DNA from: Candidatus Saccharimonadota bacterium
GTDB lineage: Bacteria > Patescibacteriota > Saccharimonadia > CAILAD01 > BJGX01
Reading direction: 5' to 3'
Assembly: GCA_016191105.1 (NCBI GenBank)
Contig: JACPPH010000006.1
Span: forward strand, 32,670 to 96,669
Length of the DNA stretch: 64,000 nt
Shown piece by piece: positions 1-64,000 of this stretch. Below the pieces are notes generated by a model. That model had not been told where the DNA came from. It was given only the letters and a program-made list of their open reading frames with translations, and made no database searches. How positions within the stretch are numbered: position 1 is the first letter of the stretch; each line of letters opens with the position of its first letter. Made by a program: the position numbers and the translations under genes.

Positions 1-879
1 ACCCTAAGCGCCGCCAACTTCTTGGAGCAGGTAGAGTTAGAGGTCGAGTCGGGCATAGATAAGCAACAAAACAGCGAGCCCAAAAGCATTTTAGGTGAGG
101 CTGCTACGGCGGTGATAAGTAAGCTTTGGTCAAAAAACCTAATCCAACTCACCAGCCTGTATCCGACGATTCAAAAATTGGCTAGTCAGAAGTCGATTGT
201 TTTGTGGTCGCGCGATCAGAATTTACAGCAACAAGTTCTGCAGAGTCAAGTTGGCGGCGAAGTCAAACCGGCTGACTATGATTATCTGTTTATTGCCGAA
301 CAAAATAGTGTGGCCAATAAAAGCACGCCATATATACAGCAAAAAGTGGTTAAAAAGATAAAGATAGGCGAAGACGGCAAGGCTGTTGTAGATGTCACAA
401 TAACCCGACAGCATACATCGGACTATGCTGGTAATTTTTACAATCCCTGGGGTAAGTTCAATATGTTTTTGATTGGCGAAAATAAGTCTGTCATAAAAAT
501 GGTCTTGCCTCAACAGGTAAAGCTTTTTGGCTTGTCCAATAATTTACGTATTCAATCTGATAGTGAAGCGGACCTTCAGTTTTATCAGTTCGTATCTGAT
601 CTACTACCTCTTACTCGTGAAACCTACACCTTTAGTTATCAACTGCCGTTCAAATATCAGATGGGCGACAACCTAGATGTGGTGAGCCAGGTTCAAAAAC
701 AAATTGGTCGGGCAGCCTACGATTTTGAACTTCAGATTATAGCGCCACCACCATACCGCCTGGCGGCTGCCAGTGTTAACAAGCTAAGCTATAAAAGCGA
801 TGGCAACAACCTGGTTGTTGACTATGCTACTGCCATCGATACTGATAAAATAATCTCACTTAAATATGCCAAAAACTAA
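1..879 (+). CDS. Hypothetical protein, 5'-partial, DUF4012-like C-terminal region
   Basis: Frame is open from base 1. The motif DYLFIAEQNSVANKSTPY resembles the C-terminal region of DUF4012-type CPR proteins (from recollection). Confidence 0.5.
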   Translation, partial: TLSAANFLEQVELEVESGIDKQQNSEPKSILGEAATAVISKLWSKNLIQLTSLYPTIQKLASQKSIVLWSRDQNLQQQVLQSQVGGEVKPADYDYLFIAEQNSVANKSTPYIQQKVVKKIKIGEDGKAVVDVTITRQHTSDYAGNFYNPWGKFNMFLIGENKSVIKMVLPQQVKLFGLSNNLRIQSDSEADLQFYQFVSDLLPLTRETYTFSYQLPFKYQMGDNLDVVSQVQKQIGRAAYDFELQIIAPPPYRLAAASVNKLSYKSDGNNLVVDYATAIDTDKIISLKYAKN

Positions 880-1564
880 TCAGCAAGTTGTTTATATAAA
901 AGGGCTAGGCAAGCGCTACGATGATGACGCCGGAGTATTAGATGCTCTAAAAGGTGTTGACCTACAGATTAATAGTGGCGATTTTTTGGCTATTATGGGG
1001 CCCTCGGGTTCAGGCAAATCCACGCTCATGAATATTCTCGGCCTTCTAGATCGGCCAACTTCGGGGGTATTTTTGCTAGACGATGTTGATACGGCCACCT
1101 TAAGTGATAAAAACTTGGCAATGCTCAGACGAGACCGAGTGGGTTTTATATTCCAGAACTTTAACTTGCTACCAAGGCTGAATGTAGCTCAAAACGTTGA
1201 GCTACCCATGATCTACCAAAAAATAAGGACAAGAGAGCGCAGTAAGCGGGTAATTGAGGCGCTGAACAAGGTTGGGCTGGGCGATAAGGCCAAGAACAAG
1301 TCTAATCGCTTAAGCGGCGGTCAGGTGCAACGTGTGGCTATAGCCAGGGCTCTAGTAAATAAACCAAGTCTAATTTTGGCCGACGAGCCAACCGGCAATC
1401 TGGATACTAAAACCGGCGAAGAAATCCTGAAATTACTTGTTAAGCTCAATCAGCAAGGGGTAACAATTGTTATTGTGACCCACAACCCTGAGGTAAGCCA
1501 GTTTGCTAGCCGAACGGTACTCGTGCGCGACGGTCAGGTCGCCGAAAAAAGGAAGTCACTATGA
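866..1564 (+). CDS. ABC transporter ATP-binding protein (MacB/LolD family)
   Basis: Walker [10 protein letters not shown], signature LSGGQ, Walker [13 protein letters not shown]-loop VTH. Confidence 0.95.
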
Positions 1565-2805
1565 TTTGGCAGAACATCAAGATGGCCTTGGTAAGTATTA
1601 AATCGGCCAAGCTCCGATCATTTCTAACCATGCTTGGAGTGATTATTGGTGTCTTTGCAGTTCTTACCATGATCGGAATTGGCGATGGCGTTAAAGCTCA
1701 GGTGACCGGCCAGGTTACAAGTTTGGGTACCAACCTACTTACTGTTACTTCAGGCCAGATTGGCCAAAACGCCTCAACGGCCAAGAATGGCCAGCAGCAA
1801 AAAGGCGGTGGCCTTGGTTTCTCGAGCAGCCTAGGTAGCTCAACCTTGACTGAAAAAGACGTTCGGACCATCCAAAATACTACAAATGTTGTAAATGTTG
1901 CACCAGTCTCTATCGTGTCTTCGATAGTTACCCAGGGGGAGCTATCAAGCTCAACGCCAATTATTAGCGGGACAAGTGCAAACTATGGCTCTATTCGTAG
2001 TCTTAAGTATTCTGCCGGCGGATTTTTTAGTGATCAAGATAATAGTTCAGCTGCCAAAGTCGCTGTTATTGGTGCCGACACCAAGCAAAATCTGTTTGGT
2101 GAGGCCGATGCTATGGGCAAAACAATTGGTGTTCGAGGCCAGCAATTTATAGTAACTGGGGTGCTGCAAAAGAGCGATGCTGGTAGTTCGCTTGGCCCAA
2201 ATCTAGATGATGTGGTTGATATTCCGATCAATACAGCCAATCAAATTACCGATTCTAACCAAATAAGTAGAATCTTGGTTGAGGTAAACGACCCTAAGAA
2301 TATTGATTCTACTCAGGCTGCAATTACTCAGGAGCTTAAGAGCAACCACGGTGGCCAACAAGACTTTAGCGTGCTTACCCAGAAGGATCTGCTTTCGACA
2401 TTCAACTCCATATTAGATATACTAACCACCTTTGTGGTGGCTATAGCTTCGATCAGCTTGCTAGTCGGTGGTATCGGAATTATGAATATTATGCTAGTGT
2501 CTGTGACCGAGCGAACCCGTGAGATTGGCATTCGCAAAGCCATTGGTGCCACCAGCGGTAATATACTAAGTCAATTCTTAATAGAGGCAGTAATAATCTC
2601 GATATTGGGCGGTCTGTTGGGCCTAGGCCTGAGTTACTTAGCCGGCAGAGTTGTGCAAAAGGTGGCCAACATTACACCAGTCTTTAGCTTTAAAGCGCTG
2701 CTGCTGGCACTCGGTGTGAGTTTGGCGGTCGGCGTGGTGTTCGGAGTAGCTCCGGCCGTCAAAGCCGCCCGCAAGCGGCCCATACAGGCCCTAAAGGCAC
2801 TGTAG
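1561..2805 (+). CDS. ABC transporter permease (MacB/FtsX family)
   Basis: RSFLTMLGVIIG N-terminal helix, GGIGIMNIMLVSVTERTREIGIRKAIGA motif; overlaps the ATPase stop. Confidence 0.95.
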   Translation: MIWQNIKMALVSIKSAKLRSFLTMLGVIIGVFAVLTMIGIGDGVKAQVTGQVTSLGTNLLTVTSGQIGQNASTAKNGQQQKGGGLGFSSSLGSSTLTEKDVRTIQNTTNVVNVAPVSIVSSIVTQGELSSSTPIISGTSANYGSIRSLKYSAGGFFSDQDNSSAAKVAVIGADTKQNLFGEADAMGKTIGVRGQQFIVTGVLQKSDAGSSLGPNLDDVVDIPINTANQITDSNQISRILVEVNDPKNIDSTQAAITQELKSNHGGQQDFSVLTQKDLLSTFNSILDILTTFVVAIASISLLVGGIGIMNIMLVSVTERTREIGIRKAIGATSGNILSQFLIEAVIISILGGLLGLGLSYLAGRVVQKVANITPVFSFKALLLALGVSLAVGVVFGVAPAVKAARKRPIQALKAL

Positions 2806-2807
2806 CT

Positions 2808-3491
2808 ATGAGCGATGTGAGAATTGGCAAAGGAAAACTGGCGGGCAAGGGGGTGTATGCAGCACGCGACTTTAAGAAAGGCGAGCTCATCAAATACTGG
2901 AACCTAAAAGCTTTAACACAAGCCGAATTTGATGCACTACAAAAGAGTGAACATATGTTTGTGCATTCCTTTTGGGGAAAGATGTATCTATTCCCAGTAC
3001 CATCACGCTACACCAACCATTCTGCTAATCCTACCGCAGTGTCAGACTTTGAAAAACAGTGCGATTACGCCGTTCGGGATATAAAAAAGGGCGAGATGAT
3101 AACTATCAATGCCACCGAAGAGGTTAAATACGAATTAGAAACTTTTATGCAGGCTTATGAAAAAGCAGCAAACAGCCGTAATTTTAGTAAAGTTTCTCCA
3201 ATGATCGCAGACAATGCGGTCTTCATTTTCACTAATGGTACTTTTGAAGGAAAACCCGCAATCCAAAAAGCTTTTGAGGACACCTGGGATAAGATAAAGA
3301 ACGAAAAGTATTCGGTATCTAGCGTTATTTGGCTAAAGAATGGGTATAGAAATGCAATTTGCGAGTATCTGTTCGTTTCTGACGGTATAGTGAACGGCAA
3401 ACACCGTGCTTACAAAGGTCGTGGTAGAAGTGAACTCAAACGAATTAATGGCAACTGGCGGATTACCAAGGAACACTTAATAAAAAGCTAA
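2808..3491 (+). CDS. SET-domain protein fused to an NTF2/SnoaL-like (DUF4440-type) domain
   Basis: GKGVYAARDF, RYTNHS and AVRDIKKGEMIT SET motifs; C-terminal GKPAIQKAF...NGNWRITKEH NTF2-like pattern. Confidence 0.75.
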   Translation: MSDVRIGKGKLAGKGVYAARDFKKGELIKYWNLKALTQAEFDALQKSEHMFVHSFWGKMYLFPVPSRYTNHSANPTAVSDFEKQCDYAVRDIKKGEMITINATEEVKYELETFMQAYEKAANSRNFSKVSPMIADNAVFIFTNGTFEGKPAIQKAFEDTWDKIKNEKYSVSSVIWLKNGYRNAICEYLFVSDGIVNGKHRAYKGRGRSELKRINGNWRITKEHLIKS

Positions 3492-3526
3492 CCAAAAAAG
3501 ACTCCAAATTAGGGTCTTTTTTGGTT
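3490..3526. terminator. Bidirectional intrinsic terminator
   Basis: AACCAAAAAAGAC / GTCTTTTTTGGTT inverted repeat between convergent genes. Confidence 0.85.
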
Positions 3527-3535
3527 TGAAATAGG

Positions 3536-3877
3536 TTATTTTGTAGCTTTTACAACAGCTTCGAAAGCTTTGGGTTGAGTGGCCGCTAGTTCTGCTAACA
3601 TTTTGCGGTTAAGGGCAATGTTAGCTTTCTTGAGGCCATTCATTAGGGCAGAGTAGTTGGTGTTGTTGGCCACAGCGCCGGCTGAAATGCGAGTTATCCA
3701 AAGTGAACGCATATCGCGCTTAATGTTGCGGCGGTCGCGATACTGATAGCTCAAGGCCTTTAGTACAGCCTCGTTGGCCTTGCGATAGCTGGTGCGACGA
3801 TTCTTAGAATAGCCCTTAGTTAGTTTTAGGACCTTCTTGTGTCGCGCTCGGGCAGTAACGCCTCTTTTAACACGCAT
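3536..3877 (-). CDS. rplT: 50S ribosomal protein L20
   Basis: MRVKRG, YRDRR, LWITRI and LNRKMLAELA motifs; infC-rpmI-rplT order. Confidence 0.98.
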   Translation of the reverse strand: MRVKRGVTARARHKKVLKLTKGYSKNRRTSYRKANEAVLKALSYQYRDRRNIKRDMRSLWITRISAGAVANNTNYSALMNGLKKANIALNRKMLAELAATQPKAFEAVVKATK

Positions 3878-3879
3878 AG

Positions 3880-4074
3880 CTAAACTCCCAACATAGTTTT
3901 AATGTTGCGCACATCGGCATCGGCAGCAGCATGCTCACGGGTATAGGCTCGCTTACGAGCGGCCGACTTAATGGTGAGTTTGTGAGCGCGAGTGGCTTTG
4001 CGGCGTAGGACTTTGCCGGTGCCGGTAACCTTTACGCGCTTACTCATCGTCTTGTTGGTCTTGAGTTTGGGCAT
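3880..4074 (-). CDS. rpmI: 50S ribosomal protein L35
   Basis: MPKLKTNK..KRVKVTGTGKV; start moved to the ATG at 4074. Confidence 0.95.
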   Translation of the reverse strand: MPKLKTNKTMSKRVKVTGTGKVLRRKATRAHKLTIKSAARKRAYTREHAAADADVRNIKTMLGV

Positions 4075-4615
4075 TACTTTTCTCGTTAATTTTCTTTGAC
4101 TTGTAGGCTTTGCTTTGACCGACCACGATTGACATATCACGGCCAGTCATGCTGGCTTCTTGCTCAATGCTGGCGATATCGCTTAAACCTTCAAAAAACT
4201 TTATTAATACCTGTTTGCCAAGGTCTTGGTGGGTCATCTCCCGACCCTTAAAGCGGGCGGTGATCTTGACCTTGTTGCCGGCCTCTAAAAACTTGCGAGC
4301 GGCGCGCCGCTTAACCTCAATGTCGTGATCGCCAATCTTGAGCCCCATACGAACTTGCTTAACCTCGATGGTCTTTTGCTTCTTGCGGCTTTTGGCCTCG
4401 TGCTTAGCTTGTTCGTATTGATATTTGCCCCAGTCAATTAGCTTGGCTACGGGCGGCTCGGCGGCGGGCGAGACTTCGGCCAGGTCGTAGCCTTGGCTTT
4501 CAGCCTGCTCTAGTGCTTGTTTGAGGCTCATAACACCGATCTGCTTAGAATCGACCCCTAGTAATCTTACGGTGGGGGCTTTGATCTCGTGATTTAAGCG
4601 AATACGGTTTTTTAT
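4040..4615 (-). CDS. infC: Translation initiation factor IF-3
   Basis: RLNHEI, PPVAKLIDWGKYQYE and RFKGRE motifs; probable ATA start downstream of AAGGAG. Confidence 0.93.
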   Translation of the reverse strand: MKNRIRLNHEIKAPTVRLLGVDSKQIGVMSLKQALEQAESQGYDLAEVSPAAEPPVAKLIDWGKYQYEQAKHEAKSRKKQKTIEVKQVRMGLKIGDHDIEVKRRAARKFLEAGNKVKITARFKGREMTHQDLGKQVLIKFFEGLSDIASIEQEASMTGRDMSIVVGQSKAYKSKKINEKSNAQTQDQQDDE

Positions 4616-4691
4616 GAGTGGTTTCTCCTTAAGCTCAGACCCAATGATAGCATGCCAAGTCTTATAAATCAAGGCCTTTATAAGGAGTGGG

Positions 4692-5495
4692 CTAGAATTG
4701 ATTACGTTCACGCAAACTAAGCTTTTTGACTATCAAACGGATTGGTTTTTTGGCTGGCTCTACATGCAGGGGCGAAGTAAATTCCATACCGTCTTGATCT
4801 GTTATCTTTGCGCCAGGCGAACTGAGCTCGAGCTTGGCGGCATGTATTCTAAATAGTAAGTTTTGGGTTGGCTCCTCGCTGTTATTTTTGAATTTGTGTC
4901 CAAACAAAAGGGCATCGCTGGGTTCTTTGGAGTGCCCGGATGGCCCAAACGCCGTAATCCCGATAGGTGTGGATTGTTGAAATTCATCGCCCGACAAGTT
5001 GCGCAACCTTAATCTCTGAACTGGACCATTAAGCTCGAGCTTATCTAATTGGCAGCTTACGTCGGCTCGATTACTACTTTTTATGGTGAATATCTTTTCA
5101 AACAATACTACGCCACCGTTGAATTTTAATAGCTGGCGAGGCTCAATCCGCCTTGATCTAGTCGATGTTACAGCCTCTTGCCAAGTTTTGATTTTCAGCG
5201 CCACCGCTAAACGACTATTGGCCGGCTCGATTGGTATATAGCCGTAAGCTGTCTCCGGCGGCAGAAAGCCACTAATGCTTAATAAACTTTCGAATGTTGT
5301 ATCGTCACCGATGGCTATTAGAGTTTTACATTCAGCCGTTATATTGCCACGGAATTTAGGATTAGTTATTTGCTTGGTCGACGAAACAGACAGCTGTTTG
5401 CCCTCAATGCCACCAGAGCTAAGCTTGGCTATGATTTGAGCGAGTAATTCGTGTTGGGCGTCGCCCTTGGGTTCCTGGGCAATATAGCAGTACAC
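4692..5495 (-). CDS. Hypothetical protein, remote diacylglycerol-kinase-like fold
   Basis: LIAIGDDTTF...YGYIPI resembles a degenerate GGDGT...GIIP motif; in an operon with its neighbours. Confidence 0.45.
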   Translation of the reverse strand: MYCYIAQEPKGDAQHELLAQIIAKLSSGGIEGKQLSVSSTKQITNPKFRGNITAECKTLIAIGDDTTFESLLSISGFLPPETAYGYIPIEPANSRLAVALKIKTWQEAVTSTRSRRIEPRQLLKFNGGVVLFEKIFTIKSSNRADVSCQLDKLELNGPVQRLRLRNLSGDEFQQSTPIGITAFGPSGHSKEPSDALLFGHKFKNNSEEPTQNLLFRIHAAKLELSSPGAKITDQDGMEFTSPLHVEPAKKPIRLIVKKLSLRERNQF

Positions 5496-5851
5496 TAACG
5501 CACCACCCGAACCATGCCGCTAACTAGGGCGTTTTTGTCGACCACCAGGGTAGAGCTTTGTAGTTCAGCCTGCACCTCGGCACTATTATGTACGGCAATC
5601 TCTTCTTTGGCGTAAGCCTTGCCCTGTAAGAACCCATCGATAATGATGGCTCTAGCGTTAATTTCGGCTTTGGCCCGACCGTTCTTGCCAATTTCTAACA
5701 GGCCAGATGAATTTATACTGCCACTAAAACTGCCGTCAATATGTACATCGGAGTTGGTATCAATGGCACCATGGCTCCTAACTCCAGCTGCAATCAGCAC
5801 GTCGTTTTCGGACTGAAGGGGGGTGAGGGAGCGCTTTTTGCGGAACAACAT
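5495..5851 (-). CDS. Bactofilin (polymer-forming cytoskeletal protein)
   Basis: Beta-helix pattern VHIDGSFSGSI..LEIGKNG..IIIDG..VQAEL. Confidence 0.88.
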   Translation of the reverse strand: MLFRKKRSLTPLQSENDVLIAAGVRSHGAIDTNSDVHIDGSFSGSINSSGLLEIGKNGRAKAEINARAIIIDGFLQGKAYAKEEIAVHNSAEVQAELQSSTLVVDKNALVSGMVRVVR

Positions 5852-5862
5852 TTTTATAACCG

Positions 5863-6318
5863 CTATTTTTGTAGCGCCGTAGTTAGAGCTTGCTTTTCTT
5901 CGCCTGACAGGTTACTTTTGCTGGTACCCTGGTGGATTTGCTTAGCATATACACGAGTTGTGTTGCGAGAGTGTACACCGGTTAGAACCACACCGTCATG
6001 ATTACGATCTAGCAATGCTAAGGCAAAACTTTGATCGCCACCAGTATCGCCAAAAGGGTTGAATCGAATTAAGCCAAAGTTAGAAATGGCAAACTTTTGG
6101 TTTTTGTGCAACTTGGCGCAAAAAACCGCGAGCTCTTCGAGCTTTTGGTGGGCGTCTGTCACGGCTTTTGAGTAATTTTTTACCATTTCTTCAATCTGCT
6201 TTGCCTCGGCTCCCTTTAAAAACTGCCCGTATTTTTGTTGCAACTGCCACAATTGCCAGTAAGTAAAGCCCAATCCGCCTATCAACAAGATAATCAATAT
6301 CGTTACGAACCACTCCAT
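5863..6318 (-). CDS. DUF4446-family membrane-anchored protein
   Basis: N-terminal TM, coiled coil, RFNPFGDTGGDQSFALALLD and RVYAK motifs. Confidence 0.85.
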   Translation of the reverse strand: MEWFVTILIILLIGGLGFTYWQLWQLQQKYGQFLKGAEAKQIEEMVKNYSKAVTDAHQKLEELAVFCAKLHKNQKFAISNFGLIRFNPFGDTGGDQSFALALLDRNHDGVVLTGVHSRNTTRVYAKQIHQGTSKSNLSGEEKQALTTALQK

Positions 6319-6411
6319 GGCACCCCCTAATTTATATCCGTATTATACTTACTACTAAGCTTGCTTGGCAACAAGATCCAACAATAGTATGATAGCCCCA
6401 AAGGAGAAACT

Positions 6412-6756
6412 ATGGCTAAGAAAAAGAAGCATCGTAAAAAGTCAAAAGGCAAAGCGGCCAAACTGCAGCAAAAAAATACCGCCCAATTAGTAGATGGGGC
6501 AAAATCAAAGCAATCTGCCAAGAAAAGCGGCGCATCTGAGCTTAGCAACAGCTCAAGGCCAAGTAGCAGATCCAAATCATCTGTAGCCCAGACTAAACCA
6601 ACAGTAGAAACCATCGGGCTAAACCAAGATGTTAAAGCCGACGTTAGGCTCAGCCTATCTCTTATAGGGGTTATAGTAGCAGCCTATACAGTATTGTGGT
6701 TAATCTTACAATATTCTAGCTTTGGTAAATTCATATATCAAATTATAAAGCTGTAA
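6412..6756 (+). CDS. Hypothetical basic protein with C-terminal TM helix
   Basis: AAGGAG RBS, Lys-rich N-terminus, hydrophobic C-terminus. Confidence 0.7.
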   Translation: MAKKKKHRKKSKGKAAKLQQKNTAQLVDGAKSKQSAKKSGASELSNSSRPSSRSKSSVAQTKPTVETIGLNQDVKADVRLSLSLIGVIVAAYTVLWLILQYSSFGKFIYQIIKL

Positions 6757-8253
6757 TTACACCCTGTACTGTAGGGCCTCGCTAAAGTGCTCGGACTTGA
6801 TTTGCTCCGAATCATTCATATCGGCAATCGTGCGACTAACTTTTAGAACACGTATATAGGCCCGGGCGGTTAAGTTCATGTTATTTAAGGCTTGGCGGGC
6901 GAGCAACTCTACATCTGAGTCTAGGCTACAATATTGCTTAATGTGCTTGTTGGTCATCTCGTTGTTGCTACTAAAAGGCTCATCTTGGAAGCGACTAATC
7001 TGTATCTGTCGAGCTTTCTCGACTCGACCTCTAACCGATCTGGATGGTTCTCCAGCCACTCCTGCCAGAAGTTCATCGTTTTTGAGTTTTTGAACCGGCA
7101 CTACCAGATCGATTCTATCGAGCAATGGGCCCGAGACCTTAGTCTGGTAGCGATTGATTTGGGCTAGGCTACAGGTGCAGGCAGTTGAGCTGTCACCGCT
7201 AAAACCACAAGGGCAAGGGTTTTGAGCCGCTACCATTAGAAAGCGAGCCGGAAACTTATAGCTAGCACTGGCTCTGGCAACTGTTACCTGGCCTTCTTCG
7301 AGCGGTTGACGCAGCACCTCAAGCACATGACGTGGAAATTCTGGCAGCTCGTCTAGAAACAGCAGGCCACGGTGGGCCAAGCTGATTTCGCCAGGTTTGG
7401 GTGACTGACCGCCACCTATTAGAGCAATGTTGCTGGCGGTGTGGTGCGGGCTACGAAATGGGCGAGCGGTAATAATGTTGTCGGTTTGAACCCCAGCTAA
7501 GCTGTGAATGCTGGTGATCTCGAGCATTTCCTCGTAGCTAGGTGCTGGCAATATGCCAGCCAGGGCCTTGGCTAGTAAGGTCTTGCCGCTCCCAGGTGGG
7601 CCACTAAGCAAAATGTTGTGATTACCGCTGGCGGCTATTTCGACCGCTCGTTTAGCCTGAGCCTGGCCATAGATATTGCTCATATCGACTTCGCTTTCGT
7701 GGATTTTGCCAGATATGCCTTTGTGTCGTAAGGGGATAATTGCTTTCTCACCAATCAGGTGTTGGTAGAGTTGGCCAATGTCTTTTACAGGGTAGATGGT
7801 GATATCTTTAACCAGTGCAGCTTGCTCGGCAATCTCGGCTGCTATGTATAGCTCGCTAAGGCCACTCATTTTGGCGGCTTGGGCGGTGGCTAGGGCCCCG
7901 TTTACAGTTCTGGTAGAACCATCGAGAGCCAGTTCGCCATAAAAAGCCGAGGCTGGGCTAATGTGCTTAATTTGACCACTACTAGCTAGCAGGCTAACGG
8001 CAATAGCCAAGTCAAAACCGCTTCCGTTCTTGGGTAGATCGGCTGGCGCTAGATTAACTGTGATTCGCCGAGGAGGCAGGTGGAGATTGGCGTTCTTGAG
8101 TGCGCTCCTGACTCTTTCTTTGGCCTCGTCGACGGCTTTGTTGGCTAGACCCACGACTATGAAGGCTGGCAAGCCGTTATAAATGTCGGTTTCGACCTCA
8201 ATGTGGTAGCTTGTAAGCCCAAAGTGGGCGATTGTATTAACTTTTGTTAGCAT
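6757..8253 (-). CDS. comM: YifB/ComM Mg-chelatase-like AAA+ ATPase
   Basis: ITVNLAPADLPK, GPPGSGKT, FRSPHHTAS, LFLDELPEF, NPCPCG, SGPLLDRID. Confidence 0.93.
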   Translation of the reverse strand: MLTKVNTIAHFGLTSYHIEVETDIYNGLPAFIVVGLANKAVDEAKERVRSALKNANLHLPPRRITVNLAPADLPKNGSGFDLAIAVSLLASSGQIKHISPASAFYGELALDGSTRTVNGALATAQAAKMSGLSELYIAAEIAEQAALVKDITIYPVKDIGQLYQHLIGEKAIIPLRHKGISGKIHESEVDMSNIYGQAQAKRAVEIAASGNHNILLSGPPGSGKTLLAKALAGILPAPSYEEMLEITSIHSLAGVQTDNIITARPFRSPHHTASNIALIGGGQSPKPGEISLAHRGLLFLDELPEFPRHVLEVLRQPLEEGQVTVARASASYKFPARFLMVAAQNPCPCGFSGDSSTACTCSLAQINRYQTKVSGPLLDRIDLVVPVQKLKNDELLAGVAGEPSRSVRGRVEKARQIQISRFQDEPFSSNNEMTNKHIKQYCSLDSDVELLARQALNNMNLTARAYIRVLKVSRTIADMNDSEQIKSEHFSEALQYRV

Positions 8254-8267
8254 TTGAACCCCTTATA

Positions 8268-8387
8268 GGACGTTAACCTTGGACGAACTGCTGTGTTGCC
8301 TAGCTGTGCTACGGCTTCGCTGTAGGTTTACTACAACTCAGTCCGTTGCTCGCTAGCGCTTTGCACTTCATTCCAATTTTAACGTCC
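8268..8387. repeat. ERIC-like palindromic element A (120 bp)
   Basis: Terminal IR GGACGTTAA/TTAACGTCC, nested stems, internal CTGTGTTGC and GTCCGTTGCT shared with 27568-27697. Confidence 0.6.
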
Positions 8388-8468
8388 AAGTTTTGTTAGT
8401 CTTAAACCGAGGATATACAAACAAAATACGAACGTCAAGCATGGGCGACTTACTTTTTTGGTTATGAA

Positions 8469-8496
8469 CGAAAAAACCCCACCAGGGGTTTTTTCG
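8469..8496. terminator. Intrinsic terminator downstream of aroG
   Basis: CGAAAAAACCCC-ACCA-GGGGTTTTTTCG perfect hairpin. Confidence 0.85.
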
Positions 8497-8529
8497 ACCC
8501 AGTAGGGTTGCTAGGCAGCCACCCTTGCT

Positions 8530-9576
8530 TTAGCTGCTGAGTTGCTCGTAAGTGTATTCGATCATTTGCTCGGTTGTGCTCCAGTCCATGCAGGCGTCGG
8601 TAACCGAGAGTCCGTACTTGAGCTTAGTTCGGTCAACGGGTAGCTGGATAGGCTGTTTTCCAGCCTCAATGAAGCTTTCGACCATCAGACCCATCACATA
8701 CTCACGAGTCCCCGGTAGAGAGTCCACGACTTCCCGCCAAACAGCCTCTTGCCTCACAGGATCACCGCCGCTTTGGGCGTGGCTGCAGTCGATCATTACC
8801 AGATCGATCAAATTTTCCTTGCGAAGGAGTGACGAGGCGCTGCGAACACTCTTGGGGCTGTAGTTCGGGCCGTTTTTGCCACCTCTGAGGATCATGAAGG
8901 TGTCGGGATTGCCGGAGGTGTGATGAACCGCGCTACGACCATCGCGATCCGGGCCGAAGAGGCTGTTGGAATCTTGAGTGGCGATCATGGCATCGACGGC
9001 CATCTCGATGTTGCCCGAGGTGCCGTTCTTGAAGCCCGGTGGCATTGATAGTCCGCTGGCCAGTGCTCTAGCTAGAGGACTCTCGGTGCTTCTAGCGCCA
9101 ATGGCCGCTACTGACAGCAGATCACCAATGTATTGCGGGGTAACGGGATCAATCAGCTCAGAGCAGGTGGGCACACCCAGCGAGTTGATTTCCAGCAACA
9201 GACTGCGTGCTTGTCGCAAGCCCTCTTGGCCATCGTTCGAGCCGTCCATGTGCGGATCAACGATCAGCCCACGCCAACCCTTGCGAGTTCGGGGCTTCTC
9301 GAAGTAGACCCGCATGATGATCACCAGCCGGTCACCGAAACGTTTTATTAATGGCGCCAGACGTTTGGCGTAGTCCATGGCCGCCTCGATGTCGTGGATG
9401 GAGCACGGACCTACTATAAGCACTAGCCGATGATCCTGACGGTACATGATCCGCCGGAATGCCTGGCGAGCTGCTTCGACGGTTTCGGCCGCTGCGTCGG
9501 TCATCGGAAGTTCGATTGCCATCTGATTGGCGCTAATGAGTGGGGTGGTTTCTTTGATACGTAGATCGTAAAGCAT
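8530..9576 (-). CDS. aroG: DAHP synthase class I-alpha (3-deoxy-7-phosphoheptulonate synthase)
   Basis: GPCSIHD, RVYFEKPRT, IGARSTES, FKNGTSG, ILRGG, IDCSH, SVTDAC; start at MLYDL after GGGAG. Confidence 0.93.
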   Translation of the reverse strand: MLYDLRIKETTPLISANQMAIELPMTDAAAETVEAARQAFRRIMYRQDHRLVLIVGPCSIHDIEAAMDYAKRLAPLIKRFGDRLVIIMRVYFEKPRTRKGWRGLIVDPHMDGSNDGQEGLRQARSLLLEINSLGVPTCSELIDPVTPQYIGDLLSVAAIGARSTESPLARALASGLSMPPGFKNGTSGNIEMAVDAMIATQDSNSLFGPDRDGRSAVHHTSGNPDTFMILRGGKNGPNYSPKSVRSASSLLRKENLIDLVMIDCSHAQSGGDPVRQEAVWREVVDSLPGTREYVMGLMVESFIEAGKQPIQLPVDRTKLKYGLSVTDACMDWSTTEQMIEYTYEQLSS

Positions 9577-9681
9577 ATTGCTCTCCCTGTCGATTTGTGG
9601 GTGCGGTGGAAAGATCTTGGCAATTATGCTACTTTTGGCTAAAAAATGCAAGCATATGGAGGGGTTAAAATGACAATTGGA

Positions 9682-10743
9682 CTAGGCTTTATACCACTTG
9701 GCAGCGCTCTCGGGCGGCACCGTATTGATTATCATCCCCGTGGCTACTTCAAAGCCGCCCCAAATAATGCTACGGCCGGTTACTTTGAGCACAAACCGGT
9801 GATGCTCACTAATGCCCTCTTCCAGATAGAAGTTAAAGCTAATTAGGTGTGGGCAGAGTCGGCCCATGAGTTTTTTGAGAATCTCAGCAGTGGTGCGCAG
9901 GTCGTCTTGGCTAAACTGAGTAAAGCTGGTAACGGGCGTTTTTGGCATAATCCAGGCCTCGAACGGCCACTGACTGGCGTAAGGGCAGAAGGCTATAAAT
10001 TTGTCGTTCTCCCAGATTATGCGCTCGGCAGCATTTTGCTCGTAAGCGATTATGTCATTGAAAGGGTCGGAGTTCTTTTGGGTAAAATACTGTTCGATGG
10101 TTTGACTTTCAATCGTGAGCTTGGGTGGCATAACCGGAATAGCAAAAATCTGGCTGTGGGCGTGGGCCAGCGAGGCGCCGGCGCTATACCCGTCGTTATG
10201 AAAAACACTCACATACTCAATGGCTTTTTGGTTCTTGAGCACCCCAATCCGCTCCTGGAACACCTGCATAACCTTGGTAATCTGATTAACGCTTAAACTC
10301 GATAGCGGCCTATTACCCAATGGTGTGTCGATTACTATCTCTTGCATGCCGTAGGCTTGGGGGTTCATGGGGGTTAGAGCCGGAAACTTATTTTCGACTA
10401 CCCGCACTTGCCAGCTCCCGTGCTCGTCGTTGAGATCGAACACCTTCTTTTCTAGGTGGAGCTTAGGACTATTAGCGGTCTCGATTAGCTTATGTTCTTC
10501 TATCCTAGTGTCGAAGGGCCGTTTGCCACGATTGGGGGCAATAATAACATAGTATTCGTGCAAGTAGTCGCGACGAATCTCGGTAGCTATGCCGGCAGTA
10601 TCGAGCTTAATGCCGCTGTGCTGCGGATTGAGTTTTTGAGGGTTGGAATTCCCGTCATTCGGCCTATCAGAATTAACAGAAACAGCGCTCCGGTGGTGCA
10701 CTTGTCGAGCATGCTTGGCCCCAACAGCTGACTTATTATTCAT
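9682..10743 (-). CDS. galT: Galactose-1-phosphate uridylyltransferase-like (GalT/HIT family)
   Basis: RGKRP, NKFPAL and GASLAHAHSQ (HxHxQ) motifs. Confidence 0.8.
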   Translation of the reverse strand: MNNKSAVGAKHARQVHHRSAVSVNSDRPNDGNSNPQKLNPQHSGIKLDTAGIATEIRRDYLHEYYVIIAPNRGKRPFDTRIEEHKLIETANSPKLHLEKKVFDLNDEHGSWQVRVVENKFPALTPMNPQAYGMQEIVIDTPLGNRPLSSLSVNQITKVMQVFQERIGVLKNQKAIEYVSVFHNDGYSAGASLAHAHSQIFAIPVMPPKLTIESQTIEQYFTQKNSDPFNDIIAYEQNAAERIIWENDKFIAFCPYASQWPFEAWIMPKTPVTSFTQFSQDDLRTTAEILKKLMGRLCPHLISFNFYLEEGISEHHRFVLKVTGRSIIWGGFEVATGMIINTVPPESAAKWYKA

Positions 10744-10794
10744 AGTTCTTATGGTAACAATTTTCTAGTCACTTTGAAAGCTAGCTAGCTCTGC

Positions 10795-12030
10795 TTAGAT
10801 CAGCTGAGCATAGATATGTTCGAGCTTCTTGGCTTGTTGGCTCATGGTGATCTTTTTGGCTTCGGTGTGGGCCTGTTCACCAAACTTAATAGCCAGCTCG
10901 GGGTTGTGTATGAGCTTGCCGATTTTATTTGCCAAATCATGCACCGTAGCTTTGGCCAGCAAACCAGTTTTGCCATCGATAGTTAATGGTGATATTTCTG
11001 GATCACAAAATACTATCGGTTTTTTGCTGTAGGCCGCTTCGTTTATAACCAGTCCCTGAGTGTCGGTAAGAGAAGGAAAGGCGAATACATTGGCAGCTCT
11101 AAAGCAGGCAAAGGTCTCGGCTCGACCGAGTGAGCCGGTGAAAGTGGTTAGCTGGTCGATGCCCAAGTCTTCGCTTAAGCTTTCGAGCTGGCCGTAGTAG
11201 GGGCCATCGCCCACAATCAACAATCTGGATTGCGGCATGGCCTTTACATTGTGGGCAAAAGCTCGCAACAGCAGCTGAATGTTCTTTTCTTCACCCAAGC
11301 GGCCAACAAACAATACCACCGGCGCATCTGTATCTATGCCATATTGCTGGCGCGGCTCGAAGCTGGTATGCAGGCGCGCCTCTTCGGGATCAATACCCGT
11401 AGGCAAGATGTCTATGGGCGAATTCACATGATAGCTCTTGAGCTGTTCGGCCATCTTGACCGACGGTGCAATTATCTGATCGCACATATCATAAAAACTG
11501 GTCAACCCTTCGCGCACCACTTTGCGATTCCAGTGGCGGATTGGGCGACCAGGCTTAAGCGCACTCAGGGTATCCGAGTAGAGGCCACGGCTTTTTATAA
11601 ACACCGGTGCCCAGAGTGCGGCAATGATTATTCCAGCCAACGCCCGTTTGTAAATTTTGATGTAACTTTCGATGTCGGTATGGTGGGTGATAACCGTTGG
11701 CAAATGATCCTCTCGAGCTATACGCAGTCCCAGGATGCCCATTTGGGCCGGGGTGTGAATGTGAACCAGGTCTAGGTTGTAAGACCGCACGCGTCGCACA
11801 ATTGCCGGGGTAAACGGCATGGTGTCACGATAGTCCTCGTACCAAATGCTCGGGAACGAGCGAAAGCGCACAATATTCCTGGTTTCACGCCGGTTTTTAC
11901 CGGGCGCACCAGGGCAAAATATAAACACCTCATGACCAAGTCGCCTTAGCTCCCGGGCAAACAGCTCAACCGACACGGCCACGCCATCGACTTGCGGGTA
12001 GTAGCGATCAGTAAAAAAGCCGATTCTCAC
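10795..12030 (-). CDS. Glycosyltransferase family 4
   Basis: FTDRYYPQVDGV, VGRLGEEKN, DTQGLVINEA. Confidence 0.92.
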   Translation of the reverse strand: MRIGFFTDRYYPQVDGVAVSVELFARELRRLGHEVFIFCPGAPGKNRRETRNIVRFRSFPSIWYEDYRDTMPFTPAIVRRVRSYNLDLVHIHTPAQMGILGLRIAREDHLPTVITHHTDIESYIKIYKRALAGIIIAALWAPVFIKSRGLYSDTLSALKPGRPIRHWNRKVVREGLTSFYDMCDQIIAPSVKMAEQLKSYHVNSPIDILPTGIDPEEARLHTSFEPRQQYGIDTDAPVVLFVGRLGEEKNIQLLLRAFAHNVKAMPQSRLLIVGDGPYYGQLESLSEDLGIDQLTTFTGSLGRAETFACFRAANVFAFPSLTDTQGLVINEAAYSKKPIVFCDPEISPLTIDGKTGLLAKATVHDLANKIGKLIHNPELAIKFGEQAHTEAKKITMSQQAKKLEHIYAQLI

Positions 12031-13193
12031 TTGGCTACTACTTTCTGAAAGATGTTTTCGTATTTGTTGAGCATGGCGGTGTTGGAATGGTTTTTAACCA
12101 CAATTTCGCGACTGGCTTTGCCAAACTTGTCGGCCCTGTCGGGGCTTTTTAAGATCTCGGTGATTTTTTCGGCCATCATGCCCGAGTTGTTCTCGGTAAA
12201 TAGGTAGCCGTTGGCATTATTATGGACAAGTTCGTGCAGAGCGGCAACATCGACCGACACCACTGGTAGCCCACTAGCCATAGCCTCGAGCGTAACTATG
12301 CTTTGTAGCTCGGCTGGCGAGCTAATGGCAAACAGATTGGCACTGTTATAGATAAGCGGCTTGTCGGCCTCGTCTATGTAACCTGTAAATGTAACCGAGC
12401 TCTGGATGTTCAGCTTTTGAGCTAAATTTTTGAGCCGGTCCATAGCTATGCCAGAACCACATATAACCAAGTGGGCTGTTGTGTTTTTTAACACATGCGG
12501 CATAGATTTTAGCAAAATGTCGAGTCGTTTTTCGCCGTCCACCCGGCCGACGTATAGCACAATCGGTTTGTCGCTAGGAATTTTGTACTTTTGCAGGGTT
12601 TTTACAGATTTGGTTCGGGGTTTAAAGATGTCGGTGTCAACACCATTGGTCACGGCTTCGGCTGGCGTTTTGAGACCATATTTTTTTAGAAAACTTAAAG
12701 CCGTTGGGGTTGGAGTAGTTACAAATGTGGCCTTATTGTGAAATCGCACCAGCCAATGCCAATAAAAGGTGTGGAGCCGGCCGTATAAAAACTTTATGCC
12801 TTTTAGGTTTAGCAAAAAGTTCTCAGGCATTAGGTGATTGGTGGCTACTACGGGAACATCATGACGCCGAGCATAGCGCATGCTAGTACGCCCCAGCATA
12901 AAGGGGTTGTGAATGTGCACGATATCGGCTTTAGCACTGTTAAATACCTGGCGAGTATGGGTGGCGGGCACAAAACTAGCCTTGTACTTGGGGTTAAAAA
13001 AGAAGGTTACAGCTCGCTCTCGGTGGATTAGCGACTTGCCATCGTGCTGCTCGTAGCTGCGAAACTTTCTACCAGGAGCCCACACCTGAACCTGGTGGCC
13101 TCGACCGATTAGGCCCTGAACCAATCGGCGCTCAAACAAGGCCCCGCCATCGGCATTGGGCCAATAACTTTCACTTACCAGTAAAATCTTCAT
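12027..13193 (-). CDS. Glycosyltransferase family 4
   Basis: MKILLVSESYWP, VGRVDGEKR, ELQSIVTLEAMASG; start moved to 13193 because the longer ORF overlaps tmRNA. Confidence 0.92.
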   Translation of the reverse strand: MKILLVSESYWPNADGGALFERRLVQGLIGRGHQVQVWAPGRKFRSYEQHDGKSLIHRERAVTFFFNPKYKASFVPATHTRQVFNSAKADIVHIHNPFMLGRTSMRYARRHDVPVVATNHLMPENFLLNLKGIKFLYGRLHTFYWHWLVRFHNKATFVTTPTPTALSFLKKYGLKTPAEAVTNGVDTDIFKPRTKSVKTLQKYKIPSDKPIVLYVGRVDGEKRLDILLKSMPHVLKNTTAHLVICGSGIAMDRLKNLAQKLNIQSSVTFTGYIDEADKPLIYNSANLFAISSPAELQSIVTLEAMASGLPVVSVDVAALHELVHNNANGYLFTENNSGMMAEKITEILKSPDRADKFGKASREIVVKNHSNTAMLNKYENIFQKVVAK

Positions 13194-13303
13194 GCTTTGG
13201 CTTCTATTATCCCGATTTTTGGCCGGTTTGGCCAGCCCCAATCTGTAAATACACCACAAAAAGCTTGTGTTTTCGAGGGTTTTGTAGTATAGTCTTACAT
13301 CTA

Positions 13304-13696
13304 GGGGCTGACTAGCTTCGACATTGAATCTTGAAATATACCTGCAGGCCGGGTTGGAATGCACGTTAGCCGTTCCGCCAAACCTTAAGTGGCAAAACAC
13401 TTATGAGCAAACTGGTAAACGCTTTGCGCGTTGACAGCTTTGCACCAGCTTACGCTTAACCCGTGTAAGCCGCTGATTGTTCGACATCAGATAGAACCTG
13501 ACGCGTCAACCATCTGATTGCTTTCCGGATAGCCCCTTCATATCTGGAATCAAGCCAAAGATAGGGGAAGCATGTGCTTGTTTTGTTGGTTTTCTTAGAT
13601 AGCACAGCCTTCTAAAACACATCAAAGCTAACTACGCTTGTAGACGGTATATTGAAAGCTCGATGGACGAGGGTGCGATTCCCTCCAGCTCCACCA
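13304..13696 (+). ncRNA. ssrA: tmRNA; predicted tag (A)GKTLMSKLVNALRVDSFAPAYA at 13391-13459
   Basis: 5' GGGGCTGA..TTCGAC, 3' T-arm and CAGCTCCACCA with a G-U pair at 3:70; internal tag ORF ending AYA-TAA; TAGTAT -10 upstream; smpB in the window. Confidence 0.96.
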
Positions 13697-15226
13697 ACAG
13701 GAACTTTCAGAATTTTTTGAGCCAGACGAAAGGACTGCCTCGCGGCTTCGCCGCTCGGCTAAGCCGCTTTGCGCAAGGCGCAAAGCGGCAGAATCCCACG
13801 GCTCGCCAAACGAAACGGAAACGGATTTGTCCAAAAGCATGGGGTTCGTTCCGATCTTTTGGACAAATACCTTGATTTCCCCGAAACTCTCGCTCTGCGA
13901 GAGTTTTTCGGCTTTATTCGCGTCTAAAATCCACGCTCGCAAGGGTTGGAGCCAATTCTTTCCCGTTCGTCCAAAATCCTCCAAATCGTTCGCAAGAGAA
14001 ACTTTTTGCTTCAAAAGTTCTTCTTTTTTGGCGAGATAGTTTTCTTTGGGAATGTCGCCGTCAATGTAGGCGGAAACGAGCTTGTCTAGTTTCTCTTGCG
14101 TATCAGAAAGTTTGGATTTGAGATTTTGGACGAAAGATTGCGATGAGTGGATATCTTCTCTTTGCCATTCGTCTACTTGCTTTAGCATTTTCTCTGTCCA
14201 CTCATCGCAAATAGCAACGCTTTTGAGCTGTGCCTTCAGTTGCGCGGCAAGATTGCTTTCTTGCACATATTTTTGTGAACACACGCCTTTCTTTTTAGTG
14301 CAACGATAGTAGCGATATATTCCGCCGCACTTGCCGCGCGAAAATTGCGCCGTGATCGCCGAGCCGCACTCTCCGCAAGTAAGCAGTCCGGTAAATGGAA
14401 AATCGTGGCGTTGTTTTGATTTGCGGGGTTTGGCACGGCGCAATAAGACATTCTGCACGGCTTCAAAAAGCGTTGCGGAAAGAATTGGCTCAAAGCGTCC
14501 CTCGTGATATTCGCCCTTATGCTTCACCAAACCTAAATATGCTTGATTGGTGAGCATTCGCGATATGGACGCTTTGGCAAGTGGCGTTCGGTGCCGAGTT
14601 TCCAAACCAAGTTCAGCCAAAAACTCCGCCATAGTTTCCAATGTATGCGTTCCTTTGGCGTATTCCTCAAACGCACGGACAATTACTTTGGATAATGTCG
14701 GGTGCGGTTCAATGGTGCGCGTTTTCGGATTATTCACATAACCAAAGGGCGCTTTGGTCAGCCACTCTCCGCGGCGGAGTTTTTGGCGGATACCGCGATT
14801 GATATTCTCCACGAGATTATCGCTGTAATATTTGGATTGACCGAACGCCACTTGCAACATGAACAATCCTTGCGGCGTGGGCTCAAACCAAAATGTCGGA
14901 AAGCGCAAAGAAACGATTTTTTGCGTGTCCACGAGATAAATCACTTTGCCGCCGTCCACAGAATTACGCGCCAACCTGTCGGGGTGCCATGCGAGTATTC
15001 CCACGCCGTCCATTTTTTCAATCTCGCTTATCATGGCGGCAAACATTTCTCGCCCCGGTTTCTTTGCGCTTTTCGCCTCTGTAAATTCTTGGAGAATTTC
15101 CACATTTTCTCTGCGCGCATATTCTCGTAGCTCAAAGAGTTGAGCTTCAATACTCATAATTTGGTGGTCGTCATCCTCCGTTGATTTCCGAGCGTAGAGA
15201 AAATATTTTGGTTTGAGCATATTCAT
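13628..15226 (-). CDS. Large serine recombinase (integrase)
   Basis: YARKS catalytic Ser, DRLARN, Zn ribbon CGECG..YYRC..C, coiled coil; the last 20 codons read antisense through the tmRNA 3' end. Confidence 0.95.
   Translation of the reverse strand: MNMLKPKYFLYARKSTEDDDHQIMSIEAQLFELREYARRENVEILQEFTEAKSAKKPGREMFAAMISEIEKMDGVGILAWHPDRLARNSVDGGKVIYLVDTQKIVSLRFPTFWFEPTPQGLFMLQVAFGQSKYYSDNLVENINRGIRQKLRRGEWLTKAPFGYVNNPKTRTIEPHPTLSKVIVRAFEEYAKGTHTLETMAEFLAELGLETRHRTPLAKASISRMLTNQAYLGLVKHKGEYHEGRFEPILSATLFEAVQNVLLRRAKPRKSKQRHDFPFTGLLTCGECGSAITAQFSRGKCGGIYRYYRCTKKKGVCSQKYVQESNLAAQLKAQLKSVAICDEWTEKMLKQVDEWQREDIHSSQSFVQNLKSKLSDTQEKLDKLVSAYIDGDIPKENYLAKKEELLKQKVSLANDLEDFGRTGKNWLQPLRAWILDANKAEKLSQSESFGEIKVFVQKIGTNPMLLDKSVSVSFGEPWDSAALRLAQSGLAERRSREAVLSSGSKNSESSCWWSWRESHPRPSSFQYTVYKRS
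13691..13822. repeat. Inverted repeat 1, left copy (putative att P arm)
   Basis: Reverse complement of 15255-15386, 131/132 identical by eye. Confidence 0.93.
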
Positions 15227-15254
15227 ATTTGAATTATTTTAGACGCGAATAAAG

Positions 15255-15386
15255 GTTTCCGTTTCGTTTGGCGAGCCGTGGGATTTTGCCGCTTTGCGCC
15301 TTGCGCAAAGCGGCTTAGCCGAGCGGCGAAGCCGCGAGGCAGTCCTTTCGTCTGGCTCAAAAAATTCTGAAAGTTCCTGTTGGTGG
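15255..15386. repeat. Inverted repeat 1, right copy
   Basis: Reverse complement of 13691-13822; adjacent 15236-15254 also matches 13912-13930. Confidence 0.93.
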
Positions 15387-15387
15387 G

Positions 15388-15521
15388 ATATTCTAAACTT
15401 TGCGCGAAACTATTTTGAAGGGAACTAGCCCGCCTCCGCTTCGCTCCGGCGGAACGCTCGGGCGCGGCGGAATTCCCCCCACACCCCCCTTCCGCCGCGC
15501 CCTCGCTTTGAAAGCCGCCGC
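15388..15521. repeat. Inverted repeat 2, left copy (putative att P' arm)
   Basis: Reverse complement of 18625-18758, 134 bp, no mismatch seen. Confidence 0.93.
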
Positions 15522-15681
15522 GCAGAAAATTCAGAAAAGAAAAGTGGTGTCGTGTTTGCCCCGCCCACCCATGCGCACACGACATCAATTTTGCTCCCCG
15601 AAACTACTGTAGCATAATTGGTCGCCATAGACTAATTGTATAACATCTGCTAAAATTCTTGCAAGAGCGATAATTTCCTTT

Positions 15682-15885
15682 ATGGCGAACGAAATTACAA
15701 AATTCGGTAAAAAGGTCAAAGAAATACGCTTGAAAAAGCGAATGTCGCAAGGCGACATCGCAAGAATTTTGGGCGTTCATAGGAGCTATATCAGTGGCCT
15801 AGAGCGCGGTATTCGCAACCCATCTCTTTTAACGGTTCAAAAAGTGGCTAAAGCGCTAAAAGTGAACGCAAAAGATTTAATATAA
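15682..15885 (+). CDS. XRE-family HTH regulator
   Basis: SQGDIA..GVHRSYISGLERGIRNPSL. Confidence 0.92.
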   Translation: MANEITKFGKKVKEIRLKKRMSQGDIARILGVHRSYISGLERGIRNPSLLTVQKVAKALKVNAKDLI

Positions 15886-15902
15886 AGCTTTACCCTCGGC
15901 AT

Positions 15903-16679
15903 ATGAAAACGAAACTGAAGAAACTGAAGATCGGAATATGGACGTTTATTGTTGTGGCGCTTTTAGTTGCGGCAAAATTTCTGATTCACGCCTGGGGGCT
16001 CGAATACTTCTCGCTTAACGCCCTCTTTACGAGCGCGATCGCGGGAGCGATCTTCATCATGGGTTTCCTGCTTGCTGGAATTATGGCCGATTATAAGGAG
16101 GCGGAAAAAATTCCGGTGGAGCTTCGTTCGTCTCTTGAGAATATTTGGGAGGAGGGAAAGTTCTTCAGCCGTGATAAAAGAGAGTTCAATCTCTCAAAAC
16201 TTAATGACACCTTACTCTCAATAGTCCGGAATTTCTTTAAAGGCCTCGGGCACGAGGGCGACCACTACCGGCTCGATCCGTGCGTTGCGTCAGTCAACGA
16301 GCTTTCGGAGTCGTTTGGACAAATGGAAAAGCTTGGCATGCCACCCAACTATATCGTCCGGCTCGAGGGCGAGCAGGCCTCGGTACGCCGCCAGGTGCTG
16401 CGTGTCTATCATATCCAACGCACGCAATTCCTGCCTTCGGCACACATACTTGCAGAATCCCTCGCGCTCGGAATGGTGTTCCTGCTCCTCTTTGTCAAAA
16501 CGGAAGGATCGCCGGAGTCTATCGTGCTATTCGGATTCATATCGTATCTGTTCCTCTACGTCCGGCAACTCATTCGCGTTCTTGAGAAGCCGTTCAGGCA
16601 GGGCGATAATACGCTCGACGACGTGAGCCTATTTCTCTTGAAAAAGTTTGAGAAGGAATTGTCAGGACATACGGCATGA
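15903..16679 (+). CDS. Hypothetical four-TM membrane protein
   Basis: Two hydrophobic pairs separated by a soluble helical region; LEKPF motif is reminiscent of bestrophin-like/DUF4239 proteins. Confidence 0.6.
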   Translation: MKTKLKKLKIGIWTFIVVALLVAAKFLIHAWGLEYFSLNALFTSAIAGAIFIMGFLLAGIMADYKEAEKIPVELRSSLENIWEEGKFFSRDKREFNLSKLNDTLLSIVRNFFKGLGHEGDHYRLDPCVASVNELSESFGQMEKLGMPPNYIVRLEGEQASVRRQVLRVYHIQRTQFLPSAHILAESLALGMVFLLLFVKTEGSPESIVLFGFISYLFLYVRQLIRVLEKPFRQGDNTLDDVSLFLLKKFEKELSGHTA

Positions 16680-16698
16680 TTTGCGAGTTGTGCGTTTT

Positions 16699-18579
16699 AT
16701 GAAAATTGCAAACGACCAAAAGAAAAGTAATCACCTGGAATGGATACTGACGGCGATTGCCGCCGGCACCTTCGTCGCGGGAATTTTTTTCAGTGTAATC
16801 AAATTGCCTCTGGCAGACTGGTTTTATTATATATCCTTGCTAGCTGGTGGGTTGCCAGTGGCAAGAGCGGCGACACGAACTCTCCTCCGGCGGAAAATAT
16901 CAATTAATGTACTGGTAACCATCGCAGCTATCGGAGCGCTGTATCTTGGACAAATCGCCGAGGCGGCGGCAGTGATGTTTTTCTTTGCTTTGGCGGAATC
17001 ATTTGAAAAATTTGGCAAAGCGCGTTCGCAAAAAGCTATAGCCGCACTGCTGGAGAGATCGCCGAAACTCGCCCGCCTGCAGGATGGCCGAGAAGTCGCG
17101 GTCGAAAAGGTTGGCGTCGGCGAAACCATAAAAATTCTGCCCGGCGACCTTATCCCTCTGGACGGGATAGTCAGCGGAGGCGACTCCGCAGTCGATGAAG
17201 CGGCTATTACCGGTGAAAGCGTCCCGAAGGAAAAGTATGCGGGACAAACGGTATTTGCCGGCACTATGAACGAAAACGGCTATCTGGAAGTCAGAGTTAC
17301 GAAAACCGCTTCCAATACCACACTTTCTAAAATAATTGTGCTTATCCAGCAGGCGCAAAAGTCCAAGCCTGAAATGCAGGAATTTCTGGACAGGTTTGCC
17401 AGCTTCTATATTCCAGCCGCTCTAGCTCTCGCGGCGCTTGTGGTTATTGTGCCGACCGTGTTTTTCGGACAGCCGTTTAGTCCCTGGCTTACCACGGCCC
17501 TGATTTTACTGGTTTTAGCCTGCCCGGATGCGCTGGTGGTGTCGGCTCCTGTGGCAGTGGCTGCCGCCATGGGCGGAGCTTCGCGCAGAGGAGTATTAAT
17601 AAAGGGCGGCAAATTTCTAGAGTCTTTAAGCAAGGTTAAAGCGTTTGCATTTGATAAGACCAAGACGCTTACTGAAGGGAGTTTGAAAGTGGCCGAAGTC
17701 ATAACTATGCATGGAGCAAGTGAGGAAGAAGTTTTGTCTGATGCCGCAGGACTAGAAAAATTCTCATCTCATCCATTGGCGGCTACCATTCAAAAATATG
17801 CTGCCGACAAGGGCGTCTCCGTTCATGATATGGAAGATTTCAAAAACATTCCCGGACGTGGAGGCTTGGCTAATTGCATGGTTTGTCCAACAAAAGATCA
17901 TGCCATTGGTAATTTGCAACATATCGGCGCAAGTATCAAGGTATGCAAGGATGTTTTGAAGGAAGTTGAGAGAATGGAATCGCTTGGCATGACAACGGTC
18001 ATTGTCAGCGAAGGCCCCAAAGTGATAGGGATCATAGGCATCACTGACCGCCTGCGCCAAGAATCTAAAAACGTTATCACCTCGCTTAATTCGCTTGGAG
18101 TCACACCGGTTATGCTTACGGGCGATAATGAACGGGCCGCCCGTCATATAGCGGAGCAAATAGGAATTAACGAAGTTCATGCGGCCTTGCTTCCTGATCA
18201 AAAAGCCGAACTGGTGAGAGTATTGCAGCAAAGGTATGGAAAAGTCGCCATGGTGGGAGACGGCGTAAATGATGCGCCATCTTTGGCGCGGGCTGATGTA
18301 GGCATAGCGATGGGCGGAGGCGGGTCGGATGTTGCAATCGAGACAGCTGATGTCACTTTGATGAACGATGCCCTAGGCACTATTCCTTACCTGCTTAGAT
18401 TAGGACGCCAAACCTTCAGCGCAGTGAAGCAGAATGTATATGGCTCGCTTGCAGTAAAGGGTGTGATCCTTCTGCTCGGCTTATTTGGTCTGGTGCGGCT
18501 TGATGTGGCTGTGGCAGTTGATGCGGGCGCAGCCATAGTGGTTATATTGAATGGCCTACGATTGTTTAATGCGAAGTAA
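16699..18579 (+). CDS. P1B-type heavy-metal-translocating ATPase
   Basis: TGES, CPD in the TM6 position, DKTKT phosphorylation motif, SHP, MLTGD, GDGVNDAP. Confidence 0.92.
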   Translation: MKIANDQKKSNHLEWILTAIAAGTFVAGIFFSVIKLPLADWFYYISLLAGGLPVARAATRTLLRRKISINVLVTIAAIGALYLGQIAEAAAVMFFFALAESFEKFGKARSQKAIAALLERSPKLARLQDGREVAVEKVGVGETIKILPGDLIPLDGIVSGGDSAVDEAAITGESVPKEKYAGQTVFAGTMNENGYLEVRVTKTASNTTLSKIIVLIQQAQKSKPEMQEFLDRFASFYIPAALALAALVVIVPTVFFGQPFSPWLTTALILLVLACPDALVVSAPVAVAAAMGGASRRGVLIKGGKFLESLSKVKAFAFDKTKTLTEGSLKVAEVITMHGASEEEVLSDAAGLEKFSSHPLAATIQKYAADKGVSVHDMEDFKNIPGRGGLANCMVCPTKDHAIGNLQHIGASIKVCKDVLKEVERMESLGMTTVIVSEGPKVIGIIGITDRLRQESKNVITSLNSLGVTPVMLTGDNERAARHIAEQIGINEVHAALLPDQKAELVRVLQQRYGKVAMVGDGVNDAPSLARADVGIAMGGGGSDVAIETADVTLMNDALGTIPYLLRLGRQTFSAVKQNVYGSLAVKGVILLLGLFGLVRLDVAVAVDAGAAIVVILNGLRLFNAK

Positions 18580-18624
18580 ATACCAAAATGAATTTGCGGC
18601 GTGCCAGCTTCGCTGGCCTGAATG

Positions 18625-18758
18625 GCGGCGGCTTTCAAAGCGAGGGCGCGGCGGAAGGGGGGTGTGGGGGGAATTCCGCCGCGCCCGAGCGTTCCGCCGG
18701 AGCGAAGCGGAGGCGGGCTAGTTCCCTTCAAAATAGTTTCGCGCAAAGTTTAGAATAT
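18625..18758. repeat. Inverted repeat 2, right copy
   Basis: Reverse complement of 15388-15521. Confidence 0.93.
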
Positions 18759-18812
18759 ACCCCTCCGGAGCTTCGCAGATATTGCTTGCAAAGCCCAAAA
18801 GGGGGGCGGTGG

Positions 18813-19712
18813 TCACGATTGGAGGGCCGTGGCCAGGTTGGAGGCGAGGTTGCGGATGGCCTGCTTGCCGTCGTCGGTGATGATCGGGATCGACCGCGAG
18901 TAGCTGCTCTCGGTTGCCAGACCGATGTTGAAGTTGATCTTCGGTACCTCGTACTCGACTGGCTTTTCAGGTTCGTGACGGTTCTTGTTCTCCCGGAGTC
19001 CGGTCATCATCGAGGCGTGGGTCTGCCAGGCCGGCATCTCGTCCTCGAGCTGCCATGGCTGGACGATGCCGCCGAGGCTCAACGCCACTTCGTAGTCGCC
19101 GACCTGGAATCGGGGGCGACCGAAGTGACGCAGGGGGCCTCCGCGCTCTTCCGTCATGATCTGCTCGACGATCTGCTCACTCGTGCACTCGGCTCCGATC
19201 GTCGTCAGGTTGATGCTGATGACCTCGAAGTCGAAGGTGACAAGCTCGCTGTCGGGCTCGACCTGTGCGGTGACGTCGATGTGCTGAACTGCGCGGTCGA
19301 TCTGGAGGGACTCGGCGAGCCCCACCTCGACCTGGTCACCGACGTAGGCGGCACTGAGATGCAGCAAGAACCAGGTGTCGTCCAGCTTCTGGACCTCGAC
19401 GGTGGTCTTGAAGAACCGACCAACGCCGTCGTAGTCGTAGTGGTAGCTGTACGAGCCCACCGCTTCGATGCCGGCGTCGATCTTGGTGAAGAGGTCGGTC
19501 AGGAACCGATCGTCTCCACCATACATCTCCTCGACGAGCGGCTTCAACAACGCGATCCCGACGCCACCATCCTGGATCAGCTTCTTCTCGGTGGCATTCG
19601 ACCCGGCCGTCTGGCCAGAGGCGAAGAGTCGGAGTGCGTTGCGAACGGCCTCGATCCCTTCGAGTGGGATGCCGCTCAGGTATTCCGTGGTATTGACGGT
19701 GAGGAAGCTCAT
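18813..19712 (-). CDS. Hypothetical protein, GC-rich codon usage
   Basis: AGGAAGGAG RBS, consensus promoter upstream, strong G/C third-position bias. Confidence 0.75.
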   Translation of the reverse strand: MSFLTVNTTEYLSGIPLEGIEAVRNALRLFASGQTAGSNATEKKLIQDGGVGIALLKPLVEEMYGGDDRFLTDLFTKIDAGIEAVGSYSYHYDYDGVGRFFKTTVEVQKLDDTWFLLHLSAAYVGDQVEVGLAESLQIDRAVQHIDVTAQVEPDSELVTFDFEVISINLTTIGAECTSEQIVEQIMTEERGGPLRHFGRPRFQVGDYEVALSLGGIVQPWQLEDEMPAWQTHASMMTGLRENKNRHEPEKPVEYEVPKINFNIGLATESSYSRSIPIITDDGKQAIRNLASNLATALQS

Positions 19713-19783
19713 GGCTTCACTCCTTCCTGTAGGTGTGGGGTGCGACCGCTTTCACGGCCCTAGACTTACTAGAGATGCTGACA

Positions 19784-19812
19784 ATGTTACCATAAGTAAT
19801 TTAGTTTGTCAA
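19784..19812 (-). promoter_or_regulatory. Sigma70 promoter for 18813-19712
   Basis: TTGACA-N17-TAACAT with extended TG. Confidence 0.75.
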
Positions 19813-19830
19813 TACCCTGGTGTTAATCCC

Positions 19831-20477
19831 TTATCGGAGTACTGGTGATCCGTTGAGCTTCCATCTGTTGTATTCGGGAGTTAGTATTTCTCTCCAGTAG
19901 GCAGCGTTTTCGAGTATTAGGTGTAAATTATTGCGTATTCGCTCCACCATGGGAGACTCAGAGTCATTTTCTGGGTCTTTTTTGGTACTTGCTAACCTGA
20001 TAAGTGGACTAATTTGCTGGGTGTAAACTTTTCCATCTTTTTTAACTACAAAATCCTGTGGAAATACCAATTGTTTACACCTCAAGCCTATCATCGTGTG
20101 GTTCAACTGCCAGTACTTTTTAGTCATGTTGTTGATAAAGCCGATGGAGAAGTGTACAAACTCCGATAGATCCTTTTCTACGTTCTTGACCCCATTAATC
20201 TCTTTTTTGTTTTCAACAAGGCTCTGTTTTACCTTTTCGATTGCTTGTTTAGTATAGTCAGCGAGTTCGGGACTATTTGCCAACAAGGTTATTAGCCTAC
20301 TTTCTGTTCCTGAAGCTCAATAGACCGCGTCTCGAGCCGTTTAAGATACTCAAGCTTAGTTTGTTGTCTCTGACGCCAAACTGTATCAAGGGTGGTCTCT
20401 AGATCCGTACAGCCCAAGGAGAAGGCTTCATCCAGCTTATCTAAGACCGATTTAGTCATAACACTGGGGCTAGTCAT
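19831..20477 (-). pseudogene. Serine recombinase C-terminal remnant (frameshifted, catalytic domain absent)
   Basis: Coiled coil plus KQLVFPQ..VYTQQISPLIRL..KKD pattern; spans a GCTCCACCA core; broken near 20290. Confidence 0.65.
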
Positions 20478-20587
20478 AGTACCTACGGTATACTCCTGTA
20501 TAGCGTACTACGGGCAAATTTGAAGACATCCAAAGAGACTCCTTTATCTTGTAAGTAGGGGCGGTAGGTGATAACTAACCCAACCTT

Positions 20588-21709
20588 CTAGCTTATTAGA
20601 GTTAGTAGTTTTGGAAAATAGTAGACAGTGGCACCCTTTGTGCCTCTAACAGATCTTATGGAATCGATCACCCTATCTTCTAATAATCTGTTAACCAAGG
20701 AACTGGCAGTAATTCTAGAGATTTTCAGTGTCTTTATTACATGGGAGATTTGGAATACTGGTGTTTCAAATATCATGTTAACCATTCTGTTCATATTGGG
20801 GGATTGTGAACCTTCGTACCTATCAAGCAATATCTCATTTAGCTTGGTTATCTTTTCTACAAGACTGATCGATATGCCACACTGTTCCTTTAAGGATTCC
20901 AGGAAGAATATTATCCAAGGGGTGATGTCGCCAGTTGTGTCAACATAGTGAAGCATCTGACGGTATTCCTTTGCTTTTTTCTCGAAGTATTCACTGGTGT
21001 AAAGGACGGGGGCAGAAAGTGCACCCTGGTATTGAAGAAGGGCAGGGATTAACATTCTACCAATTCTTCCATTCCCATCCTCAAATGGGTGGATAGCCTC
21101 AAACTGATAGTGGAAGATTGCAGTTTTTATCAAGGGCGTCTCATCTGTGGAGTTAAAATAGTCAACCAGATTATCCATATATCCTTCCACAGCGGTGTAG
21201 AAAGGTGGAACATAGGTAGCTTTTTGTATGGAAGTGCTCTTGTTTTTACCTATCCAAACATCTTTTGACCTAAATTTACCAAGAGCTCCGTTATGAGGGG
21301 TTCTATGTAAGAGAACATAGTGAAGTTGACGTATCTGGTATTTTGAAATGCCGCCCTTTTGATCTTTTATCTTCATAGCAAGACGCATCGCATCACGATA
21401 ATTTGCAACTACGATGGTATCTTGTTGGGGCGCTTTGCCTGTTGCGTCAAGAATGAAAACATCCTTAGAATCGGTGATTGTACCTTCTATCTTGGAGCTT
21501 AGAGAAGCCTCTCTTGTTAGTAGGGGCTTTATCAAGTGTTCTGCATTAGATATTTTACTGTGTGCAGTTTGGAGCATACCTAATGCATACGAAGCTTCCG
21601 CTAACTGCCGGTAGTACTTGCTGGGATCAAGATTTTTTAAGGGTAAGTATGATGGTTGACCGTATTTTACATTCATGATATATAACTTTCTATGAATATT
21701 ATACATCAT
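20588..21709 (-). CDS. Fic-family protein with C-terminal HTH
   Basis: SSKIEG inhibitory-type motif and HPFEDGNGRIGR Fic motif. Confidence 0.93.
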   Translation of the reverse strand: MMYNIHRKLYIMNVKYGQPSYLPLKNLDPSKYYRQLAEASYALGMLQTAHSKISNAEHLIKPLLTREASLSSKIEGTITDSKDVFILDATGKAPQQDTIVVANYRDAMRLAMKIKDQKGGISKYQIRQLHYVLLHRTPHNGALGKFRSKDVWIGKNKSTSIQKATYVPPFYTAVEGYMDNLVDYFNSTDETPLIKTAIFHYQFEAIHPFEDGNGRIGRMLIPALLQYQGALSAPVLYTSEYFEKKAKEYRQMLHYVDTTGDITPWIIFFLESLKEQCGISISLVEKITKLNEILLDRYEGSQSPNMNRMVNMIFETPVFQISHVIKTLKISRITASSLVNRLLEDRVIDSIRSVRGTKGATVYYFPKLLTLIS

Positions 21710-21774
21710 ACATTATGTTTGTATATACACTATATATCTTTTCTTGGAGAAGGTACTATGTGGGTGTCATTCCC

Positions 21775-21891
21775 TCAACGGAGTAGAGCAGATCTGTCGA
21801 GCTTATACCTCTCATAATCCGAGTACAGCAGTTCTCTCCAGTAGGTTATGTTTTCAGATAAAGCTTGCCAACTTTTTGCTATCCTCTCCAC
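21775..21891 (-). other. Orphan 38-codon recombinase C-terminal tail in the attR arm
   Basis: VERIAKSWQALSENITYWRELLYSDYERYKLDRSALLR*, 18/38 identical to the tail at 19831-19947. Confidence 0.8.
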
Positions 21892-21893
21892 CA

Positions 21894-21926
21894 AAGAAAG
21901 ATCAGATTAAACCTGGTCTCTTTTTT
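21894..21926 (+). terminator. Probable original tmRNA terminator displaced by the island
   Basis: AGATCAG/CTGGTCT stem plus T run directly after CTCCACCA. Confidence 0.65.
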
Positions 21927-21928
21927 GA

Positions 21929-21957
21929 TTGACAAATATACTTTAATCTTATAAAAT
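21929..21957 (+). promoter_or_regulatory. Sigma70 promoter
   Basis: TTGACA-N17-TAAAAT. Confidence 0.75.
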
Positions 21958-22024
21958 AGTGGCGTTCTTGAATCTGTCGTCTGGTGAACCATTCACCACA
22001 GATTCAGAAGAAAGCAGGTCTACA

Positions 22025-22261
22025 ATGGGTGCACGAAATGCAGCCGACGACCCAACCAAGAAACCCCTCCACGCCTACCTGAGCAAAAAAGCTCACGATG
22101 CTTGGCAGGAGGCGAGCGATGAAGCTGGTGTGAGCATGTCCGCTCTTCTAGAGGCCATTGGCCTTAGTTGGGCGGAAAAGCCACCGACAGAAGACGCTGA
22201 GTGGTTCGACGCCATCGCAGGCCGGGCGCGCAAAATCGATACCTTTCGTCGCCGGCGCTAG
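22025..22261 (+). CDS. Small protein, possible ribbon-helix-helix DNA-binding fold
   Basis: LHAYLS strand, then helix, then GVSMSALLE pattern. Confidence 0.55.
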   Translation: MGARNAADDPTKKPLHAYLSKKAHDAWQEASDEAGVSMSALLEAIGLSWAEKPPTEDAEWFDAIAGRARKIDTFRRRR

Positions 22262-22272
22262 AGGAGGAGCTC

Positions 22273-22599
22273 ATGGCAACCACGCTATTGTTCAAGGCCG
22301 GCCAGCAAGTAATCTGGAACCCGACACTCGATGGCAACAAACAGCTTGCAGAGCTCCAGCGCGCATACAGCGCAGGGCCGTTCAGGGTGGTTGAGGTGCG
22401 TTCTTGCGGTCAGTCACCTTGCAACTGTGGCAGCCCACCTGGCTACCCGCATAGTTCGAGCTGCCCCAAGGGACTCGGTCGGTTGCTCGGTCACCCCCAG
22501 TGGCTAATCTTGACCGATCTGCAAGGCCGACCCATCAACAGCTGCTTCCACGACATGGGTCCGGTGCAACTTTCGGGCCGCTGGTTCGCAGCAACCTGA
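22273..22599 (+). CDS. Hypothetical Cys/His-rich protein
   Basis: GAGGAGG RBS; CNCG..HSSSCP motif. Confidence 0.6.
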   Translation: MATTLLFKAGQQVIWNPTLDGNKQLAELQRAYSAGPFRVVEVRSCGQSPCNCGSPPGYPHSSSCPKGLGRLLGHPQWLILTDLQGRPINSCFHDMGPVQLSGRWFAAT

Positions 22600-22629
22600 G
22601 CCAAACACAACTACAAGGAGGGAATACCC

Positions 22630-22674
22630 ACGGAAAAGACCACGCGGTCCACCAGTCCGTGGGTCTTTTCGTTT
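22630..22674 (+). terminator. Intrinsic terminator
   Basis: GAAAAGACC/GGTCTTTTC stem. Confidence 0.7.
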
Positions 22675-22870
22675 ATAGAACAAGCCGTTGTGGTACTGAC
22701 CTCTCTATATCTGCACAGCCTTGCTTTTAAAAGAATAGACCGACTAAGGCCTTGCTATAAGCTAGTAGTCATTTTTTTTGTACAGATTGACTTTTTAACT
22801 ACAAAGGACAACAATAATAGCAACTTGTCCGAAAGGCGGACTTGTAGCTCCAGGAAGGTGGTTAGCGACC

Positions 22871-23251
22871 ATGTCCAAGATAGCAACCGAAAGTCGGGTG
22901 CAGAAGGCAAAGCCTTCGCGCCACGGCGTGCCAACCAGGGAGAGCATGATCGGCGACATCGTCGACGAACTGGGATGCAGCCTCGACGACGCGAACCTCA
23001 CCGTCACGATCATCGACCGGATCGGCGCGAAGCTGCGAGCCGGCCAGAGCCGGGTGCAGATCGACACCTGGGCCGAGTTCAACGCTGTGCATCCTTTGCT
23101 CAACCAGATCATGCCGCCCGGGCAACGAGCGCCCCAGGCCGGCACTCTGCACGCCAAGGCCAACGCCTACGCCAGCCGTGACAAGCAAGTCGCACTGGTG
23201 CACGTCGGCAGCAAGAACTGCATCATCATCGCCGACGACGTCGTCGTCTGA
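22871..23251 (+). CDS. Hypothetical protein, GC-rich
   Basis: AAGGTGG upstream, C/G third-position bias, followed by a hairpin. Confidence 0.6.
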   Translation: MSKIATESRVQKAKPSRHGVPTRESMIGDIVDELGCSLDDANLTVTIIDRIGAKLRAGQSRVQIDTWAEFNAVHPLLNQIMPPGQRAPQAGTLHAKANAYASRDKQVALVHVGSKNCIIIADDVVV

Positions 23252-23311
23252 TCGGCAACATCTCGATCATCTAGCGCTTCGCCGCGCGAATGGGGCATCC
23301 CTCTACGCCCC

Positions 23312-23346
23312 CGACAGAGCCCTCGCTCCCGCCGGGGGCTTTGTCG
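23312..23346 (+). terminator. Intrinsic terminator-like hairpin
   Basis: CGACAGAGCCCTCG/CGGGGGCTTTGTCG. Confidence 0.6.
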
Positions 23347-23426
23347 TTACATTTGTTATAATAATGGCTGAGATCTATAGGGCGGCCAACAGGCCGCTTA
23401 TCCGTTCCAAGACAAGGGAGAGGGAC

Positions 23427-23996
23427 ATGACCCGACCATATCGAATCCAGGTCGTATCTGTAGGTGTGGGCAAATCGCAGGTGATTGGCGCCAAGCCAAG
23501 CGGAGAGGAATGGTCTTCGGCCATTCACAAGGAGCCTGTCAGCTCTCGTAGCCTATGGGTTGATCGCAACGGCCTCGAAGGGGATACCCAGGTAGACAGG
23601 AGGGTGCACGGTGGTGACGACAAGGCAGTGTATGCATATCCTAGCGAGCACCTAAAGGCGTGGGCTGAGGAAGTCGGTCGTGAGATCACCGCGGCTGAGC
23701 TAGGAGTGAACCTGCTAGTAGAGGGTGTGACAGAAGAGACTGCGAGGATCGACGACAAGTGGTGGTGGAACGGTGTAAGGCTGATCATCACCAAGCCCCG
23801 TCAGCCCTGCAACACTCTGAGACATCACACCGGGATTCAAGACATCCGGCTGAGGATGAAAAACAACGGTTTCTGTGGCTGGTATCTGAGGGTGCTGCAG
23901 CCGGGCAGGGGTCTCACCAGCGGTGACATCTCAGTTACCCCTGGTTATGGGCCGACAGTTGCCGAGGTCTTTGCTGGAAAGACCTTCGAAACCTAA
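23427..23996 (+). CDS. MOSC-domain protein (YiiM-like)
   Basis: SAIHK, GLEGD.Q.D.RVHGG.DKAVY, PRQPC, GWYLRVLQPG. Confidence 0.9.
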   Translation: MTRPYRIQVVSVGVGKSQVIGAKPSGEEWSSAIHKEPVSSRSLWVDRNGLEGDTQVDRRVHGGDDKAVYAYPSEHLKAWAEEVGREITAAELGVNLLVEGVTEETARIDDKWWWNGVRLIITKPRQPCNTLRHHTGIQDIRLRMKNNGFCGWYLRVLQPGRGLTSGDISVTPGYGPTVAEVFAGKTFET

Positions 23997-24043
23997 GGAC
24001 ACCACGCAGGCGCGTAGAGGTCTTCACAAGCCGTCAGAAGGGT

Positions 24044-24075
24044 GACAACAGTCGCTTTTCGGGCGGCTGTTGTTA
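24044..24075 (+). terminator. Intrinsic terminator
   Basis: GACAACAGTCGC/GCGGCTGTTGTT stem. Confidence 0.7.
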
Positions 24076-24178
24076 TTTATAGAGGCTTTGCATATAATAT
24101 ACGAGACAACGGGCGGGCAAATCAGCCCGCTTTTTGCGAATTGACCCCACAAGTGAATCGAAAGAAGGAGGGCCTGTC

Positions 24179-24637
24179 ATGGCCAAACCAAAAGTAGCAG
24201 TCCTGATGGGCTCGCCCAACGACATGGACAAGATGAAGCCGGCGGCCGACACACTGGAGCGCTTCGGACTTGAGGCCGATGTGCGGGTGCTGTCCGCTCA
24301 CCGTAACCCCGATCAGGTGGTGGAGCTGGTGAGCACCGCACGTGAGAACGGCTACGCGGCACTCATCTGCGGTGCTGGCATGGCGGCTCATCTGGCCGGC
24401 GTATGCGCCGCCCACACCACCTTGCCGGTGGTGGGGGTCCCCTTGAGCGGTGGTGCTCTGAACGGCGTCGATGCGCTCTACAGCACTGTACAGATGCCCA
24501 AGGGGATCCCGGTGGCCACCGTGGCCATCGATGGTGCCATGAACGCCGCCCTACTGGTGGCGGAAATGCTGGCCATCACCGACGAGACCCTGCAGGACAC
24601 TCTCTACTTGTATCGCCAAGAGCTCGCCAACAAGTAG
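24179..24637 (+). CDS. purE: N5-CAIR mutase / AIR carboxylase
   Basis: MGSPND, SAHR, AGMAAHL, ALYSTVQMPKGIPVATV; AAGGAGG RBS. Confidence 0.96.
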   Translation: MAKPKVAVLMGSPNDMDKMKPAADTLERFGLEADVRVLSAHRNPDQVVELVSTARENGYAALICGAGMAAHLAGVCAAHTTLPVVGVPLSGGALNGVDALYSTVQMPKGIPVATVAIDGAMNAALLVAEMLAITDETLQDTLYLYRQELANK

Positions 24638-24667
24638 TCCGACCCCAACCCAACGGAAGGAAATTCC

Positions 24668-25561
24668 ATGAACACTATCGATTTGCCGCTGCTGTCCTCG
24701 AACAAGGTGCGGGATGTCTACGACGCCGGCGACGGGAGGCTTCTGCTGGTCACCAGCGATCGCCTCAGTGCCTTCGACGTTGTGATGAATCAGCAGGTGA
24801 AGTACAAGGGCATAGTGCTCAACCTGATGTCGGAGTGGTGGTTCAACTTCTTCGGTGATACGCCCAACCACATGATCACCACCGATCTGGCCAAGATGCC
24901 ACCAGGAGTGCCACGCGTTCCTGAGCTCAAGGGTCGAGTGATGCTTTGCCGCAAGGCCGAGATGCTGCCCATCGAATGCATCGTGCGTGGCTACATCACT
25001 GGTTCGGGCTGGAAGGACTACAAGCGCGACGGTGCAGTCTGTGGTCACCAACTGCCCGAGGGGCTGCTGGAGTCGCAGAAGCTGCCCGAGACGCTGTTCA
25101 CGCCCTCTACCAAGTTCGAAGCCAAGGATCGCAACATCGAACTCGACGAGGCAATGTCGCTCACAGAGGAGCGATTCTCGGGGAGAGGGGAGAGCTTGGT
25201 GTTGTCGGCACGCACCATGACCACCAACCTCTACGAGGAGGGTGCGGAGTGGGCGGCCGAACGCGGCATCATCATCGCCGACACCAAGTTCGAGGTCGGG
25301 GTGGTAGACGGTGAGCTGACCGTCTGCGACGAGATCCTGACTCCTGATAGCAGCCGGTTCTGGCCGGCTGATCAATGGGTGCCAGGCACAACGCCACCTA
25401 GCTTCGACAAGCAGCCTGTGCGTGACCACCTGGATGCCTCAGACTGGGACAAGGAACCTCCACCACCCGATCTTCCAGATGAGGTGGTGGAGGCAACCAG
25501 CGGCCGATACGTCGAGGCATACAAGCGGATCACCGGCAGCACGCTCCCACTGGCCGCCTGA
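24668..25561 (+). CDS. purC: SAICAR synthetase
   Basis: KVRDVY, SDRLSAFDV, ECIVRGYITGSG, ADTKFE, DEILTPDSSRFW, DKQPVR. Confidence 0.96.
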   Translation: MNTIDLPLLSSNKVRDVYDAGDGRLLLVTSDRLSAFDVVMNQQVKYKGIVLNLMSEWWFNFFGDTPNHMITTDLAKMPPGVPRVPELKGRVMLCRKAEMLPIECIVRGYITGSGWKDYKRDGAVCGHQLPEGLLESQKLPETLFTPSTKFEAKDRNIELDEAMSLTEERFSGRGESLVLSARTMTTNLYEEGAEWAAERGIIIADTKFEVGVVDGELTVCDEILTPDSSRFWPADQWVPGTTPPSFDKQPVRDHLDASDWDKEPPPPDLPDEVVEATSGRYVEAYKRITGSTLPLAA

Positions 25562-25602
25562 GCCAACAACAGCAATATCGCAAGCAATGGGTCGCAAGAC
25601 CC

Positions 25603-25653
25603 CGAAAAGGACTTCGGAATTTTCCGTCACCCATTTCGGGGTTCTTTTCGTTT
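25603..25653. terminator. Terminator after purC
   Basis: CGAAAAGGACTTCGGAAT / ATTTCGGGGTTCTTTTCG stem. Confidence 0.7.
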
Positions 25654-25787
25654 AAGCAAAATTTGCTATTGGCATGTCGGCATTTGGCGTTGTGCAAAAA
25701 GTTGGCCAAGGCCAAATAAAATTCGTAGCGTCTAAAAAATTAAATGTAAAAATTGTTAAAAATGTTTTGGGCAAATTTAGTACAGTA

Positions 25788-25880
25788 TAAAAAAAGCAGG
25801 TTAGCGTTTGCCCGGGGGCGTTGCTAACCTGTTGGAAGAGCTTTGTTTTTGTTTTTGAGTAATTTATGTGTGCAGCACTA
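25788..25880 (-). ncRNA. Candidate small RNA of about 90 nt
   Basis: TTGACA(25915-25910)-N18-TATTAT promoter; CAGGTTAGC/GCTAACCTG hairpin plus T7; no credible ORF. Confidence 0.45.
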
Positions 25881-25979
25881 ATACAATAATAGCGCTTATG
25901 CTGAGTACCTGTCAACAACTTTTTTGAACTTTTTTATAAGTTTTTTAATACAAAATTTTATTCGTGCACCCCCCAACAA

Positions 25980-26984
25980 TTATAATTGGCCGTCGCGGGC
26001 GAGTGAGTTGAGCGCCAAGCGCTCAATAAATGCAATTTGAGCCGGCGCAATATTACGCTTTTTGCCACGCCACGTACTCAGCGCTGGTTCTTGCACGGCC
26101 CGTGAATACGAAAAGCTAATTGGCCAAGGCTCTTTGCCGGCCCGGGCAATGGCGTTGAGATCCTCGGTAGCTTGCCGAGGAGTCTGCCCACCAGATAGAA
26201 AGACGATTCCGGCTACCTCCTTGGGCACCCGCTGGCGTAACACCCTTACAGTAGCTTTGGCCACATCTGATGGGCTAGACGGCCTAGAGCTGTCGTGGCC
26301 AGCCAAAACCATACTGGTTTTTAAAATAACACCCTTAAGATCGACCCGATAAGCAATTAACAGATCGAACAGCACTCGCAACACCTGGGAAACCACTTGC
26401 TCGCAGGTTTCTAGGCTGTGATTGCCCTCATATAGCACCTCAGGTTCGACGATTGGCACCATACCGGCCGACTGAACCAAGCAGGCATAGCGAGCCATCT
26501 GGTTGAGATTGGCGTGAATAGCCGCGGCAGTTGGCAGGCGTAATTTAGAGTCTATCTGAAAAGCTGCCCGCCACTTGGTAAAGCGAGCGCCCATTTTGTA
26601 GTATTCGTCGAGGCGTTCGGCCAGGCCATCTAGGCCTTCGGTAATGGTCTCGGGCTCGAAGTTGGTGAAGGGGACTAAGCCTTTGTCGACCTTAATGCCC
26701 ACAGCTATACCTTGCCTTCGCAAATATTTGGTAAACTTAATACCAGAGTTGGTTTTTTGGCGAATGGTCTCGTCGTATAGAATAACTCCACTAATATATT
26801 GTGCGAAGTTAGGTGCAGTAAATAGCAAATGGCGATATCGGCGCCGCATTTCGGGCGAACTGGGTATGCGCAAGGCTGCAAACCGCTTCTCGGCCGACTT
26901 ATTGCTTTCATCGGCTGCCAGCAGGCCCCTAGGGTCGGCCATAAGATCCTTGGCTATCTTGGCTAAATCACTATTAGCGCTCAT
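25980..26984 (-). CDS. Fructose-bisphosphate aldolase class I
   Basis: GLLAADES, GIKVDKG, FTKWR, VPIVEPEV, FLSGGQ, FSYSRA. Confidence 0.95.
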   Translation of the reverse strand: MSANSDLAKIAKDLMADPRGLLAADESNKSAEKRFAALRIPSSPEMRRRYRHLLFTAPNFAQYISGVILYDETIRQKTNSGIKFTKYLRRQGIAVGIKVDKGLVPFTNFEPETITEGLDGLAERLDEYYKMGARFTKWRAAFQIDSKLRLPTAAAIHANLNQMARYACLVQSAGMVPIVEPEVLYEGNHSLETCEQVVSQVLRVLFDLLIAYRVDLKGVILKTSMVLAGHDSSRPSSPSDVAKATVRVLRQRVPKEVAGIVFLSGGQTPRQATEDLNAIARAGKEPWPISFSYSRAVQEPALSTWRGKKRNIAPAQIAFIERLALNSLARDGQL

Positions 26985-27083
26985 GCTTACAATATTAGCA
27001 CGTACACCAGGAAATATTAAGTATTTTGATAGAGCAATCTTGTAATCTCTACAGAATGTTTATGCTATAGCACAAAGTATAAG

Positions 27084-27533
27084 TTACTTTGACTGCCCAA
27101 CTTCACGGTCAGCATCGCGCAGCATATCGTGTTTTTTAATCTGTTGGCGTTTGTCAAACTGCTTCTTGCCACGGCCGGCCCCAAGCTCAACTTTTACCAA
27201 ACCGCGCTCAACACCAACGCTTAGTGGCACCACGGCCATGCCACCAGACTGCACTAAGCCTTGCAGCTCATTGAGCTCACGCCTATGCAGCAGAATTTTG
27301 CGACTTTGGGTGGGCTCGTAGTCTTTGAGCCCAGTAGCGTGTTTATAGGGGGTGATGTGGGCATTGGTAAGCCAAGCTTCGCCGCCGCGAAAGCTTACAA
27401 AGCTACCTTTGAGGCTGATAGCCCCAGATTTTACACTTTTAACTTCGTGACCAGCCAATACTAAGCCAGCCAAGACCGTTTTAGCGATGTCGTAGTCATA
27501 GCGGGCCCGTTTGTTGCTGGCTACAATCTTCAT
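27084..27533 (-). CDS. smpB: SsrA-binding protein
   Basis: NKRARYDY, GHEVKS, RKILLHRRE, GKKQFDKR. Confidence 0.96.
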   Translation of the reverse strand: MKIVASNKRARYDYDIAKTVLAGLVLAGHEVKSVKSGAISLKGSFVSFRGGEAWLTNAHITPYKHATGLKDYEPTQSRKILLHRRELNELQGLVQSGGMAVVPLSVGVERGLVKVELGAGRGKKQFDKRQQIKKHDMLRDADREVGQSK

Positions 27534-27567
27534 AAGCTCAATTATAGCGTATAAACCCTGCAATCAG

Positions 27568-27697
27568 ATACAACAACTTCTGCATTTGGCGCATTACTGT
27601 GTTGCTCACTACGCTACTCCTTTGGCGTACGATTTTGTACGCTGCCGTCCGTTGCTTACTCGCACCTTGTACTGCACTCAAATCAGAAGTCTTGTAT
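27568..27697. repeat. ERIC-like palindromic element B (130 bp)
   Basis: ATACAA..ACTTCTG.ATTTG / CAAATCAGAAGT.TTGTAT arms; central GCGTAC/GTACGC stem. Confidence 0.65.
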
Positions 27698-27709
27698 AAT
27701 ATGGACATT

Positions 27710-29296
27710 ATGACTACCGAAGAGATCAAAAAAATCATTGCAAGAACGGCTGCCAAAACATTCGAAGTGGAAGTGCCCGATTTCGAGGTCAGCTACCCAG
27801 AAGAGAAATTTGGTGATTTTAGCTCCAATATTGCCTTTAAGCTAGCCAAGCCACTATCAAGAGCACCCCAAGAGATTGCTAGTGAGCTGGCCAATCAAAT
27901 TAAGCATGCTGACATCAAGAAAGTAGAGATGGCCGGGCCAGGTTTTATTAACTTAACCATGGTAGATAACTACTGGCTCAAAAAACTAGCTAATCTAGAG
28001 TCAAATCTAAGCCGCAAACTTGTAAATAAGCCTCAAAGAGTGCAGGTGGAATTCATTTCAGCTAATCCAACGGGACCCCTAACTCTTGCAAATGCCAGAG
28101 GCGGCTACCTGGGCGATGTACTCGCTAGCGTGCTTTCACAGGTGGGGCACGATACAACCAGCGAATACTACATCAATGATGCTGGTGGCCAGGTAGAGCA
28201 CCTGGCAAATGCTATCAAGGCCGAATCTGGCCAAGCCATAGAAGGTGAACGTCAGTACACGGGTGAGTATGTTGCTGAGTTGGCTGCTAAGCTCAAGTCT
28301 GAGCTGGGCAAAGATGATCTTGGCTGGAGAGCAGTAGCAGAAATTATTGAACTTATTAAAGCTACGGCTGATCGAATGGGGATAAGTTTTGACGTTTGGT
28401 TTAGCGAGCAAAGCCTGATAGATAGAGAGCTGACCAAAAAAGTTATTGATGTATTCGATCAAAAAGGGCTGATCTACAAGAAAGACGGCGCAACCTGGCT
28501 AAAAACCACTGAGTTTGGTGATAACCGCGATAGAGTATTAGTAAAGTCATCTGGCGAATATGTTTATCTAGTTAATGACTACGCGTATCATTACGAGATA
28601 TTTACAGATCGTAAGTTTGACAGGGCAATTAAAATTTGGGGCGCAGATCACGCCGGCCAGGTTGAATCTCTCAAGCTTGGGGTAAAGCAGTTGATCCCCA
28701 GCTCCCAGCTTGATTTTATCTTGCTACAGATGGTAAGGATTATTAAGGACGGTAAAGAATTCAAGAGTAGCAAACGGGCCGGTAACTTTATAACGGTCGA
28801 TGAGCTGCTAGATGAAGTGGGCAACAGCGATGTGGTACGATTCTTCTTTTTGCTGCACTCCTCAGATAGTCAGATGGACTTCGATATAGATCTAGCCCGC
28901 GAGCATTCTCAGCAGAATCCACTGTACTATGTCATGTATTCATACGCGCGCGCCAACTCAATTCTAGAAAAGGCTTCTCAGAATAATCTTAAGCCGGTTG
29001 GCAGACTTGATAAGCCCAATAACCACGAGCGCAACTTAATTAAGCAGCTGGATAAGTTTCAGGAATTATTACTGCAAGTTGCAAATAGCTATGAAGTGCA
29101 CAAGCTAAGCTTTTATGGACACGAAACTGCTAGATTATTCCATGCCTACTATGAGTCAGAAAAGATAATAGAATTAGATAATCCTATTGCGGCCGGCAAG
29201 CTAGGCCTAATTAACTCCTATAAGCTTTTTATGGAGCAATACTTTAAGCTAATTGGTATAACTGCGCAAGCCAAAATGGACAGTAGGTCAGATTAG
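27710..29296 (+). CDS. argS: Arginine--tRNA ligase
   Basis: FGDFSSN, GPGFIN, EFISANPTGPL, YYINDAG, WGADH, SKRAG. Confidence 0.95.
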   Translation: MTTEEIKKIIARTAAKTFEVEVPDFEVSYPEEKFGDFSSNIAFKLAKPLSRAPQEIASELANQIKHADIKKVEMAGPGFINLTMVDNYWLKKLANLESNLSRKLVNKPQRVQVEFISANPTGPLTLANARGGYLGDVLASVLSQVGHDTTSEYYINDAGGQVEHLANAIKAESGQAIEGERQYTGEYVAELAAKLKSELGKDDLGWRAVAEIIELIKATADRMGISFDVWFSEQSLIDRELTKKVIDVFDQKGLIYKKDGATWLKTTEFGDNRDRVLVKSSGEYVYLVNDYAYHYEIFTDRKFDRAIKIWGADHAGQVESLKLGVKQLIPSSQLDFILLQMVRIIKDGKEFKSSKRAGNFITVDELLDEVGNSDVVRFFFLLHSSDSQMDFDIDLAREHSQQNPLYYVMYSYARANSILEKASQNNLKPVGRLDKPNNHERNLIKQLDKFQELLLQVANSYEVHKLSFYGHETARLFHAYYESEKIIELDNPIAAGKLGLINSYKLFMEQYFKLIGITAQAKMDSRSD

Positions 29297-31363
29297 CTAC
29301 TTTTGGAGCGGGAAGCTTAAAATCGTATTGCTATTAGCTACAAATATTTGTTTATTACTGTCGTCTATGGCAAAAGAATTGATGTTTGTTGCGTCGGTTA
29401 CAACATACTGGCGTATATATTGAGCCGAATTACTACCAAGTTGGATTTGTAGTATCCGACCATCATTTAGCAGTAAAAATAGGCTAGTTAAGTTTTCTGA
29501 ATACAATATTTTAACTATATTCTGGCTGTTTTTGGGATAGTTTTGTATCTGGAGATCTCGTTTTTGGCCAAGCTGAAAGTTTAATGCAGAGCCGTCGTTA
29601 TTACCGACGTAAACATTGCCATTTATAGCCATCGAAGTGGCGTTTTGTAGCAGATTTTCAGCCGGATTTTTTAAGTAAGGCGTTTTGGTGCTATAGCCGC
29701 CCAGGTTTTTGGTATAACGATAGATTTGATTATCGACAGGCGAGAGGATATATATGTTGCCCAGGTAACTAGCTATATCCACACCACGACTCCATTCGTT
29801 TGAGGTGTTCTTGGCTTCTGTTAAGCTGCCATCGGGGCTGAGCAGAAACAGGTTTGGGTTTTTGGTCATAATGTAGCCGGTTGAGCCATCGTTTGCGACC
29901 GAACTAGCCTGAACATTAGCCAAAACCTGGTTGCTGGTAGCCACCGAGCCAGACTTAGAATCTAGATTGATTCGCAGCAGGTTCTTGGCCTTGGTGTCGA
30001 TGGTGTATATGGTTTTGCCAAATAATAATAGTTGTGAAAAGCTAGCTGTGTTTTTGTCTTTGGCGCCGTAAACGGCCTGGGCGTTGACTCGAACGACCGA
30101 CCTAATGGTGTCCAAAAGTGAGGTGATTTGGGTGTTGAGGCTAGCTATAGTATTGAGCTGAGGGCTAAACTGGGCCTGCTTAGAGGCCAATTTGTTAACT
30201 CTTTCGACAGAGCTGGCCGGAATAGAGTTGAGTTTGGTTTGAGCATCTTGTAGACTAGCTTCGGCTTGTTCTTTGTTGCCCTGCGACAGGTCAGTAGCTG
30301 CTTGCTGTTCAATTTGATAAGCCTGACTAAATACAGCCAGGTTTTTATCGTTCTTTTGTGATTGCAGTGACAACAAGTAGAATCCAACGAAAATCAGGAT
30401 AACGCCAACCACAACTATTCCCAAAGCCAGCCGCGGGTTGCGGTTAATGTATTTAGACCAAAGCTTGTTCCAGCCCTCACGGATACCATTACCGGCCGAT
30501 CTGAGCGCACGGTCTTTGGTTTCGCCACCAAGCCTTTTGGCACCAGACACACTTTTTTGAATGGCTTTTTGGGCATGGGGCTGAATTTTTTTGGCAATCG
30601 CACCAGCGGCCGACGTAGTGGCGCCAATAAATGTTTGATTTGGCTCATCGGATAGGGGCTTTTCGGAAAGATCCTTGATCGTAGTTATATTTACAGCAAT
30701 GGCGCTACACCGACTGGCGCCTTCACCCTGAGGCATGTGCTGAGCGAGCTTGTGTATGCAGGTACTGGGGCTGTTTTCGGTCAGCAGACTGCTTAGGTCA
30801 GTTTTTTTGAGCTGGCTAAAGACAGCTTGAGTATAAAACAACAAGCTATCTCTTTTTTGCAAACTACCCTCGATAATCTCCGAAAAAATTAGATCTTTTT
30901 GACTATCAGCCTGGTTTAGCTGTCTGAGCTCTTCACCGGGCCGAGCCAGTACGGCGCCAACCCGGCCAAAGAGTGATAGTAATAGCTGAGCCTCGTCGAT
31001 TACCGCTATTAGAATGCTAATGTGGCCTGGAAGAGTTTTGTTGTGTCTAAACAGCTCCTCTAGATTTTCGTTGATCTGTGACAGAGTTTTTTCGAAACGT
31101 TCCTGGGGCTCATCTCGAAACTGGTTGTGGTAGTACAGCTCGCCAAAATCTTGAATGATTGTGTTGGTGATATCTTCGGCCAGGCGCTTATGGCCCTCGA
31201 TATCGATAACTACATAAAAGCTGCCCACCAAGTTGTTTTCATCTACTGGTGGATCGAACCAATAACTAAAAGCCGCTGCTCGATTTTCGCCTGGCCGGGG
31301 AGTGAGTTTGGCTGCCGTCTGCACATAAGTCTTAGACAAAAATTTAAACCCTCCTACCAACAA
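29297..31363 (-). CDS. Hypothetical bitopic membrane protein (PP2C-like N-terminus, beta-propeller-like C-terminus)
   Basis: Central TM LALGIVVVGVILIFVGFYLL; C-terminal repeats such as DIASYLGNIYIL and SMAINGNVYV. Confidence 0.65.
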   Translation of the reverse strand: MLVGGFKFLSKTYVQTAAKLTPRPGENRAAAFSYWFDPPVDENNLVGSFYVVIDIEGHKRLAEDITNTIIQDFGELYYHNQFRDEPQERFEKTLSQINENLEELFRHNKTLPGHISILIAVIDEAQLLLSLFGRVGAVLARPGEELRQLNQADSQKDLIFSEIIEGSLQKRDSLLFYTQAVFSQLKKTDLSSLLTENSPSTCIHKLAQHMPQGEGASRCSAIAVNITTIKDLSEKPLSDEPNQTFIGATTSAAGAIAKKIQPHAQKAIQKSVSGAKRLGGETKDRALRSAGNGIREGWNKLWSKYINRNPRLALGIVVVGVILIFVGFYLLSLQSQKNDKNLAVFSQAYQIEQQAATDLSQGNKEQAEASLQDAQTKLNSIPASSVERVNKLASKQAQFSPQLNTIASLNTQITSLLDTIRSVVRVNAQAVYGAKDKNTASFSQLLLFGKTIYTIDTKAKNLLRINLDSKSGSVATSNQVLANVQASSVANDGSTGYIMTKNPNLFLLSPDGSLTEAKNTSNEWSRGVDIASYLGNIYILSPVDNQIYRYTKNLGGYSTKTPYLKNPAENLLQNATSMAINGNVYVGNNDGSALNFQLGQKRDLQIQNYPKNSQNIVKILYSENLTSLFLLLNDGRILQIQLGSNSAQYIRQYVVTDATNINSFAIDDSNKQIFVANSNTILSFPLQK

Positions 31364-31412
31364 GCATAACAGATCTGAGACAGGCTATCTAGCGCCATTT
31401 ATGTAGGCTATA

Positions 31413-34259
31413 ATGGAGTTTATGAGGAATTTAGGGGGGCTCAATGAGGCGCAAAAAGCCGCGGTCGAGCATGGCACGGGTCCAGCGCTGGTGGCGGCTG
31501 GTGCCGGCACCGGCAAAACGGCGGTCTTAACATTTCGGATTGCTAACCTGATACTCAAGCAAAAAATACCACAATCGCAGATCTTGGCTCTGACTTTTAC
31601 AGACAAGGCAGCAACTGAAATGCAGGAGCGAGTAGACAGGCTTTTGCCGCACGGCTATGTGGAGTCCGACATATCGACTTTTCACGCTCTGGGCGACAAG
31701 ATACTACGGGCGCACAGCTTAGAACTCGGCATAACTAGTGATTTTGTGGTTATGTCGAACTTTTCCCAGGGGATCTTCTTAAGTGAGGTGATTGAGAACT
31801 TAGCTGGCAAGCTAAAGAATTATCGCCCGCTAGGTAATCCCAAGCGCTTTGTCAGTGCAGCTGCCAGATTTATATCGAGGCTCAAAGACGAAGCGATTAC
31901 GGCTGAGCAATTTGCTGAGTTTGTATCGGATCAGATTAAGACAGAAGACGATCTGGCGGAGCGGCGACGGTTGAAAGAGCTTAGCCTAATCTATAAGACC
32001 TACCAGGCAGAATCTAGGCGAAGAGGTTTAATTGACTATGGCGACCAGGTGTTGCTAGTTTTGGAGCTTTTTAAATCTAGAGCCAGCGTTTTAAAGACTT
32101 ATCAACAAAAGTTTCGGTTTATTTTAGTCGATGAGTTTCAAGACACTAATTTTGCCCAATTTGAGTTGGTTAAATTATTATCAGCAGCGCATAGAAACCT
32201 GATGGTGGTGGGAGACGACGATCAGTCGATCTATAGGTTTCGTGGGGCTGCTATCACCAACATCTTGTCTTTTGTTGAGCACTACCCCGATGCTAAGCGG
32301 ATTGTATTAACCAACAATTACCGCTCGGGCCAAAAAATTCTAGACGCAGCTTATAGGCTAATTCAGCACAACAATCCATACCGGCTAGAAAAGCAGCAAA
32401 AAGTTAGTAAAAAGCTACTAGGCAGTCGCCAAGGTCAACTGCCTAGGGCTAAGATATTCGATACTCAGGTAGAAGAAGCCGAATATGTTGCCGCTGAATT
32501 AAAAAAACTCCATAAAAACGGCTACCGCTACAAAGATATGGCGATCTTAATACGTAAAAATAGCCAGTCGTGCAACTTAGCACACTGTTTAAATCGTCAC
32601 TTAATTCCTTATGTCTTATCTGAAAGCACAAATCTATTGGAGCAGCCAGAGGTAAAGGTGCTATTACATTTTATAAATAGCCTCAATGACCCCGGCAATT
32701 CGCAGGCACTATATGGACTACTGACTAGTGAAGTCTATAACATAGCTTTGAGCCAGCTGGTTGCTGCTAGCGCTCAAGCCGCCAGGACGAGGCTGCCATT
32801 AGAACAGTACCTTACTGAGAACAAGCCAGCCGCCAAGCAGATTAACTCAATAATAGAAACCATAAATTACTATCGAGGCTTAGCACACCAGATGAGCGGC
32901 GGTGAACTCTTGTATGATTTTTTACAACACTCTGGCTATTTGGTGAGACTAACTAAGCAAGCTCTAACCGATAACTCAGCTGTTAGGCAAATTCAAAACA
33001 TAACCCAACTGTTTGAGCTAATAAGAGATTTTGAAACAGTTAGTTATGACCCAAACATTGTTTCTTTGTGGAGCCATCTGGCTGAGCTGCAACAAAGCAC
33101 CGATGACATTGTGGTGCAAGCCTCGCCACTCGATCTAGATGCCGTTCGTATACTTACGGTTCACCGGGCCAAAGGCTTAGAATTTAGAGTCGTATTAATA
33201 GTTGATGCGGTAGAGGCGACTTTTCCGGCTGTTAATCGAGCTGAGTTGATACGCATGCCAAAAGGGTTATTCGATTCGCAAGACGGCGCAATTGATTGGC
33301 ACATTATGGACGAGCGGCGCCTATTTTATGTGGCTATGACCCGCGCCAAAGAGTATTTAAGACTGTCGGCGGCTTATAATCATGGCGGAAAAAGGCTAAA
33401 GCGCCCCTCGCGATTCATCACGGAGGCTCTAGGCGAGGTTGTGGTCACCAAAAAGCGCCCCGTGATATTAAAATCAACAGCCGATAGCCTGATAAATTAC
33501 TCCAGATTGCCAGAGTCTAAATTTGATCCCTTAGCTAGGTTTTACTCTGACGGATGGCTGCAGCTTAGTACCAACCAGGTTGCCGATTATCTACGTTCGC
33601 CCAAGGAATTCTGGTATTTTCATGTTTTAAGCTTACCCAAGGGGCCATTTCATGCCCTGGTTTATGGGACAGCAATTCATGCTGCTATAGAGCGCTATTT
33701 TAGAGCCAAACTTGCTCACCAAAACATCGGCTTAAAAGACCTTTATGAAACTTTTGAGGCTAGTTGGTTGCAGGAGGGGTTTGTATCGCTCCAACACCAA
33801 ATAGATCGTTTTAACCAGGGTAAAAATACCTTAAAACACTTTTACGCCAATCAGCAGCGACAAAAGAGCTGCCCAGCAATGGTAGAGCAGCCATTTTTAC
33901 TTAGACTGCCTGAAATAAAGGTGGCAGTCTCTGGCCGTTATGACGCTGTCTATAAAAACAATGATAAAATAGATATATATGACTTTAAAACCAGCGATGT
34001 AGGATCCAAAAAGGATGCTGAAAAACGCTTAAGAGAAAGTATTCAAATGGCTATTTATGCCTTAGCCTGGGAAAAAAACCATCGGCAAGTAGTGAACACA
34101 ATAGGTCTCCAATTTGTAGAGCGACAAATTATAGCTAAGCTACCACCACCTGCGGCAGAAACAACAATCAGCAAGCTAACAATGGTTTGTAATGGTATAA
34201 AAAATCGAGAATTTAGCAAAGTTGGACAGAGTCAAATTAACTTTGAAAAGTTAGTATGA
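31413..34259 (+). CDS. UvrD/PcrA-family helicase with C-terminal PD-(D/E)xK nuclease domain
   Basis: AGAGTGKT, DEFQD, GDDDQSIYRFRGA, TVHRAKGLEF, ERRLFYVAMTRA; GRYD..IYDFKT..QMAIY. Confidence 0.93.
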   Translation: MEFMRNLGGLNEAQKAAVEHGTGPALVAAGAGTGKTAVLTFRIANLILKQKIPQSQILALTFTDKAATEMQERVDRLLPHGYVESDISTFHALGDKILRAHSLELGITSDFVVMSNFSQGIFLSEVIENLAGKLKNYRPLGNPKRFVSAAARFISRLKDEAITAEQFAEFVSDQIKTEDDLAERRRLKELSLIYKTYQAESRRRGLIDYGDQVLLVLELFKSRASVLKTYQQKFRFILVDEFQDTNFAQFELVKLLSAAHRNLMVVGDDDQSIYRFRGAAITNILSFVEHYPDAKRIVLTNNYRSGQKILDAAYRLIQHNNPYRLEKQQKVSKKLLGSRQGQLPRAKIFDTQVEEAEYVAAELKKLHKNGYRYKDMAILIRKNSQSCNLAHCLNRHLIPYVLSESTNLLEQPEVKVLLHFINSLNDPGNSQALYGLLTSEVYNIALSQLVAASAQAARTRLPLEQYLTENKPAAKQINSIIETINYYRGLAHQMSGGELLYDFLQHSGYLVRLTKQALTDNSAVRQIQNITQLFELIRDFETVSYDPNIVSLWSHLAELQQSTDDIVVQASPLDLDAVRILTVHRAKGLEFRVVLIVDAVEATFPAVNRAELIRMPKGLFDSQDGAIDWHIMDERRLFYVAMTRAKEYLRLSAAYNHGGKRLKRPSRFITEALGEVVVTKKRPVILKSTADSLINYSRLPESKFDPLARFYSDGWLQLSTNQVADYLRSPKEFWYFHVLSLPKGPFHALVYGTAIHAAIERYFRAKLAHQNIGLKDLYETFEASWLQEGFVSLQHQIDRFNQGKNTLKHFYANQQRQKSCPAMVEQPFLLRLPEIKVAVSGRYDAVYKNNDKIDIYDFKTSDVGSKKDAEKRLRESIQMAIYALAWEKNHRQVVNTIGLQFVERQIIAKLPPPAAETTISKLTMVCNGIKNREFSKVGQSQINFEKLV

Positions 34260-34759
34260 ACAAAAAAAGCATAGACTCGACCTACAGAGATCAAGAGTGG
34301 TTGGAAAACTTGCTTGCCGATATATGGTATAGATATTTTTCGGACGTGGATCAATCTAACAAAGTTGTAATAAGGTATGGGCGCAAGGCCAAGCGCCGCC
34401 TCGGTTCAATATCATTAGACCCAAACGACCAGCTCACCAGCATAATAACTATCAACCCGATATATCAAGACCTTAGTGTACCTGAGTACGTTGTGGTTGC
34501 CACAATAGTACATGAGATGACCCACTATGCTCATGGCTTTAATTCTCCGCTAGATCAAAGGCACCAGCATCCACACAGTGGCGGAATTATTAAGGCCGAA
34601 TTTGCTGAACGGGGGTTAGAAGATATGTTTGTTAAGCAGCGTAAATGGTTAAAAACTAATTGGCCCACCATGGTTGAACGATATTTTGGTCCTCAAATGC
34701 CTAAGTTTAGATATACAAGCCCCAAAAAAGTACCAATCCCAAAGTGGTTTAGAATTTAG
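34256..34759 (+). CDS. SprT-like zinc metalloprotein
   Basis: HEMTH motif plus downstream PH. Confidence 0.65.
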   Translation: MNKKSIDSTYRDQEWLENLLADIWYRYFSDVDQSNKVVIRYGRKAKRRLGSISLDPNDQLTSIITINPIYQDLSVPEYVVVATIVHEMTHYAHGFNSPLDQRHQHPHSGGIIKAEFAERGLEDMFVKQRKWLKTNWPTMVERYFGPQMPKFRYTSPKKVPIPKWFRI

Positions 34760-34902
34760 TGCTTACCTTATATTTTATACCGCTACATAAGCTTTATATA
34801 CAGATATCGAGATTAGTAATATTGAGTAAATATATAGTTTATTATATTCAAATCCCAGACTATTATTGCAAAGTAGCCGTCCAAGTTGTATAATATTGCC
34901 AA

Positions 34903-35235
34903 ATGAAGAAAACCAAACGTCAAGTTAAGAATATTTCAGCCCGATCGCTAAAAAACATGCCCCAATCGGTTAAATATCAACGAACCACGCAGTCTTTTGG
35001 TGCTACTGGTCATTTTAAAGCCCGCCATTTCTTAATGATGGCTCTGCTCTGCTTCTTACTTACTCAGGTTATAAAGTTTGTGCTGTACTCGATCATATTT
35101 AGAGGCGAGGCCACGCCGGCCGGGGCTGTCTTTAGTTTTGTGGTCTACGTGCAGATTGTATTACTACTCTCAGCTTTCGGCTTCTTGATAATAGCCTGCA
35201 TAAAAGCCCTTAGGGGCTTAATACGGGCTATATAG
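34903..35235 (+). CDS. Hypothetical two-TM membrane protein
   Basis: TATAAT upstream; two hydrophobic helices. Confidence 0.6.
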   Translation: MKKTKRQVKNISARSLKNMPQSVKYQRTTQSFGATGHFKARHFLMMALLCFLLTQVIKFVLYSIIFRGEATPAGAVFSFVVYVQIVLLLSAFGFLIIACIKALRGLIRAI

Positions 35236-35256
35236 CCAATTGCTAAGCTAAAAGGC

Positions 35257-36105
35257 ATGACCACAAAGCGGCACATTGTTTCTATTCAGGGCGAGACCGG
35301 CTCGTTTCACCACATAGCGGCTAGGCACTTCTTTGGTGGGCAACTAGAAATATTGGCACGGGACAGCTTTGCTGGGGTATTTTCGGATTTGCAGCAAGCA
35401 AAAGCAGATTTTGCCGTGGTAGCGGTTGAAAATTCGCTAGCTGGCAGCATTAACGAAGTTTATGACTTGTTGCGCGAGGACGGCCAGAAGATTATTGGTG
35501 AGGTCTATATGCGCATCTCACTTAATCTCATCGGCCAGCCCGATGCAAAGATTAGTGATGTTAGGCAGATTTACTCCCACCCTGTGGCTCTAATGGAGGC
35601 CGAACAATATCTAGCTAATTTAAGCGGTGTAGATGTGCACGAGCGCCACGATACGGCCGGCAGCGTGGCCTACATAGCCAAGTCCAAAGACAAGAGTCTG
35701 GCCGCAATTAGCAGTAAAGAGTCGGCTAAGCTGTACGGCATGAAGGTTTTGGCGGCCGATATTGAAACCGACAAGCAGAATCACACGCGCTTTGTGCTGC
35801 TTGTTCCCCGAGGCTGCAAGAACCCCGACGGAGCCAACAAAAGCTCGATTATTATTACCACCAATCATCAGCCAGGCGCGCTATACAATGCGCTTGGGGT
35901 GTTTGCCAAGCGCAACATTAACCTAAGCAAGCTAGAATCCAGGCCAATTATTGGTAAGGGTTGGCACTACTACTTTTATCTGGACTTCGATGCTGGCCTA
36001 GATGAGCACAGAAGCAAACAGGCTCTGAGCGAGCTCAAAGACTATACTGGCGAGATTAATATTCTTGGTACCTACATTAAGGGTAAAGTTATCGACCAAG
36101 CGTAA
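35257..36105 (+). CDS. pheA: Prephenate dehydratase
   Basis: QGETGSF, VENSLAG, YSHPVAL, NHTRF, ACT domain NLSKLESRP. Confidence 0.93.
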   Translation: MTTKRHIVSIQGETGSFHHIAARHFFGGQLEILARDSFAGVFSDLQQAKADFAVVAVENSLAGSINEVYDLLREDGQKIIGEVYMRISLNLIGQPDAKISDVRQIYSHPVALMEAEQYLANLSGVDVHERHDTAGSVAYIAKSKDKSLAAISSKESAKLYGMKVLAADIETDKQNHTRFVLLVPRGCKNPDGANKSSIIITTNHQPGALYNALGVFAKRNINLSKLESRPIIGKGWHYYFYLDFDAGLDEHRSKQALSELKDYTGEINILGTYIKGKVIDQA

Positions 36106-36157
36106 AAGTTTTGTTTTTTCGTATTGTGTTCGTAGACCCAAGATGTATAATAGGCAT

Positions 36158-37228
36158 ATGAATACATCGGTGGTGATACTTTTGGTGGTTATGGTGCTGG
36201 GCTTCGTGGCAGTAATAGTTTATTTGCAGCGAAAACTGTCTAATACCACCGACGACCCGACTGCTAATTTGTTAAAAACCGATCTTCAGGGGTTGCAGCA
36301 ACTACTTAGTCAAACTCAGTCCCAGATGGGCGAGCGCATTGATCGTAATAACGCCGCCATGCAAGCCAGCCTGCATAAGCAAATGAGCGAGTCGGCTAAG
36401 CTTATCACCGATGTTACCGAGCGCCTAACCAAGCTCGACGACACTAACCGCCAGGTGGTAGATGTCGCGACCGAGCTCAAAACTCTGCAAAATGTGCTCC
36501 AAAATCCCAAGCAGCGCGGAGTTTTGGGCGAATACTATCTAGACACCGTTCTCAAAAACGTATTGCCGCCAGATCAGTACAAGCTGCAGTACAAGTTTAA
36601 AGACGGCGAAATTGTTGATGCGGTAATTTTGCTAGATAAAAAGGTACTGCCAATCGATTCTAAGTTCAGCTTGGAAAACTATAACCGCCTGATAGACGAG
36701 AAAGATAAAGTTAGTCGCGAGCGACTGATTAAACAGTTTAAAACTGACCTTAAGGGCCGCATAGACGAAACTAGCAAATATGTTCGTCCCAACGAGGGCA
36801 CCATGGACTTTGCCTTTATGTTTATTCCTTCGGAGGCTATCTACAACGATCTACTGATTAACAAAATTGGCTTAGCCGATACCAGCTCACGCGACCTAAT
36901 CGAGTACGCCTTTCGTGATAAACAGGTGATTATTGTAAGCCCTACAACATTCATGGCCTACCTGCAGACTGTAATGCAGGGCTTACGCTCACTACAGATA
37001 GAAGAACAGGCCAAAGAAATCCAAAAAAGAGTAGGTCAGCTGGGTGTACACATTAAAAATTACGATCAGTTTATGCAAAAACTGGGTAATTCTCTGGGCG
37101 TGACTGTGAATCACTACAACAACGCCCACAAAGAGCTCAAAAAGATCGATAAAGATGTGGTTAAGATTGCTGGTGCCGATGCTGGTATTGAGCCGCTACT
37201 GGTTGATAAGCCCTCAATAGATGAGTAA
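36158..37228 (+). CDS. rmuC: DNA recombination protein RmuC
   Basis: N-terminal TM, KQRGVLGE, IDSKF, DFAFMFIPSE, VSPTT. Confidence 0.92.
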   Translation: MNTSVVILLVVMVLGFVAVIVYLQRKLSNTTDDPTANLLKTDLQGLQQLLSQTQSQMGERIDRNNAAMQASLHKQMSESAKLITDVTERLTKLDDTNRQVVDVATELKTLQNVLQNPKQRGVLGEYYLDTVLKNVLPPDQYKLQYKFKDGEIVDAVILLDKKVLPIDSKFSLENYNRLIDEKDKVSRERLIKQFKTDLKGRIDETSKYVRPNEGTMDFAFMFIPSEAIYNDLLINKIGLADTSSRDLIEYAFRDKQVIIVSPTTFMAYLQTVMQGLRSLQIEEQAKEIQKRVGQLGVHIKNYDQFMQKLGNSLGVTVNHYNNAHKELKKIDKDVVKIAGADAGIEPLLVDKPSIDE

Positions 37229-37237
37229 ACTGTTAAT

Positions 37238-38236
37238 ATGAAGGTTCGAAACATAAATAAGCGTGTGGTATCAGGCATTACGTCTAGTAACATTCCGACA
37301 ATCGGCAACTATCTGGGTGCTATGGTGCGTTGGGCTCAAGAACAAGATGAGGATAAGCTTTACTTTATTGCGAATTCTCACGCTATAACAGTGCGCCAAA
37401 AGGCAGATCACTTACGAAATTGCAGCTTAGACAGCTATGTCTGGTTGATTGCTGGCGGACTTGACCCAGATAAATGCATCATTTTTATACAGTCGATGGT
37501 GCCAGCCCATACAGAATTGGCCTGGATATTAAATAACTACACGACTATGGGCGAGCTTAACCGCATGACTCAGTATAAGGATAAAACTGCTCGCTTTGGA
37601 GAGGCTGGGCAACTAGCCGGGCTTTTTGACTACCCGGTGCTAATGGCTGCCGATATATTGCTTTATGATGCCGATGAGGTCCCTACTGGCGAAGATCAAA
37701 AACAACACATTGAACTAACTAGAAATATTGCTGAGCGCTTTAATAATCTGCACGGTGAAGTTTTTAAGTTGCCCAAACCAGGTATCGATGAAGTTGGAGC
37801 GAGGATCATGAACATAGCCGACCCTTCTAAGAAAATGAGCAAGAGCGATCCGGGGCCGGGTACGGTCTACCTTAAAGATACTAGTGAAGAGGTGATCACT
37901 AAGTTTAAGAAGGCGGTGACTGATTCAGGTAGTGAAGTTAAGTACGACAAAGCAAAAAAGCCAGCCGTTTCCAATCTGCTGGAGATTTACCACGGCTTTT
38001 CTGGCAAACCGATCGAAGAAATTGAGAATAAGTATAGGGGTAAGGGCTACGGCGACTTCAAGAAAGACCTGGGGGAGTTAGTGGCCGGCAAATTAGAAGA
38101 GTTGCAGGCTAAATTTAACAAGATCCGCTCTAACGAAAGTGAATTAATGCGAATCATTGAGTCTGGTAATGTCAAAGCCTCTAAAATTGCCAACAAAAAA
38201 CTCGAGCAAATAAAGCAAACTATTGGCTTGCTGTAA
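37238..38236 (+). CDS. trpS: Tryptophan--tRNA ligase
   Basis: TIGNYLG, YPVLMAADIL, GEDQKQHIE, KMSKS. Confidence 0.96.
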   Translation: MKVRNINKRVVSGITSSNIPTIGNYLGAMVRWAQEQDEDKLYFIANSHAITVRQKADHLRNCSLDSYVWLIAGGLDPDKCIIFIQSMVPAHTELAWILNNYTTMGELNRMTQYKDKTARFGEAGQLAGLFDYPVLMAADILLYDADEVPTGEDQKQHIELTRNIAERFNNLHGEVFKLPKPGIDEVGARIMNIADPSKKMSKSDPGPGTVYLKDTSEEVITKFKKAVTDSGSEVKYDKAKKPAVSNLLEIYHGFSGKPIEEIENKYRGKGYGDFKKDLGELVAGKLEELQAKFNKIRSNESELMRIIESGNVKASKIANKKLEQIKQTIGLL

Positions 38237-38288
38237 TAAAAACAACATGGGTTTTCAGGTTACATAGTAAAAAATACCATTAAACTTA

Positions 38289-38318
38289 TTGACATAAGCA
38301 TAAGCACTGTGCTATACT
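38289..38318 (+). promoter_or_regulatory. Sigma70 promoter with no downstream ORF
   Basis: TTGACA-N18-TATACT with extended TG. Confidence 0.75.
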
Positions 38319-38324
38319 AGTATC

Positions 38325-38856
38325 AATCTCAAGCGCATCTTAAAAAAACAAAAACAAAACTTGCCACAACTCATAAAAGAGCTTAAGGATTTGAACTCTA
38401 AAAATCCTGCTTTAACCACTTGTAACAGTGGGGCGACTTGGTACTAAAAAACAGCCCCCTTGTTTTTTAGTACCAGATCTCCCTACTGTTCGAGGGTAGT
38501 TGCCTGCTTGGCCCTCAAAAGCTAAGAAGGCGTATCACACATCCCGCTGGGACTTGCTCGGCCTAAGGGCTTTTTATGCTTAACAAGCCAAAGAACCTTT
38601 GAGCCGAGTAGGTTACCGCAAGGATGGTTGGGAATATGTCGGCAACATTCTCCCGTTTCTTGCGACTGTTTTATACGAGAGAACCACCGACAAGCACACA
38701 CCCGGTAATCCTAGGGCCCCCATTCTAGGAGTACTAACCCGGGCCGGTGCCCGCTAATATTGTTTCATAACATTTAAGAGTGGATGCATCGGCCCGTAAC
38801 CAAAGCATTTATTTAAGATCTGATAGTACCAATGCCGCCCAGCCAGGGCGGTTTTT
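38325..38856 (+). ncRNA. Candidate large structured ncRNA of about 510-530 nt, family not recognised
   Basis: Own promoter and terminator, at least seven hairpins, 5'/3' closing stem, no ORF of 60 aa or more. Confidence 0.65.
38834..38856 (+). terminator. Intrinsic terminator
   Basis: GCCGCCC-AGCCA-GGGCGG followed by TTTTT. Confidence 0.8.
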
Positions 38857-38871
38857 GGTTATAATAGTTAT

Positions 38872-39633
38872 ATGAGCAAATACAATCAGTACGACCATTT
38901 TGCAGCAGACAAGCAACAAAGGCTAATTAAAGGCCAGAGCCTGCCTCATTCCTATGTAGAGAAGCCGGCTATGCGCAAAATGCTTCCTGACTTACTAGGG
39001 CAAAAAGTGCTGATGCTGGGTTGTGGCACAGGGGAAGAGTCGAGGCTTCTTGAAGAGAAAGGTGCAGCTGAATTAGTTGGCATAGATAAATCAACAGTGT
39101 CGATAGAACTGGCCAAAAAGACTTATCCCGGCCACACCTTTAGGTCAGGAGATATAAATGACCTTGTTTTTGATAATGAATCCTTCGACTTTGTTTATAG
39201 CAGTTTAGCAATTAATTACACGGGTAAACCAAAGAATGTTTATAAAGAAGCCTACAGAGTTCTCAAGAAAGGCGGTAAATTCCAATTCTCAGTACCACAT
39301 CCTGTTAGGTGGGCTTCAGAACGCATAATAATTGAAGGAAAGCCAGCTCGGATACTCGGTTTCGAAGAAGTAAAGGGTGAGAGTAGAGTCTTTGGCAATT
39401 ATAACGACTATCTAGAGTATTCACACGAGCTCACAATATCAGATGAAGACCCGATTCGTTTCTGGGTGGGTTCACCGAGCATGCATTTTCGGCTATTAAA
39501 AGAAACCGGGTTTAAGATAGAGGACTTTGTAGAAACAAAAGCTATAGAAGAGACAAAAACGGTAGACCCAAATTACTACGCAAGATTTAGTAAGTTACCA
39601 CAGTTCACTTTGTTTCTAGCGACTAAGCCTTAG
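38872..39633 (+). CDS. Class I SAM-dependent methyltransferase
   Basis: VLMLGCGTG, GIDKS, SFDFVYS, RVLKKGG. Confidence 0.9.
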   Translation: MSKYNQYDHFAADKQQRLIKGQSLPHSYVEKPAMRKMLPDLLGQKVLMLGCGTGEESRLLEEKGAAELVGIDKSTVSIELAKKTYPGHTFRSGDINDLVFDNESFDFVYSSLAINYTGKPKNVYKEAYRVLKKGGKFQFSVPHPVRWASERIIIEGKPARILGFEEVKGESRVFGNYNDYLEYSHELTISDEDPIRFWVGSPSMHFRLLKETGFKIEDFVETKAIEETKTVDPNYYARFSKLPQFTLFLATKP

Positions 39634-40004
39634 TTACCAACATTACCCTACATACTCTGTTGGCATTTTCTGACACAGTTTTATTTATCCACAGCTAATC
39701 CAAGCAAAAGTTTACCCACCAAAAAACCGAACAAACTCAACTATGACGTCGTCAATCTAGTCTATGTAGCGATTGTTTGGCTAGACTAATTGATATTTGG
39801 CTACGTCGCACAAATTGCTAGCCACAACCCGTACAACAATCTTGATCATAGAATTTATTCAATACACAAAGCTCAAAAAACAAGTCAATAAATGTATTCA
39901 GAATAGAGTAGTAAAGTTGTTCAACAAGAACAATTTTGGTTCGCTTGCACACTCAGCGACTGTTGTGGGATAATGTAACAGATAAGAACGGCGTATTTAC
40001 AGAT

Positions 40005-40406
40005 ATGGCACTAGCACAAAGACAAAAAATCGTATTTATTGTATCTGGCTTGTTTCTAACACTCCTGGTTACAGGTATTTTGTGTACGGCCATGGTATTT
40101 GCCACAAACCCGCAAAAACTTGGTCCGGCAGGGGTAACCTTCTGGTTCATAGGGGTGTTTTTGTTTGCCGGTAGTGTATTGAGCTTACTTGGCTTTGCTT
40201 GGAAGATGCGAAAGGTGAAAAACCGTGAAAAACCGATGTGGTCGATCAATGAGGCACTGAGAACAGGCTTTTTACTAAGCTTTGCCGGGGTGGTTTTATT
40301 AGCTCTCGCTAGCCTCAAGAGCCTAAGCTGGCGCGATGTAATACTGTTTGTGCTAACAATCATTATTGTGGAGTTTTACTTTCGAACCAGAAGGGCAAAG
40401 GGGTGA
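40005..40406 (+). CDS. Hypothetical four-TM membrane protein
   Basis: Four hydrophobic helices; overlaps the pheS start. Confidence 0.7.
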   Translation: MALAQRQKIVFIVSGLFLTLLVTGILCTAMVFATNPQKLGPAGVTFWFIGVFLFAGSVLSLLGFAWKMRKVKNREKPMWSINEALRTGFLLSFAGVVLLALASLKSLSWRDVILFVLTIIIVEFYFRTRRAKG

Positions 40407-41395
40407 AAGGTAACCTGTTAGGACAATTAGAAAGTGCCAAATTGGAGCTTACGAGGGTTAAAGACAGGCACGGGCTTTTGCAACTCAAATCTCGCTATTT
40501 GGGCGCCAAGAGCCAGGTGGCGATGGGGTTGTCGCAGCTTAAAGGTTTGGAAGCAGGCGAGCGGGCCAAGGCTGGCCAAGCTCTAAACCAGGTAAAAAAG
40601 CAACTCGAGAAGTTGTTCGCCGCTGCCGAGCAAGAGCTTGTTACAGCTCAAGACTTTGAGCCCGTAGATATAACCGAGCCAGGTAAGAGGGAATACCCTG
40701 GTTATGGCCACGCTCACCCCACAACCTCGGTAATTGCCGAGAGCTTTCGTATATTTACAGAGCTGGGCTTTGCAATCGTTGATAGCCCAGAGGTTGATAC
40801 CGATTGGTACAACTTTGAGGCTTTAAACATGCCACCCGAGCACCCGGCGCGCGAAATGCAAGACACTTTTTATAGCACTTATCAGGATAAAAACGGTGCT
40901 AAGTGGCTGCCGCGCACCCATACCAGCAATATGCAGGTGAGGTTTATGGAGCATAATAAACCACCGTTTAAGATTATTGTTCCTGGTAAGGTGTTCCGAA
41001 ACGAAAACGAAGATGCTACTCACTCCTGGGCTTTTATTCAGATCGAGGGAGTGGTGGTGGGCGAGGGCGTGTCGATGGCCGATCTGAAAGGCACATTACT
41101 TAGAATAGTGAGGGGTATATTGGGTTCAGAGGCCGAAATTCGGTTTCGACCAAGCTTTTTTCCGTATACCGAGCCCTCGGTCGAGCTGGATTGCAAATAT
41201 CAGGGTAAATGGCTAGAGCTAGGCGGGGCCGGCATGATCCACCCCCAGGTGTTACGCAACGGCGGGATAGACCCCGAAAAGTACACTGGCTTTGCCTTCG
41301 GTTGGGGCTATGAGCGCCTGGCAGTAATTAAGTATGGCTTAAATGATCTGCGAAGTTTGTGGCGGCCAAACTTTCGTTATTTGGAGCAGTTTTAG
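40403..41395 (+). CDS. pheS: Phenylalanine--tRNA ligase alpha subunit
   Basis: HPAREMQDTFY, RTHTS, FRPSFFPYTEPS, GFAFG. Confidence 0.97.
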   Translation: MKGNLLGQLESAKLELTRVKDRHGLLQLKSRYLGAKSQVAMGLSQLKGLEAGERAKAGQALNQVKKQLEKLFAAAEQELVTAQDFEPVDITEPGKREYPGYGHAHPTTSVIAESFRIFTELGFAIVDSPEVDTDWYNFEALNMPPEHPAREMQDTFYSTYQDKNGAKWLPRTHTSNMQVRFMEHNKPPFKIIVPGKVFRNENEDATHSWAFIQIEGVVVGEGVSMADLKGTLLRIVRGILGSEAEIRFRPSFFPYTEPSVELDCKYQGKWLELGGAGMIHPQVLRNGGIDPEKYTGFAFGWGYERLAVIKYGLNDLRSLWRPNFRYLEQF

Positions 41396-41396
41396 G

Positions 41397-44021
41397 ATGA
41401 AAGTAAGCGTAAAATCAATCAATTCATATTTGGAAAGGCCGCTTTCGACCGAAGATATGGTGGCGGCTCTGGAGCGCAGCGAGGTTGAGGTTGAGGAAAT
41501 TTTGTATGCGAATAAGATCGATTCTAAGGTAATTATTGCAAAGATCACCAAGGTTGAGCCGCACCCCAATGCCGATCGTCTAAGATTGGTAACCATAGAT
41601 ACTGGTGTCGGTACTAAAAAGCTTGTTTGTGGTGCACCCAATGTCAAGAACAGCCTGGTCGTGGCATTTGCCCAAGTTGGCACAATTTTACCCGGCGGAA
41701 TTGAAATTAAAGCAGCAGAGATCCGTGGTGAAAAGTCGGATGGCATGTTGTGTTCTGAGCGCGAGCTAGGGTTATCGCAAGACCATAGCGGTATTGTTGA
41801 GCTAGACCCTGCTCTACCCTTGGGAAAGTCATTGTGCGACATAGCCGAATTAGGAGATTGCCTAGACCTTACCACCCCCTCAAATAGGTGGGATTATCTG
41901 TCGATAATAGGGTTGGCGAGGGAAATTGCCGCATTTTCGCTCAACAATAGCCTAGTTGAACCTGATATTGCCAAAAATGAATACCAGAACAGGGAAGTAA
42001 CAAAAGTCAAGGAAAAGGGCGGCTGCAGGCGGTTTATATCTGTGAAATATGTTGTGAAAAATGATATGGCCAGCCCAAGTTGGCTTGTGGATAACTTAGA
42101 GGCCAATGGTATGAATAGCATTAACCCGGTGGTCGATATTACCAACTGGGTTATGTTGGAATACGGCCAACCATCGCACGCTTTTGCGGCTGATAAAATA
42201 TCTGGCAACTTGCAGGTGCGCTATGGATCCCCCGCCGAAAAGTTGAAGTTATTAAATGGTAAAGAAATTACCTTCGTATCTGAAGATTTGGTAATTGCCG
42301 ATGATGACGGCCCGCTGGATCTGGCTGGCGTTATGGGTGGCCAAAAAGCCGAAGTTGAACCGAACACTACCGAAATTGTGCTCACGATCGCAAATTTCGA
42401 CAAAACCACGGTCCGGCGCCAAGCCTTGAGACATGGTGTGCGCACCGAGGCTAGTGCTCGCTTTGAGCGCGGACTCCCCCTCCCCTTGCCGGTTCTGGCG
42501 GCCGATCGTTTGGCTGGCCTATTAAAAGAAATCTGTGCAGCAAAGATCGTTGACTCCCCTGCCGATCAGCTGTTTGCCGAAATTCATGGCGTTCAAATTG
42601 GTTTGCGACTGCGCAGAGCCGAGGCGGTCTTGGGCATGAAGCTCGGTGAAAGGCAGTTGGCCAATGGGCTAAAAGCCCGCGGCTTCGAGATTAACCATTT
42701 TTCACTTGCTCATTCTATTAAAGAAGTGTTTAGTCGTAATATCAAGACTGATTCAGAACTTTTAACTACTGTTTTTGGCCCTTTGGGTCTTGAGTTAGAT
42801 TCCAAGACCGGTTGGAGTGAAACCGGTGAAATAATTGACGCAAATTTATATCGGGCCGGCGACATATTGTGGTTGGGCAATAATATGGCTATTTGTCAAG
42901 ATAAGAATTCGGCTGTGGTGGTGGAAAAGGGCAGGCCGGTGGTGGTAAAGCCCGACAAGATTAAGCAGGTTCGCAGAGTTGTGCCATCGCTTAATCATAT
43001 ACTAGCGGTGGCTGTGCCTTGGTGGCGCACAGATGTGAGTATGGCCGAGGATCTATACGAAGAAGCCGCCAAGATATTTGGCTACGATACTATGCCCCCT
43101 ACCCTGCCTGAGTCGCCGCCCATGGATACACATGAATTCCAAGCTTTACCAAAACTCACAGATCTCAAGCAGGCCATGGTAACTATCGGTTGTACCGAGA
43201 TCATGACCTACTCTTTGGTGAGTGCAGAAATGGTAGATATGGTTGGTGGTGATCTGAGCCGGCAGATAGAAATAGTTAACCCAATGGTTAAGGAGCAAGC
43301 TTATTTGCGGAGCGGCCTTTTAGCTAGCCACCTAAAGGCGATTGCGGCAAACCGAAATACTGACGAAGTAGATGTGTTTGAATTATCAAAAGTGTCTTGG
43401 CTCGAGAATGGCTCTAAGTCGGTTGCCCCCAACGAGGAATGGCGACTGGCCATAAGCAGTGTTGGCGAGTCTTCGCTAAAGAGACTCAAAGCCTTGCTAG
43501 ATGCGGTATTGGCTCGCAGTCGTATTGAAGTTAGTATTGAAGCGGCTCAAAAACCAGCATTCGTGTTGGGGCGTTATGGCCAAATGTTTTTGGGTGGAAA
43601 ATTTGTGGCTGAGTATGGCCAGATAAATCCAGCCACCCTAAAAAACCACAATATTCCCCCAGAAGTTAGCTACGCCGAAATAAAAATTGAACTAGTTTTG
43701 AGTAGTGTTGGTACACCACAGCCAAAAGCCATACCGCCCTACCGCTATGTCGGTCGCAACCTGGCCTTAGAGCTGCCGGTGGCCGTCAGCTGGCAGCACC
43801 TGCATGAACAAATAAGCTCTCGCAAGCATGTTGTAAAAGCAGATTTTGTTGATAGCTACCAGAACAGCGAGTTAAAGGCGGCCAAGCGAAAAAGTGTGAC
43901 CGTAGAAATTGAATTTGACCTTGGTCCACAACCCAAAACCGCCACAATTGACCAACAGCTAACAGATTTGGTAGAAGCCTTAAAATCTGACCCCCAACTT
44001 AGTAGCTTGACTCTGCGCTAA
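41397..44021 (+). CDS. pheT: Phenylalanine--tRNA ligase beta subunit with an internal insertion
   Basis: HPNADRL, CGAPN, SDGMLCS, VDITN, ARFERG, PWWRTD..DLYEE. Confidence 0.94.
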   Translation: MKVSVKSINSYLERPLSTEDMVAALERSEVEVEEILYANKIDSKVIIAKITKVEPHPNADRLRLVTIDTGVGTKKLVCGAPNVKNSLVVAFAQVGTILPGGIEIKAAEIRGEKSDGMLCSERELGLSQDHSGIVELDPALPLGKSLCDIAELGDCLDLTTPSNRWDYLSIIGLAREIAAFSLNNSLVEPDIAKNEYQNREVTKVKEKGGCRRFISVKYVVKNDMASPSWLVDNLEANGMNSINPVVDITNWVMLEYGQPSHAFAADKISGNLQVRYGSPAEKLKLLNGKEITFVSEDLVIADDDGPLDLAGVMGGQKAEVEPNTTEIVLTIANFDKTTVRRQALRHGVRTEASARFERGLPLPLPVLAADRLAGLLKEICAAKIVDSPADQLFAEIHGVQIGLRLRRAEAVLGMKLGERQLANGLKARGFEINHFSLAHSIKEVFSRNIKTDSELLTTVFGPLGLELDSKTGWSETGEIIDANLYRAGDILWLGNNMAICQDKNSAVVVEKGRPVVVKPDKIKQVRRVVPSLNHILAVAVPWWRTDVSMAEDLYEEAAKIFGYDTMPPTLPESPPMDTHEFQALPKLTDLKQAMVTIGCTEIMTYSLVSAEMVDMVGGDLSRQIEIVNPMVKEQAYLRSGLLASHLKAIAANRNTDEVDVFELSKVSWLENGSKSVAPNEEWRLAISSVGESSLKRLKALLDAVLARSRIEVSIEAAQKPAFVLGRYGQMFLGGKFVAEYGQINPATLKNHNIPPEVSYAEIKIELVLSSVGTPQPKAIPPYRYVGRNLALELPVAVSWQHLHEQISSRKHVVKADFVDSYQNSELKAAKRKSVTVEIEFDLGPQPKTATIDQQLTDLVEALKSDPQLSSLTLR

Positions 44022-44078
44022 CATTCTCCCTAGAGTACTGGCTTCATTGGAGCGTAAGCGATATAATTAGGCTTAAGA

Positions 44079-45551
44079 ATGCAAAACAAAAACCACAGCC
44101 ATTTTTTGAGTTTGCCTCCCAAAATTTCTAAATCTGGGCAAAGGCCGAGTATGAAAGCCAGATTGTGGTTTGTAGCGATTGGAGTTCTGGCAGCTGTTGT
44201 AGTACTCAATGCTCTGGTAGCTGCCCTGTTCGAGGGCGTAATTTACCCGGGCGTTTCAGTCGCAGGGCACGACTTGAGTTTCAAAAATCGAGCCCAGGCA
44301 TTACAAGTTTTGCGCTCACAGAATCTTGACCGCCGCTTTGATTTGCGAGTTGGCGATAAAACATTCATCGCTACCAATAGTGATTTGGGGGCTGAGTATG
44401 AGCTAGGAGCTACGATTGAGGCTGCTTATAATGTCGGTCGCAACTGGCCTTTGCCGTTGGCTGGGCTAATAGAAGCCAGCAATAAAGGCACGGTTGGTTA
44501 TGCTTATAACATTAATAACACCCAGCTCAGTAAATTCACAGACAGCGTAGTTAGCTCGGTCGGGCGTGATCCGGTTAACGCAACATTGCAAATAACTGAC
44601 GGCAATATAAATGTAGTGCCAGATCGGGACGGATTACGGGTAGACCGGCGTTACCTTAACGATCTAATTGCCAATGCTCTGGCCGACGGAAAAGACCAAA
44701 CAATTAGTTTGCAGCCTGTGCCCAAAAAAGCCGACATTTTGGCAAAAGATACCGCTGCCGCCCAAAAACGAGCCGAAGATTATTTGAGTCGTCAAATATC
44801 ATTAAGCTATAACGGCAAGACATTTGTGCTAGATAGAACCGCTTTGGGGTATATGATAGTTTTCAATATTGTATCTGGATCCGATGGCAGGCCAGAGTTA
44901 AAAGCCGACATTTCTAAAGAGCAAATTTTGGGCTATCTACAATCTGTGGCTAACCAAGTGGATGTGGCTGCCCAAAATAAAATTGTAGTTGTTAGAAACG
45001 GTGCCAACTCGGTAGAGCAGGAAGGCAAAAATGGCACGACCATAAACCAACAACCGGCCGCCGATGCGATATTTACGGCACTCCAAAATGGTCAGAATAC
45101 AACGATAGCGCTAACTGATTCGCCGGTGCCGTTTCAAACTCAAACTAGCAACAGCAATGGTCCAGATGCCCGCATGTACATCGAGATTAATTTATCGAGC
45201 CAACGCCTATGGGCCTACCAAGATGGGCAGGTCGTTTATAGCTCACCAATAACAAGCGGCGCTACCGGCAAAGGGTTTCCGACTGTAACGGGCACATTTG
45301 CTATTTACGCCAAAGAAAGAAACCGCTACCTTAATGGCGCCGTCTATGGCTACGACTATAATGTCTTTGTTCAATACTGGATGCCTTTTTATCAGGGCTA
45401 TGGCCTACACGATGCTAGTTGGCGCAATAGCTTTGGTGGACAAGACTATTGGTTGAACGGCAGCCACGGTTGTGTAAATATGCCATTGGCAGCAGCAGTC
45501 TTCTTGTATGATTGGGCGCCAATTGGTACACCCGTTTGGGTACATAGCTAA
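44079..45551 (+). CDS. L,D-transpeptidase (YkuD domain) with peptidoglycan-binding domain
   Basis: N-terminal TM; GLHDASWR...GSHGCVN catalytic motif. Confidence 0.92.
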   Translation: MQNKNHSHFLSLPPKISKSGQRPSMKARLWFVAIGVLAAVVVLNALVAALFEGVIYPGVSVAGHDLSFKNRAQALQVLRSQNLDRRFDLRVGDKTFIATNSDLGAEYELGATIEAAYNVGRNWPLPLAGLIEASNKGTVGYAYNINNTQLSKFTDSVVSSVGRDPVNATLQITDGNINVVPDRDGLRVDRRYLNDLIANALADGKDQTISLQPVPKKADILAKDTAAAQKRAEDYLSRQISLSYNGKTFVLDRTALGYMIVFNIVSGSDGRPELKADISKEQILGYLQSVANQVDVAAQNKIVVVRNGANSVEQEGKNGTTINQQPAADAIFTALQNGQNTTIALTDSPVPFQTQTSNSNGPDARMYIEINLSSQRLWAYQDGQVVYSSPITSGATGKGFPTVTGTFAIYAKERNRYLNGAVYGYDYNVFVQYWMPFYQGYGLHDASWRNSFGGQDYWLNGSHGCVNMPLAAAVFLYDWAPIGTPVWVHS

Positions 45552-45590
45552 AATTAGCCAAAGCTGAACCATAACTGGTATAATTTTAGT

Positions 45591-46031
45591 ATGGATAACC
45601 GTACGCAAAATCTGCCAATACCAGAGCAGCCTAGGCGACCCCAGGGCAACGAACGAAAGCCGGTATTAAAGCCTGAGGTGGCACCAAAAGCTCCAGAAGT
45701 TCAGATGCAGCAGCCAGAGGTTCGTCCGTCTGGTGTGGAGCAACAACCACAAGCTAACCCAGCGCCACAAGCTGCCACACCGCCACCAGCACCAGCTTCT
45801 CCACTTACACAGCAGCCAGCTGCCCAGCCCGACCCGCTCGCGCAGGCCGGTGTAAAGACCCGCCCCGAAACTCTAGATGCTGACGATATTGATCTTATAG
45901 AAAAGGAATGGGTCGACACAGTCGATGATGTGATTGAGCATACTAAGGATGATCCGTACACTGAAGAGGAAGCTCAACAGAGCTTAAGCAAAACCTATCT
46001 AAAAAAGCGTTTTGGGATTGATGTTGATTAA
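45591..46031 (+). CDS. Hypothetical Pro/Gln-rich protein
   Basis: Disordered N-terminus; C-terminal DLIEKEWV..DDPY..YLKKRFG domain. Confidence 0.75.
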   Translation: MDNRTQNLPIPEQPRRPQGNERKPVLKPEVAPKAPEVQMQQPEVRPSGVEQQPQANPAPQAATPPPAPASPLTQQPAAQPDPLAQAGVKTRPETLDADDIDLIEKEWVDTVDDVIEHTKDDPYTEEEAQQSLSKTYLKKRFGIDVD

Positions 46032-46046
46032 TAAGTCGAACCAGCC

Positions 46047-48491
46047 ATGAATCAGTTTATACTACTAACTAGCACGCTGTTTGCACTGTTTCTGTTTATA
46101 CTCTTAGCAGTTGGTTTTTTGGTTTATCGACGCATAATTCATCATGCCAAAAATGTCGAGCGAAGTTTGAAGTTTGTGCCGTTACTGATTAGGCTACCGC
46201 CCCAAGAGGCCAACGAGGCCACCAATCGCGATGTGCGCGAAATGATCAAAGAAAACATTACTAAGGCCGAAGGTGTATTCAATTTACTATCTGGCATAAC
46301 AACTTCTAAGGCTCAAATTTATGGCCGCCGACACATTAGTTTGGAGATTATCGCTGAAGGGCCCATGATTTACTTTTATATGGCCGTGCCGGCTAGCCTT
46401 TTGAGCTCGGTTCAAAAAGCCCTGGCTTCCGGGTATCCAGGAATCCAGATCGAGAAAGCCGAGGATATAAACTTTTTTTCTAAAGTTAGCAAGGCCTCAG
46501 GCGTTCAGGGCGGTGAATTAGATCTCAAACGCGATAGCATACTGCCTATAAACACATTTCGCAATTCTGATAGCGATGCGCTGGGCGGTATTCTCTCCAG
46601 CTTATCTAATCTAGGAGACGATGAGGGAGCGGCTATACAGATTTTAATTCGTCCGGTATCTCAGCGCTGGGTAAAACGAGCCCACCGCAAAGCCCGAGCC
46701 TATTTGACAGGCAAAAAAACCGGTGGCGCCAAAGCTTTTTCGGCTGTTAGTGAATCAGTTCGAGCTGCTGGTGGTGGGTCGGGTGGTGAAAAGTCCCCCG
46801 CCGAAAACCATCAAGTTACCGACATGGAAAAAAAACGATCTGAAATTATTGAAGAAAAAGTTAGAACGCCGGCTTTTGAAACTAATATTCGGCTCGTAGC
46901 TAGCAGTGGCGATCCGGCCAAAGCCAAAGTGTTGTTGCAGGATATGTTGCTTGGCTTTGCGCAAATGACCCAGCAAGATGCTAATAGGTTTGAGTTCCAT
47001 CCAGCTGATACACCACAAAAGATCGCCACCGACTTTATATTCCGATTTTTTAATGAGCGCTTTTTACACCTTCATAAGATGGTCTTAAATTCGACTGAGT
47101 TGGCCACCATATTTCACCTACCAAGTGAAATTATTGAGATTGCTACCCCGCTGCAGCGCAAGGGCGTAAAGGAAGTTGCGGCTCCGACAGGCTTGCCGGA
47201 GCTGGGATTGGTATTGGGTACCAATATATTTCGTGGTGTTGAAGCAACCATTCATTTAAGCGATAACGATAGACGACGGCACTTATACATATTGGGTCAA
47301 ACTGGTACCGGTAAATCTACCTTGTTAGAGAACTTAATGTTGCAAGATGCCGCAGCTGGTAAGGGCTTTGCGTTTATTGACCCCCATGGCGATGCCGCCG
47401 AGAAGCTCTTGGCGATGTTGCCGCCCGGACGAGCCGAAGACGTAATCTACTTTAGCCCGGGCGATACAGAGGTGCCAATGGGCTTTAACATCATGGAATA
47501 CGACCCTAACAAGCCCGAGCAAAAAGACTTTCTGATCCAAGAAGCCATTCAGATGCTTTACAAGCTCTACGACCCACAGCATCAAGGGATAATTGGACCA
47601 CGCTATGAACACTGGTTTAGAAACGCTGCCCTGACAGTCATGGCTGACCCCGAGGGCGGTACCTTTGTGGAGATACCCAAGGTCTTTACTGATGATGAAT
47701 ATCTGAAAAAGAAATTCAAGTATTTAACAGACCCCACTGTCCAAGACTTCTGGACCGGTGAAATGGCTCAAACCGATGCCCACTCTAAATCTGAAATGCT
47801 GGGTTGGTTTGTGTCTAAATTTGGAGCCTTTGCCAACAATGAGATCATGCGAAACATTATTGGCCAAAAACATTCAGCTTTTAACTTTCGCGAAGTTATG
47901 GATGGCAACAAGATTTTGCTGGTGAATTTGAGCAAAGGCCTACTTGGCGACCTCAACTCCAAGTTGCTAGGTATGATTATGGTTATTAAGTTTCAGATGG
48001 CGGCTATGAGTCGAAGCGATACACCCGAAGATCAGCGCCCCGATTTTTCTGTGTACGTAGATGAGTTTCAGAACTTTAGTACTGATAGTTTTGCAACCAT
48101 TCTCTCGGAAGCTCGAAAATACCGGCTAAACCTAATTGTGGCCAATCAATTTATATCGCAATTGGACGAGCAGGTGCGTGACGCCGTATTTGGAAATGTC
48201 GGCTCAATTTTAAGCTTTCGGGTAGGAACCGACGATGCTGAATACATGGAAAAACAATTCCAGCCACAATTTAATCAGGCCGACCTTATAAATATACCCA
48301 ATGGCCAAGGTGTTGGCAGGGTTATGGCCAATGGTGTGCCAACCACACCGTTTAGTATTCATTTCCCACCACCAATAGGCGTGCCTAATCAAGAAATTTT
48401 AAAAGCCATGCGCGATCTAAGCCGTAGTAAGTATGGTCGGCCCAAGAACGAAGTCGAAGCCGAAATTACCAGTAGCCTGGCCGACAAATAA
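46047..48491 (+). CDS. VirD4/TraG/TrwB-like membrane-anchored ATPase
   Basis: RRHLYILGQTGTGKS, IDPHGD, YVDEFQNF, LSEARKY, ANQFISQL. Confidence 0.9.
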   Translation: MNQFILLTSTLFALFLFILLAVGFLVYRRIIHHAKNVERSLKFVPLLIRLPPQEANEATNRDVREMIKENITKAEGVFNLLSGITTSKAQIYGRRHISLEIIAEGPMIYFYMAVPASLLSSVQKALASGYPGIQIEKAEDINFFSKVSKASGVQGGELDLKRDSILPINTFRNSDSDALGGILSSLSNLGDDEGAAIQILIRPVSQRWVKRAHRKARAYLTGKKTGGAKAFSAVSESVRAAGGGSGGEKSPAENHQVTDMEKKRSEIIEEKVRTPAFETNIRLVASSGDPAKAKVLLQDMLLGFAQMTQQDANRFEFHPADTPQKIATDFIFRFFNERFLHLHKMVLNSTELATIFHLPSEIIEIATPLQRKGVKEVAAPTGLPELGLVLGTNIFRGVEATIHLSDNDRRRHLYILGQTGTGKSTLLENLMLQDAAAGKGFAFIDPHGDAAEKLLAMLPPGRAEDVIYFSPGDTEVPMGFNIMEYDPNKPEQKDFLIQEAIQMLYKLYDPQHQGIIGPRYEHWFRNAALTVMADPEGGTFVEIPKVFTDDEYLKKKFKYLTDPTVQDFWTGEMAQTDAHSKSEMLGWFVSKFGAFANNEIMRNIIGQKHSAFNFREVMDGNKILLVNLSKGLLGDLNSKLLGMIMVIKFQMAAMSRSDTPEDQRPDFSVYVDEFQNFSTDSFATILSEARKYRLNLIVANQFISQLDEQVRDAVFGNVGSILSFRVGTDDAEYMEKQFQPQFNQADLINIPNGQGVGRVMANGVPTTPFSIHFPPPIGVPNQEILKAMRDLSRSKYGRPKNEVEAEITSSLADK

Positions 48492-48567
48492 CAAAAAACT
48501 TGCAAACCATCGTCAACCAGTCTAAAATCAAAGCTAAAGTAATAAAGCTGTATATGAGGGTAAACAC

Positions 48568-50850
48568 GTGAATACATTTCGAAAATTAGTAACCGGCGTT
48601 AGTTCGGGTACTACCCCCGTTAGCAGACTGAAGTTTTATGGCAGCCGCCTAGCCCAAGAGGCGGCAACTCGAAAGATTGCAACAGTCTTAATGATTGGCT
48701 TGCTTATATTTCAGGTGGCGGTTTTTCTTTTCCCGCCAACCTCGGCCAGGGCTAACCAGTGCTCAGAAAATAATATCATTCGACCCTGTGGCATAACAGA
48801 CACTAGTAATCAGGGAGTGCTAAATGCTCTTAAGGGACCCGACAATGCAATTCAGCTTATGAATCAGCTAGGGGTGACAGACAGCGATGTTTTAAATGGC
48901 ACCCCTAATCAAACCGTTTGTAAAGGTCAAAATCCGCTTTCTATGGGTCGGGAGGCCGGTAGCGGTGGTTCCTGGTTATTCCCGGGGCATACAGACATTT
49001 ATGTAGGGCCTGCCAGCAGCAGATGGCAGCAAGAATGTTTCTCGGCAGAATTACTCGGCAACAAGGTGCGAGGCAGCGATATTGGTACTGGCGATCCCAA
49101 CCAGTGGTACCAGGTCGGCATTCTATATGCTTGTGGCAACTTGGTGTTTATACCAACCAGCCCGCCTTCAAAATCAATAGCTTGTACCTCCCTAGAAGCG
49201 GCACCATTGGCAGTCGACGTAAACCAGCCTATAAAACTAACTGGCCGGGCAAGTGGCCAAAATATTCCCAACGGCGAACTGGTCGATATGTCGTACCTTG
49301 TATACAGAGGCACCAATCCATCTGTAAATACAACGCCACTAGTTACAAAACTTGAGTCCAAAGGAATACCGTGGAACGGCACAGAGTTTATCGATGACAA
49401 TCCGCCTAAGCAGTTCCAGACAGATCAGCCTGATACCTATACTATTTTATTGGCCGTTGGCTATAACAATAATGGAGCACCTGCGCTAGCTCCAGGCTCA
49501 GGTGTAAATGAATGCCAAAAAGTTGTTACCGTAAAGCAACCGGCACAGCCCACAATTGTTTGCCAGAACCTGAGCATTGCCCCTACTACGCTTGCAGGTG
49601 GACAGCCGCTGTCCAATCTAACCGGTACAGCACAGCTAAAAAATTCCAACGACCCTAATGAGCTAGCTGACATGTCGTTTATATTCCGTGAAAAACAAGC
49701 CGATGGCAGCTTTACTGAGGTGCCTGATGCTAAAGGTAAGAGTAGGCTTGAGGCAGCTGGATTACAGCCTAGCGGCACCGGTATTTACACCGCTGTCAAG
49801 CCAAGTTCAGGCGATTCAAATGATACATTCTTTATGCCCACGAGCACACAGCAAAAAACGTACCAGGTATTCTTAAGAATATACTGGCGTGGCCATCAGA
49901 CTGTTTCCGATGCCTTTAGTGTGCCAGCCTGCCAAAAAGAAATTACAGTGCCACCAGTACAGAACTTTGCTTGCTCTAGCCTAAAGGCGAATCCAACCAG
50001 TGGTAGTGCTCCGCTCGACGTTAACTTCGATGCTGCAGGCATAGCTACCAACACCACTGTTTCAGCTTTTAAGTTCGATTACGGTGATGGCCAAAATCAA
50101 ACCGTAAATACCAACCAGCCAACCGCCAGGGCAGTTCACAAATATACCAAAGGAGGAAGATACACGGCCTCAGTAATTATGCAAACTGCTGCGGGGACGA
50201 CGTCTGTAGTTCCGGTCTGCCAGGCGGTCGTAACAGTTAACGAAAGTGATTTTGCCAAGATTGCTGCCAATATAACCCTGCTTACGTCTGACAGGCAGCC
50301 GACCGATGCCAATGGTGCTGTAGCAAGGGCAGGCGACCAATTGCGCTACACGATCGGTGTTCAAAACAAGGGCGGCGATGTTATAAGGGGCTTTGTGTTT
50401 GATGATGATATAACCGACATATTGGTCTACGCGGATGTAGTTGATCCAGGTGGTGCCCAGGCAGTTAAGCAAGGCGCAACCACTAAATTGGTTTGGGCTC
50501 CGATTGACATACCGGTGGGCACGAGTAGTAGCCCAGGAACAGTCACCAAGCAGTTTACAGTTAAACTTAAAGACCCTATCCCGTTTGTTGCCCAGAAGAC
50601 TACCGATCTACCGGGTACAAACGACTGCCAATTAACCAATACATTTCGTAGCAAAGTGGTTGTAACTCCGCTAGGCGTTGATATCAACAAGCAAATTGAG
50701 TGCGTAACCAAGCAGCTTCCGCAAACTGGTGCGGGCTGGAGTATAGTAATTATGGCTATGCTAGCGGCTGCTTCATTCTTCTTGTTATTGCGCAACCGAT
50801 TGCTCAAGCGTGAGCTACAATTAGTTGAAACACTAACGGAGGGAGCATAA
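48568..50850 (+). CDS. Surface protein with Ig-like/PKD and DUF11-like domains and an LPxTG sorting signal
   Basis: GSAPLDVNF..FDYGDG..HKY..GRYT PKD pattern; GDQLRYTI; LPQTG followed by TM and basic tail. Confidence 0.8.
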   Translation: MNTFRKLVTGVSSGTTPVSRLKFYGSRLAQEAATRKIATVLMIGLLIFQVAVFLFPPTSARANQCSENNIIRPCGITDTSNQGVLNALKGPDNAIQLMNQLGVTDSDVLNGTPNQTVCKGQNPLSMGREAGSGGSWLFPGHTDIYVGPASSRWQQECFSAELLGNKVRGSDIGTGDPNQWYQVGILYACGNLVFIPTSPPSKSIACTSLEAAPLAVDVNQPIKLTGRASGQNIPNGELVDMSYLVYRGTNPSVNTTPLVTKLESKGIPWNGTEFIDDNPPKQFQTDQPDTYTILLAVGYNNNGAPALAPGSGVNECQKVVTVKQPAQPTIVCQNLSIAPTTLAGGQPLSNLTGTAQLKNSNDPNELADMSFIFREKQADGSFTEVPDAKGKSRLEAAGLQPSGTGIYTAVKPSSGDSNDTFFMPTSTQQKTYQVFLRIYWRGHQTVSDAFSVPACQKEITVPPVQNFACSSLKANPTSGSAPLDVNFDAAGIATNTTVSAFKFDYGDGQNQTVNTNQPTARAVHKYTKGGRYTASVIMQTAAGTTSVVPVCQAVVTVNESDFAKIAANITLLTSDRQPTDANGAVARAGDQLRYTIGVQNKGGDVIRGFVFDDDITDILVYADVVDPGGAQAVKQGATTKLVWAPIDIPVGTSSSPGTVTKQFTVKLKDPIPFVAQKTTDLPGTNDCQLTNTFRSKVVVTPLGVDINKQIECVTKQLPQTGAGWSIVIMAMLAAASFFLLLRNRLLKRELQLVETLTEGA

Positions 50851-50851
50851 G

Positions 50852-51469
50852 ATGGCTGAAAAAGGTGGCGAAGAACTCCAGGGAGTAGGTAGCGAGCAGC
50901 AGGGCGAGAAGCTTCAGGCCGAATTAAGTGCCGAAAGGAAAAGTGCCAAGGCCACAGAGCGCGAGATTAAATCTTCTAAAGCAGAGCTTGAAAAAAGCGG
51001 TGAAAAAGCCGAGAAAAAATTAGCTCGTGAGGCCGAGAAAGAAGCCACCGAAGCTAATTTAGCCAAAAAATCTGAAGCTTCTGAAGCCAAAAAGGCTAAG
51101 CAGGCCGAAAAATCAGAAAAAAAAGAACCAATAGTAGCCGCCACACCCAAAGAGCGTAATCGAGCCTACAAAAAAGAAATGCGCAAGGTTCAGGCGCAAC
51201 TCTCACCAGGCTCTAGAATGTTTTCTAAGGTTGTACATAACCGAGCCGTAGAGGTCACCAGCAATGTGGCCGAAAAAACAGTTGTTCGTTCGTCGGTGTT
51301 GATTGGTGGTACGGTTGTGGGCATTATACTTGGCGGCCTAGTGTACTTTTCTGCTAATCGGTATGGTTACGGATTGCCCAATTGGTCGTTGGTATTCTTT
51401 TTAATAATGGGTGGTGTATTGGGTGTAGTAATTGAATTTTTACTCAAAGCCACACGCTCTACTAAGTAA
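50852..51469 (+). CDS. Hypothetical protein: charged coiled coil plus two C-terminal TM helices
   Basis: E/K/A-rich helix; two Gly-rich hydrophobic segments. Confidence 0.75.
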   Translation: MAEKGGEELQGVGSEQQGEKLQAELSAERKSAKATEREIKSSKAELEKSGEKAEKKLAREAEKEATEANLAKKSEASEAKKAKQAEKSEKKEPIVAATPKERNRAYKKEMRKVQAQLSPGSRMFSKVVHNRAVEVTSNVAEKTVVRSSVLIGGTVVGIILGGLVYFSANRYGYGLPNWSLVFFLIMGGVLGVVIEFLLKATRSTK

Positions 51470-51565
51470 TATATTACATCTAGCAACATAGTGGTTTGAC
51501 CTGGCCTGCTGGTGCTTATAATGGTAATATTGTAAGCATAAGAATATTCAATTATAGGTTGGGCT

Positions 51566-52405
51566 TTGAATCTTAGTGTTTTCAAGAGTGGCTTGAGGTT
51601 TTTGGGGTGCTTTTTTGGCACTGTTTTAGTTTTAATACTTGTGGCTCAAGCCTCTACTGCCGCAACGGTCTCTCAGGGCTATCAAAGCAACGACATATTG
51701 GTTACTGGCAACATTGTGAGCACAAATAGCAATGCCAACAATTACCAGGTTCAGCTTGCTACTACTGATAATTTTAACAATCTTTTGGGTATAGTGGTGA
51801 CGCCGAATTCTACTCTGCTCAGCATAGACAATACCTCGAGCTCAGCTCAGGTGGCAAGCAGCGGTGTTGCAAATGGCTTTGTCAGCGACATTAATGGCAA
51901 TATCAGCAAAGGTGACGCAGTTGCCATTTCTCCTATAGCAGGTGTAGGGATGAAGGCTACGCAACCAACGCGAATAGTTGGTGTTGCTCAAGCCGATTTT
52001 AAGTCGGCTACAAATGTACAGTCAAAAAATCTAGTAGATAAGCAGGGTCAATCTAAGCAAGTCCGAGTTGGGTTAATCCCGGTCTTGGTGAACGTTGGCG
52101 ATTATCAGCCCAGCAATTATTCTGGCAATTCTGCGGTTGTACGCGGCGTACAGTCGGCCGTTTCTAATCTCGCTGGCCGGTCAGTATCGGCAACCAGAGC
52201 TATGGCGGCTTTTGGGGTCATAACGCTCGCTATTATATTGGCCATTATTGTTTTGTATGCCTCGGTGACCGGGAGTATACGTTCAATTGGCCGAAATCCA
52301 TTGGCCAAGAAATCAGTTTTGCGAAGTTTGGCCCAGGTAATAGTGGCAGTAGGATTAATAATAGTCGCGGCAATCGCAGCCGTATATGTAATAGTAATCG
52401 CTTAA
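51566..52405 (+). CDS. Secreted-domain protein with C-terminal ATP-synthase c-subunit-like hairpin
   Basis: Signal peptide, beta-rich domain, TM-SIGRNPLA-TM; immediately upstream of the alpha-like gene. Confidence 0.65.
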   Translation: MNLSVFKSGLRFLGCFFGTVLVLILVAQASTAATVSQGYQSNDILVTGNIVSTNSNANNYQVQLATTDNFNNLLGIVVTPNSTLLSIDNTSSSAQVASSGVANGFVSDINGNISKGDAVAISPIAGVGMKATQPTRIVGVAQADFKSATNVQSKNLVDKQGQSKQVRVGLIPVLVNVGDYQPSNYSGNSAVVRGVQSAVSNLAGRSVSATRAMAAFGVITLAIILAIIVLYASVTGSIRSIGRNPLAKKSVLRSLAQVIVAVGLIIVAAIAAVYVIVIA

Positions 52406-52411
52406 AACATT

Positions 52412-53812
52412 ATGACAACCACTACAAAAACCCAGTCTGTTTCAAAAGTGCTTTCACGCCAAGGCTTTGTGGTAGAAGCGAACCCGATTGAGGGGATTCA
52501 CTTGCGAGCAACTGTAGAATTCGAGGATGGCACAATCGGCCTGGTTTGGGCTATAGAAGACACCATGAGGGTGTTGCTGCTAAATGATAGCGAAAAGGCC
52601 ACTGTTGGCTCCAAGCTCAAGCCACTACACCGGCAGGTTGCAATCGATTGTGGCGAGCACCTTTTGGGTCAAACAGTCGATTCTTTGGCCAGGCCGCTCG
52701 ATGCTAAAACCAAAGCGACTGCAGGCCAAGCTTTGCCAGTTTTTAATCTGGCGCCAAGCTTTTATGAGCGAGCCGTTGTGGACGCACAACTTGAAACCAG
52801 CGTAAGCTTGGTGGATACGCTCTTCCCCATAGTCAAAGGCCAACGCATAGCGGTCTTGGGCGATGCCAAGTCGGGTAAAACAACTTTTTTAAGCCAAGCT
52901 GCTATTCACCAGGCCCAGAACGATTGCATAATAATCTACGTTGTGATAGCCAAGGCCAAGCACAGTGTCGAAAAACTTAAATATAGACTATATCAGTCGG
53001 GGGCACTTAAGAACACAGTGATTGTGGTGGCCGACAGCTTCGATGCTTTGCCGCTATCGTTTTTGGCCCCCTACACCGGCTGTACTATTGGCGAATGGTT
53101 CTGGCACACCGGTCGCGATGTGGTAGTTATTTATGATGATTTGAGTAATCACGCCAAAATATACCGTGAACTTAGTTTGCTGCTTCGGACGAATCCGGGC
53201 AGAGAGGGTTATCCGGGCAATATGTTCTATACCCACTCCTCGTTATTAGAGCGAGCCGGTAAATTTAAAAAAAGCGGTTTTAGCCAGACAGTTTTAGCCG
53301 CTGGTACAACACCCAACGGCGATATAACTGGTTATTTTCCAACCAATCTAATATCTATGACCGACGGTCAGATCGTATTCGACCTCGAGACTATGCGCAA
53401 GGGAATTAAGCCGGCGGTTAATATTGGCTTGTCGGTTAGTCGTGTAGGTGGTCGCAGCCAAGAGCCCGAAATTCAAGAGCTTTCGGCTCGTGTTATGGAG
53501 GTTTTGGCAGGTTATCGACAGGCTAGCAGTTTTGCAAGGTTTGGTTCACAGCTTTCGGAGGTAGCCGCCAAGCAGCTTAAGCTTGGAGCCAAACTTTATG
53601 AACTGTTTGCTCAAGCGCCAGACCAAGCTTTTAGCCTAGCTGAGCAACGAGTAATGTTAGAAACGATATTTTTAACCAATGACATCGATTCTTTAAATGT
53701 TGGCTGGCTTAAGAGTGTGATCCACGACGTTGTTAAGTATGACCTCAAAACTACCAGTGATTATAAAGCCTTGGCCAAAGAGCTGATTAAAAGTAACCCG
53801 GTGGTTAAATAA
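52412..53812 (+). CDS. atpA: Divergent F1-ATPase alpha-like subunit
   Basis: GDAKSGKT, YDDLS, PGREGYPG, LLERAGK, ISMTDGQ, SVSRVGG. Confidence 0.9.
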   Translation: MTTTTKTQSVSKVLSRQGFVVEANPIEGIHLRATVEFEDGTIGLVWAIEDTMRVLLLNDSEKATVGSKLKPLHRQVAIDCGEHLLGQTVDSLARPLDAKTKATAGQALPVFNLAPSFYERAVVDAQLETSVSLVDTLFPIVKGQRIAVLGDAKSGKTTFLSQAAIHQAQNDCIIIYVVIAKAKHSVEKLKYRLYQSGALKNTVIVVADSFDALPLSFLAPYTGCTIGEWFWHTGRDVVVIYDDLSNHAKIYRELSLLLRTNPGREGYPGNMFYTHSSLLERAGKFKKSGFSQTVLAAGTTPNGDITGYFPTNLISMTDGQIVFDLETMRKGIKPAVNIGLSVSRVGGRSQEPEIQELSARVMEVLAGYRQASSFARFGSQLSEVAAKQLKLGAKLYELFAQAPDQAFSLAEQRVMLETIFLTNDIDSLNVGWLKSVIHDVVKYDLKTTSDYKALAKELIKSNPVVK

Positions 53813-54654
53813 TGGCTAAACCAACAGAAATTTTACGTGCTTACCAAGACACTATCGTGGTTGAAGAGGTCGCCCAGGTGTTTGAAAATGTTGCTTCTGT
53901 CCAGATTAGACGAATTAAAAGCAGGGTTATTGCAAGCCGGGAGTTTTTTCATGAACTGTGGGGAATGTACTCGCAGCTACGGTTAGATAGTAAGCTGAAA
54001 GATGATTTTGGGCCAGCCAAAACCAAAAACCAAGCCGTGCTATTAATCAGCTCAGACAGCGGCCTTTCGGGTTCGATCGATGAACGTCTAGTTGAGACCA
54101 TGATGCAAGAGGTCAACATTCGCTTAGTAGATGTGGTGGTTATCGGTCGGCGTGCGGAACAATTATTGACCCAAAAGCACATGAAAGCCGTTAGCGTTTT
54201 CCCGTTGCCCGACATTACCAAATCAATTCGGATATTGCCGCTGGTGAACTATCTGGCGCCATATAAAAAAGTAACTATATTTTATGAACGATTCGTGTCT
54301 TTGTCGCACCAAGAGATAGTTGCCTTTGAGCTTCAGGAGAGCGTAAAGCGCTTAAGCGAAGCCGAGTCGATTCGCGTAGACACAAACTTAATGTATGCCA
54401 GTGATTATATTTTCGAGCCTAGCCTGGCTGAGGTAGTTCTTTATCTGGAATCCATGATGCAGGCCACTGCCCTTACCGAGATGATTCTGGAGTCAAGATT
54501 GGCTCAGCTAGCCAGTCGCTATACAGCCATGAGCTCGGCTCACGACAATGCCGAGCAGAGAAAAAACCAGCTCAAGCGAGCCTACTCAATTGCTCAACGC
54601 CGAGGCAAAGACCAATTTAACCAAATATTTATTAGTCGGGAGCAGGCTAAATGA
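53812..54654 (+). CDS. atpG: Divergent F1-ATPase gamma-like subunit
   Basis: SSDSGLSG, YIFEPS, ASRYTAMSSAHDNA; lies between the alpha- and beta-like genes. Confidence 0.88.
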   Translation: MAKPTEILRAYQDTIVVEEVAQVFENVASVQIRRIKSRVIASREFFHELWGMYSQLRLDSKLKDDFGPAKTKNQAVLLISSDSGLSGSIDERLVETMMQEVNIRLVDVVVIGRRAEQLLTQKHMKAVSVFPLPDITKSIRILPLVNYLAPYKKVTIFYERFVSLSHQEIVAFELQESVKRLSEAESIRVDTNLMYASDYIFEPSLAEVVLYLESMMQATALTEMILESRLAQLASRYTAMSSAHDNAEQRKNQLKRAYSIAQRRGKDQFNQIFISREQAK

Positions 54655-55958
54655 AAACCTTTGTTGGCAAAGTGGTAAAAATGCGGTGGCTGCTAGTTAC
54701 AGTAGAGTACACAGGCGATAAGCCTCAGATATTTGAGTTGTTAAGCACCGGCAGTAAAAGTTTGCTGCTGGTTTACTGCATAGAGTCAGAGACTAGGCTT
54801 TTGGCTCTTAGTTTAGACCCCAATCTTACCGTAGCCTTGGGCGAAAAAATATCCAGCTTGAATAAGCACATTACACTACCGGTTGGTAGCGACGCTCTAG
54901 GCAGGGTTTTTAATGCCACTGGCACAGCTGTAGATGGCCTGCCGACGCCTAAGTCAACTACTACCATTGAGCTTAAGCCTTACCACGGCAGCGGCAAAAG
55001 TGGCTATGGTACATCTACAGATCTAATAGAAACAGGCATAAAAGTAATTGATTTCTTTGCCCCGTTTGTGCGAGGCCGCAAGATCGGCATAGTTGGTGGC
55101 GCAGGAGTGGGCAAGACTGTGCTTACAACCGAGCTAATGCACAACGTAGCCAGCGCCGATCGGGGCTTATCGTTTTTTGTTGGGATTGGTGAGCGCATAC
55201 GTGAAGCCCATGAGCTGTATAATAATCTGCGCGACAGCGGCCTACTAAAAAACACTGTTATGTATCTTGGCCAAATGAATGAAACGGCGGCTATGCGATC
55301 ATTGGTGGGTTTGAGTGCAGCCGCCAGTGCTCGTTACTTTCGCGACCAAGCCAAACGCGATGTGATATTTTTTGTAGACAATATTTACCGTTACCTGCAA
55401 GCTGGCAATGAGCTTGCTACCACCCTGGGTGAGTTGCCAAGCGAAGGGGGTTACCAGCCGACTCTGTTTTCTGATTTGCTTCAGTTTGAAGAGGGTCTAG
55501 ATACCAATGAATTTGGAGCCATAACTTCGGTCCAGTCGATCTTCATTCCGGCCGACGATCTTTCTGACCCAGCAGTTGTTGAGGTTTATCAGCAGCTCGA
55601 TAGTGTAATTGTACTGAGCCGCGAGGTTATGGAGTCTGGCATATTGCCAGCTGTAGATTTGGTCAACACCAGCTCGTCGTTGCTCTCGCCCGAAATTGTT
55701 GGTGAACGCCACTACTTTTTGGCTTCGCAAGTGGCCCAAATAATGCAAAAATACCAAGCCTTACAAGGAATTATTACGATTATTGGTGAGAGCGAACTAT
55801 CTATAACCGACCGCGTTGACTATAACAAGGCCAAAAGATTAATCGACTACTTTTCACAGTCCCTGTTTGTGACCGAACAGCTAACCGGCAAGAAGGGCCA
55901 GTATGTTGACCGCGAGGCCATGTTGTCGGGAGTTGAGGAGATATTAACCTCGGGATAG
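54651..55958 (+). CDS. atpD: Divergent F1-ATPase beta-like subunit
   Basis: GGAGVGKT, GERIRE, GQMNE, FVDNIYRY, GYQPTL, PADDLSDP. Confidence 0.93.
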   Translation: MKTFVGKVVKMRWLLVTVEYTGDKPQIFELLSTGSKSLLLVYCIESETRLLALSLDPNLTVALGEKISSLNKHITLPVGSDALGRVFNATGTAVDGLPTPKSTTTIELKPYHGSGKSGYGTSTDLIETGIKVIDFFAPFVRGRKIGIVGGAGVGKTVLTTELMHNVASADRGLSFFVGIGERIREAHELYNNLRDSGLLKNTVMYLGQMNETAAMRSLVGLSAAASARYFRDQAKRDVIFFVDNIYRYLQAGNELATTLGELPSEGGYQPTLFSDLLQFEEGLDTNEFGAITSVQSIFIPADDLSDPAVVEVYQQLDSVIVLSREVMESGILPAVDLVNTSSSLLSPEIVGERHYFLASQVAQIMQKYQALQGIITIIGESELSITDRVDYNKAKRLIDYFSQSLFVTEQLTGKKGQYVDREAMLSGVEEILTSG

Positions 55959-55960
55959 TT

Positions 55961-56209
55961 ATGCGGCCAACCTTTGAAGTCAAGATATTCTCACCATTTG
56001 AGACATACTATCAAGGCCAAGCTTACAGCTTATCGGCCAATAATGCCAGCGGACCATTTGATGTGCTGGCCGGCCACGCTAACTTTATCTGCCTGCTTTT
56101 ACCAGGCCCAGTGCGCATTGATACGCCCTATGGCCAGCGTGAGTACAATCTGACGCGTGGAATTGTTAGGGTTAATCAGAGTAAAGTTACACTGTTCGCC
56201 AATGTTTAA
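55961..56209 (+). CDS. atpC: F1-ATPase epsilon-like subunit, N-terminal domain only
   Basis: GPFDVLAGHANFI motif; 82 aa. Confidence 0.8.
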   Translation: MRPTFEVKIFSPFETYYQGQAYSLSANNASGPFDVLAGHANFICLLLPGPVRIDTPYGQREYNLTRGIVRVNQSKVTLFANV

Positions 56210-56213
56210 AGCC

Positions 56214-56687
56214 ATGAAGTGGAAGAAGCCACCTTTAAACAAAGTCTACGAGGCATTGGCTGTAATTGCTGATGGCAGAATTAAAATAACTGGCAATACA
56301 GCTCAAATCGTCTCAAGCAGCGGTAATAAAACCTATCAAGTAATTTATAGCCCCAAAAAAAATGCAATCACCGCCAACGACAACGGTAGCTTTTGGCAGG
56401 GCTACTTGGGCTATACCTGCATAGCCTTTTTACTCAAGAAGGGATTGGTTGAATTTGATCATGGCCTAGCTAAATATTTAAAGGGATTTATGTGGAAAGA
56501 CATGGCTGGTCGTTTTAAGCACGATTATAATCAGATAGATGCCTTTGTTGAGCAAGAAATAGCCAAAAAGCACCCAAACTTTAACTTGGCCGAGTTTCAT
56601 AAGCAACTAGAGAAAATATTGGCCGATGCTATGAAGCTAGACCTAAATAGGCTCCGATCGCCCAAAAAACCACCAGCCGGCTATTAA
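56214..56687 (+). CDS. Hypothetical protein
   Basis: Starts 4 bp after the epsilon-like gene; KVYEAL..SSSGNKTY..NDNGSFWQGYLGY. Confidence 0.7.
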   Translation: MKWKKPPLNKVYEALAVIADGRIKITGNTAQIVSSSGNKTYQVIYSPKKNAITANDNGSFWQGYLGYTCIAFLLKKGLVEFDHGLAKYLKGFMWKDMAGRFKHDYNQIDAFVEQEIAKKHPNFNLAEFHKQLEKILADAMKLDLNRLRSPKKPPAGY

Positions 56688-56774
56688 AATTGAGCTATTT
56701 TTATCTGGAAATCAGCTTGCTAAAGCTAACCATAAGCGATACAATTGTTGTAGCCTTAACTACATGGAGTCAAG

Positions 56775-59700
56775 GTGGAGCCGACAGCACAAACAAATAA
56801 TCAAACACTCGATTCAACATTTTCATCTCAAGTGAATCCCGAAGGTTTGCTGCCTTCGGATGTTGCTAGTGCCAACAATCAAGTTCAGGCATTACATCAG
56901 CGCAATCGCTACTTTCAGCTATTGTGGGCGGTTTTAATTGCCATTGCTCTACTTTTAGTTGGTTTGGCGGTTTGGCTTTTTTTGCGCAATAATACCAAGG
57001 TAATTAGTACTACCGGTGTTGCCGAACAGTACAGCCCGACCAGAGTTAATTTGACTAATACCGGCAATCCGACCGCGGTTAATTTGGGGCAGGTAAACAT
57101 TAATGGTGACCTCCAGGTTTTAGGTGATATTGCAGTCGGTGGCAGTATAAACGGCAACGGCAGCGGCATTACCAACATAAACCCAAACAATATTTCTGGA
57201 GTTATACCCGTTGGTCAGCTCGACCCAAATGTGGCGCTTCTCAACCGGAACTTTCAAACCTTTGTGGGCACCAATCAATTCTTTCGTAATAGTAGTAACT
57301 CAGTAGCGGCTTTTGAGATTCAAAATGCCTCCTCAGCACCGATTTTTAGCGTTGACACTAGCCAGGGTGCAGTGGCGATTAATTCGACGGTAACCTCACA
57401 GAATGGACTACAATTTGAAACTAACGGCAATGGCCGCTTTGCGGGCACACTCCAGGTGGGCGCCCAGTCAAATCCCAGTGTTTCGATTTTGAATACCGGC
57501 ACCCTGTTTAGCAACGACATTCAGCGCGTATTGACGGTCCAAGACATTACTCAGCCAAGCACAAATGTGCCTGGCCGAATTTACGTTGGAACCAGTGCCG
57601 AGCTATTGGCCGATCCACAAATTGATCCGGTTGCTATCACCTACTATCCGCTTCCTCCTGGTTTTCCGACCAACGTCCCGCTAACTGTTTCTGGTAATAA
57701 AAATATCTTTGCTGGCGGCTATTCGGCCGTACAAACAGCCAGCACTAACAGTAAGGACTATTTTATTGTTGGTGGCAACCTTAGTGGTGCCACACATGCT
57801 GGGTCGGGCAACGTTTTGGTAGATATTGGTCAGTTTAGTACGGTGAGTAATGTAGGTGCTGGATCAATTACGGCGGCGCTGGCAAATGTGGTGGCGCCAA
57901 CTATGACCCAGGGCGGCATTACCAACTACACCGGCTATACCGCACTTGACCCCCAGAGTTCAGCCCTAACTGGCTATGGTTTGCAGCCTTTGATAACTGG
58001 CGGGAGTTTGTTTACCCAAACTGGCATAGATATACAGTGGCAACACTCGGCTACTGGCGCAATTGGTACGTTTGCCAACTTAAATCTATATTCAGAAGGC
58101 CAGTCTTCAAATAACCTTATGGAGGGCTCGCTCATAATAGGTCAGTGCAACACATATAGTGCGGTTAACCTGTATGAGCTACTTAATATTGCTAATCCTA
58201 CCAACCGAACCAATTGTTTAAGCTCTACAGCAAATCAAGTTAGGTTGACCGTTGCAGGGACTGCTAGTCAGACCAGCGACCTAAGCCGATGGACAAATAG
58301 TAGTGGCACGGTGCTGGATAGCATTAGTTCGAGCGGCAAGTTGAATGTTCAAGGTTCGGGTTCGGAATTTGCGCTCAACGTAGGCAATACTAGCCTCAAC
58401 GGTGGCTTAATGATAAAAGGCACATTTGGCTCTGGCGACACCCTAACTACTACTGGCATCGGCACTAGAGCTTTTGTGTATCCAAAAAAAGCAGCCTTTC
58501 GGGCGGGTATTATTACAGGCAGTGGTCCGTATGCTGGTGCCGAATGGAACGATGCCAATATTGGCGACCGGACGGTTGTGTTTGGCAAAGACAGCGCCGC
58601 AGTTGGCAGCGATAACTTTGTGGCTGGCAATAACCTCAACGTTACTGGTTCTGCAAATGCAGTTTTTGGTGATGCGACTGGTTTTGGTGCTTCAATTGCC
58701 GGAATTGGAAATTTTAGTGTTGGCCCAAATACGATTAGTGCTACGACCGGCGTTGGCAATGCCGTGTTTAATGTGTTTAGTGGTGTTAGCTCTGTAATAA
58801 ACACGATTGGTACCGGCGGCAATGTAGTATTTGGTAACGGCAACTCAATCAGCACCGGCAGCTCTAACAGGTTATTTGGCAATAGCATTACTGCCACGGG
58901 TAGCAATGCCTATATAATTAACCTAAGCTCTACGGCAGTAAGTTCTTCGGCAAGCAATGTATTTTCGGTAATGAATGGCAAGGTAGGCATAGGCAGCACA
59001 AACCCCACTGCTCGCCTAGATGTTAGTGGTAGCTCGGGTACTGAAATAACGGCCATCTTCGACAACGGAACTTCTACTGGCGATATTATGCGCGCAAGAG
59101 ACGGCGGCACCCAAGTGTTCGCACTGGCAAATGAAGGTGCGGCCACATTCCAAAACAAAACTAACTCTACAGCGGCATTCCAGATTCAAAATGCTGCGGG
59201 AACTTCTAACTTGCTAATTGCTGATACCACCAATACCCGAATTGGCATTGGTGCTAGTGGACCAACCAACACTCTAACTGTTACCAACACAGGCACCACT
59301 AGTGTGGCCAAGTTTAATGGCTCAAGCAGCACCCAATGCACGGTGGTTACTGGCACCGGTTGGAGCTGTAGCTCCGACGAACGGTTAAAAACCAATATAC
59401 TATCGATTGATGATGGTTTGGATAAGATTATGCAACTGCGCGGCGTAACGTTTAATTGGGTGAGCGATCCGAACGGAGAACAGCAAGATGGATTTATAGC
59501 CCAGGAGGTTCAAAAAGTTTTGCCAGAGCTGGTAAGCACTGATACAAATGGTTACCAGAGCCTTAATAAAGACGGTATTTTAGCTTATCTTGTTAAAGCC
59601 GTTCAGCAACAACAGAGTCAAATTGACCAGCTAAAAAATATTGCTTCTAGCAGCGCTACGTCGATAGACGTAATTAAGATCCTTGCCGATGCCCAGGCCG

Positions 59701-59981
59701 TAACCCTAAGTGGCGACCTAACTGTAAATGGCCAAGTCGTGGTAGCTGGCAACTTGCAGCTCAAAGGCGACAACACGGGCGTAATTAGGGTACCGGCTGG
59801 CCAAACCCGTGTGCGCATGAGCTTTAATAGGCCATTCCAGGTGGCACCAAATGTTACGCTGACAGCCAAAGCCTTAACAAAAGTGAGCTACGCTGTTGAT
59901 AACGAATCAACTACCGGGTTCGATGTAATCTTGGAGTCGCCACAAGATCAGGATACGGTTTTGAATTACCACGCTCTCTAG
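56775..59981 (+). CDS. Membrane-anchored tail-fibre-like protein with Peptidase S74 chaperone domain
   Basis: N-terminal TM, G/S/T/N-rich beta repeats, KVGIGSTNPTARLDV, SSDERLKTNI..GFIAQEV..PELV..LVKAVQ. Confidence 0.88.
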   Translation: MEPTAQTNNQTLDSTFSSQVNPEGLLPSDVASANNQVQALHQRNRYFQLLWAVLIAIALLLVGLAVWLFLRNNTKVISTTGVAEQYSPTRVNLTNTGNPTAVNLGQVNINGDLQVLGDIAVGGSINGNGSGITNINPNNISGVIPVGQLDPNVALLNRNFQTFVGTNQFFRNSSNSVAAFEIQNASSAPIFSVDTSQGAVAINSTVTSQNGLQFETNGNGRFAGTLQVGAQSNPSVSILNTGTLFSNDIQRVLTVQDITQPSTNVPGRIYVGTSAELLADPQIDPVAITYYPLPPGFPTNVPLTVSGNKNIFAGGYSAVQTASTNSKDYFIVGGNLSGATHAGSGNVLVDIGQFSTVSNVGAGSITAALANVVAPTMTQGGITNYTGYTALDPQSSALTGYGLQPLITGGSLFTQTGIDIQWQHSATGAIGTFANLNLYSEGQSSNNLMEGSLIIGQCNTYSAVNLYELLNIANPTNRTNCLSSTANQVRLTVAGTASQTSDLSRWTNSSGTVLDSISSSGKLNVQGSGSEFALNVGNTSLNGGLMIKGTFGSGDTLTTTGIGTRAFVYPKKAAFRAGIITGSGPYAGAEWNDANIGDRTVVFGKDSAAVGSDNFVAGNNLNVTGSANAVFGDATGFGASIAGIGNFSVGPNTISATTGVGNAVFNVFSGVSSVINTIGTGGNVVFGNGNSISTGSSNRLFGNSITATGSNAYIINLSSTAVSSSASNVFSVMNGKVGIGSTNPTARLDVSGSSGTEITAIFDNGTSTGDIMRARDGGTQVFALANEGAATFQNKTNSTAAFQIQNAAGTSNLLIADTTNTRIGIGASGPTNTLTVTNTGTTSVAKFNGSSSTQCTVVTGTGWSCSSDERLKTNILSIDDGLDKIMQLRGVTFNWVSDPNGEQQDGFIAQEVQKVLPELVSTDTNGYQSLNKDGILAYLVKAVQQQQSQIDQLKNIASSSATSIDVIKILADAQAVTLSGDLTVNGQVVVAGNLQLKGDNTGVIRVPAGQTRVRMSFNRPFQVAPNVTLTAKALTKVSYAVDNESTTGFDVILESPQDQDTVLNYHAL

Positions 59982-60023
59982 TCTAAATTAACTTGCAACT
60001 AACCTGGTATTCACCTATAATGA

Positions 60024-62165
<2,142 letters not shown>

Positions 62166-62166
62166 T

Positions 62167-62290
62167 TATGGCTTATTTCTTTGGAGCATTTCATTGGCAA
62201 AACCTACGCGATTCATTCGCCGTGCCTTTAAGTCCGTCTCATTGCATTGCTCGGTCTTTCCGCGAACTGCTTACAAATAAATCAGCCATA
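62167..62290. repeat. Palindromic element C (124 bp) between gyrB and gyrA
   Basis: TATGGCT..TATTT / AAATA..AGCCATA termini; size similar to elements A and B. Confidence 0.55.
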
Positions 62291-62303
62291 GAAAGAGTAG
62301 AAT

Positions 62304-64000
62304 ATGGAAGATAAAGAAAACATACCTGGGCCAATCGAAGAGAATCCGGAAAATAAATTTGGAGCAAATATTGCCGACGGCTTGAGTGATCCGGTTAAGA
62401 CTGAATTCGGGCTAATTTCAGACAAAACAGTTGAGTCCGAGATGGAACAGAGCTATTTAGATTACGCTATGAGTGTAATTGTCGCTCGAGCTTTGCCCGA
62501 TGTGCGCGACGGCTTAAAGCCGGTGCACCGCCGCATACTATATGCCATGAACAACATTGGCCTGCGGCACAATGTAAAGTACCGTAAGTCGGCTACGATT
62601 GTTGGTGAGGTGATTGGTAAGTTTCACCCGCACGGCGATGCGGCAATTTATGAATCAATGGTTCGAATGGCACAACCCTGGGCGATGCGCTACACACTAG
62701 TAGACGGCCAAGGTAACTTTGGTAGTATGGACGGCGATGGGGCAGCCGCCCACCGCTATACCGAAGCCAGGATGACCCGGCTTGCCGAAGAGCTATTAGC
62801 CGATATCGACAAAGATACCGTTGACTTTATGCCTAACTTCGACGGCAGCCAGAAAGAGCCCAAGGTGCTGCCAGCCAAGCTACCAAACCTGCTTATCAAC
62901 GGCGTGCAGGGTATTGCTGTTGGTATGGCCACAAACATACCGACCCATAACCTCTCAGAGGTCATTGATGGCGTAATTTGTTTAATTGATACTCCAAATG
63001 CCGGACCAGTTGAACTGGCCAAAATTGTAAAAGGCCCCGACTTCCCGACTGGTGGTGTAATTTTCGATGATGGCTCAATCGCTCACGCTTACGGAACTGG
63101 TCGTGGTAGCATTACCATGCGGGCGGTGGCCGAGATAGAAGAAGATAGCAAAGGTCGCGAAAAGATAATCATTAGTGAAGTGCCTTACCAGGTGAATCCA
63201 TCGGTTTTGATTGCCAAGATTGCCGAACTGCACCAAGCCAAAAAAATAGTCGGCATTTCAGATCTACGCGATGAGTCAGCCAAAGAAGAAGTTCGAATTG
63301 TTATTGAACTCAAAAAAGATGCCTATGCCAACAAAATACTCAATCAGCTCTATAAGCTCACGCCTATGCAAACGGCCTTCCATGTAAATATGCTTGCCCT
63401 AGTCGACGGCATACAGCCACGCGTTCTTAACTTAGAAACAGTCCTGCGCGAATATCTCAAACACCGCCAGATTGTAGTACGCAGGCGCACCGAGTTTGAG
63501 CTCAAAAAAGCCGAAGACCAGGCTCATATACTCGAGGGCTTAAAAATTGCTCTGGATCAAATTGACGCTGTTATTTCAACCATTCGCAAGTCGCAAACCC
63601 AAGAAGAAGCCAGAGCGAATTTAGTAGAGCGGTTTAAACTATCAGAAATCCAAGCCAACGCCATCTTGGCCATGCAGCTGCGCCGTTTGGCTGCGCTCGA
63701 ACGCCAAAAAATCGAAGACGAACTTAAAGAGCTAAAGAATTTTATCAAAGAGCTGAAGGAAATCTTATCGTCCGAAGCAAACATCTTAAAGATCATTCGC
63801 GAGGAACTAGTTGAAATAAAAGAACGCTATGGCGACAGGCGTCGCACCAAGATAGTTAAAAAAGCCATTGGCAACTTCTCTGAAGAAGACTTAATCCCCG
63901 ACGAAGATGTGATTATCACGCTCACCAAAGGTAATTATATTAAACGCATACCGGCCAATACTTATATACAGCAAAACCGAGGCGGTAAAGGCAAAATTGG
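62304..64000 (+). CDS. gyrA: DNA gyrase subunit A, 3'-partial
   Basis: [40 protein letters not shown] GyrA-box at the window end. Confidence 0.97.

Follow-up and report, generated by a model that had tools for sequence, protein, structure and literature searches.

A family of large-serine-recombinase islets in Patescibacteria with an inverted internal copy of its own attachment site, a possible integrase promoter and self-silencing leader

Large serine integrases such as SPbeta SprA/YokA, Listeria LI/A118 and CcrA/B harbor resolvase, recombinase and zinc-ribbon domains, the same ones as the recombinase described here. They use the same 2-nt core at all junctions, with a motif shift of 5-6 bp between site types (5 bp between attP and attB for the LI integrase, PMC3783163). 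Intramolecular attP x attP recombination has been reported for LI/A118 and CcrA/B. In streptococcal rumA ICEs and in the Myxococcus phage Mx8, integration alters the C-terminus of the integrase, a precedent for an attachment site inside an integrase gene (PMC4701971). The altered Mx8 integrase was less active (PMC4701971, citing Magrini 1999), and the passages there on these systems mention neither a mirrored second site nor repeats that flank integrase and cargo. Our literature search found no description of CPR/Patescibacteria serine-recombinase elements like those reported below, which supplements, outside the search, might list, and nothing on an att site within a serine integrase under that wording.

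The window, i.e., the whole stretch of 64,000 nucleotides analyzed, from a Candidatus Saccharimonadota bacterium, contained an element of about 5 kb that its sequence identifies as a large-serine-recombinase (LSR) islet at the 3' end of the tmRNA. The target gene (ssrA, 13304-13696, plus strand) was the sole Rfam match between positions 13000 and 19200, and its last bases, ACCA (13693-13696), lie within the left arm of the element. The recombinase gene (13628-15226, minus strand) encodes 532 residues in its present integrated form, the last 22 of which are tmRNA antisense. Three cargo genes follow on the plus strand: an XRE/HTH_3 regulator (15682-15885), which is a frequent first cargo gene in the family, a hydrophobic membrane-protein cargo of 258 residues (15903-16679) for which no Pfam or NCBIfam family was matched, and a heavy-metal P1B-type ATPase of the cadmium/zinc subfamily (16699-18579; TIGR01525 and TIGR01512 above cut-off). 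No candidate directionality factor was found among them with Pfam and NCBIfam, whose profiles cover such factors poorly.

Two pairs of inverted repeats frame the islet, as the first-pass annotation had proposed. IR1 (132 nt, 99% identity) links the P arm of attP, now attL (IR1a, 13691-13822, minus strand), which encodes recombinase residues about 468-510, to an internal P-arm copy (IR1b, 15255-15386, plus strand). IR2 (137 nt, 99% identity) links an internal P'-arm copy with GC-rich hairpins (IR2a, 15385-15521, plus strand) to the terminal P' arm, attR (IR2b, 18625-18761, minus strand); the earlier coordinates for this pair, 15388-15521 and 18625-18758, form an exact 134-nt part of it. Both pairs are far beyond chance since the next-longest inverted repeat within 10000-24000 reached at most 30 nt at 73-79%. 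The core dinucleotide GG is read at 13691-13692 on the minus strand of IR1a and at 15385-15386 in IR1b, and the far junction is non-canonical beside it (about 3 nt short, or one substitution). The single IR1 mismatch converts the family PWDF into PWDS in the coding copy. A third inverted repeat, perfect over 19 nt, has one half just upstream of the start codon, in the leader (-28 to -10 relative to the ATG; 15236-15254, minus strand), and this half is predicted to pair with the coding segment ILDANK (13912-13930, minus strand). The minus strand of IR1b is predicted to form the 5' leader of the recombinase gene.

As the first-pass annotation also claimed, the internal sequence reproduces the attP joint of the element in inverted form, and it is conserved in relatives. 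The mirrored junction was found beside the start codon in 97 of 104 informative relatives and further upstream in three more, related loci not being independent of one another. It occurred also at 40-49% identity, and IR2 was present in 20 of the 26 relatives with more than 9 kb of upstream sequence, near-perfect over 61-426 nt (median 215). The two IR1 copies were 97% identical (median) within a locus versus 31% between loci. The internal copy was separated from the start codon by 0.6-2 kb in L011, L145 and L173 (with whole genes in between in the two inspected for genes) and by 110-200 nt in distant homologs. A repeat-induced misassembly is hardly credible in view of this conservation, even though the contigs of many relatives break at these repeats, one (L111) is palindromic, and run X1 did not reproduce the far junction of the window. 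As a cause of the layout it is refuted by the single-contig genomes G381 and G285, which display the same arrangement, and by its recurrence across many assemblies (100 of 104 loci); locus-specific mismatches between copies, and contigs of run X2 that cover the P-P' joint as well as the transition from the gene start to the internal P copy, argue in the same direction.

About 730 matching stretches were estimated in genome collections and 2400 in metagenome collections, and four studies had runs with a letter-identical copy of the window's metal-pump cargo. A DNA search of 400 genomes of the phylum yielded no further copy of it (best 67%). Viral contigs contained 0 relatives of the element, PLSDB plasmids gave short matches only (covering no more than 6% of the query and, among those listed, almost all in the ATPase), and among the best phage matches listed, integrases were merely 23-27% identical.

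The recombinase matched Pfam Resolvase, Recombinase and Zn_ribbon_recom, all above cut-off, and YARKS and four cysteines were invariant in 75 sequences. The predicted model of one relative (L026) displayed long helices at 340-419, suggestive of the coiled coil. The best solved relatives were the SPbeta integrase (E 3e-15) and A118 (E 3e-9), and the curated families scored below cut-off (CcrB 92 bits vs 900, XisF 87 vs 375, CcrA/B/C all below).

The crossover of the islet lies inside the integrase reading frame, and the C-terminus is replaced on integration, as in Mx8 and the rumA ICEs; with the att site inside the gene, insertion therefore exchanges a conserved tail of 13 residues for antisense of the tRNA. 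In the window this tail, DILNFARNYFEGN, is followed by a stop (15387-15428, plus strand, in frame with the P arm; family pattern xILxFARTxFE). The plus-strand reading of the internal copy ends in ESSCWWDILNFARNYFEGN and a stop, and the present gene continues through ESSCWWSWRESHPRP to a final KRS in tmRNA antisense. The tail, which integration removes, looks protein-coding: none of 100 distinct arms (one row being a false anchor) contained a stop, and the synonymous share was 0.52 versus 0.06-0.13 in four other frames, in a test that is partly circular because a degenerate DNA motif spanning codons 6-11 had served to anchor the arms. One reverse frame also scored 0.45, but with stops in 46 of 100. 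Of 120 homolog clusters, 7 contained natural tail-bearing proteins, as did 5 of 159 loci, and a tail helix was predicted at 512-526 (pLDDT about 79) after a linker of pLDDT 52-56. The switchable C-terminus suggested earlier is thus borne out by a coding-like tail and by natural proteins that bear it. L024, L124 and L045, considered as loci with the tail at the gene end, proved on inspection to be false motif matches and were rejected, and the counts were redone.

Judged by its junctions, the family inserts at the last bases of many different tRNA or tmRNA genes. Ends and internal copy have one core dinucleotide in common, at tRNA positions 71-72. This dinucleotide was concordant between internal and gene-end copies in 76 of 77 loci, rows with more than 3 differences in the 12 flanking bases having been dropped beforehand, and in 65 of 66 rows placed on a tree that needs at least eight dinucleotide changes. 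The internal junction copy thus covaries with the element ends, which was the check proposed along with the original observation. Far junctions of relatives share the core, the window's own attR being damaged beside it, and in L049 the same-strand dinucleotide was inherited at both junctions (one case). CGAA, probably the binding motif of the zinc domain, occurred at +19/+20 in P' arms (71 of 78) versus +14 in tRNA arms, where the position is set by construction; the shift was seen in the P' arm, the P arm being outside the count. The CGAAC motif of the P' arm would thereby mimic the tRNA T-loop at a distance 5-6 bp farther from the core, which matches the expectation for attP versus attB. We infer attB itself, since the tmRNA ends of 40 family and order relatives included no near-identical host; the end was CCAGCTCCACCA in all eight examined relatives of the same family and order.

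Among 129 relatives whose sequence continues past the end of the gene, the gene ended in tRNA- or tmRNA-type antisense in 115, and L026 alone displayed a tRNA-anchored flipped state. The inverted state predicted in the first-pass annotation does exist there, in sense behind the tRNA and tail-ended, but at 1 versus 115 loci a working invertible switch is unsupported. A simple assembler swap is unlikely in L026 because the exact shared repeat is only 48 nt. The cargo flip proposed as a second switch is likewise unsupported: cargo was reversed in only 4 of 36 loci (32 having the window's orientation), two of these four were checked and could be assembly-set because the contig starts inside the repeat, and the candidate extended -10 promoter of the cargo (15628-15656, plus strand; a consensus match), located inside the IR2-bounded segment, would flip along. 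Flipping is therefore rare and does not amount to phase variation. A programmed switch, by which the integrase would flip its own gene off and on (the on state combining tail and tmRNA read-through) and the cargo likewise, is improbable. L026 and the four reversed cargoes fit such a switch, as does L179, where the tail is followed by the XRE gene as a gene-only inversion predicts; moreover, assemblies would seldom capture a transient on state that leads directly to excision. Of the other three loci with a tail, L103 is a tandem array and L112 and L113 have no upstream copy; the same product would arise by homologous recombination between 130-nt repeats, and attL x attP is an unusual LSR pairing (PMC3783163), all of which weigh against it. 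No inversion or circle joint was detected in the contigs of seven public runs, contigs showing such joints unreliably.

An autoregulatory site, mentioned earlier as an alternative, fits the data better than a switch, and we tentatively favor the reading of these elements as a family of serine-integrase islets in which the inverted internal att copy supplies the integrase with a promoter and a leader that silences its own gene, and only seldom serves as a partner for flipping. The leader paired with the gene 3' end over at least 9 nt in 73 of 83 loci versus 20 of 357 controls, and IR1 itself extended to the start codon in 15 further loci. The pairing covaried: in 71 of 83 loci, the leader paired better with its own partner than with the median partner from other loci. 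In the predicted mRNA fold, -30 to -10 was paired in the full mRNA and largely open before the 3' end is made. The pairing is not universal, given the displaced internal copy in L011, L145, L173 and distant homologs. A candidate sigma-70-like promoter (TTCAAA-18-TAGAAT, 15390-15419, minus strand), a 9-of-12 consensus match directed across the junction to the recombinase start, was one of 7 sites found versus 2.4 expected, with its -10-like box within the internal copy. A TAnnnT hexamer occupied the -10-like place in about 49 of 100 family arms; that the candidate promoter fits only about half of the arms argues against the favored reading. Codon and -10-like constraints were present outside the dyad of the internal copy.

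According to the promoter and leader reading, the excised circle would carry two inverted attP copies and make the full-length tail-bearing enzyme, which would then integrate. After insertion, the gene sequence ends in a variable antisense peptide, and this form of the enzyme may be less active or differently directed, so that insertion would be stabilized. The promoter in the internal P' arm is predicted to fire into the internal P arm, and the mRNA leader would therefore be the complement of its own 3' end; the second short helix would cover the ribosome-loading region, and the finished mRNA would close. Integrase bound at the internal site would repress the integrase gene. Occasional recombination or gene conversion between the repeats may keep the copies alike and give rare inverted isomers, among which the one with a full-length gene behind the tRNA is probably short-lived. 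A decoy or spare attP without expression role, titrating the integrase or offering a second chance of integration, would account for the complete att geometry and matching core of the internal copy, and for L047, where the recombinase lies between two different tRNA-Ala genes as second-site use would give, but on a contig that may be chimeric. It leaves unexplained the covarying leader helix, the constraints outside the dyad and the repeat length, and we regard it as very unlikely.

Two features are poorly explained by promoter and leader: the near-perfect IR2 over its whole length, as an att site needs about 50 bp, and the mini-hairpin richness of the arms. P arms contained 9.2 triloop hairpins per kb versus 1.5 in shuffles, and triloops of C(GNA)G type or its complement made up 76 of 121 in P arms versus 1 of 158 in the gene body; DNA mini-hairpins of such type are described at single-strand origins and the N4 promoter (PMC13037366). 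Both features would suit a fold-back attP, a rather unlikely though substantive alternative, in which one strand of the element, either the lagging strand or DNA taken up through competence, folds on its own and the recombinase excises or integrates the folded form. The stems IR1a/IR1b and IR2a/IR2b would abut, with integrase and cargo in the loops, and would rebuild a double-stranded attP exactly at the core, repair within the stems keeping the copies identical. Such folding is consistent with the presence of inverted copies of both ends that meet precisely at the crossover base, with repeats 2-8 times the att-site length, with L049, and with the strongly fixed orientation (115 vs 1; 32 vs 4), which free flipping would erase. 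The covarying second stem also fits, but is equally explained at the RNA level. Also in its favor, an identical cargo recurs across studies although the element in the window lacks genes for replication or transfer. The absence of relatives from viral contigs counts against the folded form. Further objections are that serine recombinases cut both strands together, and that a complete exchange on a folded circle would cap the chromosome ends with hairpins, to be resolved by replication and another round of recombination. The repeat mismatches also lacked the strand-specific G-T bias (IR1 90 vs 69, IR2 19 vs 23). No literature on a folded single-stranded attP was found in a search that was limited, since this concept and IS10 fold-back inhibition, equally unmatched, are both well known. 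Still more doubtful is the broader proposal that widespread CPR gene-cassette elements move as single-stranded DNA, a dumbbell fold rebuilding attP and an integrase, armed by a tail that it acquires solely in the joined form, excising and inserting them at tRNAs with fitting T-loop and acceptor. Fold-back, if true, would be a new recombination mode, and under the broader proposal a serine recombinase would for the first time be seen to act on folded single strands, with transfer that requires neither conjugation nor phage genes.

The data point to a mobile-element family that is both large and active in Patescibacteria, where gene flow is poorly understood. They also point to a possible control of a serine integrase without recognized directionality factor, through a 13-residue tail gained or lost at the crossover and a mirrored control site. 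Apparent recognition of the tRNA T-loop by these enzymes, together with the repeated changes of core dinucleotide (at least eight), is relevant to integrase engineering.

Compared with described large serine integrases, which have one attP per mobile form, the islet sequence contains two inverted copies; it targets the last bases of many tRNAs and the tmRNA, and no directionality-factor gene was recognized. Mx8 uses a tyrosine integrase; in the islet, only a 13-residue helix is swapped. The yeast 2-micron plasmid has two unique segments split by long inverted repeats that hold the recombinase site, and the inferred islet circle would share this plan; 2-micron, however, replicates as a free plasmid, encodes a tyrosine recombinase and occurs as two about equally abundant isomers, whereas the islet is integrated, with one dominant isomer and without replication gene. 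The CTX phage attP, integron attC and IS200/IS605 ends are folded single-strand substrates with short stems, used by tyrosine or HUH enzymes, and the islet single strand could likewise fold into a duplex attachment site; we know of no folded single-strand substrate for a serine integrase. Hin/Gin and the shufflons are phase-variation switches in which inverted repeats flank a gene, an arrangement that the islet shares, including a flipped state (L026), but its repeats are att arms of 130-400 nt instead of short crossover sites, and a single orientation prevails by 115 to 1.

The mirrored attP layout is real and common to the family, and its recombinase is rarely flipped rather than phase-variable. 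All inverted-repeat coordinates of the first-pass annotation were confirmed when the sequence was re-examined. The element spans 5.07 kb, in a host genome of 0.93 Mb. Read on the plus strand, the tmRNA end is followed by a reversed P arm (one half of attP; 13691-13822) forming the left end, the recombinase on the minus strand, an internal junction where the P arm (15255-15386) joins the P' arm (to 15521), three cargo genes, and a reversed P' arm (18625-18761) forming the right end. The recombinase harbors resolvase, recombinase and zinc-ribbon domains, with the SPbeta and A118 integrases as closest solved relatives and, for the most part, Patescibacteria records as named relatives. The cargo encodes an XRE regulator, a hydrophobic protein of no assigned family and a cadmium/zinc-type P1B ATPase.

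The relatives compared comprised the 80 top-ranked of 558 genome loci plus 79 loci drawn from the 80 top-ranked of 584 metagenome stretches. In 97 of the 104 loci with enough flank, the gene 3' end recurred in inverted form beside the start, and in 3 it did so further upstream. The element's own internal copy was absent in 4 of the 104, two of which held a sister-type internal junction. The second repeat pair (P' arm) abutted the first in 20 of 26 loci with more than 9 kb upstream, the flipped locus L026 being one of the misses. Median identity was 97% for copies within a locus versus 31% (ungapped) for arms between loci. More distant homologs and the single-contig genomes G381 and G285 displayed the same layout, while genome G099 and the C3 copies of G391 lacked it. 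Recurrence in related elements and single-contig genomes does not bear out the misassembly envisaged by the first-pass annotation: the mirrored junction is not an assembly artefact. The window's own genome held the layout at two further tRNAs, tRNA-Leu (G000:C3:24117-27484) and tRNA-Val (G000:C3:36669-38594), the repeat surrounding each recombinase and the internal junction of the tRNA-Leu element being damaged. Loci L114 and L164 carried internal junctions of a sister element type, mismatched to their own gene ends, and thus represent chimeric elements.

Insertion targets were the 3' ends of tRNA-Ala, Glu, Ser, Pro, Arg, Gly, Leu, Val, Tyr, Met, Lys and of tmRNA. The core dinucleotide (tRNA positions 71-72; GG, GA, GC and CG represented) agreed between internal and gene-end copies in 76 of 77 loci, and mapping its label onto a maximum-likelihood tree built from 66 integrases required 8 changes, with concordance in 65 of the 66 rows. 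The internal junction thus covaried with the ends; it is an attP. A CGAA motif forms the T-loop of the tRNA arm, at +14, where it served as anchor; of 78 P' arms, 71 had it at +19 or +20. The arginine codon within it was CGA in 94 of 100 arms versus 17% in genes, so the motif is constrained as DNA. For the LI integrase, attP and attB are reported to differ by 5 bp in the position of the zinc-domain motif (PMC3783163). The enzyme presumably reads the tRNA T-loop, which would explain its many targets. One GA-core element (L049:1594-7358) lay within a tRNA-Pro with a CG core, its gene end being GA and its far end CG, i.e., both junctions would be inherited from the same strand.

When the gene's reading frame is followed into the P' arm, it spells xILxFARTxFE, and it held no stops in 100 distinct P' arms. 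Its synonymous share was 0.52 versus 0.06-0.13 in four other frames, a partly circular test since arms were anchored, although two hydrophobic codons outside the anchor behaved alike; one reverse frame scored 0.45 yet had stops in 46 of the 100 arms. This tail naturally ended 7 of 120 database homologs and 5 of 159 loci, and in the L026 structure model it formed a helix (pLDDT ~79) behind a linker at 52-56. These patterns argue that the tail is real protein-coding sequence, which integration swaps for an unrelated antisense peptide. A second recurrent arm type past the gene end, VSIVPNSHLFxKQ (L125:1766-1840 and proteins P0027, P0032, P0046, P0087, P0088 and P0115), may mark where a sister type of cassette ends.

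Sequence past the gene end in the 159 loci was called tRNA/tmRNA antisense (109), tRNA-like antisense (6), tail (5), other (9) or contig edge (30). Among the tail loci, L026 alone showed the order tRNA, gene in sense, tail; with no more than 48 exact bases common to its repeats, this state is probably real. L179 was compatible with a gene-only inversion or a circle, its upstream side being cut off, L103 was a tandem array, and L112 and L113 lacked the upstream copy. The flipped state predicted for an invertible recombinase with a switchable C-terminus therefore exists, but inversion appears rare, with one flipped locus against 109 + 6 antisense; a transient on state may nevertheless occur. The proposed cargo inversion fared similarly: XRE was at the far end in 4 loci but adjoined the internal junction in 32 (window counted), and since the candidate cargo promoter sits within the repeat pair and flips along, flipping should alter little.

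Several loci showed unusual arrangements. In L047:182-2001, the recombinase lay between two different tRNA-Ala genes in opposite orientations, the picture that recombination at both attP copies would leave, and this contig may be chimeric. Neighbouring or tandem modules were found in L103, L125 and L001; in L103, the gene end of one element joined the P' arm of the next module, regaining the tail and suggesting that attL was reused as a target. The 1505-nt terminal inverted repeat of L111:1-4620 (gene start, junction, cargo, junction, gene start) reflects either an assembly walk-back or a head-to-head intermediate.

The internal copy may also serve expression. Its P' arm carried a candidate -10/-35-like pair directed across the core to the start codon; the codon matching the -10 had a third-position A in ~71 of 100 arms versus 15% in genes, and TAnnnT occurred at this position in ~49 of 100. 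The leader of the recombinase mRNA would then be complementary to the final 132 bases of the gene itself. In addition, a distinct 19-nt leader segment that stops 10 bases short of the ATG pairs with coding sequence lying ~100 bases deeper inside the gene. The second helix formed in this way reached at least 9 nt in 73 of 83 distinct loci versus 20 of 357 control windows and co-varied with its own gene, and the main repeat itself reached the start in 15 further loci. By predicted folding, the leader region would be largely accessible until the 3' end is made and closed once the mRNA is complete. Three loci with 0.6-2 kb between internal copy and start, however, speak against this promoter and leader reading.

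The second repeat was near-perfect over a median of 215 nt, far above the need of an att site or promoter, while the orientation of gene and cargo is nearly fixed. Triloop hairpins, mainly C(GNA)G or its complement, were enriched six-fold in P arms, and DNA mini-hairpins of this type have been described for single-strand origins and for the N4 promoter (PMC13037366). Both features would suit a bolder alternative, in which one strand of the integrated element, folding on itself, would form two stems that abut at the core and so rebuild attP. Against such folding, mismatches between copies lacked strand bias, and serine recombination chemistry is hard to reconcile with a folded single-strand attP.

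The element seems recently mobile, as its cargo was found on one contig with zero differing letters in four sequencing runs from four studies, three without the window's flanks (the run with both flanks, X1, may be the window's source and is then not independent), and a junction contig of run X2 led into what resembles tRNA-Ala. The far junction (18759-18761) was non-canonical, about 3 nt short. In X1, the P' contig continued as CCCACCAA and the flank contig had 74 non-fitting letters, which suggests a junction longer than assembled; a short piece may be missing from the right junction in the assembly. To the right of the element, high-GC (55-59%) and low-GC (40%) genes are intermixed in 18762-25561, among them one for a Fic protein and several purine-synthesis-like ones. 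This stretch is probably foreign DNA that reached the tmRNA earlier; it yielded no second tmRNA end. An ARAGORN tRNA-SeC call antisense within the Fic gene (20690-20783) is probably false.

In the open literature searched, with most subscription papers outside the search, no description was found of a mirrored attP bracketing both modules. Serine-integrase islands with a mirrored attP are thus a variant not previously described there, built from parts that have precedents. Replacement of the integrase C-terminus at integration is known for the serine integrases of rumA ICEs and for Mx8 (PMC4701971), and in this respect the window's family is alike.

Follow-up and report, generated by a model that had tools for sequence, protein, structure and literature searches.

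A predicted large structured RNA conserved in Saccharimonadia and several other classes of Patescibacteria

Results

A stand-alone structured RNA gene lies downstream of trpS

In the window that we analysed, a 64,000-nt stretch of the genome of a Candidatus Saccharimonadota bacterium (contig JACPPH010000006.1), a 635-bp gap separates the end of trpS (38236) from the start of a SAM methyltransferase gene (38872). According to the initial annotation, this gap carries no ORF of 60 aa but a large structured RNA, transcribed from a promoter of its own and ending at a terminator. No ORF of at least 60 aa was found, the promoter proved to be close to consensus with an extended -10 (Table 1), and a terminator hairpin is present at 38834-38852. 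The existence of the RNA itself is supported by the conservation, covariation and Rfam scans described below.

The + strand RNA was predicted to fold at -206.2 kcal/mol (z = -9.5, with 0/100 shuffles as good), compared with z = -4.3 against shuffles for the - strand. Seven of the nine stems listed previously pair fully, with mean pair probabilities of 0.95-1.0. As for the other two, the stem at 38492-97/38512-17 was mis-specified, pairing at only 3/6 positions, and the stem at 38617-24/38657-64, which is pairable at 8/8 positions, has a pair probability of 0 because a conserved helix competes with it. The stem taken to close the molecule (38337-44/38812-19) is not conserved, as a 5´-3´ closing helix of -6 kcal/mol or better was found in just 6/45 copies. 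An excess of G-U pairs, cited earlier in favor of the + strand, was not seen in the raw counts (19/167 pairs on the + strand vs 22/170 on the - strand); we assign the RNA to the + strand because of the promoter, the terminator, the z-score and A-U/G-U interchange in the homologues. A repeat or mobile element was rejected, since the gene is single-copy in the host genome (928 kb, 99.7% complete). The gap contains a stand-alone structured non-coding RNA gene of ~480 nt, and we regard it as very probable that the RNA is real and functional.

Evidence of transcription came from one metatranscriptome, in which a single 257-nt soil contig, ~90% like positions 38425-38651, lies wholly within the RNA. 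This is thin evidence, as the contig derives from a relative and could reflect DNA carry-over. Of the words, 7% were present in one RNA run; contigs over the 3´ domain and the neighboring gene were missing, an absence that carries no weight. A preprint on the TM7x transcriptome states in its available text that small RNAs were not validated (10.1101/2022.03.25.485537).

Table 1. Features of the RNA locus and its surroundings in the window
Feature	Position	Strand	Remarks
Sigma-70-type promoter (-35, 18-nt spacer, extended -10)	38289..38318	+	11/12 consensus; precedes all 45 full copies
Predicted ncRNA transcript	38324..38856	+	start inferred from -10; conserved body about 38324-38802
BoxA-like element (degenerate here), then single-stranded A-rich tract with interspersed C	38333..38360	+	
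Possible mini-ORF, TTG start, 28 codons	38361..38447	+	putative translation
Hairpin 1	38386..38408	+	loop semi-conserved
P2, long helix	38424..38490	+	covariation; capped by conserved C5 loop (38455-38459)
P3, variable hairpin	38502..38531	+	
P5, long hairpin	38540..38626	+	base conserved, tip variable
Purine-rich conserved segment 3´ of P5	38626..38634	+	five invariant G in alignment of 31 copies; may form the 3´ strand of a long-range leader helix, pairing support outside the window's family only
P6, variable hairpin	38637..38692	+	
P7 hairpin	38704..38735	+	loop holds second GCCCCC (not conserved)
P8, universal 3´ helix and 6-nt tail	38740..38802	+	covariation; 11-12 bp, 2-nt 3´ bulge, 4-bp GC helix, A-G mismatch, AU-rich tip
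Intrinsic terminator	38834..38856	+	hairpin
trpS, usual upstream neighbor	37238..38236	+	Pfam tRNA-synt_1b
SAM methyltransferase gene	38872..39633	+	own -10-like hexamer at 38860
Gene for 4-helix membrane protein, about 130 aa	40005..40406	+	candidate partner

Two domains of the RNA carry compensatory changes

BLAST identified homologues in 45/60 relatives, and 45 full copies of 388-578 nt, the window's own included, were extracted. Common to the full copies are the promoter, the A-rich 5´ tract, P2 with its C5 loop, the G-rich segment after P5, and P8, and a terminator-like hairpin with a T-run is found 3´ of 44/45 copies. The spacer of 44/45 of the RNA promoters also carries a GCATAAGC/GCTTATGC-type motif (window 38295-38312) that recurs in promoter spacers genome-wide and is possibly a regulator or sigma-factor site.

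Covariation was assessed in an alignment of 31 of the 45 copies, with near-duplicates left out. For P2, 96.3% of the cells are paired with two-sided change in 9/19 pairs, while for P8, 94.7% are paired with two-sided change in 12/19 pairs. Both scores exceed those of all 500 shuffles, and slid controls are 27-55% paired; since the shuffle controls ignore relatedness and the structures came from the same alignments, these comparisons are supportive and are not probabilities. On this comparative evidence, P2 and P8 are shown to fold as drawn. The search for homologues with covariation suggested in the initial annotation thus yielded both the homologues and two domains with compensatory changes. 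A tRNA-like ACCA end was rejected as a general feature, as no order other than that of the window retains it.

Scanning species genomes for a motif returned 91 loci. The P2 model scores 53 of them and gave no score for the remaining 38. The 53 comprise 44 loci titled Patescibacteria, Saccharibacteria or Saccharimonadia, eight titled 'bacterium', and one on a short contig in a Bacteroidetes bin. The last (L051, 1.7 kb) has a high-scoring P2 domain and is probably a misbinned Saccharimonadia contig.

The RNA matches no catalogued family

Within the whole window only tmRNA reached the Rfam threshold, and nothing did so over the locus, where Rfam 15 at E <= 10 gave nine weak matches, all far below the gathering thresholds. 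Likewise, 14 homologue loci had no match at threshold over the RNA. Covariance models for ROOL, GOLLD, raiA, T-box, and group I and II introns gave no match at the gathering threshold, and ribozyme models did not match the RNA. The earlier exclusion of RNase P, T-box and tRNA stands: the genome's true RNase P gene scores 213.5 bits elsewhere and its model does not match here, there is no T-box match, and no tRNA or tmRNA was called at the locus, the genome's tmRNA being at window 13304-13696. There was no match to 6S RNA and no SRP RNA model match at the locus, and Ffh and FtsY were not found in the genome. For OLE RNA, no RF01071 row at E <= 10 falls over the locus, and a genome-wide model search, run without a positive control, was empty. 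P8 is also unlike both group II intron domain 5 and the SRP helix 8 consensus, and these likenesses were rejected.

Like ROOL, GOLLD, raiA and other large orphan RNAs, the RNA is of similar size, has many hairpins and its own transcription unit, and belongs with RNAs of no known function; unlike them, it has no Rfam match and is single-copy, chromosomal and not found in the phage collections searched. We conclude that it is a new class that matches no catalogued family. No description of such an RNA was seen in the literature searched, mostly open-access, and the supplements of large motif catalogues may list one; a term search of the searchable text of a 2024 review shows no mention of non-coding RNA or SRP (PMC11665869).

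Other RNA genes noted in the course of these scans include a 6S-like RNA (L023, G000:C10:23993-24155; 36.7 bits, under the Rfam cut-off), a tRNA-SeC with a TCA anticodon at window 20690-20783 (ARAGORN call), which is surprising for a genome as reduced as this, and a tRNA-Asp carrying the anticodon ATC beside a second tRNA-Trp (G000:C3:83717-83794, C3:83446-83518; ARAGORN), possibly belonging to an integrated element or a miscall. The 16S gene (G000:C10:109132-110781) is 1650 nt vs 1533 for the model, with an intact anti-SD. Directly after it comes not 23S but a terminator-like hairpin, which suggests unlinked rRNA genes.

The RNA is found in several classes and can be reduced to a small core

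A first model of the 3´ part matched 78/151 genomes of the class Saccharimonadia and 4/151 genomes of a phylum sample. We built a broader P8 model of 73 positions from 44 copies across classes; its helix is 91.6% paired, with two-sided change in 13/16 pairs. At E <= 0.05, this model, which may miss diverged copies, matched 117/151 class genomes and 25/151 phylum-sample genomes, counts that include the training copies, which match by construction. The largest of the families that it mostly misses (4/27 matched) has a diverged RNA form with an extended P8, which was present in all 10 genomes cut out by position. P8 matches were found in 21/143 genomes of other classes. Nineteen of these are intergenic with a similar layout (four of them in the training set and three weak), one is inside a gene and one is uninspected; among 18 other-class copies examined, the A-tract is present in 16 and the C-loop in five. 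One further class had no match to the P8 model (0/38 genomes), and another had one weak, uninspected match among six genomes. By these sequence matches, the RNA is kept across Saccharimonadia and several other classes of Patescibacteria; the class with 0/38 means that universality in the phylum is not implied.

Copies of the RNA differ in size, between about 150 and 600 nt, but share a small fixed core. In the minimal copies (about 150-220 nt) nothing is left besides the A-tract, P8 and one or two hairpins, and because these parts are what the minimal copies keep, we take the fixed core to be the A-rich single strand plus P8. The A-tract pattern was seen in 78/104 regions scanned. At three loci (L195, L209 and L265), an A/C-rich tract inside a short hairpin lies ~250 nt upstream of the minimal RNA on the opposite strand, an arrangement that suggests a divergent small transcript. 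One genome (G260) has two weak loci (L296 and L300), each with a promoter, A-tract and P8-like helix, which could be a duplication or include one false match.

Occurrence outside Patescibacteria was rejected on the loci of the species-genome motif scan. Motif scans of viral contigs gave two loci and at least 120 loci, and 82 of 122 were rescored with the 3´ model. Carriage by phages was rejected, as one rescored match is a terminator-like hairpin directly after a phage ORF and was judged to be chance, and there was no RNA match among the annotated phages searched.

A 4-helix membrane protein gene is the usual downstream neighbor in the class

Of 83 class loci, 76 have trpS upstream of the RNA and 63 have pheS on the side of the RNA away from trpS. 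A gene for a 4-helix membrane protein lies downstream on the same strand in 76/83, within 700 nt in 66; of the seven loci lacking it, three have <450 nt of sequence. Its start is >700 nt from the RNA in 10 loci, several of which have an unrelated gene between. The methyltransferase gene in the window is such a lineage-specific insertion between the RNA and the membrane gene and is not part of the system. A DnaA-box-like 9-mer in the 39685 region, between the methyltransferase and membrane genes, is one of nine such sites genome-wide and is likely unremarkable.

In a second neighborhood, which lacks trpS and pheS, the RNA again has the membrane gene beside it; there the pair precedes a gene that by its look and the published gene order encodes a TraG/VirD4-like ATPase. 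The two are also adjacent in two genomes of another class. Starting from the membrane gene, 3/19 usable class loci had, by eye, no RNA upstream. Outside the class, the RNA is near in only 2/29 loci of the membrane gene, and what follows the RNA there is often a dksA/traR, lspA or rluD-like gene.

The 4-helix protein was found in 143/151 class genomes and 111/151 phylum genomes. Its predicted structure has four helices (pLDDT 94), with no Pfam, NCBIfam or PDB assignment and no Foldseek match at E <= 0.001; the best VIA match (Z 9.2) is to soluble helical bundles and is not informative. Look-alikes in the Atlas were noted in Chloroflexota. By gene order only, the likely orthologue in S. epibionticum is SEML1_0140, which lies upstream of two essential genes and was called non-essential once and growth-defect twice by Tn-seq (PMC10633639).

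The 5´ leader combines a boxA-like element, an A-rich tract and, in many near relatives, a possible mini-ORF

A loose boxA-like pattern begins 44/45 copies, the degenerate copy in the window being the exception, and published boxA consensus sequences are similar (PMC13753749). As in rRNA operon leaders, which act with NusB and S10, the element is near the 5´ end and is followed by an A/C-rich linker, and the host 16S leader has a similar stretch; unlike in those leaders, no rRNA follows and the element heads a short terminated RNA. NusB is encoded in the host genome, while rho was not found over the cut-off in this genome. A boxA-like element and A/C-rich tract resembling the RNA 5´ end were also noted ~260 nt before an rsmH/mraW-like gene (G000:C5 near 107493), and such leaders may be a general feature.

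A start codon is present within 30 nt of the A-tract in 34/45 order-level copies. Of these 34 mini-ORFs, 23 end in a stall motif (PP-stop in 17 and DP-stop in six), the dipeptides at which termination stalls most strongly in E. coli (PMC7246954, citing Hayes 2002). Near-relative mini-ORFs are mostly 5-15 codons; the window's own 28-codon ORF does not end in Pro. They show synonymous codon changes and length changes in whole codons. The 23 stall-motif mini-ORFs come from about three related clades, and as the codons overlap with helices that are conserved, they could be accounted for by RNA pairing. Since no start was found in 11/45 order-level copies, coding of a protein by the RNA in general was rejected.

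Discussion

A scaffold at the membrane is a tentative reading

We tentatively suggest that the RNA may be the scaffold of an OLE-like, ribosome-contacting RNP that is tethered to the membrane by the neighboring 4-helix protein, without being a member of the OLE family. The near-consensus promoter and intrinsic terminator, both seen in the sequence, would release a free RNA. The boxA-like element might recruit NusB/S10 and aid co-transcriptional folding, as in rRNA leaders, where Nus factors are suggested to serve as rRNA-folding chaperones (PMC4807359); antitermination is an unlikely purpose for the element, as rho was not found. P2 and P8 would then fold, as their covariation indicates, with lineage-specific hairpins added around both. 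The A-rich strand could load a 30S subunit or S1, a stall-motif mini-ORF could hold the ribosome on the RNA in near relatives, and the base of P2 might offer a bS21 site like that of OLE P6. Finally, gene order points to the 4-helix protein as the component that would attach to the RNA, with P8 as the simplest site, and bring it to the membrane.

The comparison with OLE (RF01071) has two sides. Like OLE, the RNA is a large stand-alone structured RNA beside a small membrane-protein gene, and the OLE partner OapA was found through gene adjacency (PMC12054373). The 3´ strand of P2 shares 8 nt and a following AGG with the OLE P6 region (49 and 37 of 83 class loci), the region that is bound by bS21 (PMC12054373), and bS21 is present in 148/151 class genomes. 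An 8-nt match between RNAs of such size can be chance, the likeness was seen in only 1/18 other-class copies, and P2 is absent from the minimal RNAs. Unlike OLE, which is a fixed ~600-nt fold in a different phylum, the RNA described here is modular; its neighbor has no OapA-type family among the best 25 of 32 weak Pfam rows, and the host genome has no L7Ae/OapC homologue. If the mechanism proves OLE-like, the RNA would rank within a known kind of system.

Because loci outside the class mostly have the RNA separated from the membrane gene, the adjacency within the class may be plain synteny. This bears on a soluble decoy or scaffold with 6S/CsrB-like logic, in which some conserved protein of Patescibacteria (for example a Nus factor, S1 or a KH-domain protein) is titrated by P8 and the A-tract while the membrane gene just happens to be syntenic, a role that we consider rather unlikely. 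It would fit the universal core of an A-tract plus one bulged helix that survives in the shortest copies, as well as the similar leader that precedes another gene cluster of the genome. The RNA has no repeated binding motifs, however, a separate 6S-like RNA exists (below the family cut-off), and the adjacency to the membrane gene outlasted a rearrangement.

Unlikely, too, is a ribozyme or RNA-centered machine in which a long-range helix between the leader and the G-rich segment closes a junction presenting the A-tract, which acts on some substrate. Invariant nucleotides do concentrate in P2, the G-rich segment and P8, and the fixed 2-nt bulge of P8 adjoins the 4-bp GC helix. Matched changes in several lineages make the long-range helix plausible in distant lineages, where it is better than swapped partners in 21/27 copies, but it is so in only 31/58 overall and is unsupported in the window's own family. 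No ribozyme model matched, and most of the middle of the RNA can be lost.

The Ffh M (signal-peptide-binding) domain was detected in 0/151 Patescibacteria phylum genomes and in 14/14 controls, and the SRP GTPase domain and small SRP RNA were not found in the 99.7% complete host genome. In a replacement of SRP, the RNA would hold ribosomes and, with the 4-helix protein, bring them to the membrane translocon, so that in Patescibacteria an ancient RNA and a phylum-specific 4-helix protein would be a second, independently built solution to the SRP job; we judge both the replacement and this wider proposal improbable. Candidate ribosome-loading and membrane-anchor parts exist, and some other classes have lspA close to the RNA. 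Like SRP RNA (RF00169; large type RF01854), the RNA fills a housekeeping-like single-copy niche, here in a phylum where the SRP protein was not found; unlike SRP RNA, it has no model match, no Ffh/FtsY in the genome and no conserved 5´-3´ closing helix. Comparison with the known consensus revealed no SRP-like helix 8 motif, and dksA-lspA-rluD clustering is common in bacteria. Furthermore, a search of one class did not find the RNA in any of 38 genomes, though Ffh is missing phylum-wide. The likely S. epibionticum orthologue of the membrane gene is growth-defect, not essential (PMC10633639).

The initial annotation had likened two GCCCCC loops to the target-binding loops of RNAIII-type regulators. 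Both loops are present (38454 and 38716), but the second is not conserved, with a C-run in the second hairpin of 6/45 copies, so the analogy is weak. A trans-acting antisense regulator like RNAIII/RsaE, whose targets would be mRNAs with G-rich Shine-Dalgarno regions complementary to the C5 loop, seems doubtful. The C5 loop on its long stem resembles those RNAs, is invariant in 31/31 aligned order-level copies and recurs in 5/18 other-class copies, one family without the C-loop carries an exact anti-SD hexamer, and the upstream regions of 98/959 crudely called genes pair with the C-loop at -8 kcal/mol or better. Unlike in RNAIII/RsaE, only this one loop is conserved, and it is common but dispensable, being absent from the minimal RNAs, from whole lineages and from several other forms that keep the RNA. 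The candidates are not enriched for membrane or secreted proteins (Fisher p = 0.15), no target-gene class stood out in this rough scan, and in one clade a G-run within the RNA is a possible pairing partner of the C-loop. Pairing of a GYACCU motif with 16S helix 45 was also considered and rejected; there is one complementary site, but the motif shifts position and the pattern also caught stem sequence.

A cis-acting leader, T-box-like or an attenuator, for the membrane gene or pheST is highly improbable: although the RNA is between trpS and pheS in most class members and stall-prone mini-ORFs are typical of attenuators, no T-box match or antiterminator was seen, the neighborhood changes completely in other lineages, and a terminator after 44/45 copies together with a membrane gene >700 nt away, past inserted unrelated genes, argues that the RNA is not cis-acting.

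Implications for Patescibacteria

New large bacterial RNA classes are rare, and the present one is single-copy in highly streamlined genomes of a phylum to which a large part of bacterial diversity belongs. The small core that stays fixed while the size varies from about 150 to 600 nt points to the functional parts, and Saccharibacteria are transformable, with Tn-seq data in existence (PMC10633639). Single-copy retention across several classes of Patescibacteria is the pattern of housekeeping RNAs, and the RNA frames the question of how a phylum without a detectable SRP targets its membrane proteins.

Follow-up and report, generated by a model that had tools for sequence, protein, structure and literature searches.

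What does an F1-type ATPase do when no ion-channel subunit is encoded beside it and the place of the ring-forming subunit c is taken by a secreted fusion protein? This question is raised by a locus in the genome of a Candidatus Saccharimonadota bacterium, within a stretch of 64,000 nucleotides (hereinafter, the window, meaning the whole of this stretch), for which the initial annotation had proposed an F1-powered surface machine that pumps no ions. We favor, with a probability of roughly two-thirds, the reading that the locus specifies a divergent F1-type ATPase, the second of its kind in the ultra-small Patescibacteria (hereinafter, the module), that lacks subunit a, joins a c-type hairpin devoid of the carboxylate to a predicted outer domain and likely performs ATP-driven mechanical work across the membrane on the adjoining fibre, rather than moving ions.

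The locus in the window

The genes of the window cluster are arranged in the order c-like fusion-alpha-gamma-beta-epsilon, followed by a membrane-anchored S74 fibre (Table 1). The four F1 genes, the secreted protein that ends in a hairpin and the downstream fibre lie where they had been placed initially, and no gene for a, b or delta adjoins the cluster, also as described. The UCP014422-like gene that intervenes between epsilon and the fibre is absent from the related clusters compared; it is unrelated to the cluster and probably not a part of the machine. A scan for promoters and terminators returned 20 and 11 sites, respectively, against 14.2 and 10.3 expected.

Table 1. Genes of the window locus (positions within the window)
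Feature	Length (aa)	Position	Strand	Remarks
Coiled-coil/2-TM gene		50852-51469	+	member of upstream block, not of ATPase module
c-like fusion	279	51566-52405	+	predicted signal peptide, outer domain, C-terminal two-helix hairpin
F1 alpha-like	466	52412-53812	+	Pfam PF00006
F1 gamma-like	280	53812-54654	+	Pfam PF00231
F1 beta-like	435	54651-55958	+	Pfam PF00006
Epsilon	82	55961-56209	+	Pfam PF02823; N-terminal beta-sandwich only
UCP014422-like gene	176	56157-56687	+	between epsilon and fibre
Membrane-anchored S74 fibre	1068	56775-59981	+	PF13884 at residues 867-920, E 6e-18

The first gene in Table 1 is indeed a coiled-coil/2-TM gene, but its proposed membership in the machine does not hold, given that it occurs at only 8 of the 82 loci. 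In close relatives, it travels with an upstream block that encodes an L,D-transpeptidase, a coupling-like ATPase and a PKD protein. As a candidate substitute for the stator, this gene was rejected: its product shows no match to b, it is also found with copies that keep b and delta, and it is missing from the stator-less locus L036.

A carboxylate-free relative of subunit c

The fusion protein, which occupies the atpE slot ahead of b and delta in 56/80 loci, consists of an outer domain (residues 34-177), a short helix (190-203) and a two-helix membrane hairpin (209-278) with a GRNP loop and without an acidic residue. Alignment of the hairpin with 27 canonical Patescibacteria c proteins yields an HHalign value of 92.5% (E 4.8e-7, 65 gapless columns), with the canonical carboxylate column falling on G263 of the window fusion. 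The match is moderate: a narrower alignment of 86 sequences gives only 52.5% over 28 columns, Pfam PF00137 does not match the fusion hairpin, and in the fold search, unrelated helical hairpins (Z 8.4-9.9) score nearly as high as c subunits (Z 8.8-10.0). Judged from sequence comparison, and at this moderate level of match, the hairpin is homologous to subunit c, in agreement with the c-like label given to it initially, and free of the carboxylate. Aspartate or glutamate is present at loop positions P+14 to P+22 in none of the 216 hairpins (0/197 and 0/19) compared to 27/27 canonical c proteins, and the glycine-rich packing motif is largely gone (0.55 Gly in the inner helix vs 5.15 in canonical c).

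The outer domain is predicted to adopt a beta-tulip fold similar to those of phage cement proteins and the C-terminal part of phi29 gp12. In the fold search, the C-terminal fragment of phi29 gp12 ranks first (Z 13.1, rmsd 2.4 A, 112 residues); capsid decoration proteins, of the beta-tulip cement type, match as well (Z 9-11). Pfam provides weak PF23982 matches in 31 of the 86 members, and the domain is found again within proteins of 800-4900 aa. The search of the fusion sequence against solved structures produced 0 matches.

The host genome is Saccharimonadia-like, 99.73% complete and consists of 10 contigs. A genome-wide search for a separate canonical atp operon, the check suggested initially, found neither subunit a (best E 0.66 with a profile from 21 Patescibacteria a proteins) nor a free c (best E 0.19). 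The contig of the window carries the cluster a second time, there with genes for b-like and delta subunits.

Could the module nevertheless be an ion pump or a synthase that operates with an ion site moved elsewhere or with a subunit that resembles a but has escaped recognition? The hairpins retain a polar residue (Q, E or N) at P+12 or P+13, with P+12 being Gln or Glu (Glu in 28/197), most copies keep b-like and delta subunits, and 22 of the 58 module genomes, the host genome among them, show no other match to subunit a and might need a pump. We nevertheless consider this reading very improbable because no conserved multi-TM neighbour was found among the family loci, the last 94 residues of the window fusion include no acidic residue, and 36 of the 58 module genomes also encode a elsewhere. 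Furthermore, 25/91 genomes have neither the module nor the canonical system, and Southlakia can do without the canonical enzyme (PMC10633639).

A divergent F1 with an intact catalytic site

The window beta keeps the Walker A residues K155/T156, the catalytic E181, R182 and the Walker B residue D243, and its DELSEED region reads SELSITD. By column counts, the beta catalytic residues are present in 86-87 of 87 rows, and the alpha arginine finger (R344 in the window) in 96/96. The window alpha lacks the N-terminal helix motif of the family, and the window gamma is divergent, scoring 101 bits on PF00231 compared to 238-305 for the canonical gammas of the class. The window epsilon is devoid of the C-terminal helical (inhibitory) tail; across the family, this tail comprises 0-32 residues in 94/94 cases vs 55-72 in 15/15 canonical ones, and 3/3 Patescibacteria operons in which a and an acidic c are retained have a short epsilon, too.

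In the phylogenetic tree of beta, the subunit from which the tree evidence comes, the module sequences, 40 rows in all, group together (SH-aLRT 98) and apart from the canonical clade; the corresponding supports are 97 and 98 in a mixture-model tree, a quick run with 46 of the 76 rows. The union of module beta with canonical Patescibacteria beta is rejected (p-AU 2.6e-5). The position of beta outside the canonical F1 clade speaks against the possibility, raised in the initial annotation, that alpha and beta are displaced canonical subunits.

Distribution of the module and loss of the stator

The longer form, c-b-delta-alpha-gamma-beta-epsilon, is the family norm, and because 56 of the 80 family loci carry both b and delta, their lack is not the defining trait that it had been taken for. 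The family delta is clear (HHalign 96%; OSCP E 2e-7), and the b-like subunit is weak (HHalign 65%, no PF00430 match). From this norm, the window copy is derived by loss of the stator. The stator-less form is present in at least 8 other genomes, with beta identities of 53-63% among those compared, and is the sole copy found in G009 and G017 (98% and 93% complete, respectively), where b and delta were sought and not found.

One might suspect that the window copy is a decaying duplicate, non-functional without its stator, given that it has neither b nor delta nor the N-terminal helix of alpha, branches in the beta tree are long, a foreign gene is inserted after epsilon and, in the relative L217, gamma is split over two ORFs. 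All reading frames and catalytic residues of the window copy are intact, however, and both the maintenance of the stator-less form in the other genomes and its sole-copy status in G009 and G017 argue against decay, rendering this explanation highly improbable.

The fusion and the divergent F1 are closely associated: the latter, as gauged by gamma, is present in 56/56 sampled genomes with the fusion, and the fusion in 56/59 genomes with the divergent gamma, although these, like the other genome and locus counts given here, include relatives that are not independent. The fusion and beta identities correlate across 56 loci (Spearman 0.87). The synteny comparison across Patescibacteria bears out the expected association of the ATPase with both the fusion and the fibre, but not with the upstream coiled-coil/2-TM gene.

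A fibre linked to the module

The window fibre starts with an N-terminal tail, followed by one TM helix near residue 45, a conserved neck motif, a G/S/T/N-rich stalk and the S74 chaperone (867-920), and has a C-terminal domain in common with other module-linked fibres. A fibre-like gene is located at most 1.3 kb away in 38 of the 51 fully flanked Saccharimonadia loci, compared to 0/14 canonical atp loci, 26/638 more distant ORFs and 7/932 ORFs genome-wide; outside Saccharimonadia, the adjacency is weak (6/19 loci). The membrane-proximal neck motif is detected in 50/58 module genomes vs 3/33 others, with no match to the neck profile, several seeds of which were drawn from genomes of the tested sample, in the remaining 8/58. 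Where the operon is split, a fibre adjoins the fusion gene in 5/8 of the stand-alone copies retrieved. For a short module-linked fibre, the fold search gave no match at E 0.001 or better; the top rows, phage tailspike/pyocin fibre domains and H-type lectins (E 0.015-0.09), are a lead only.

In many loci, genes that we label Pam-chaperone-like, following the description in the accessible text of PMC13278184, lie just past the short fibre, and in L159, L162 and L164, they adjoin epsilon. According to the same text, pam operons have ATP synthase genes and a gene resembling those of tail fibres as neighbours, and no retraction motor was found. An ion-blind motor could, then, serve Pam pili or general surface remodelling, with the fibre as a mere neighbour. 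This scenario appears unlikely: in the window and in close relatives, the fibres are giant and no Pam-chaperone-like genes lie in the vicinity, the presence of the fibre neck follows that of the module from one genome to the next, and the fusion stays with the fibre where the operon splits.

Another scheme treats the ring as a channel that conducts or unfolds proteins, through which the giant fibre would be exported or threaded by the ATPase, similarly to a type III export ATPase. The lack of an ion path and the very large substrates, up to 3,300 aa, are compatible with such a channel, as is a sister cluster that combines the genes b-delta-alpha-gamma-beta-epsilon with those for a giant protein and a MacAB-like exporter. 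By the anatomy of F1, however, gamma and epsilon, which are kept here, would fill the central pore, and the ordinary N-terminal membrane anchor of the fibre could be inserted by the Sec route, making export a quite unlikely role.

Comparison with known systems

The module shares with the canonical F1Fo (atpBEFHAGDC), exemplified by SEML1_0349-0358 of Southlakia epibionticum (PMC10633639), the order of the family-norm genes, the GRNP loop, which is that of Patescibacteria c, and the catalytic residues, but differs in lacking a, the c carboxylate and the epsilon tail, in its separate beta clade and in a c that bears a fused outer domain and signal peptide. Many genomes combine the module with a canonical operon.

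A precedent for a repurposed F1-like ATPase is provided by the X0 ATPases of mycoplasmas, of Type 2 in gliding and of Type 3 in the MIB-MIP system, whose X0 proteins are described, in the accessible parts of PMC3369863 and PMC12994834, as non-homologous to Fo, with a 12-TM protein and no b. In contrast, the module has a c-related membrane subunit and usually keeps b-like and delta subunits, its gene order differs, and the mycoplasma seven-gene cluster with its 12-TM gene was not found here. The mycoplasma models score below their cut-offs (MSC_0618, 399/570; MSC_0619, 241/520; MMOB1660, 318/600; MMOB1670, 327/850 bits). In the best trees, which include two Type 3 betas and no Type 2 sequence, module beta is not their sister, but a union with the two Type 3 betas is not rejected (p-AU 0.37).

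A similar design is seen in Listeria monocytogenes lmo0086-0093, a second atp-like operon named an 'ATP synthase-like operon' in the accessible text of PMC13082608. This operon also lacks a and has a c with a GKNP loop and a non-acidic ion site that matches the hairpin family profile at 92.4%. Unlike the fusion, however, this c is a free 80-aa protein without an outer domain, and the delta gene has a long N-terminal extension, putatively b-like. The Listeria beta falls outside the Patescibacteria clade in the best trees, although the union is not rejected (p-AU 0.16). Proteins of 1959 aa and 768 aa are encoded ahead of the operon.

The N-ATPase, proposed to be hydrolysis-only in the accessible text of PMC2881411, likewise is an extra copy beside the main enzyme and, in the beta tree, falls on the side of the module, with weak support. 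According to the same text, however, it keeps a and an ion-binding c, has atpQ/atpR and no delta, and follows the order atpDCQRBEFAG; the module scores 330/750 and 392/752 bits with the alt_F1F0 models and does not qualify as an N-ATPase. Finally, phi29 gp12 and phage cement proteins share the outer-domain fold, which in the module is tethered to a c-type hairpin.

Searches of openly available full texts found no published description of the module. The preprint PMC13278184, as far as its accessible text goes, notes only the gene neighbourhood and reads it as ATP production; a figure legend there hints that relatives of Mycosynbacter may carry the module. According to its methods, bioRxiv 10.64898/2026.10.01.756066 examined unusual CPR beta neighbourhoods; its accessible main-text passages contain no description of the module, which the supplements may show. 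The accessible portions of PMC10656485 and PMC7143001 do not describe the module.

Proposed mechanism

Taken together, the lack of an ion-channel subunit, the loss of the ion-binding residue, the predicted outward domain and the linkage to the fibre imply that ATP is likely spent on surface work and not synthesized. The non-pumping surface machine proposed initially is thus retained for its carboxylate-free hairpin, lack of a, non-canonical beta and co-occurrence with the fibre, and is amended by dropping the upstream gene and the loss of b and delta as a hallmark.

Under the favored reading, the hairpins would form a c-like ring, with the GRNP loop binding gamma and epsilon. The alpha3beta3 head would turn this ring while being held, in most genomes, by b-like and delta, and the outer domains of the ring would grip the conserved neck of a trimeric fibre just outside the membrane. 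In the window copy, from which b, delta and the N-terminal helix of alpha have disappeared jointly, the machine would have to be anchored in some other way, perhaps by the cytoplasmic tail of the fibre.

Chaperone domains of the gp12 type are released in an ATP-dependent manner. A chaperone role of such domains is documented in the accessible text of PMC8326128. The most likely task of the machine, to which we give about half of the weight, would be to assist in the folding, erection or release of the trimeric fibre; the machine might then be an externally powered counterpart, tethered to the membrane, of the chaperone domain built into phage fibres.

More tentatively, the c-ring could be a turntable through which ATP hydrolysis in the cytoplasm exerts torque on adhesion fibres at the cell exterior, so that these are erected, reeled in or spun as a host is captured; such a device would be widespread in Patescibacteria, with a stator-free version here and parallel a-less, carboxylate-less forms in Firmicutes. 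If this is true, it would add a route of energy transfer across the membrane to those of the type IV pilus and secretion ATPases.

Implications

These findings change the way Patescibacteria genomes are read: the annotation 'ATP synthase' may not mean chemiosmosis, and because 22 of the 58 module genomes show no match to subunit a, such genes there are not evidence of chemiosmotic capacity. The seven-gene module is compact enough for expression and testing. It would represent a natural case of an F-type rotor uncoupled from ion flow, with c, b and delta kept, which bears on the evolution of rotary ATPases from or into non-pumping motors, and it may be what powers the attachment of epibionts to their hosts.

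Gene content and distribution of the module

Judged from gene content and sequence comparisons, the module, that is, a secreted fusion protein with or without b-like and delta subunits followed by alpha, gamma, beta and epsilon, is a real, widespread and apparently undescribed ion-blind F1 system. The gene set initially proposed is present in the window: the 279-aa fusion protein encoded at 51566, followed by alpha, gamma, beta and an epsilon of 82 aa, with adjacent genes abutting or overlapping, and, downstream of epsilon, a 1068-aa fibre protein that has an S74 chaperone domain and, near its N-terminus, a single membrane helix. The gene at 50852, originally counted as a part of the machine, belongs instead to an upstream block (see the table) that is retained in about 8 related loci. 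Searches of the 928 kb genome (99.73% complete) for a separate canonical atp operon, using Pfam models and profiles derived from Patescibacteria a and c proteins, detected neither subunit a nor a free c. The cluster occurs a second time about 30 kb further on the same contig, where it extends from the fusion through b-like, delta and the F1 genes to the start of a fibre gene. Two incomplete S74 fibres lie on another contig, C1, one represented by its end and the other by its start, and this is perhaps where the fibre gene truncated in the second copy continues. The UCP014422-like family, represented by one gene in the window cluster, has many archaeal members.

The fusion protein has 901 relatives. 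Relatives of the window carry titles that are nearly all Saccharibacteria. Of 409 genome loci, the best 80 show the fusion followed by b-like, delta and alpha in 56 cases, directly by alpha, as in the window, in 4, and in 15 by a large protein of 500-3,300 aa, truncated at the end of the locus in several instances, with no ATPase; the remaining 5 are cut, uncalled or other, and no conserved gene was found upstream of the fusion in these 80 loci. At two loci (L077 and L078), two fusion gene copies lie near each other with fibres alongside, the ATPase genes not being adjacent.

In 91 genomes of the class, the gammas (omitting two fragments of one split canonical gamma) form two groups, one scoring 238-305 bits and adjoining subunit a, the other 77-128 bits. 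Each of the 56 genomes that encode a full-length fusion also has the divergent gamma, and the fusion is present in 56 of the 59 genomes with the divergent gamma; one of the three exceptions carries another cluster type and was set aside, leaving 58 module genomes. Subunit a is matched in 36 of these and in none of the other 22, and 25 of the 91 genomes have neither the module nor the canonical system. Outside the class, 31 loci of the phylum with a low-scoring gamma divide as follows: this fusion lies upstream in 15, the hairpin is joined to another outer domain in 3, no adjacent hairpin is present in 7, linkage to MacAB is seen in 3, and the other 3 are genuine a-plus-c operons.

The fusion protein

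The predicted structure of the fusion (mean pLDDT 88.7) runs from an N-terminal helix through a beta domain and a short helix to a hairpin. In fold searches, the beta domain matches the C-terminal fragment of phi29 gp12 (Z 13.1, rmsd 2.4 A, 112 residues) as well as capsid decoration proteins, and it recurs within proteins of 800-4900 aa. The c-like character of the hairpin, noticed initially, is borne out by a gapless profile alignment with canonical Patescibacteria c (92.5%, E 4.8e-7; 52.5% in a narrower alignment) and by a common GRNP loop; fold search alone is no proof of such kinship because generic hairpins score similarly. The carboxylate column of canonical c corresponds to G263 of the fusion, and between 14 and 22 residues after the loop proline (P+14 to P+22) an Asp or Glu occurs in 0 of 216 hairpins versus 27 of 27 canonical c. 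Position P+12 of the hairpins is Gln, sometimes Glu (28/197), and the inner-helix glycines of c are mostly missing. Given the predicted signal peptide, the outer domain would lie outside the cell and the loop inside, as in c. The outer domain is exchangeable: at three loci the hairpin is fused to an NHL-repeat domain or is terminal in an Ig-like protein spread over several frames.

The F1 motor

Nearly all beta rows (86-87 of 87) retain Walker A, Walker B and the catalytic glutamate and arginine, and every alpha row (96 of 96) retains the arginine finger; some duplicate loci are included in these rows. The DELSEED of module beta has fewer acidic residues. The epsilon tail is a brake on ATP hydrolysis; it measures 0-32 residues in 94/94 module copies versus 55-72 in 15/15 canonical ones, and is also missing in 3/3 a-plus-c second operons.

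In beta trees, the module family is a separate branch (SH-aLRT 98, 97) apart from canonical F1 (97, 98), and the topology test rejects its union with the canonical betas of Patescibacteria (p 2.6e-5). The test does not reject unions with mycoplasma Type 3 (p 0.37), the Listeria second operon (p 0.16) or N-ATPases (p 0.054). The a-plus-c operons branch beside the ion-blind clades with weak support, and their type is possibly the ancestral state. The betas of the sister cluster, in which no c-like gene is adjacent, form their own branch. Betas of 646-764 aa, far above the usual length, occur at five loci (L159, L162, L164, L151 and L153).

The window copy falls within a subgroup lacking b and delta that is nested in the beta tree among copies with both. 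The N-terminal FxxLV motif of alpha is found in 0 of 6 stator-less versus 62 of 66 other Saccharimonadia alphas. Because delta binds this part of alpha, the loss of the motif looks coordinated with that of b and delta, which argues against a stator borrowed from the paralogue. The two forms coexist in four sampled genomes (G007, G013, G015, G020), and searches of G009 and G017 yielded the stator-less one alone.

Linkage to surface fibres

Fibre-like genes were scored by a rule of our own (one early membrane helix followed by a G/S/T/N-rich stretch), which 7 of 932 ORFs in the window's genome pass. Among Saccharimonadia loci with full flanks, 38 of 51 have such a gene within 1.3 kb; the counts are 6 of 19 for loci of other classes and 0 of 14 for canonical loci, of which only 5 have full flanks. 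The module-linked fibres range in length from 300 to 3,300 aa and have in common a neck immediately outside the membrane (37/43 recovered in leave-one-out searches) and, in many cases, a C-terminal beta-sandwich. With some profile seeds coming from the sampled genomes and related genomes not being independent, the neck is detected in 50 of 58 module genomes versus 3 of 33 others, those three being partial matches near E 3e-4; within the window's own family, the counts are 7/7 and 0/7. In split operons, a fibre adjoins 5 of 8 fetched stand-alone fusion genes, and 2 more of these sit among genes resembling the Pam pilus genes. Thus, the neighbours do co-occur across genomes: the fibre tracks the fusion, and the fusion tracks F1.

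Coordinates of the module-related features (G, C and L denote sampled genomes, their contigs and fetched loci; G000 is the window's genome)
Feature	Location	Remarks
Upstream block	window 44079-51469	L,D-transpeptidase, proline-rich protein, coupling-protein-like ATPase, PKD/DUF11 surface protein, coiled-coil gene
UCP014422-like gene	window 56157-56687	inserted between epsilon and fibre
Second module copy	G000:C10:118902-125602 (= L002 10903-17603)	b-like and delta present; then fibre gene cut by contig end
Hairpin on other outer domains	L151 5975-7498, L153 9659-11152, L152 4763-5155	all carboxylate-free
Large neighbours in other classes	L169 1284-4064, L172 10752-14999	N-terminal MerR-type helix-turn-helix before membrane helix
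a-plus-c operons	L148, L149, L150	Patescibacteria; a, acidic c, short epsilon, no separate delta gene
Sister cluster	L134, L154, L155, L158	giant protein, ABC ATPase, MacB/FtsX permease, b-like, delta, alpha, gamma, beta, epsilon
Listeria second atp operon	L191 (NZ_LR134402.1) 1-9257	no a gene; c with valine at the usual ion site

Relation to known systems and proposed mechanism

The module would work in a way similar to the mycoplasma Type 2/3 systems, but it does not match the features that define these in the available parts of PMC3369863 and PMC12994834; nor does it match the defining features of canonical or N-type enzymes. Among the systems compared, the Listeria lmo0086-0093 operon comes closest in design, with no a gene, a c without the carboxylate and large neighbours (1959 and 768 aa at L191), which the available part of PMC13082608 lists solely as 'ATP synthase-like'. 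ATP synthase and tail-fibre-like genes adjoin pam operons in PMC13278184, where, in the part available, this arrangement is interpreted as a link to ATP production. Full-text literature searches gave no description of the module, and the supplements of bioRxiv 10.64898/2026.10.01.756066 may show it.

We propose that ATP hydrolysis by F1 would turn gamma-epsilon together with a ring of hairpins. No known ion path is present because both a and the carboxylate are missing, and therefore the work output would pass through the outer domains. These share their fold with fibre bases and trimeric fibre chaperones, and the conserved fibre segment lies at the height where they would sit, so that action on the fibre neck is favoured. 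A bolder version would have the fibre reeled or spun. The favoured role would be motor action of the outer domains on the fibre neck, foremost in folding, erecting or releasing the trimer.

What the first reader, a model, noticed from the sequence alone, without database searches (positions are those of the whole stretch)
51566..52405. c-subunit-like hairpin lacking the ion-binding Glu/Asp, fused to an exported domain
Seen: the last ~68 aa are TM helix, SIGRNPLA (IGRNP at 52286-52300), TM helix. Established: AtpE has an R-(Q/N)-P loop that docks gamma/epsilon and a carboxylate about 20 residues later. Seen: there is no D or E in either helix and no GxGxGxG packing motif. A signal peptide and a ~180-aa beta-rich domain (NGNISKGD..GVGMKAT..IVGVA) precede it, and the gene ends 6 bp before the alpha-like gene. 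Inference: the ring keeps its F1 docking face, cannot carry ions, may have a different diameter, and displays an extracellular crown. From recollection, a similar domain occurs after S74 in large CPR surface proteins.
Basis: partly seen in the sequence, partly recalled or inferred. Interest (0 to 1): 0.85.

Follow-up and report, generated by a model that had tools for sequence, protein, structure and literature searches.

The report
ATP-synthase rotor subunit carrying outside domain
This gene encodes a relative of the ATP-synthase rotor (c) subunit that lacks the ion-binding acid, carries a predicted exported phage-decoration-like domain and heads an ATP-synthase-like operon in a genome where no ion-channel (a) subunit was found, so the machine likely burns ATP to do mechanical work at the cell surface rather than to move ions or make ATP.

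Summary
ORF 51566-52405 (279 aa) is a hydrophobic N-terminal signal sequence, a beta-rich domain and a C-terminal two-helix hairpin with an SIGRNP loop and no D/E. It ends 6 bp before an alpha-like gene.

- **Homology to subunit c.** The hairpin is homologous to F-type subunit c: hhalign gave 96.5-97.7% over 67-69 columns, against at most 1.1% in controls.
- **Conserved features.** GRNP is invariant in 120 of 120 homologues. The canonical carboxylate position is never acidic in them.
- **Exported domain.** It folds like phage capsid cement/decoration proteins.
- **Genome context.** The genome (99.7% complete) shows no canonical c or a subunit. It has two such operons; the second has the order fusion-b-delta-alpha-gamma-beta-epsilon.
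- **Distribution.** The system occurs in 92 of 151 Saccharimonadia genomes sampled. With other exported domains, it also occurs in other Patescibacteria classes, often beside a canonical ATP synthase.

The most likely reading is an ion-blind, ATP-hydrolysing F-type motor whose ring displays outside domains. Ring formation, rotation and the target are inferred, not shown.

The closest known analogue is the mycoplasma "F1-like X0" ATPase. I found no paper describing this family. Earlier agents of this scan reached the same reading on other genomes (AI notes, not independent evidence).

The parts
51566..52405 (+). Xc: exported-domain/c-subunit-hairpin fusion, 279 aa. This is the finding.
   Evidence: ORF. 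901 homologues. AF2 mean pLDDT 84.7. No Pfam family reaches threshold.
51566..51652 (+). N-terminal hydrophobic signal sequence (aa 1-29). Cleavage after AQA is inferred.
   Evidence: Helix 4-27 in the model. A hydrophobic N-terminal stretch is present in 113 of 120 family members. No dedicated signal-peptide predictor was available.
51665..52108 (+). Beta-rich domain (aa 34-181), predicted to be exported, with a phage cement/decoration-like fold.
   Evidence: Foldseek against the PDB: Borrelia phage BB1 procapsid outer-shell chains 8pkh at E 6.5e-5, and Pam3 8hdt, T1 9kzj, XM1 7kmx, phi29 gp12 C-fragment 3gqh. BFVD preneck-appendage and DUF2190 proteins down to E 2e-8. Pfam PF23982 hits 12 of 32 members, best E 6.8e-5.
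52190..52399 (+). c-subunit-derived hairpin: helix 209-243, loop, helix 245-278.
   Evidence: hhalign against canonical c: 96.5% probability, E 7.7e-10, 67 columns. Controls reached at most 1.1%. Hairpin-only AF2 model has pLDDT 93.2. 41 of the 43 listed top Foldseek rows come from F-type ATP synthase or c-ring entries.
52289..52300 (+). GRNP loop (G242-P245), the predicted cytoplasmic face for gamma/epsilon.
   Evidence: Invariant in 32/32, 12/12 and 120/120 sequences. The same GRNP is found in the 12 canonical c subunits of the class read. Docking itself is inferred.
52352..52354 (+). G263, the residue aligned with the ion-binding Glu/Asp of canonical c (position P+18).
   Evidence: Ungapped hhalign alignment. 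Position P+18 is never D/E in 120 of 120 homologues.
52334..52336 (+). Q257 (P+12), a conserved polar residue of helix 2.
   Evidence: Q in 88 and E in 19 of 120 homologues. Its role is unknown.
52412..53812 (+). F1 alpha-like subunit (466 aa).
   Evidence: PF00006 at 211 bits. Below every NCBIfam cut-off. The SVSRVGG Arg is kept. The N-terminal stretch seen in the operons that have b and delta is missing.
53812..54654 (+). F1 gamma-like subunit (280 aa).
   Evidence: PF00231 at 101.8 bits.
54651..55958 (+). F1 beta-like catalytic subunit (435 aa).
   Evidence: PF00006 at 196 bits. Walker A GGAGVGKT, GERIRE and Walker B are kept. The Arg of canonical LLGRLPS is replaced. Best PDB matches are F1 beta chains, E 1.8e-99.
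55961..56209 (+). Epsilon-like subunit, beta-sandwich domain only (82 aa).
   Evidence: PF02823 at 51 bits covering residues 5-81. Canonical epsilons of the class are 137-151 aa.
50852..51469 (+). 205-aa protein with a charged N-terminal part and two C-terminal TM helices. Neighbour; membership of the machine is uncertain.
   Evidence: Homologues lie just upstream of Xc in 2 related genomes, G036 and G105. No Pfam family reaches threshold.
46047..50850 (+). Upstream neighbour module: a VirD4/TraG-like ATPase (46047-48491) and a PKD-domain surface protein with an LPQTG motif (48568-50850).
   Evidence: Pfam. The same order w814-w760-w205-Xc is seen in G105, and w760-w205-Xc in G036. LPQTG is read from the translation.
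56775..59981 (+). Downstream 1068-aa surface fibre protein with a Peptidase_S74 domain.
   Evidence: PF13884 at 65.3 bits, residues 867-920. A homologue lies downstream of the orthologous operon in G036.

Best explanation
The 279-residue protein is a homologue of F-type ATP synthase subunit c that has no ion-binding carboxylate and carries a beta-rich domain predicted to be exported. It likely forms the membrane rotor ring of an F1-like ATPase without an a subunit, which would hydrolyse ATP to turn or move its outside domains rather than to move ions.

**Shown**
- The hairpin is homologous to subunit c.
- The GRNP loop is invariant.
- The carboxylate and the glycine motif are absent.
- The gene sits in the atpE position ahead of (b, delta,) alpha, gamma, beta and epsilon genes.
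- No a or c subunit gene was found in this genome.
- The family is wide, with variable exported domains.

**Inferred**
- The subunits assemble into a ring.
- Gamma and epsilon dock on the GRNP loops, as they do on c rings.
- The enzyme works only as an ATPase.
- Torque or movement passes through the membrane to the exported domains.
- These domains act on surface structures, such as the giant fibre proteins that carry the same domain.
For: **1. Homology to subunit c**
- hhalign of 22 hairpins against 10 canonical Saccharimonadia c subunits: 96.5% probability, E 7.7e-10, 67 columns. With the 10 hairpins from other classes alone: 97.7%, E 1.4e-12, 69 columns.
- Controls: the reversed c alignment gave 0.1-0.5%, and 20 column shuffles gave at most 1.1%.
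- In 6,981 frames, the six best hits after the genome's own two copies are all canonical c subunits.
- The hairpin profile hits the canonical c of G034 at E 5.8e-4.
- PF00137 reaches 20.9 bits on the G105 homologue and 16.1 bits over model positions 2-60 of 60 on the L055 fusion.
- NF005521 (subunit C) hits 1 of 32 members, E 0.0043.

**2. Conserved and lost features**
- GRNP is present in 120 of 120 homologues; position P+18 is D/E in 0 of 120.

**3. Operon position**
- The paralogous operon has the order Xc-b-delta(OSCP, 31.7 bits)-alpha-gamma-beta-epsilon.
- 15 of 18 Xc loci examined have the ATPase genes next to them.

**4. No ion path**
- PF00137 and PF00119 find nothing in the 99.73%-complete genome at E<=1.
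- PF00119 scores 126-151 bits on canonical a subunits of the class, so the search is sensitive enough.
- 12 of 34 Xc carriers in the phylum sample have no a subunit detected.
- G323, G339 and G383 have one alpha/beta pair, the one next to Xc, and no a or c detected.

**5. Hydrolysis-type features**
- Epsilon is the beta-sandwich domain only, 79-108 aa against 137-151 aa.

**6. Display platform**
- The exported domain varies: a phage-cement-like fold here, an NHL propeller in L050 and Big_1/invasin Ig domains in L055.

**7. Precedent**
- The mycoplasma Type 3 F1-like X0 ATPase is required for a cell-surface function, MIB-MIP (PMC12994834, abstract and section 2.1 read).
Against:
- Fold similarity of a 72-residue helical hairpin is weak evidence. 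Foldseek found no match at E<=1e-3. In VIA-align, unrelated hairpins score Z 9-10, close to the best c subunit at Z 10.3.
- hmmscan finds ATP-synt_C in 0 of 12 hairpins and 0 of 32 full-length members. The hairpin profile finds nothing in the PDB at E<=10.
- The Saccharimonadia-only hairpin profile reached just 59.5% over 25 columns.
- All 9 Xc-linked beta subunits checked lack the Arg of LLGRLPS. From memory this is a phosphate-binding residue, so turnover may be slow or altered.
- The window's operon has no b or delta gene, and alpha lacks the N-terminal stretch, so what holds the stator there is unknown.
- 19 of 120 homologues have Glu at P+12.
- Topology rests on hydrophobicity; the positive-inside bias is small, 2.56 K+R per 19 residues against 1.77 per 15.
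- There is no expression evidence.
Confidence: 0.6

Rival explanations
1. It is still an ion-translocating F-type ATPase or synthase. The conserved polar residue at P+12 (Q or E) would form an unusual ion site, and an unrecognised membrane protein, or the canonical a subunit where one exists, would supply the channel.
For: Position P+12 is Q in 88 and E in 19 of 120 homologues. 22 of 34 carriers in the phylum sample also have a canonical a subunit somewhere in the genome. The b and delta stator genes are kept in the ancestral operon.
Against: Gln cannot be protonated, and it is the majority residue. P+12 lies 6 residues nearer the cytoplasmic loop than the canonical site. No a subunit was found in this genome or in 11 further carriers. 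No multi-TM gene lies in the 8 distant loci listed. Where a canonical a exists, it sits in its own complete operon with its own c.
Confidence: 0.1
2. The F1-like head does not rotate a ring. The fusion protein would be a static membrane anchor or scaffold for surface domains. The ATPase would drive assembly, secretion or conformational switching by push-pull movement, as proposed for some F1-like or T3SS-type ATPases.
For: The window operon lacks b and delta. The beta subunit lacks a canonical Arg. The glycine packing motif of ring-forming c subunits is absent. Neighbours include a VirD4-like ATPase and surface proteins.
Against: Gamma and epsilon, the rotor shaft parts, are kept in all 15 operons seen. 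The loop that contacts them in c rings is invariant in 120 of 120 homologues. The b and delta (OSCP) genes are kept in most operons.
Confidence: 0.2
3. The hairpin is a type IV secretion pilin-like (VirB2/TrbC) hairpin carrying a passenger domain. It would belong to the neighbouring VirD4-like module rather than to the ATPase.
For: A VirD4/TraG-like gene lies 3 kb upstream. An earlier scan note, e1-4489800, describes pilin-like hairpins with passenger domains in another bacterium.
Against: At E<=10, no T4SS pilin family appears among the listed Pfam hits of the 12 hairpins (first 25 of 26 families shown) or of the 32 members (all 25 shown). Only TraL_transposon appears, in 3 of 12 hairpins at E about 1. 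Profile-profile homology is to subunit c. The gene travels with the ATPase genes in loci that have no VirD4-like neighbour.
Confidence: 0.03
4. It is a decaying remnant of an atp operon after loss of respiration, without function.
For: The a and c subunits are lost, the carboxylate is lost and a catalytic-site Arg is lost.
Against: All frames are intact. There are 706 clusters at 50% identity and 92 of 151 class genomes carry it. It coexists with an intact canonical operon in 53 of those genomes. Two diverged copies are kept in a 0.93-Mb genome. Loop and domain residues are invariant.
Confidence: 0.02

Closest known systems
F-type ATP synthase subunit c (AtpE; Pfam PF00137), especially the Saccharimonadia type with an A-x-GRNPE loop
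   Same: Two-helix hairpin of the same length, with 34 residues from the loop Pro to the C-terminus. The GRNP loop is identical. The gene sits directly ahead of b-delta-alpha-gamma-beta-epsilon. Profile-profile homology extends end to end.
   Different: No Glu/Asp at the ion site: G263 here, and 0 of 120 family members are acidic there. No GxGxGxG motif. About 200 extra N-terminal residues (signal sequence plus exported domain). No a subunit partner. Below the Pfam gathering score.
Mycoplasma Type 3 (and Type 2) 'F1-like X0' ATPases, in particular 'Protein 5' (MSC_0620 / MMCAP2_0577)
   Same: A second, divergent alpha/beta/gamma/epsilon set without a and c subunits. The gene just upstream of alpha-like encodes a signal peptide, a large domain and two C-terminal TM helices joined by a short loop. 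Alpha-like lacks the N-terminal helix that binds delta. The system serves a cell-surface function (PMC12994834 section 2.1 and abstract; PMC3369863 passages).
   Different: The mycoplasma authors report no homology of Protein 5 to Fo subunits. I could not fetch that protein to test it. The mycoplasma clusters have a 12-TM Protein 1 and no b or delta, whereas most Patescibacteria operons keep b and delta and show no multi-TM gene. The alpha and beta subunits here score below the MSC_0619/MSC_0618 cut-offs: 240.6 against 520, and 399 against 570.
Mycoplasma mobile gliding G1-ATPase (PDB 9io5)
   Same: An F1-derived ATPase used for mechanical work rather than for ion coupling. Its beta matches at E 2.7e-80.
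   Different: G1 is a cytoplasmic dimeric chain. The beta here is closer to ordinary F1 beta (E 1.8e-99). No gliding-complex families reach their cut-offs.
N-ATPase (alternate F1F0)
   Same: A second F-type operon beside the canonical one.
   Different: From memory, N-ATPases keep a and c subunits with an ion site. NCBIfam alt_F1F0 beta scores 391.8 against a cut-off of 752.
Phage capsid cement/decoration and appendage-chaperone domains (PF23982 XM1_gp53, DUF2190, phi29 gp12 C-terminal fragment)
   Same: The fold of the exported domain.
   Different: Sequence identity is 8-24% and TM-scores are modest (0.27-0.56 in the PDB rows). Here the domain is tethered to a membrane hairpin and is not part of a virion.

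Membership tests
F-type ATP synthase subunit c (PF00137) | Hairpin of two transmembrane helices, about 70-80 residues | tested here: met
   AF2 helices 209-243 and 245-278. Hairpin-only model pLDDT 93.2. rmsd 1.1-1.7 A to c subunits over 66-71 columns. Generic hairpins score similarly in VIA-align.
F-type ATP synthase subunit c (PF00137) | Polar loop R-(Q/N)-P between the helices | tested here: met
   GRNP is present in 120 of 120 homologues. It is identical to the loop of the 12 canonical c subunits of the class read.
F-type ATP synthase subunit c (PF00137) | Sequence-profile homology to the family | tested here: met
   hhalign 96.5-97.7%, E 7.7e-10 to 1.4e-12, against controls of at most 1.1%. 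Rank test.
F-type ATP synthase subunit c (PF00137) | Score over Pfam's gathering cut-off (24 bits) | tested here: not met
   0 of 12 hairpins and 0 of 32 members hit at E<=10. The best relatives reach 20.9 bits and 16.1 bits.
F-type ATP synthase subunit c (PF00137) | Ion-binding Glu/Asp in the middle of helix 2 | tested here: not met
   G263 in this protein. 0 of 120 homologues have D/E at P+18.
F-type ATP synthase subunit c (PF00137) | Glycine packing motif GxGxGxG in helix 1 | tested here: not met
   It aligns with AIILAIIVLY.
F-type ATP synthase subunit c (PF00137) | Works against an a subunit (PF00119) encoded in the genome | tested here: not met
   No PF00119 match at E<=1 in the 99.73%-complete genome. 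The model finds canonical a subunits of the class at 126-151 bits.
F-type ATP synthase subunit c (PF00137) | Assembles into a ring that binds gamma/epsilon | not testable with these tools
Mycoplasma F1-like X0 ATPase (Type 2/3) | Alpha-, beta-, gamma- and epsilon-like genes clustered without a and c subunits | tested here: met
Mycoplasma F1-like X0 ATPase (Type 2/3) | Gene upstream of alpha-like encodes signal peptide + large domain + two C-terminal TM helices (Protein 5) | tested here: inconclusive
   The architecture is the same when compared with the papers' descriptions (PMC12994834 section 2.1; PMC3369863). Sequence homology was not tested because I held no mycoplasma sequence. No MSC_062x family appears among the NCBIfam hits of 32 members at E<=10.
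Mycoplasma F1-like X0 ATPase (Type 2/3) | 12-TM Protein 1 and cytoplasmic Protein 2 in the cluster | tested here: not met
   No multi-TM ORF lies in the window operon or in the 8 distant loci listed.
Mycoplasma F1-like X0 ATPase (Type 2/3) | NCBIfam MSC_0618 beta / MSC_0619 alpha cut-offs | tested here: not met
   399 against 570 bits and 240.6 against 520 bits.
Canonical F1 (atpA/atpD equivalogs) | NCBIfam equivalog cut-offs | tested here: not met
   atpD 402.3 against 462.85. atpA 356.8 against 484.45 and NF009884 384.8 against 554.
Phage cement/decoration domain (PF23982 and relatives) | Fold and profile similarity of the exported domain | tested here: inconclusive
   Foldseek probability 1.00, E 6.5e-5 (PDB) and 2e-8 (BFVD), but TM-scores are 0.27-0.56. 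PF23982 hits 12 of 32 members but not this protein.

The most novel reading that the evidence does not exclude
Patescibacteria possess an outward-facing rotary motor. It would be an F-type ATPase stripped of its ion path, whose c-derived ring carries interchangeable extracellular domains and spins them with ATP. This would give bacteria with little or no proton-motive force a way to power work outside the membrane, such as moving or tensioning giant surface fibres during attachment to a host. The mycoplasma 'Protein 5' of F1-like X0 ATPases would be the same invention, which would unite the two systems.
Probability: 0.3. Interest if true: 0.95.

Novelty: new variant of a known kind. Interest (0 to 1): 0.8.

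Why it matters
- **Metabolic reconstructions.** Genome surveys of CPR/Saccharibacteria count "F-type ATPase" modules and read them as proton-driven ATP synthases (for example PMC11659515, passage read). In this genome both alpha/beta pairs belong to a system in which I found no proton path. In the class sample, 39 of 151 genomes have the fusion but no canonical c subunit. Energy budgets drawn from such module counts may therefore be wrong.
- **Mechanism.** A c ring that keeps its F1 face, loses ion binding and gains outside domains would be a direct way to pass ATP energy across a membrane as torque.
- **Link to the mycoplasma system.** It gives a testable evolutionary origin for the unexplained membrane part of 'F1-like X0' ATPases.
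- **Relevance to lifestyle.** The machine may bear on how ultrasmall episymbionts handle their surface fibres.

Tried and rejected
- **Complex prediction** (4 copies of residues 32-279): the queue was full three times, nothing was folded, and the tool told me to stop. Ring and self-association remain untested.
- **hmmsearch of the hairpin profile against PDB sequences:** 0 hits at E<=10.
- **hmmscan for ATP-synt_C:** no hit in 12 hairpins or 32 members.
- **First hhalign, Saccharimonadia hairpins only:** 59.5% over 25 columns. The result became decisive only after adding hairpins from other classes.
- **Foldseek on the hairpin:** no match at E<=1e-3.
- **VIA-align wide on the hairpin:** a c subunit ranks first (Z 10.3) and 10 of the top 20 rows are ATP-synthase c subunits or c-ring entries, but unrelated hairpins score Z 9-10, so geometry alone does not discriminate.
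- **Beta-subunit tree of 20 rows:** the deep forks are unresolved, so I make no claim that Xc-linked betas form one clade.
- **Sequencing runs:** no RNA holder is listed, and read laying was not used.
- **Promoter scan:** no site reported in the 96-bp gap before the gene.
0 of 3 giant ORFs that carry the domain have a Peptidase_S74 hit at E<=1e-3.
- **T4SS-pilin reading:** rejected (see rival explanations).
- **Literature searches that found no description of this family:**
  - 'Saccharibacteria' + 'F1-like': 0 papers.
  - 'F1-like ATPase' / 'c-ring' / 'extracellular'.
  - 'Saccharibacteria' / 'ATP synthase' / 'subunit c' / 'subunit a'.
  - 'Candidate Phyla Radiation' / 'F-type ATPase' / 'subunit a' / 'missing'.
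  - A six-term search: 0 papers.
  - 'Saccharibacteria' + 'F-type ATPase': 25 papers, of which I read passages in 2.
- **bioRxiv 10.64898/2026.10.01.756066:** it examines 'unusual genomic neighborhoods' of CPR beta subunits. I read passages and sections 3.3-3.4 and found no mention of the fusion.
Full report
**1. The observation**

The ORF at 51566-52405 (+ strand, TTG start, 279 aa) exists as described. From the sequence, I241-G242-R243-N244-P245 are encoded at 52286-52300. The stop ends at 52405, and the alpha-like gene starts at 52412, six bases later.

The last 72 residues have no Asp or Glu and no GxGxGxG motif. Pfam finds no family for the protein.

An AlphaFold2 model built on 32 family members (mean pLDDT 84.7) shows:
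- an N-terminal hydrophobic helix (4-27);
- a beta-rich domain (strands 35-180);
- a short helix (190-203);
- two long helices, 209-243 and 245-278, joined at the GRNP loop.

**2. Context in the window and the genome**

The gene is followed by four ATP-synthase-like genes:

| Gene | Size | Pfam match |
|---|---|---|
| alpha-like | 466 aa | PF00006, 211 bits |
| gamma-like | 280 aa | PF00231, 101.8 bits |
| beta-like | 435 aa | PF00006, 196 bits |
| epsilon-like | 82 aa | PF02823, beta-sandwich only |

The window lies in a 927,837-base genome of 10 contigs, 99.73% complete. In that genome PF00137 (subunit c) and PF00119 (subunit a) find nothing at E<=1. PF00119 is sensitive enough for this test: it scores 126-151 bits on the a subunits of three canonical operons from the same class.

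PF00006 finds four strong hits, which make two operons. The second lies about 35 kb downstream on the same contig, outside the window. It reads:
- a 276-aa paralogue of this protein;
- a b-like protein (one N-terminal TM helix plus a long helical part);
- delta (OSCP, 31.7 bits against a cut-off of 22.3);
- alpha, gamma, beta and epsilon.

MurC lies upstream of that operon. The fusion protein therefore occupies the atpE position of a standard atp operon, and no atpB was found.

**3. The family**

- 901 proteins match at E<=1e-3. Those that carry a source name are hypothetical proteins of Saccharibacteria/Saccharimonadia.
- In the 120 listed, GRNP is present in all 120.
- The distance from the loop Pro to the C-terminus is 33-36 residues.
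- Position P+18 is never acidic; it is L, V, I or F in 102 of 120.
- Position P+12 is Gln in 88 and Glu in 19.
- An acidic residue in helix 2 occurs in 19 of 120, always that Glu. An acidic residue in helix 1 occurs in 1 of 120.

**4. Homology to subunit c**

The canonical c subunits of 12 Saccharimonadia genomes have the loop A-x-GRNP(E/D), 34 residues from Pro to the end, and Glu or Asp at P+18.

| Test | Result |
|---|---|
| hhalign, 12 Saccharimonadia hairpins vs canonical c | 59.5%, E 9e-5, 25 columns |
| hhalign, 22 hairpins (10 from other classes added) | 96.5%, E 7.7e-10, 67 columns |
| hhalign, the 10 distant hairpins alone | 97.7%, E 1.4e-12, 69 columns |
| Control: reversed c alignment | 0.1-0.5% |
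| Control: 20 column-shuffled versions | at most 1.1% |

Supporting results:
- In 6,981 reading frames, the six best hits of the hairpin HMM after the genome's own two copies are all canonical c subunits (E 0.0013-0.099). The first background frame comes at E 0.14.
- The hairpin profile hits the canonical c of G034 at E 5.8e-4.
- PF00137 reaches 20.9 bits on the homologue of G105 and 16.1 bits over the whole model on a 674-aa fusion. Both are below the 24-bit cut-off.
- One of 32 members hits NCBIfam 'subunit C' at E 0.0043.

Results against:
- hmmscan finds ATP-synt_C in none of the 12 hairpins or 32 members.
- The profile finds nothing in the PDB sequences at E<=10.

In the ungapped alignment, the ion-binding Glu aligns with G263 and the glycine motif aligns with AIILAIIVLY.

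**5. Structure of the hairpin**

A hairpin-only model has pLDDT 93.2. Foldseek against 350,542 PDB chains gives no E<=1e-3. However, 41 of the 43 listed top rows come from F-type ATP synthase or c-ring entries, with TM-scores of 0.6-0.9 and rmsd from 1.1 A.

VIA-align over 48,161 chains puts a c subunit first (6ynw_P: Z 10.3, rmsd 1.1 A over 71 residues). Ten of the top 20 rows are ATP-synthase c subunits or c-ring entries. Unrelated helical hairpins reach Z 9-10, so shape alone does not discriminate. The case for homology rests on the profile comparison, not on the fold.

**6. The exported domain**

Foldseek matches the model to phage capsid cement/decoration proteins and to phi29 parts:
- Borrelia phage BB1 8pkh (E 6.5e-5);
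- cyanophage Pam3 8hdt;
- T1 9kzj;
- HFTV1 8qsy;
- XM1 7kmx;
- the phi29 gp12 C-terminal fragment and the gp8.5 base.

It also matches predicted phage preneck-appendage and DUF2190 proteins down to E 2e-8. Pfam PF23982 hits 12 of 32 members.

The domain recurs inside giant ORFs of other Saccharimonadia. In three that I examined (2263, 823 and 1731 aa) it lies at 1827-1942, 391-503 and 1422-1536, with E 1e-19 to 1e-21. None of the three has a Peptidase_S74 hit.

Topology follows from the N-terminal hydrophobic stretch, present in 113 of 120 members: domain outside, loop inside. The positive-inside bias is small.

**7. Distribution**

*Class sample (151 genomes).* 104 match the full-length profile. 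In 12 of these only the N-domain matches, in other proteins, which leaves 92 with the fusion. PF00137 is over its cut-off in 71.

| | Genomes |
|---|---|
| Fusion and canonical c | 53 |
| Fusion only | 39 |
| Canonical c only | 18 |
| Neither | 41 |

(Cross-tabulation.)

- One complete genome (G061) has a canonical a-c-b-alpha-gamma-beta-epsilon operon plus two fusion operons.
- G036, of the window's own family, has two fusion operons and no canonical c subunit detected.

*Gene order.* The usual order is fusion-b-delta-alpha-gamma-beta-epsilon. The window's type, also seen in G036, has lost b and delta.

*Neighbours of the window's operon:*
- upstream, a 205-aa protein with two TM helices, a PKD surface protein and a VirD4-like ATPase (the PKD and 205-aa proteins also upstream in G036; all three in G105);
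- downstream, an S74 fibre protein (also downstream in G036).

*Phylum sample (251 genomes).* The hairpin profile hits 34 genomes, 24 of them outside Saccharimonadia. In the ten such loci I fetched, the fusion proteins are 255-674 aa with the loop (E/K/Q/V)A(L/I/V)GRNPLA.
- Six of them are followed by alpha-gamma-beta-epsilon, five with b and delta in between.
- One is the near relative from G163, with delta-alpha-gamma-beta-epsilon downstream.
- Two have no ATPase genes nearby.
- One is on a 4.9-kb contig.

Counting the nine Saccharimonadia-type loci (the G163 locus among them), 15 of 18 loci have the ATPase genes next to the fusion.

The exported domains differ between these loci: an NHL beta-propeller in L050 and Big_1/invasin Ig-like domains in L055.

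PF00119 is found in 134 of 251 genomes. That tally includes G297, which is flagged unpublished. Among the 34 carriers, 22 have an a subunit and 12 do not. G323, G339 and G383 have a single alpha/beta pair, the one beside the fusion, and neither a nor c detected.

Across 1.84 billion cluster representatives, 706 match the hairpin at E<=1e-3. The hairpin ends within about 20 residues of the C-terminus in all 150 listed.

**8. The F1-like part**

- Beta keeps Walker A (GGAGVGKT), the GERxRE catalytic stretch and Walker B. Alpha keeps SVSRVGG.
- In all 9 fusion-linked betas checked, the Arg of canonical LLGRLPS is replaced (E, A, T, Q, V or D), and PSAVGYQP becomes PSE(G/D/E/S)GYQ. The 3 canonical betas keep the Arg. 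From memory, that Arg helps bind phosphate; I did not test what its loss means.
- Epsilon lacks its C-terminal helical domain: 79-108 aa against 137-151 aa. From memory, that domain restrains hydrolysis in bacteria.
- The window's alpha and its G036 orthologue lack the N-terminal stretch present in operons that have delta. The mycoplasma paper says that helix binds delta and b (PMC12994834 section 2.1).
- No NCBIfam equivalog cut-off is reached by alpha or beta. The best PDB matches are ordinary F1 betas at E 1.8e-99; M. mobile G1 beta scores 2.7e-80.
- A 20-row beta tree leaves the deep forks open. It groups (window, G036a) and (paralogue, G036b) together with G105 at 98/94 support.

**9. Mechanism**

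What is shown:
- a c-subunit homologue that keeps the loop known to face gamma and epsilon;
- loss of the ion site and the glycine packing motif;
- an added domain predicted to be exported;
- an atp-type operon with no a subunit gene, in a genome where none was found.

The most economical reading is an F-type motor that can only hydrolyse ATP. Its ring would pass the movement to domains outside the membrane. The interchangeable exported domains and the recurrence of this one in giant surface proteins suggest work on surface structures. Each of these steps is inference.

Rivals, with my estimate of their likelihood:
- an unusual ion site at P+12 with an unknown channel partner (0.1);
- a static anchor with a non-rotary ATPase (0.2);
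- a T4SS pilin-like hairpin (0.03);
- decay of a former atp operon (0.02).

**10. Comparison with what is known**

The closest described systems are the mycoplasma Type 2/3 'F1-like X0' ATPases. They have seven genes, with no a, b, c or delta. A 'Protein 5' with a signal peptide, a large domain and two C-terminal TM helices is encoded just upstream of alpha-like. The Type 3 system is needed for the surface MIB-MIP antibody-cleavage function (PMC12994834, abstract and section 2.1; PMC3369863, passages).

Those authors saw no homology of Protein 5 to Fo subunits. I could not obtain a mycoplasma sequence to test it.

I found no paper that describes the Patescibacteria fusion. Two Saccharibacteria genome surveys treat the F-type ATPase module as ordinary (passages).

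Earlier agents of this scan noted the same kind of gene on other genomes and read it the same way. These are AI notes that I saw after my own tests, and they are not independent evidence.

**11. Not done**

- Ring or gamma/epsilon docking prediction (tool unavailable).
- Any expression evidence; no RNA holder is listed.
- Signal-peptide cleavage prediction.
- The mycoplasma comparison.

**12. Verdict**

It remains inferred for ring, docking, diameter and crown.
- The S74 recollection is not supported.
- This is a new variant of a known kind (F1-like ATPases without Fo), with a clear c-subunit origin for its membrane part, and it is wide in Patescibacteria.

Noticed in passing
window 54651-55958 (beta-like), with L006, L031-L036, L047-L054: All 9 fusion-linked beta subunits checked replace the Arg of canonical LLGRLPS and read PSE(G/D/E/S)GYQ instead of PSAVGYQP. 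The 3 canonical betas of the class keep the Arg. This may be a signature of the system and hints at altered phosphate handling.
   Followed up: partly
window 52412-53812 (alpha-like) and L034: The alpha subunits of the two operons without b and delta lack the N-terminal stretch (MFENQTF...-type) present in the operons that have delta. This fits real loss of the peripheral stalk in this operon type.
   Followed up: partly
window 46047-51469: The block of VirD4/TraG-like ATPase, PKD surface protein with LPQTG motif and 205-aa protein with two C-terminal TM helices recurs upstream of the fusion gene: all three in G105 (L033), the latter two in G036 (L034). It may be a separate module or an accessory of the motor.
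   Followed up: partly
window 51496-51522: TTGACC, a 15-nt spacer, then TATAAT lie in the 96-bp gap before the gene. The spacer is shorter than the tool's 16-18 range, so the scan did not list it.
   Followed up: no
window 51566-52405, residues D117, S122, P123, K130: The exported domain has an invariant GD...SP..GVxMKA stretch in 32 of 32 members. An invariant Ser and Lys eight residues apart recall, from memory, the Ser-Lys dyads of self-cleaving fibre chaperone domains. This was not tested.
   Followed up: no
L056 5750-12541, L057 33-2504, L058 469-5664: Giant ORFs (2263, 823 and 1731 aa) of other Saccharimonadia carry one copy of the same exported domain at E 1e-19 to 1e-21. One of them has LVIVD repeats.
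   Followed up: partly
L050 7159-8652; L055 2452-4476: In other Patescibacteria classes the same hairpin is fused to an NHL beta-propeller (497 aa) or to Big_1/invasin Ig-like domains (674 aa).
   Followed up: partly
G168 and G171: These two Patescibacteria genomes combine the fusion operon with what looks like a V/A-type ATPase: 600-aa A-like and 470-aa B-like subunits, and c-type proteolipids of 80 and 188 aa open frames. No F-type a subunit was detected.
   Followed up: no
window 56157-56687: A 176-aa ORF with no Pfam family overlaps the end of the epsilon-like gene. Its true start, and whether it belongs to the operon, are unknown.
   Followed up: no
G012:C3:236634-237425: A second full-length copy of the fusion gene in G012 has no alpha/beta pair near it. 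That genome has only two pairs, so solitary copies exist.
   Followed up: no
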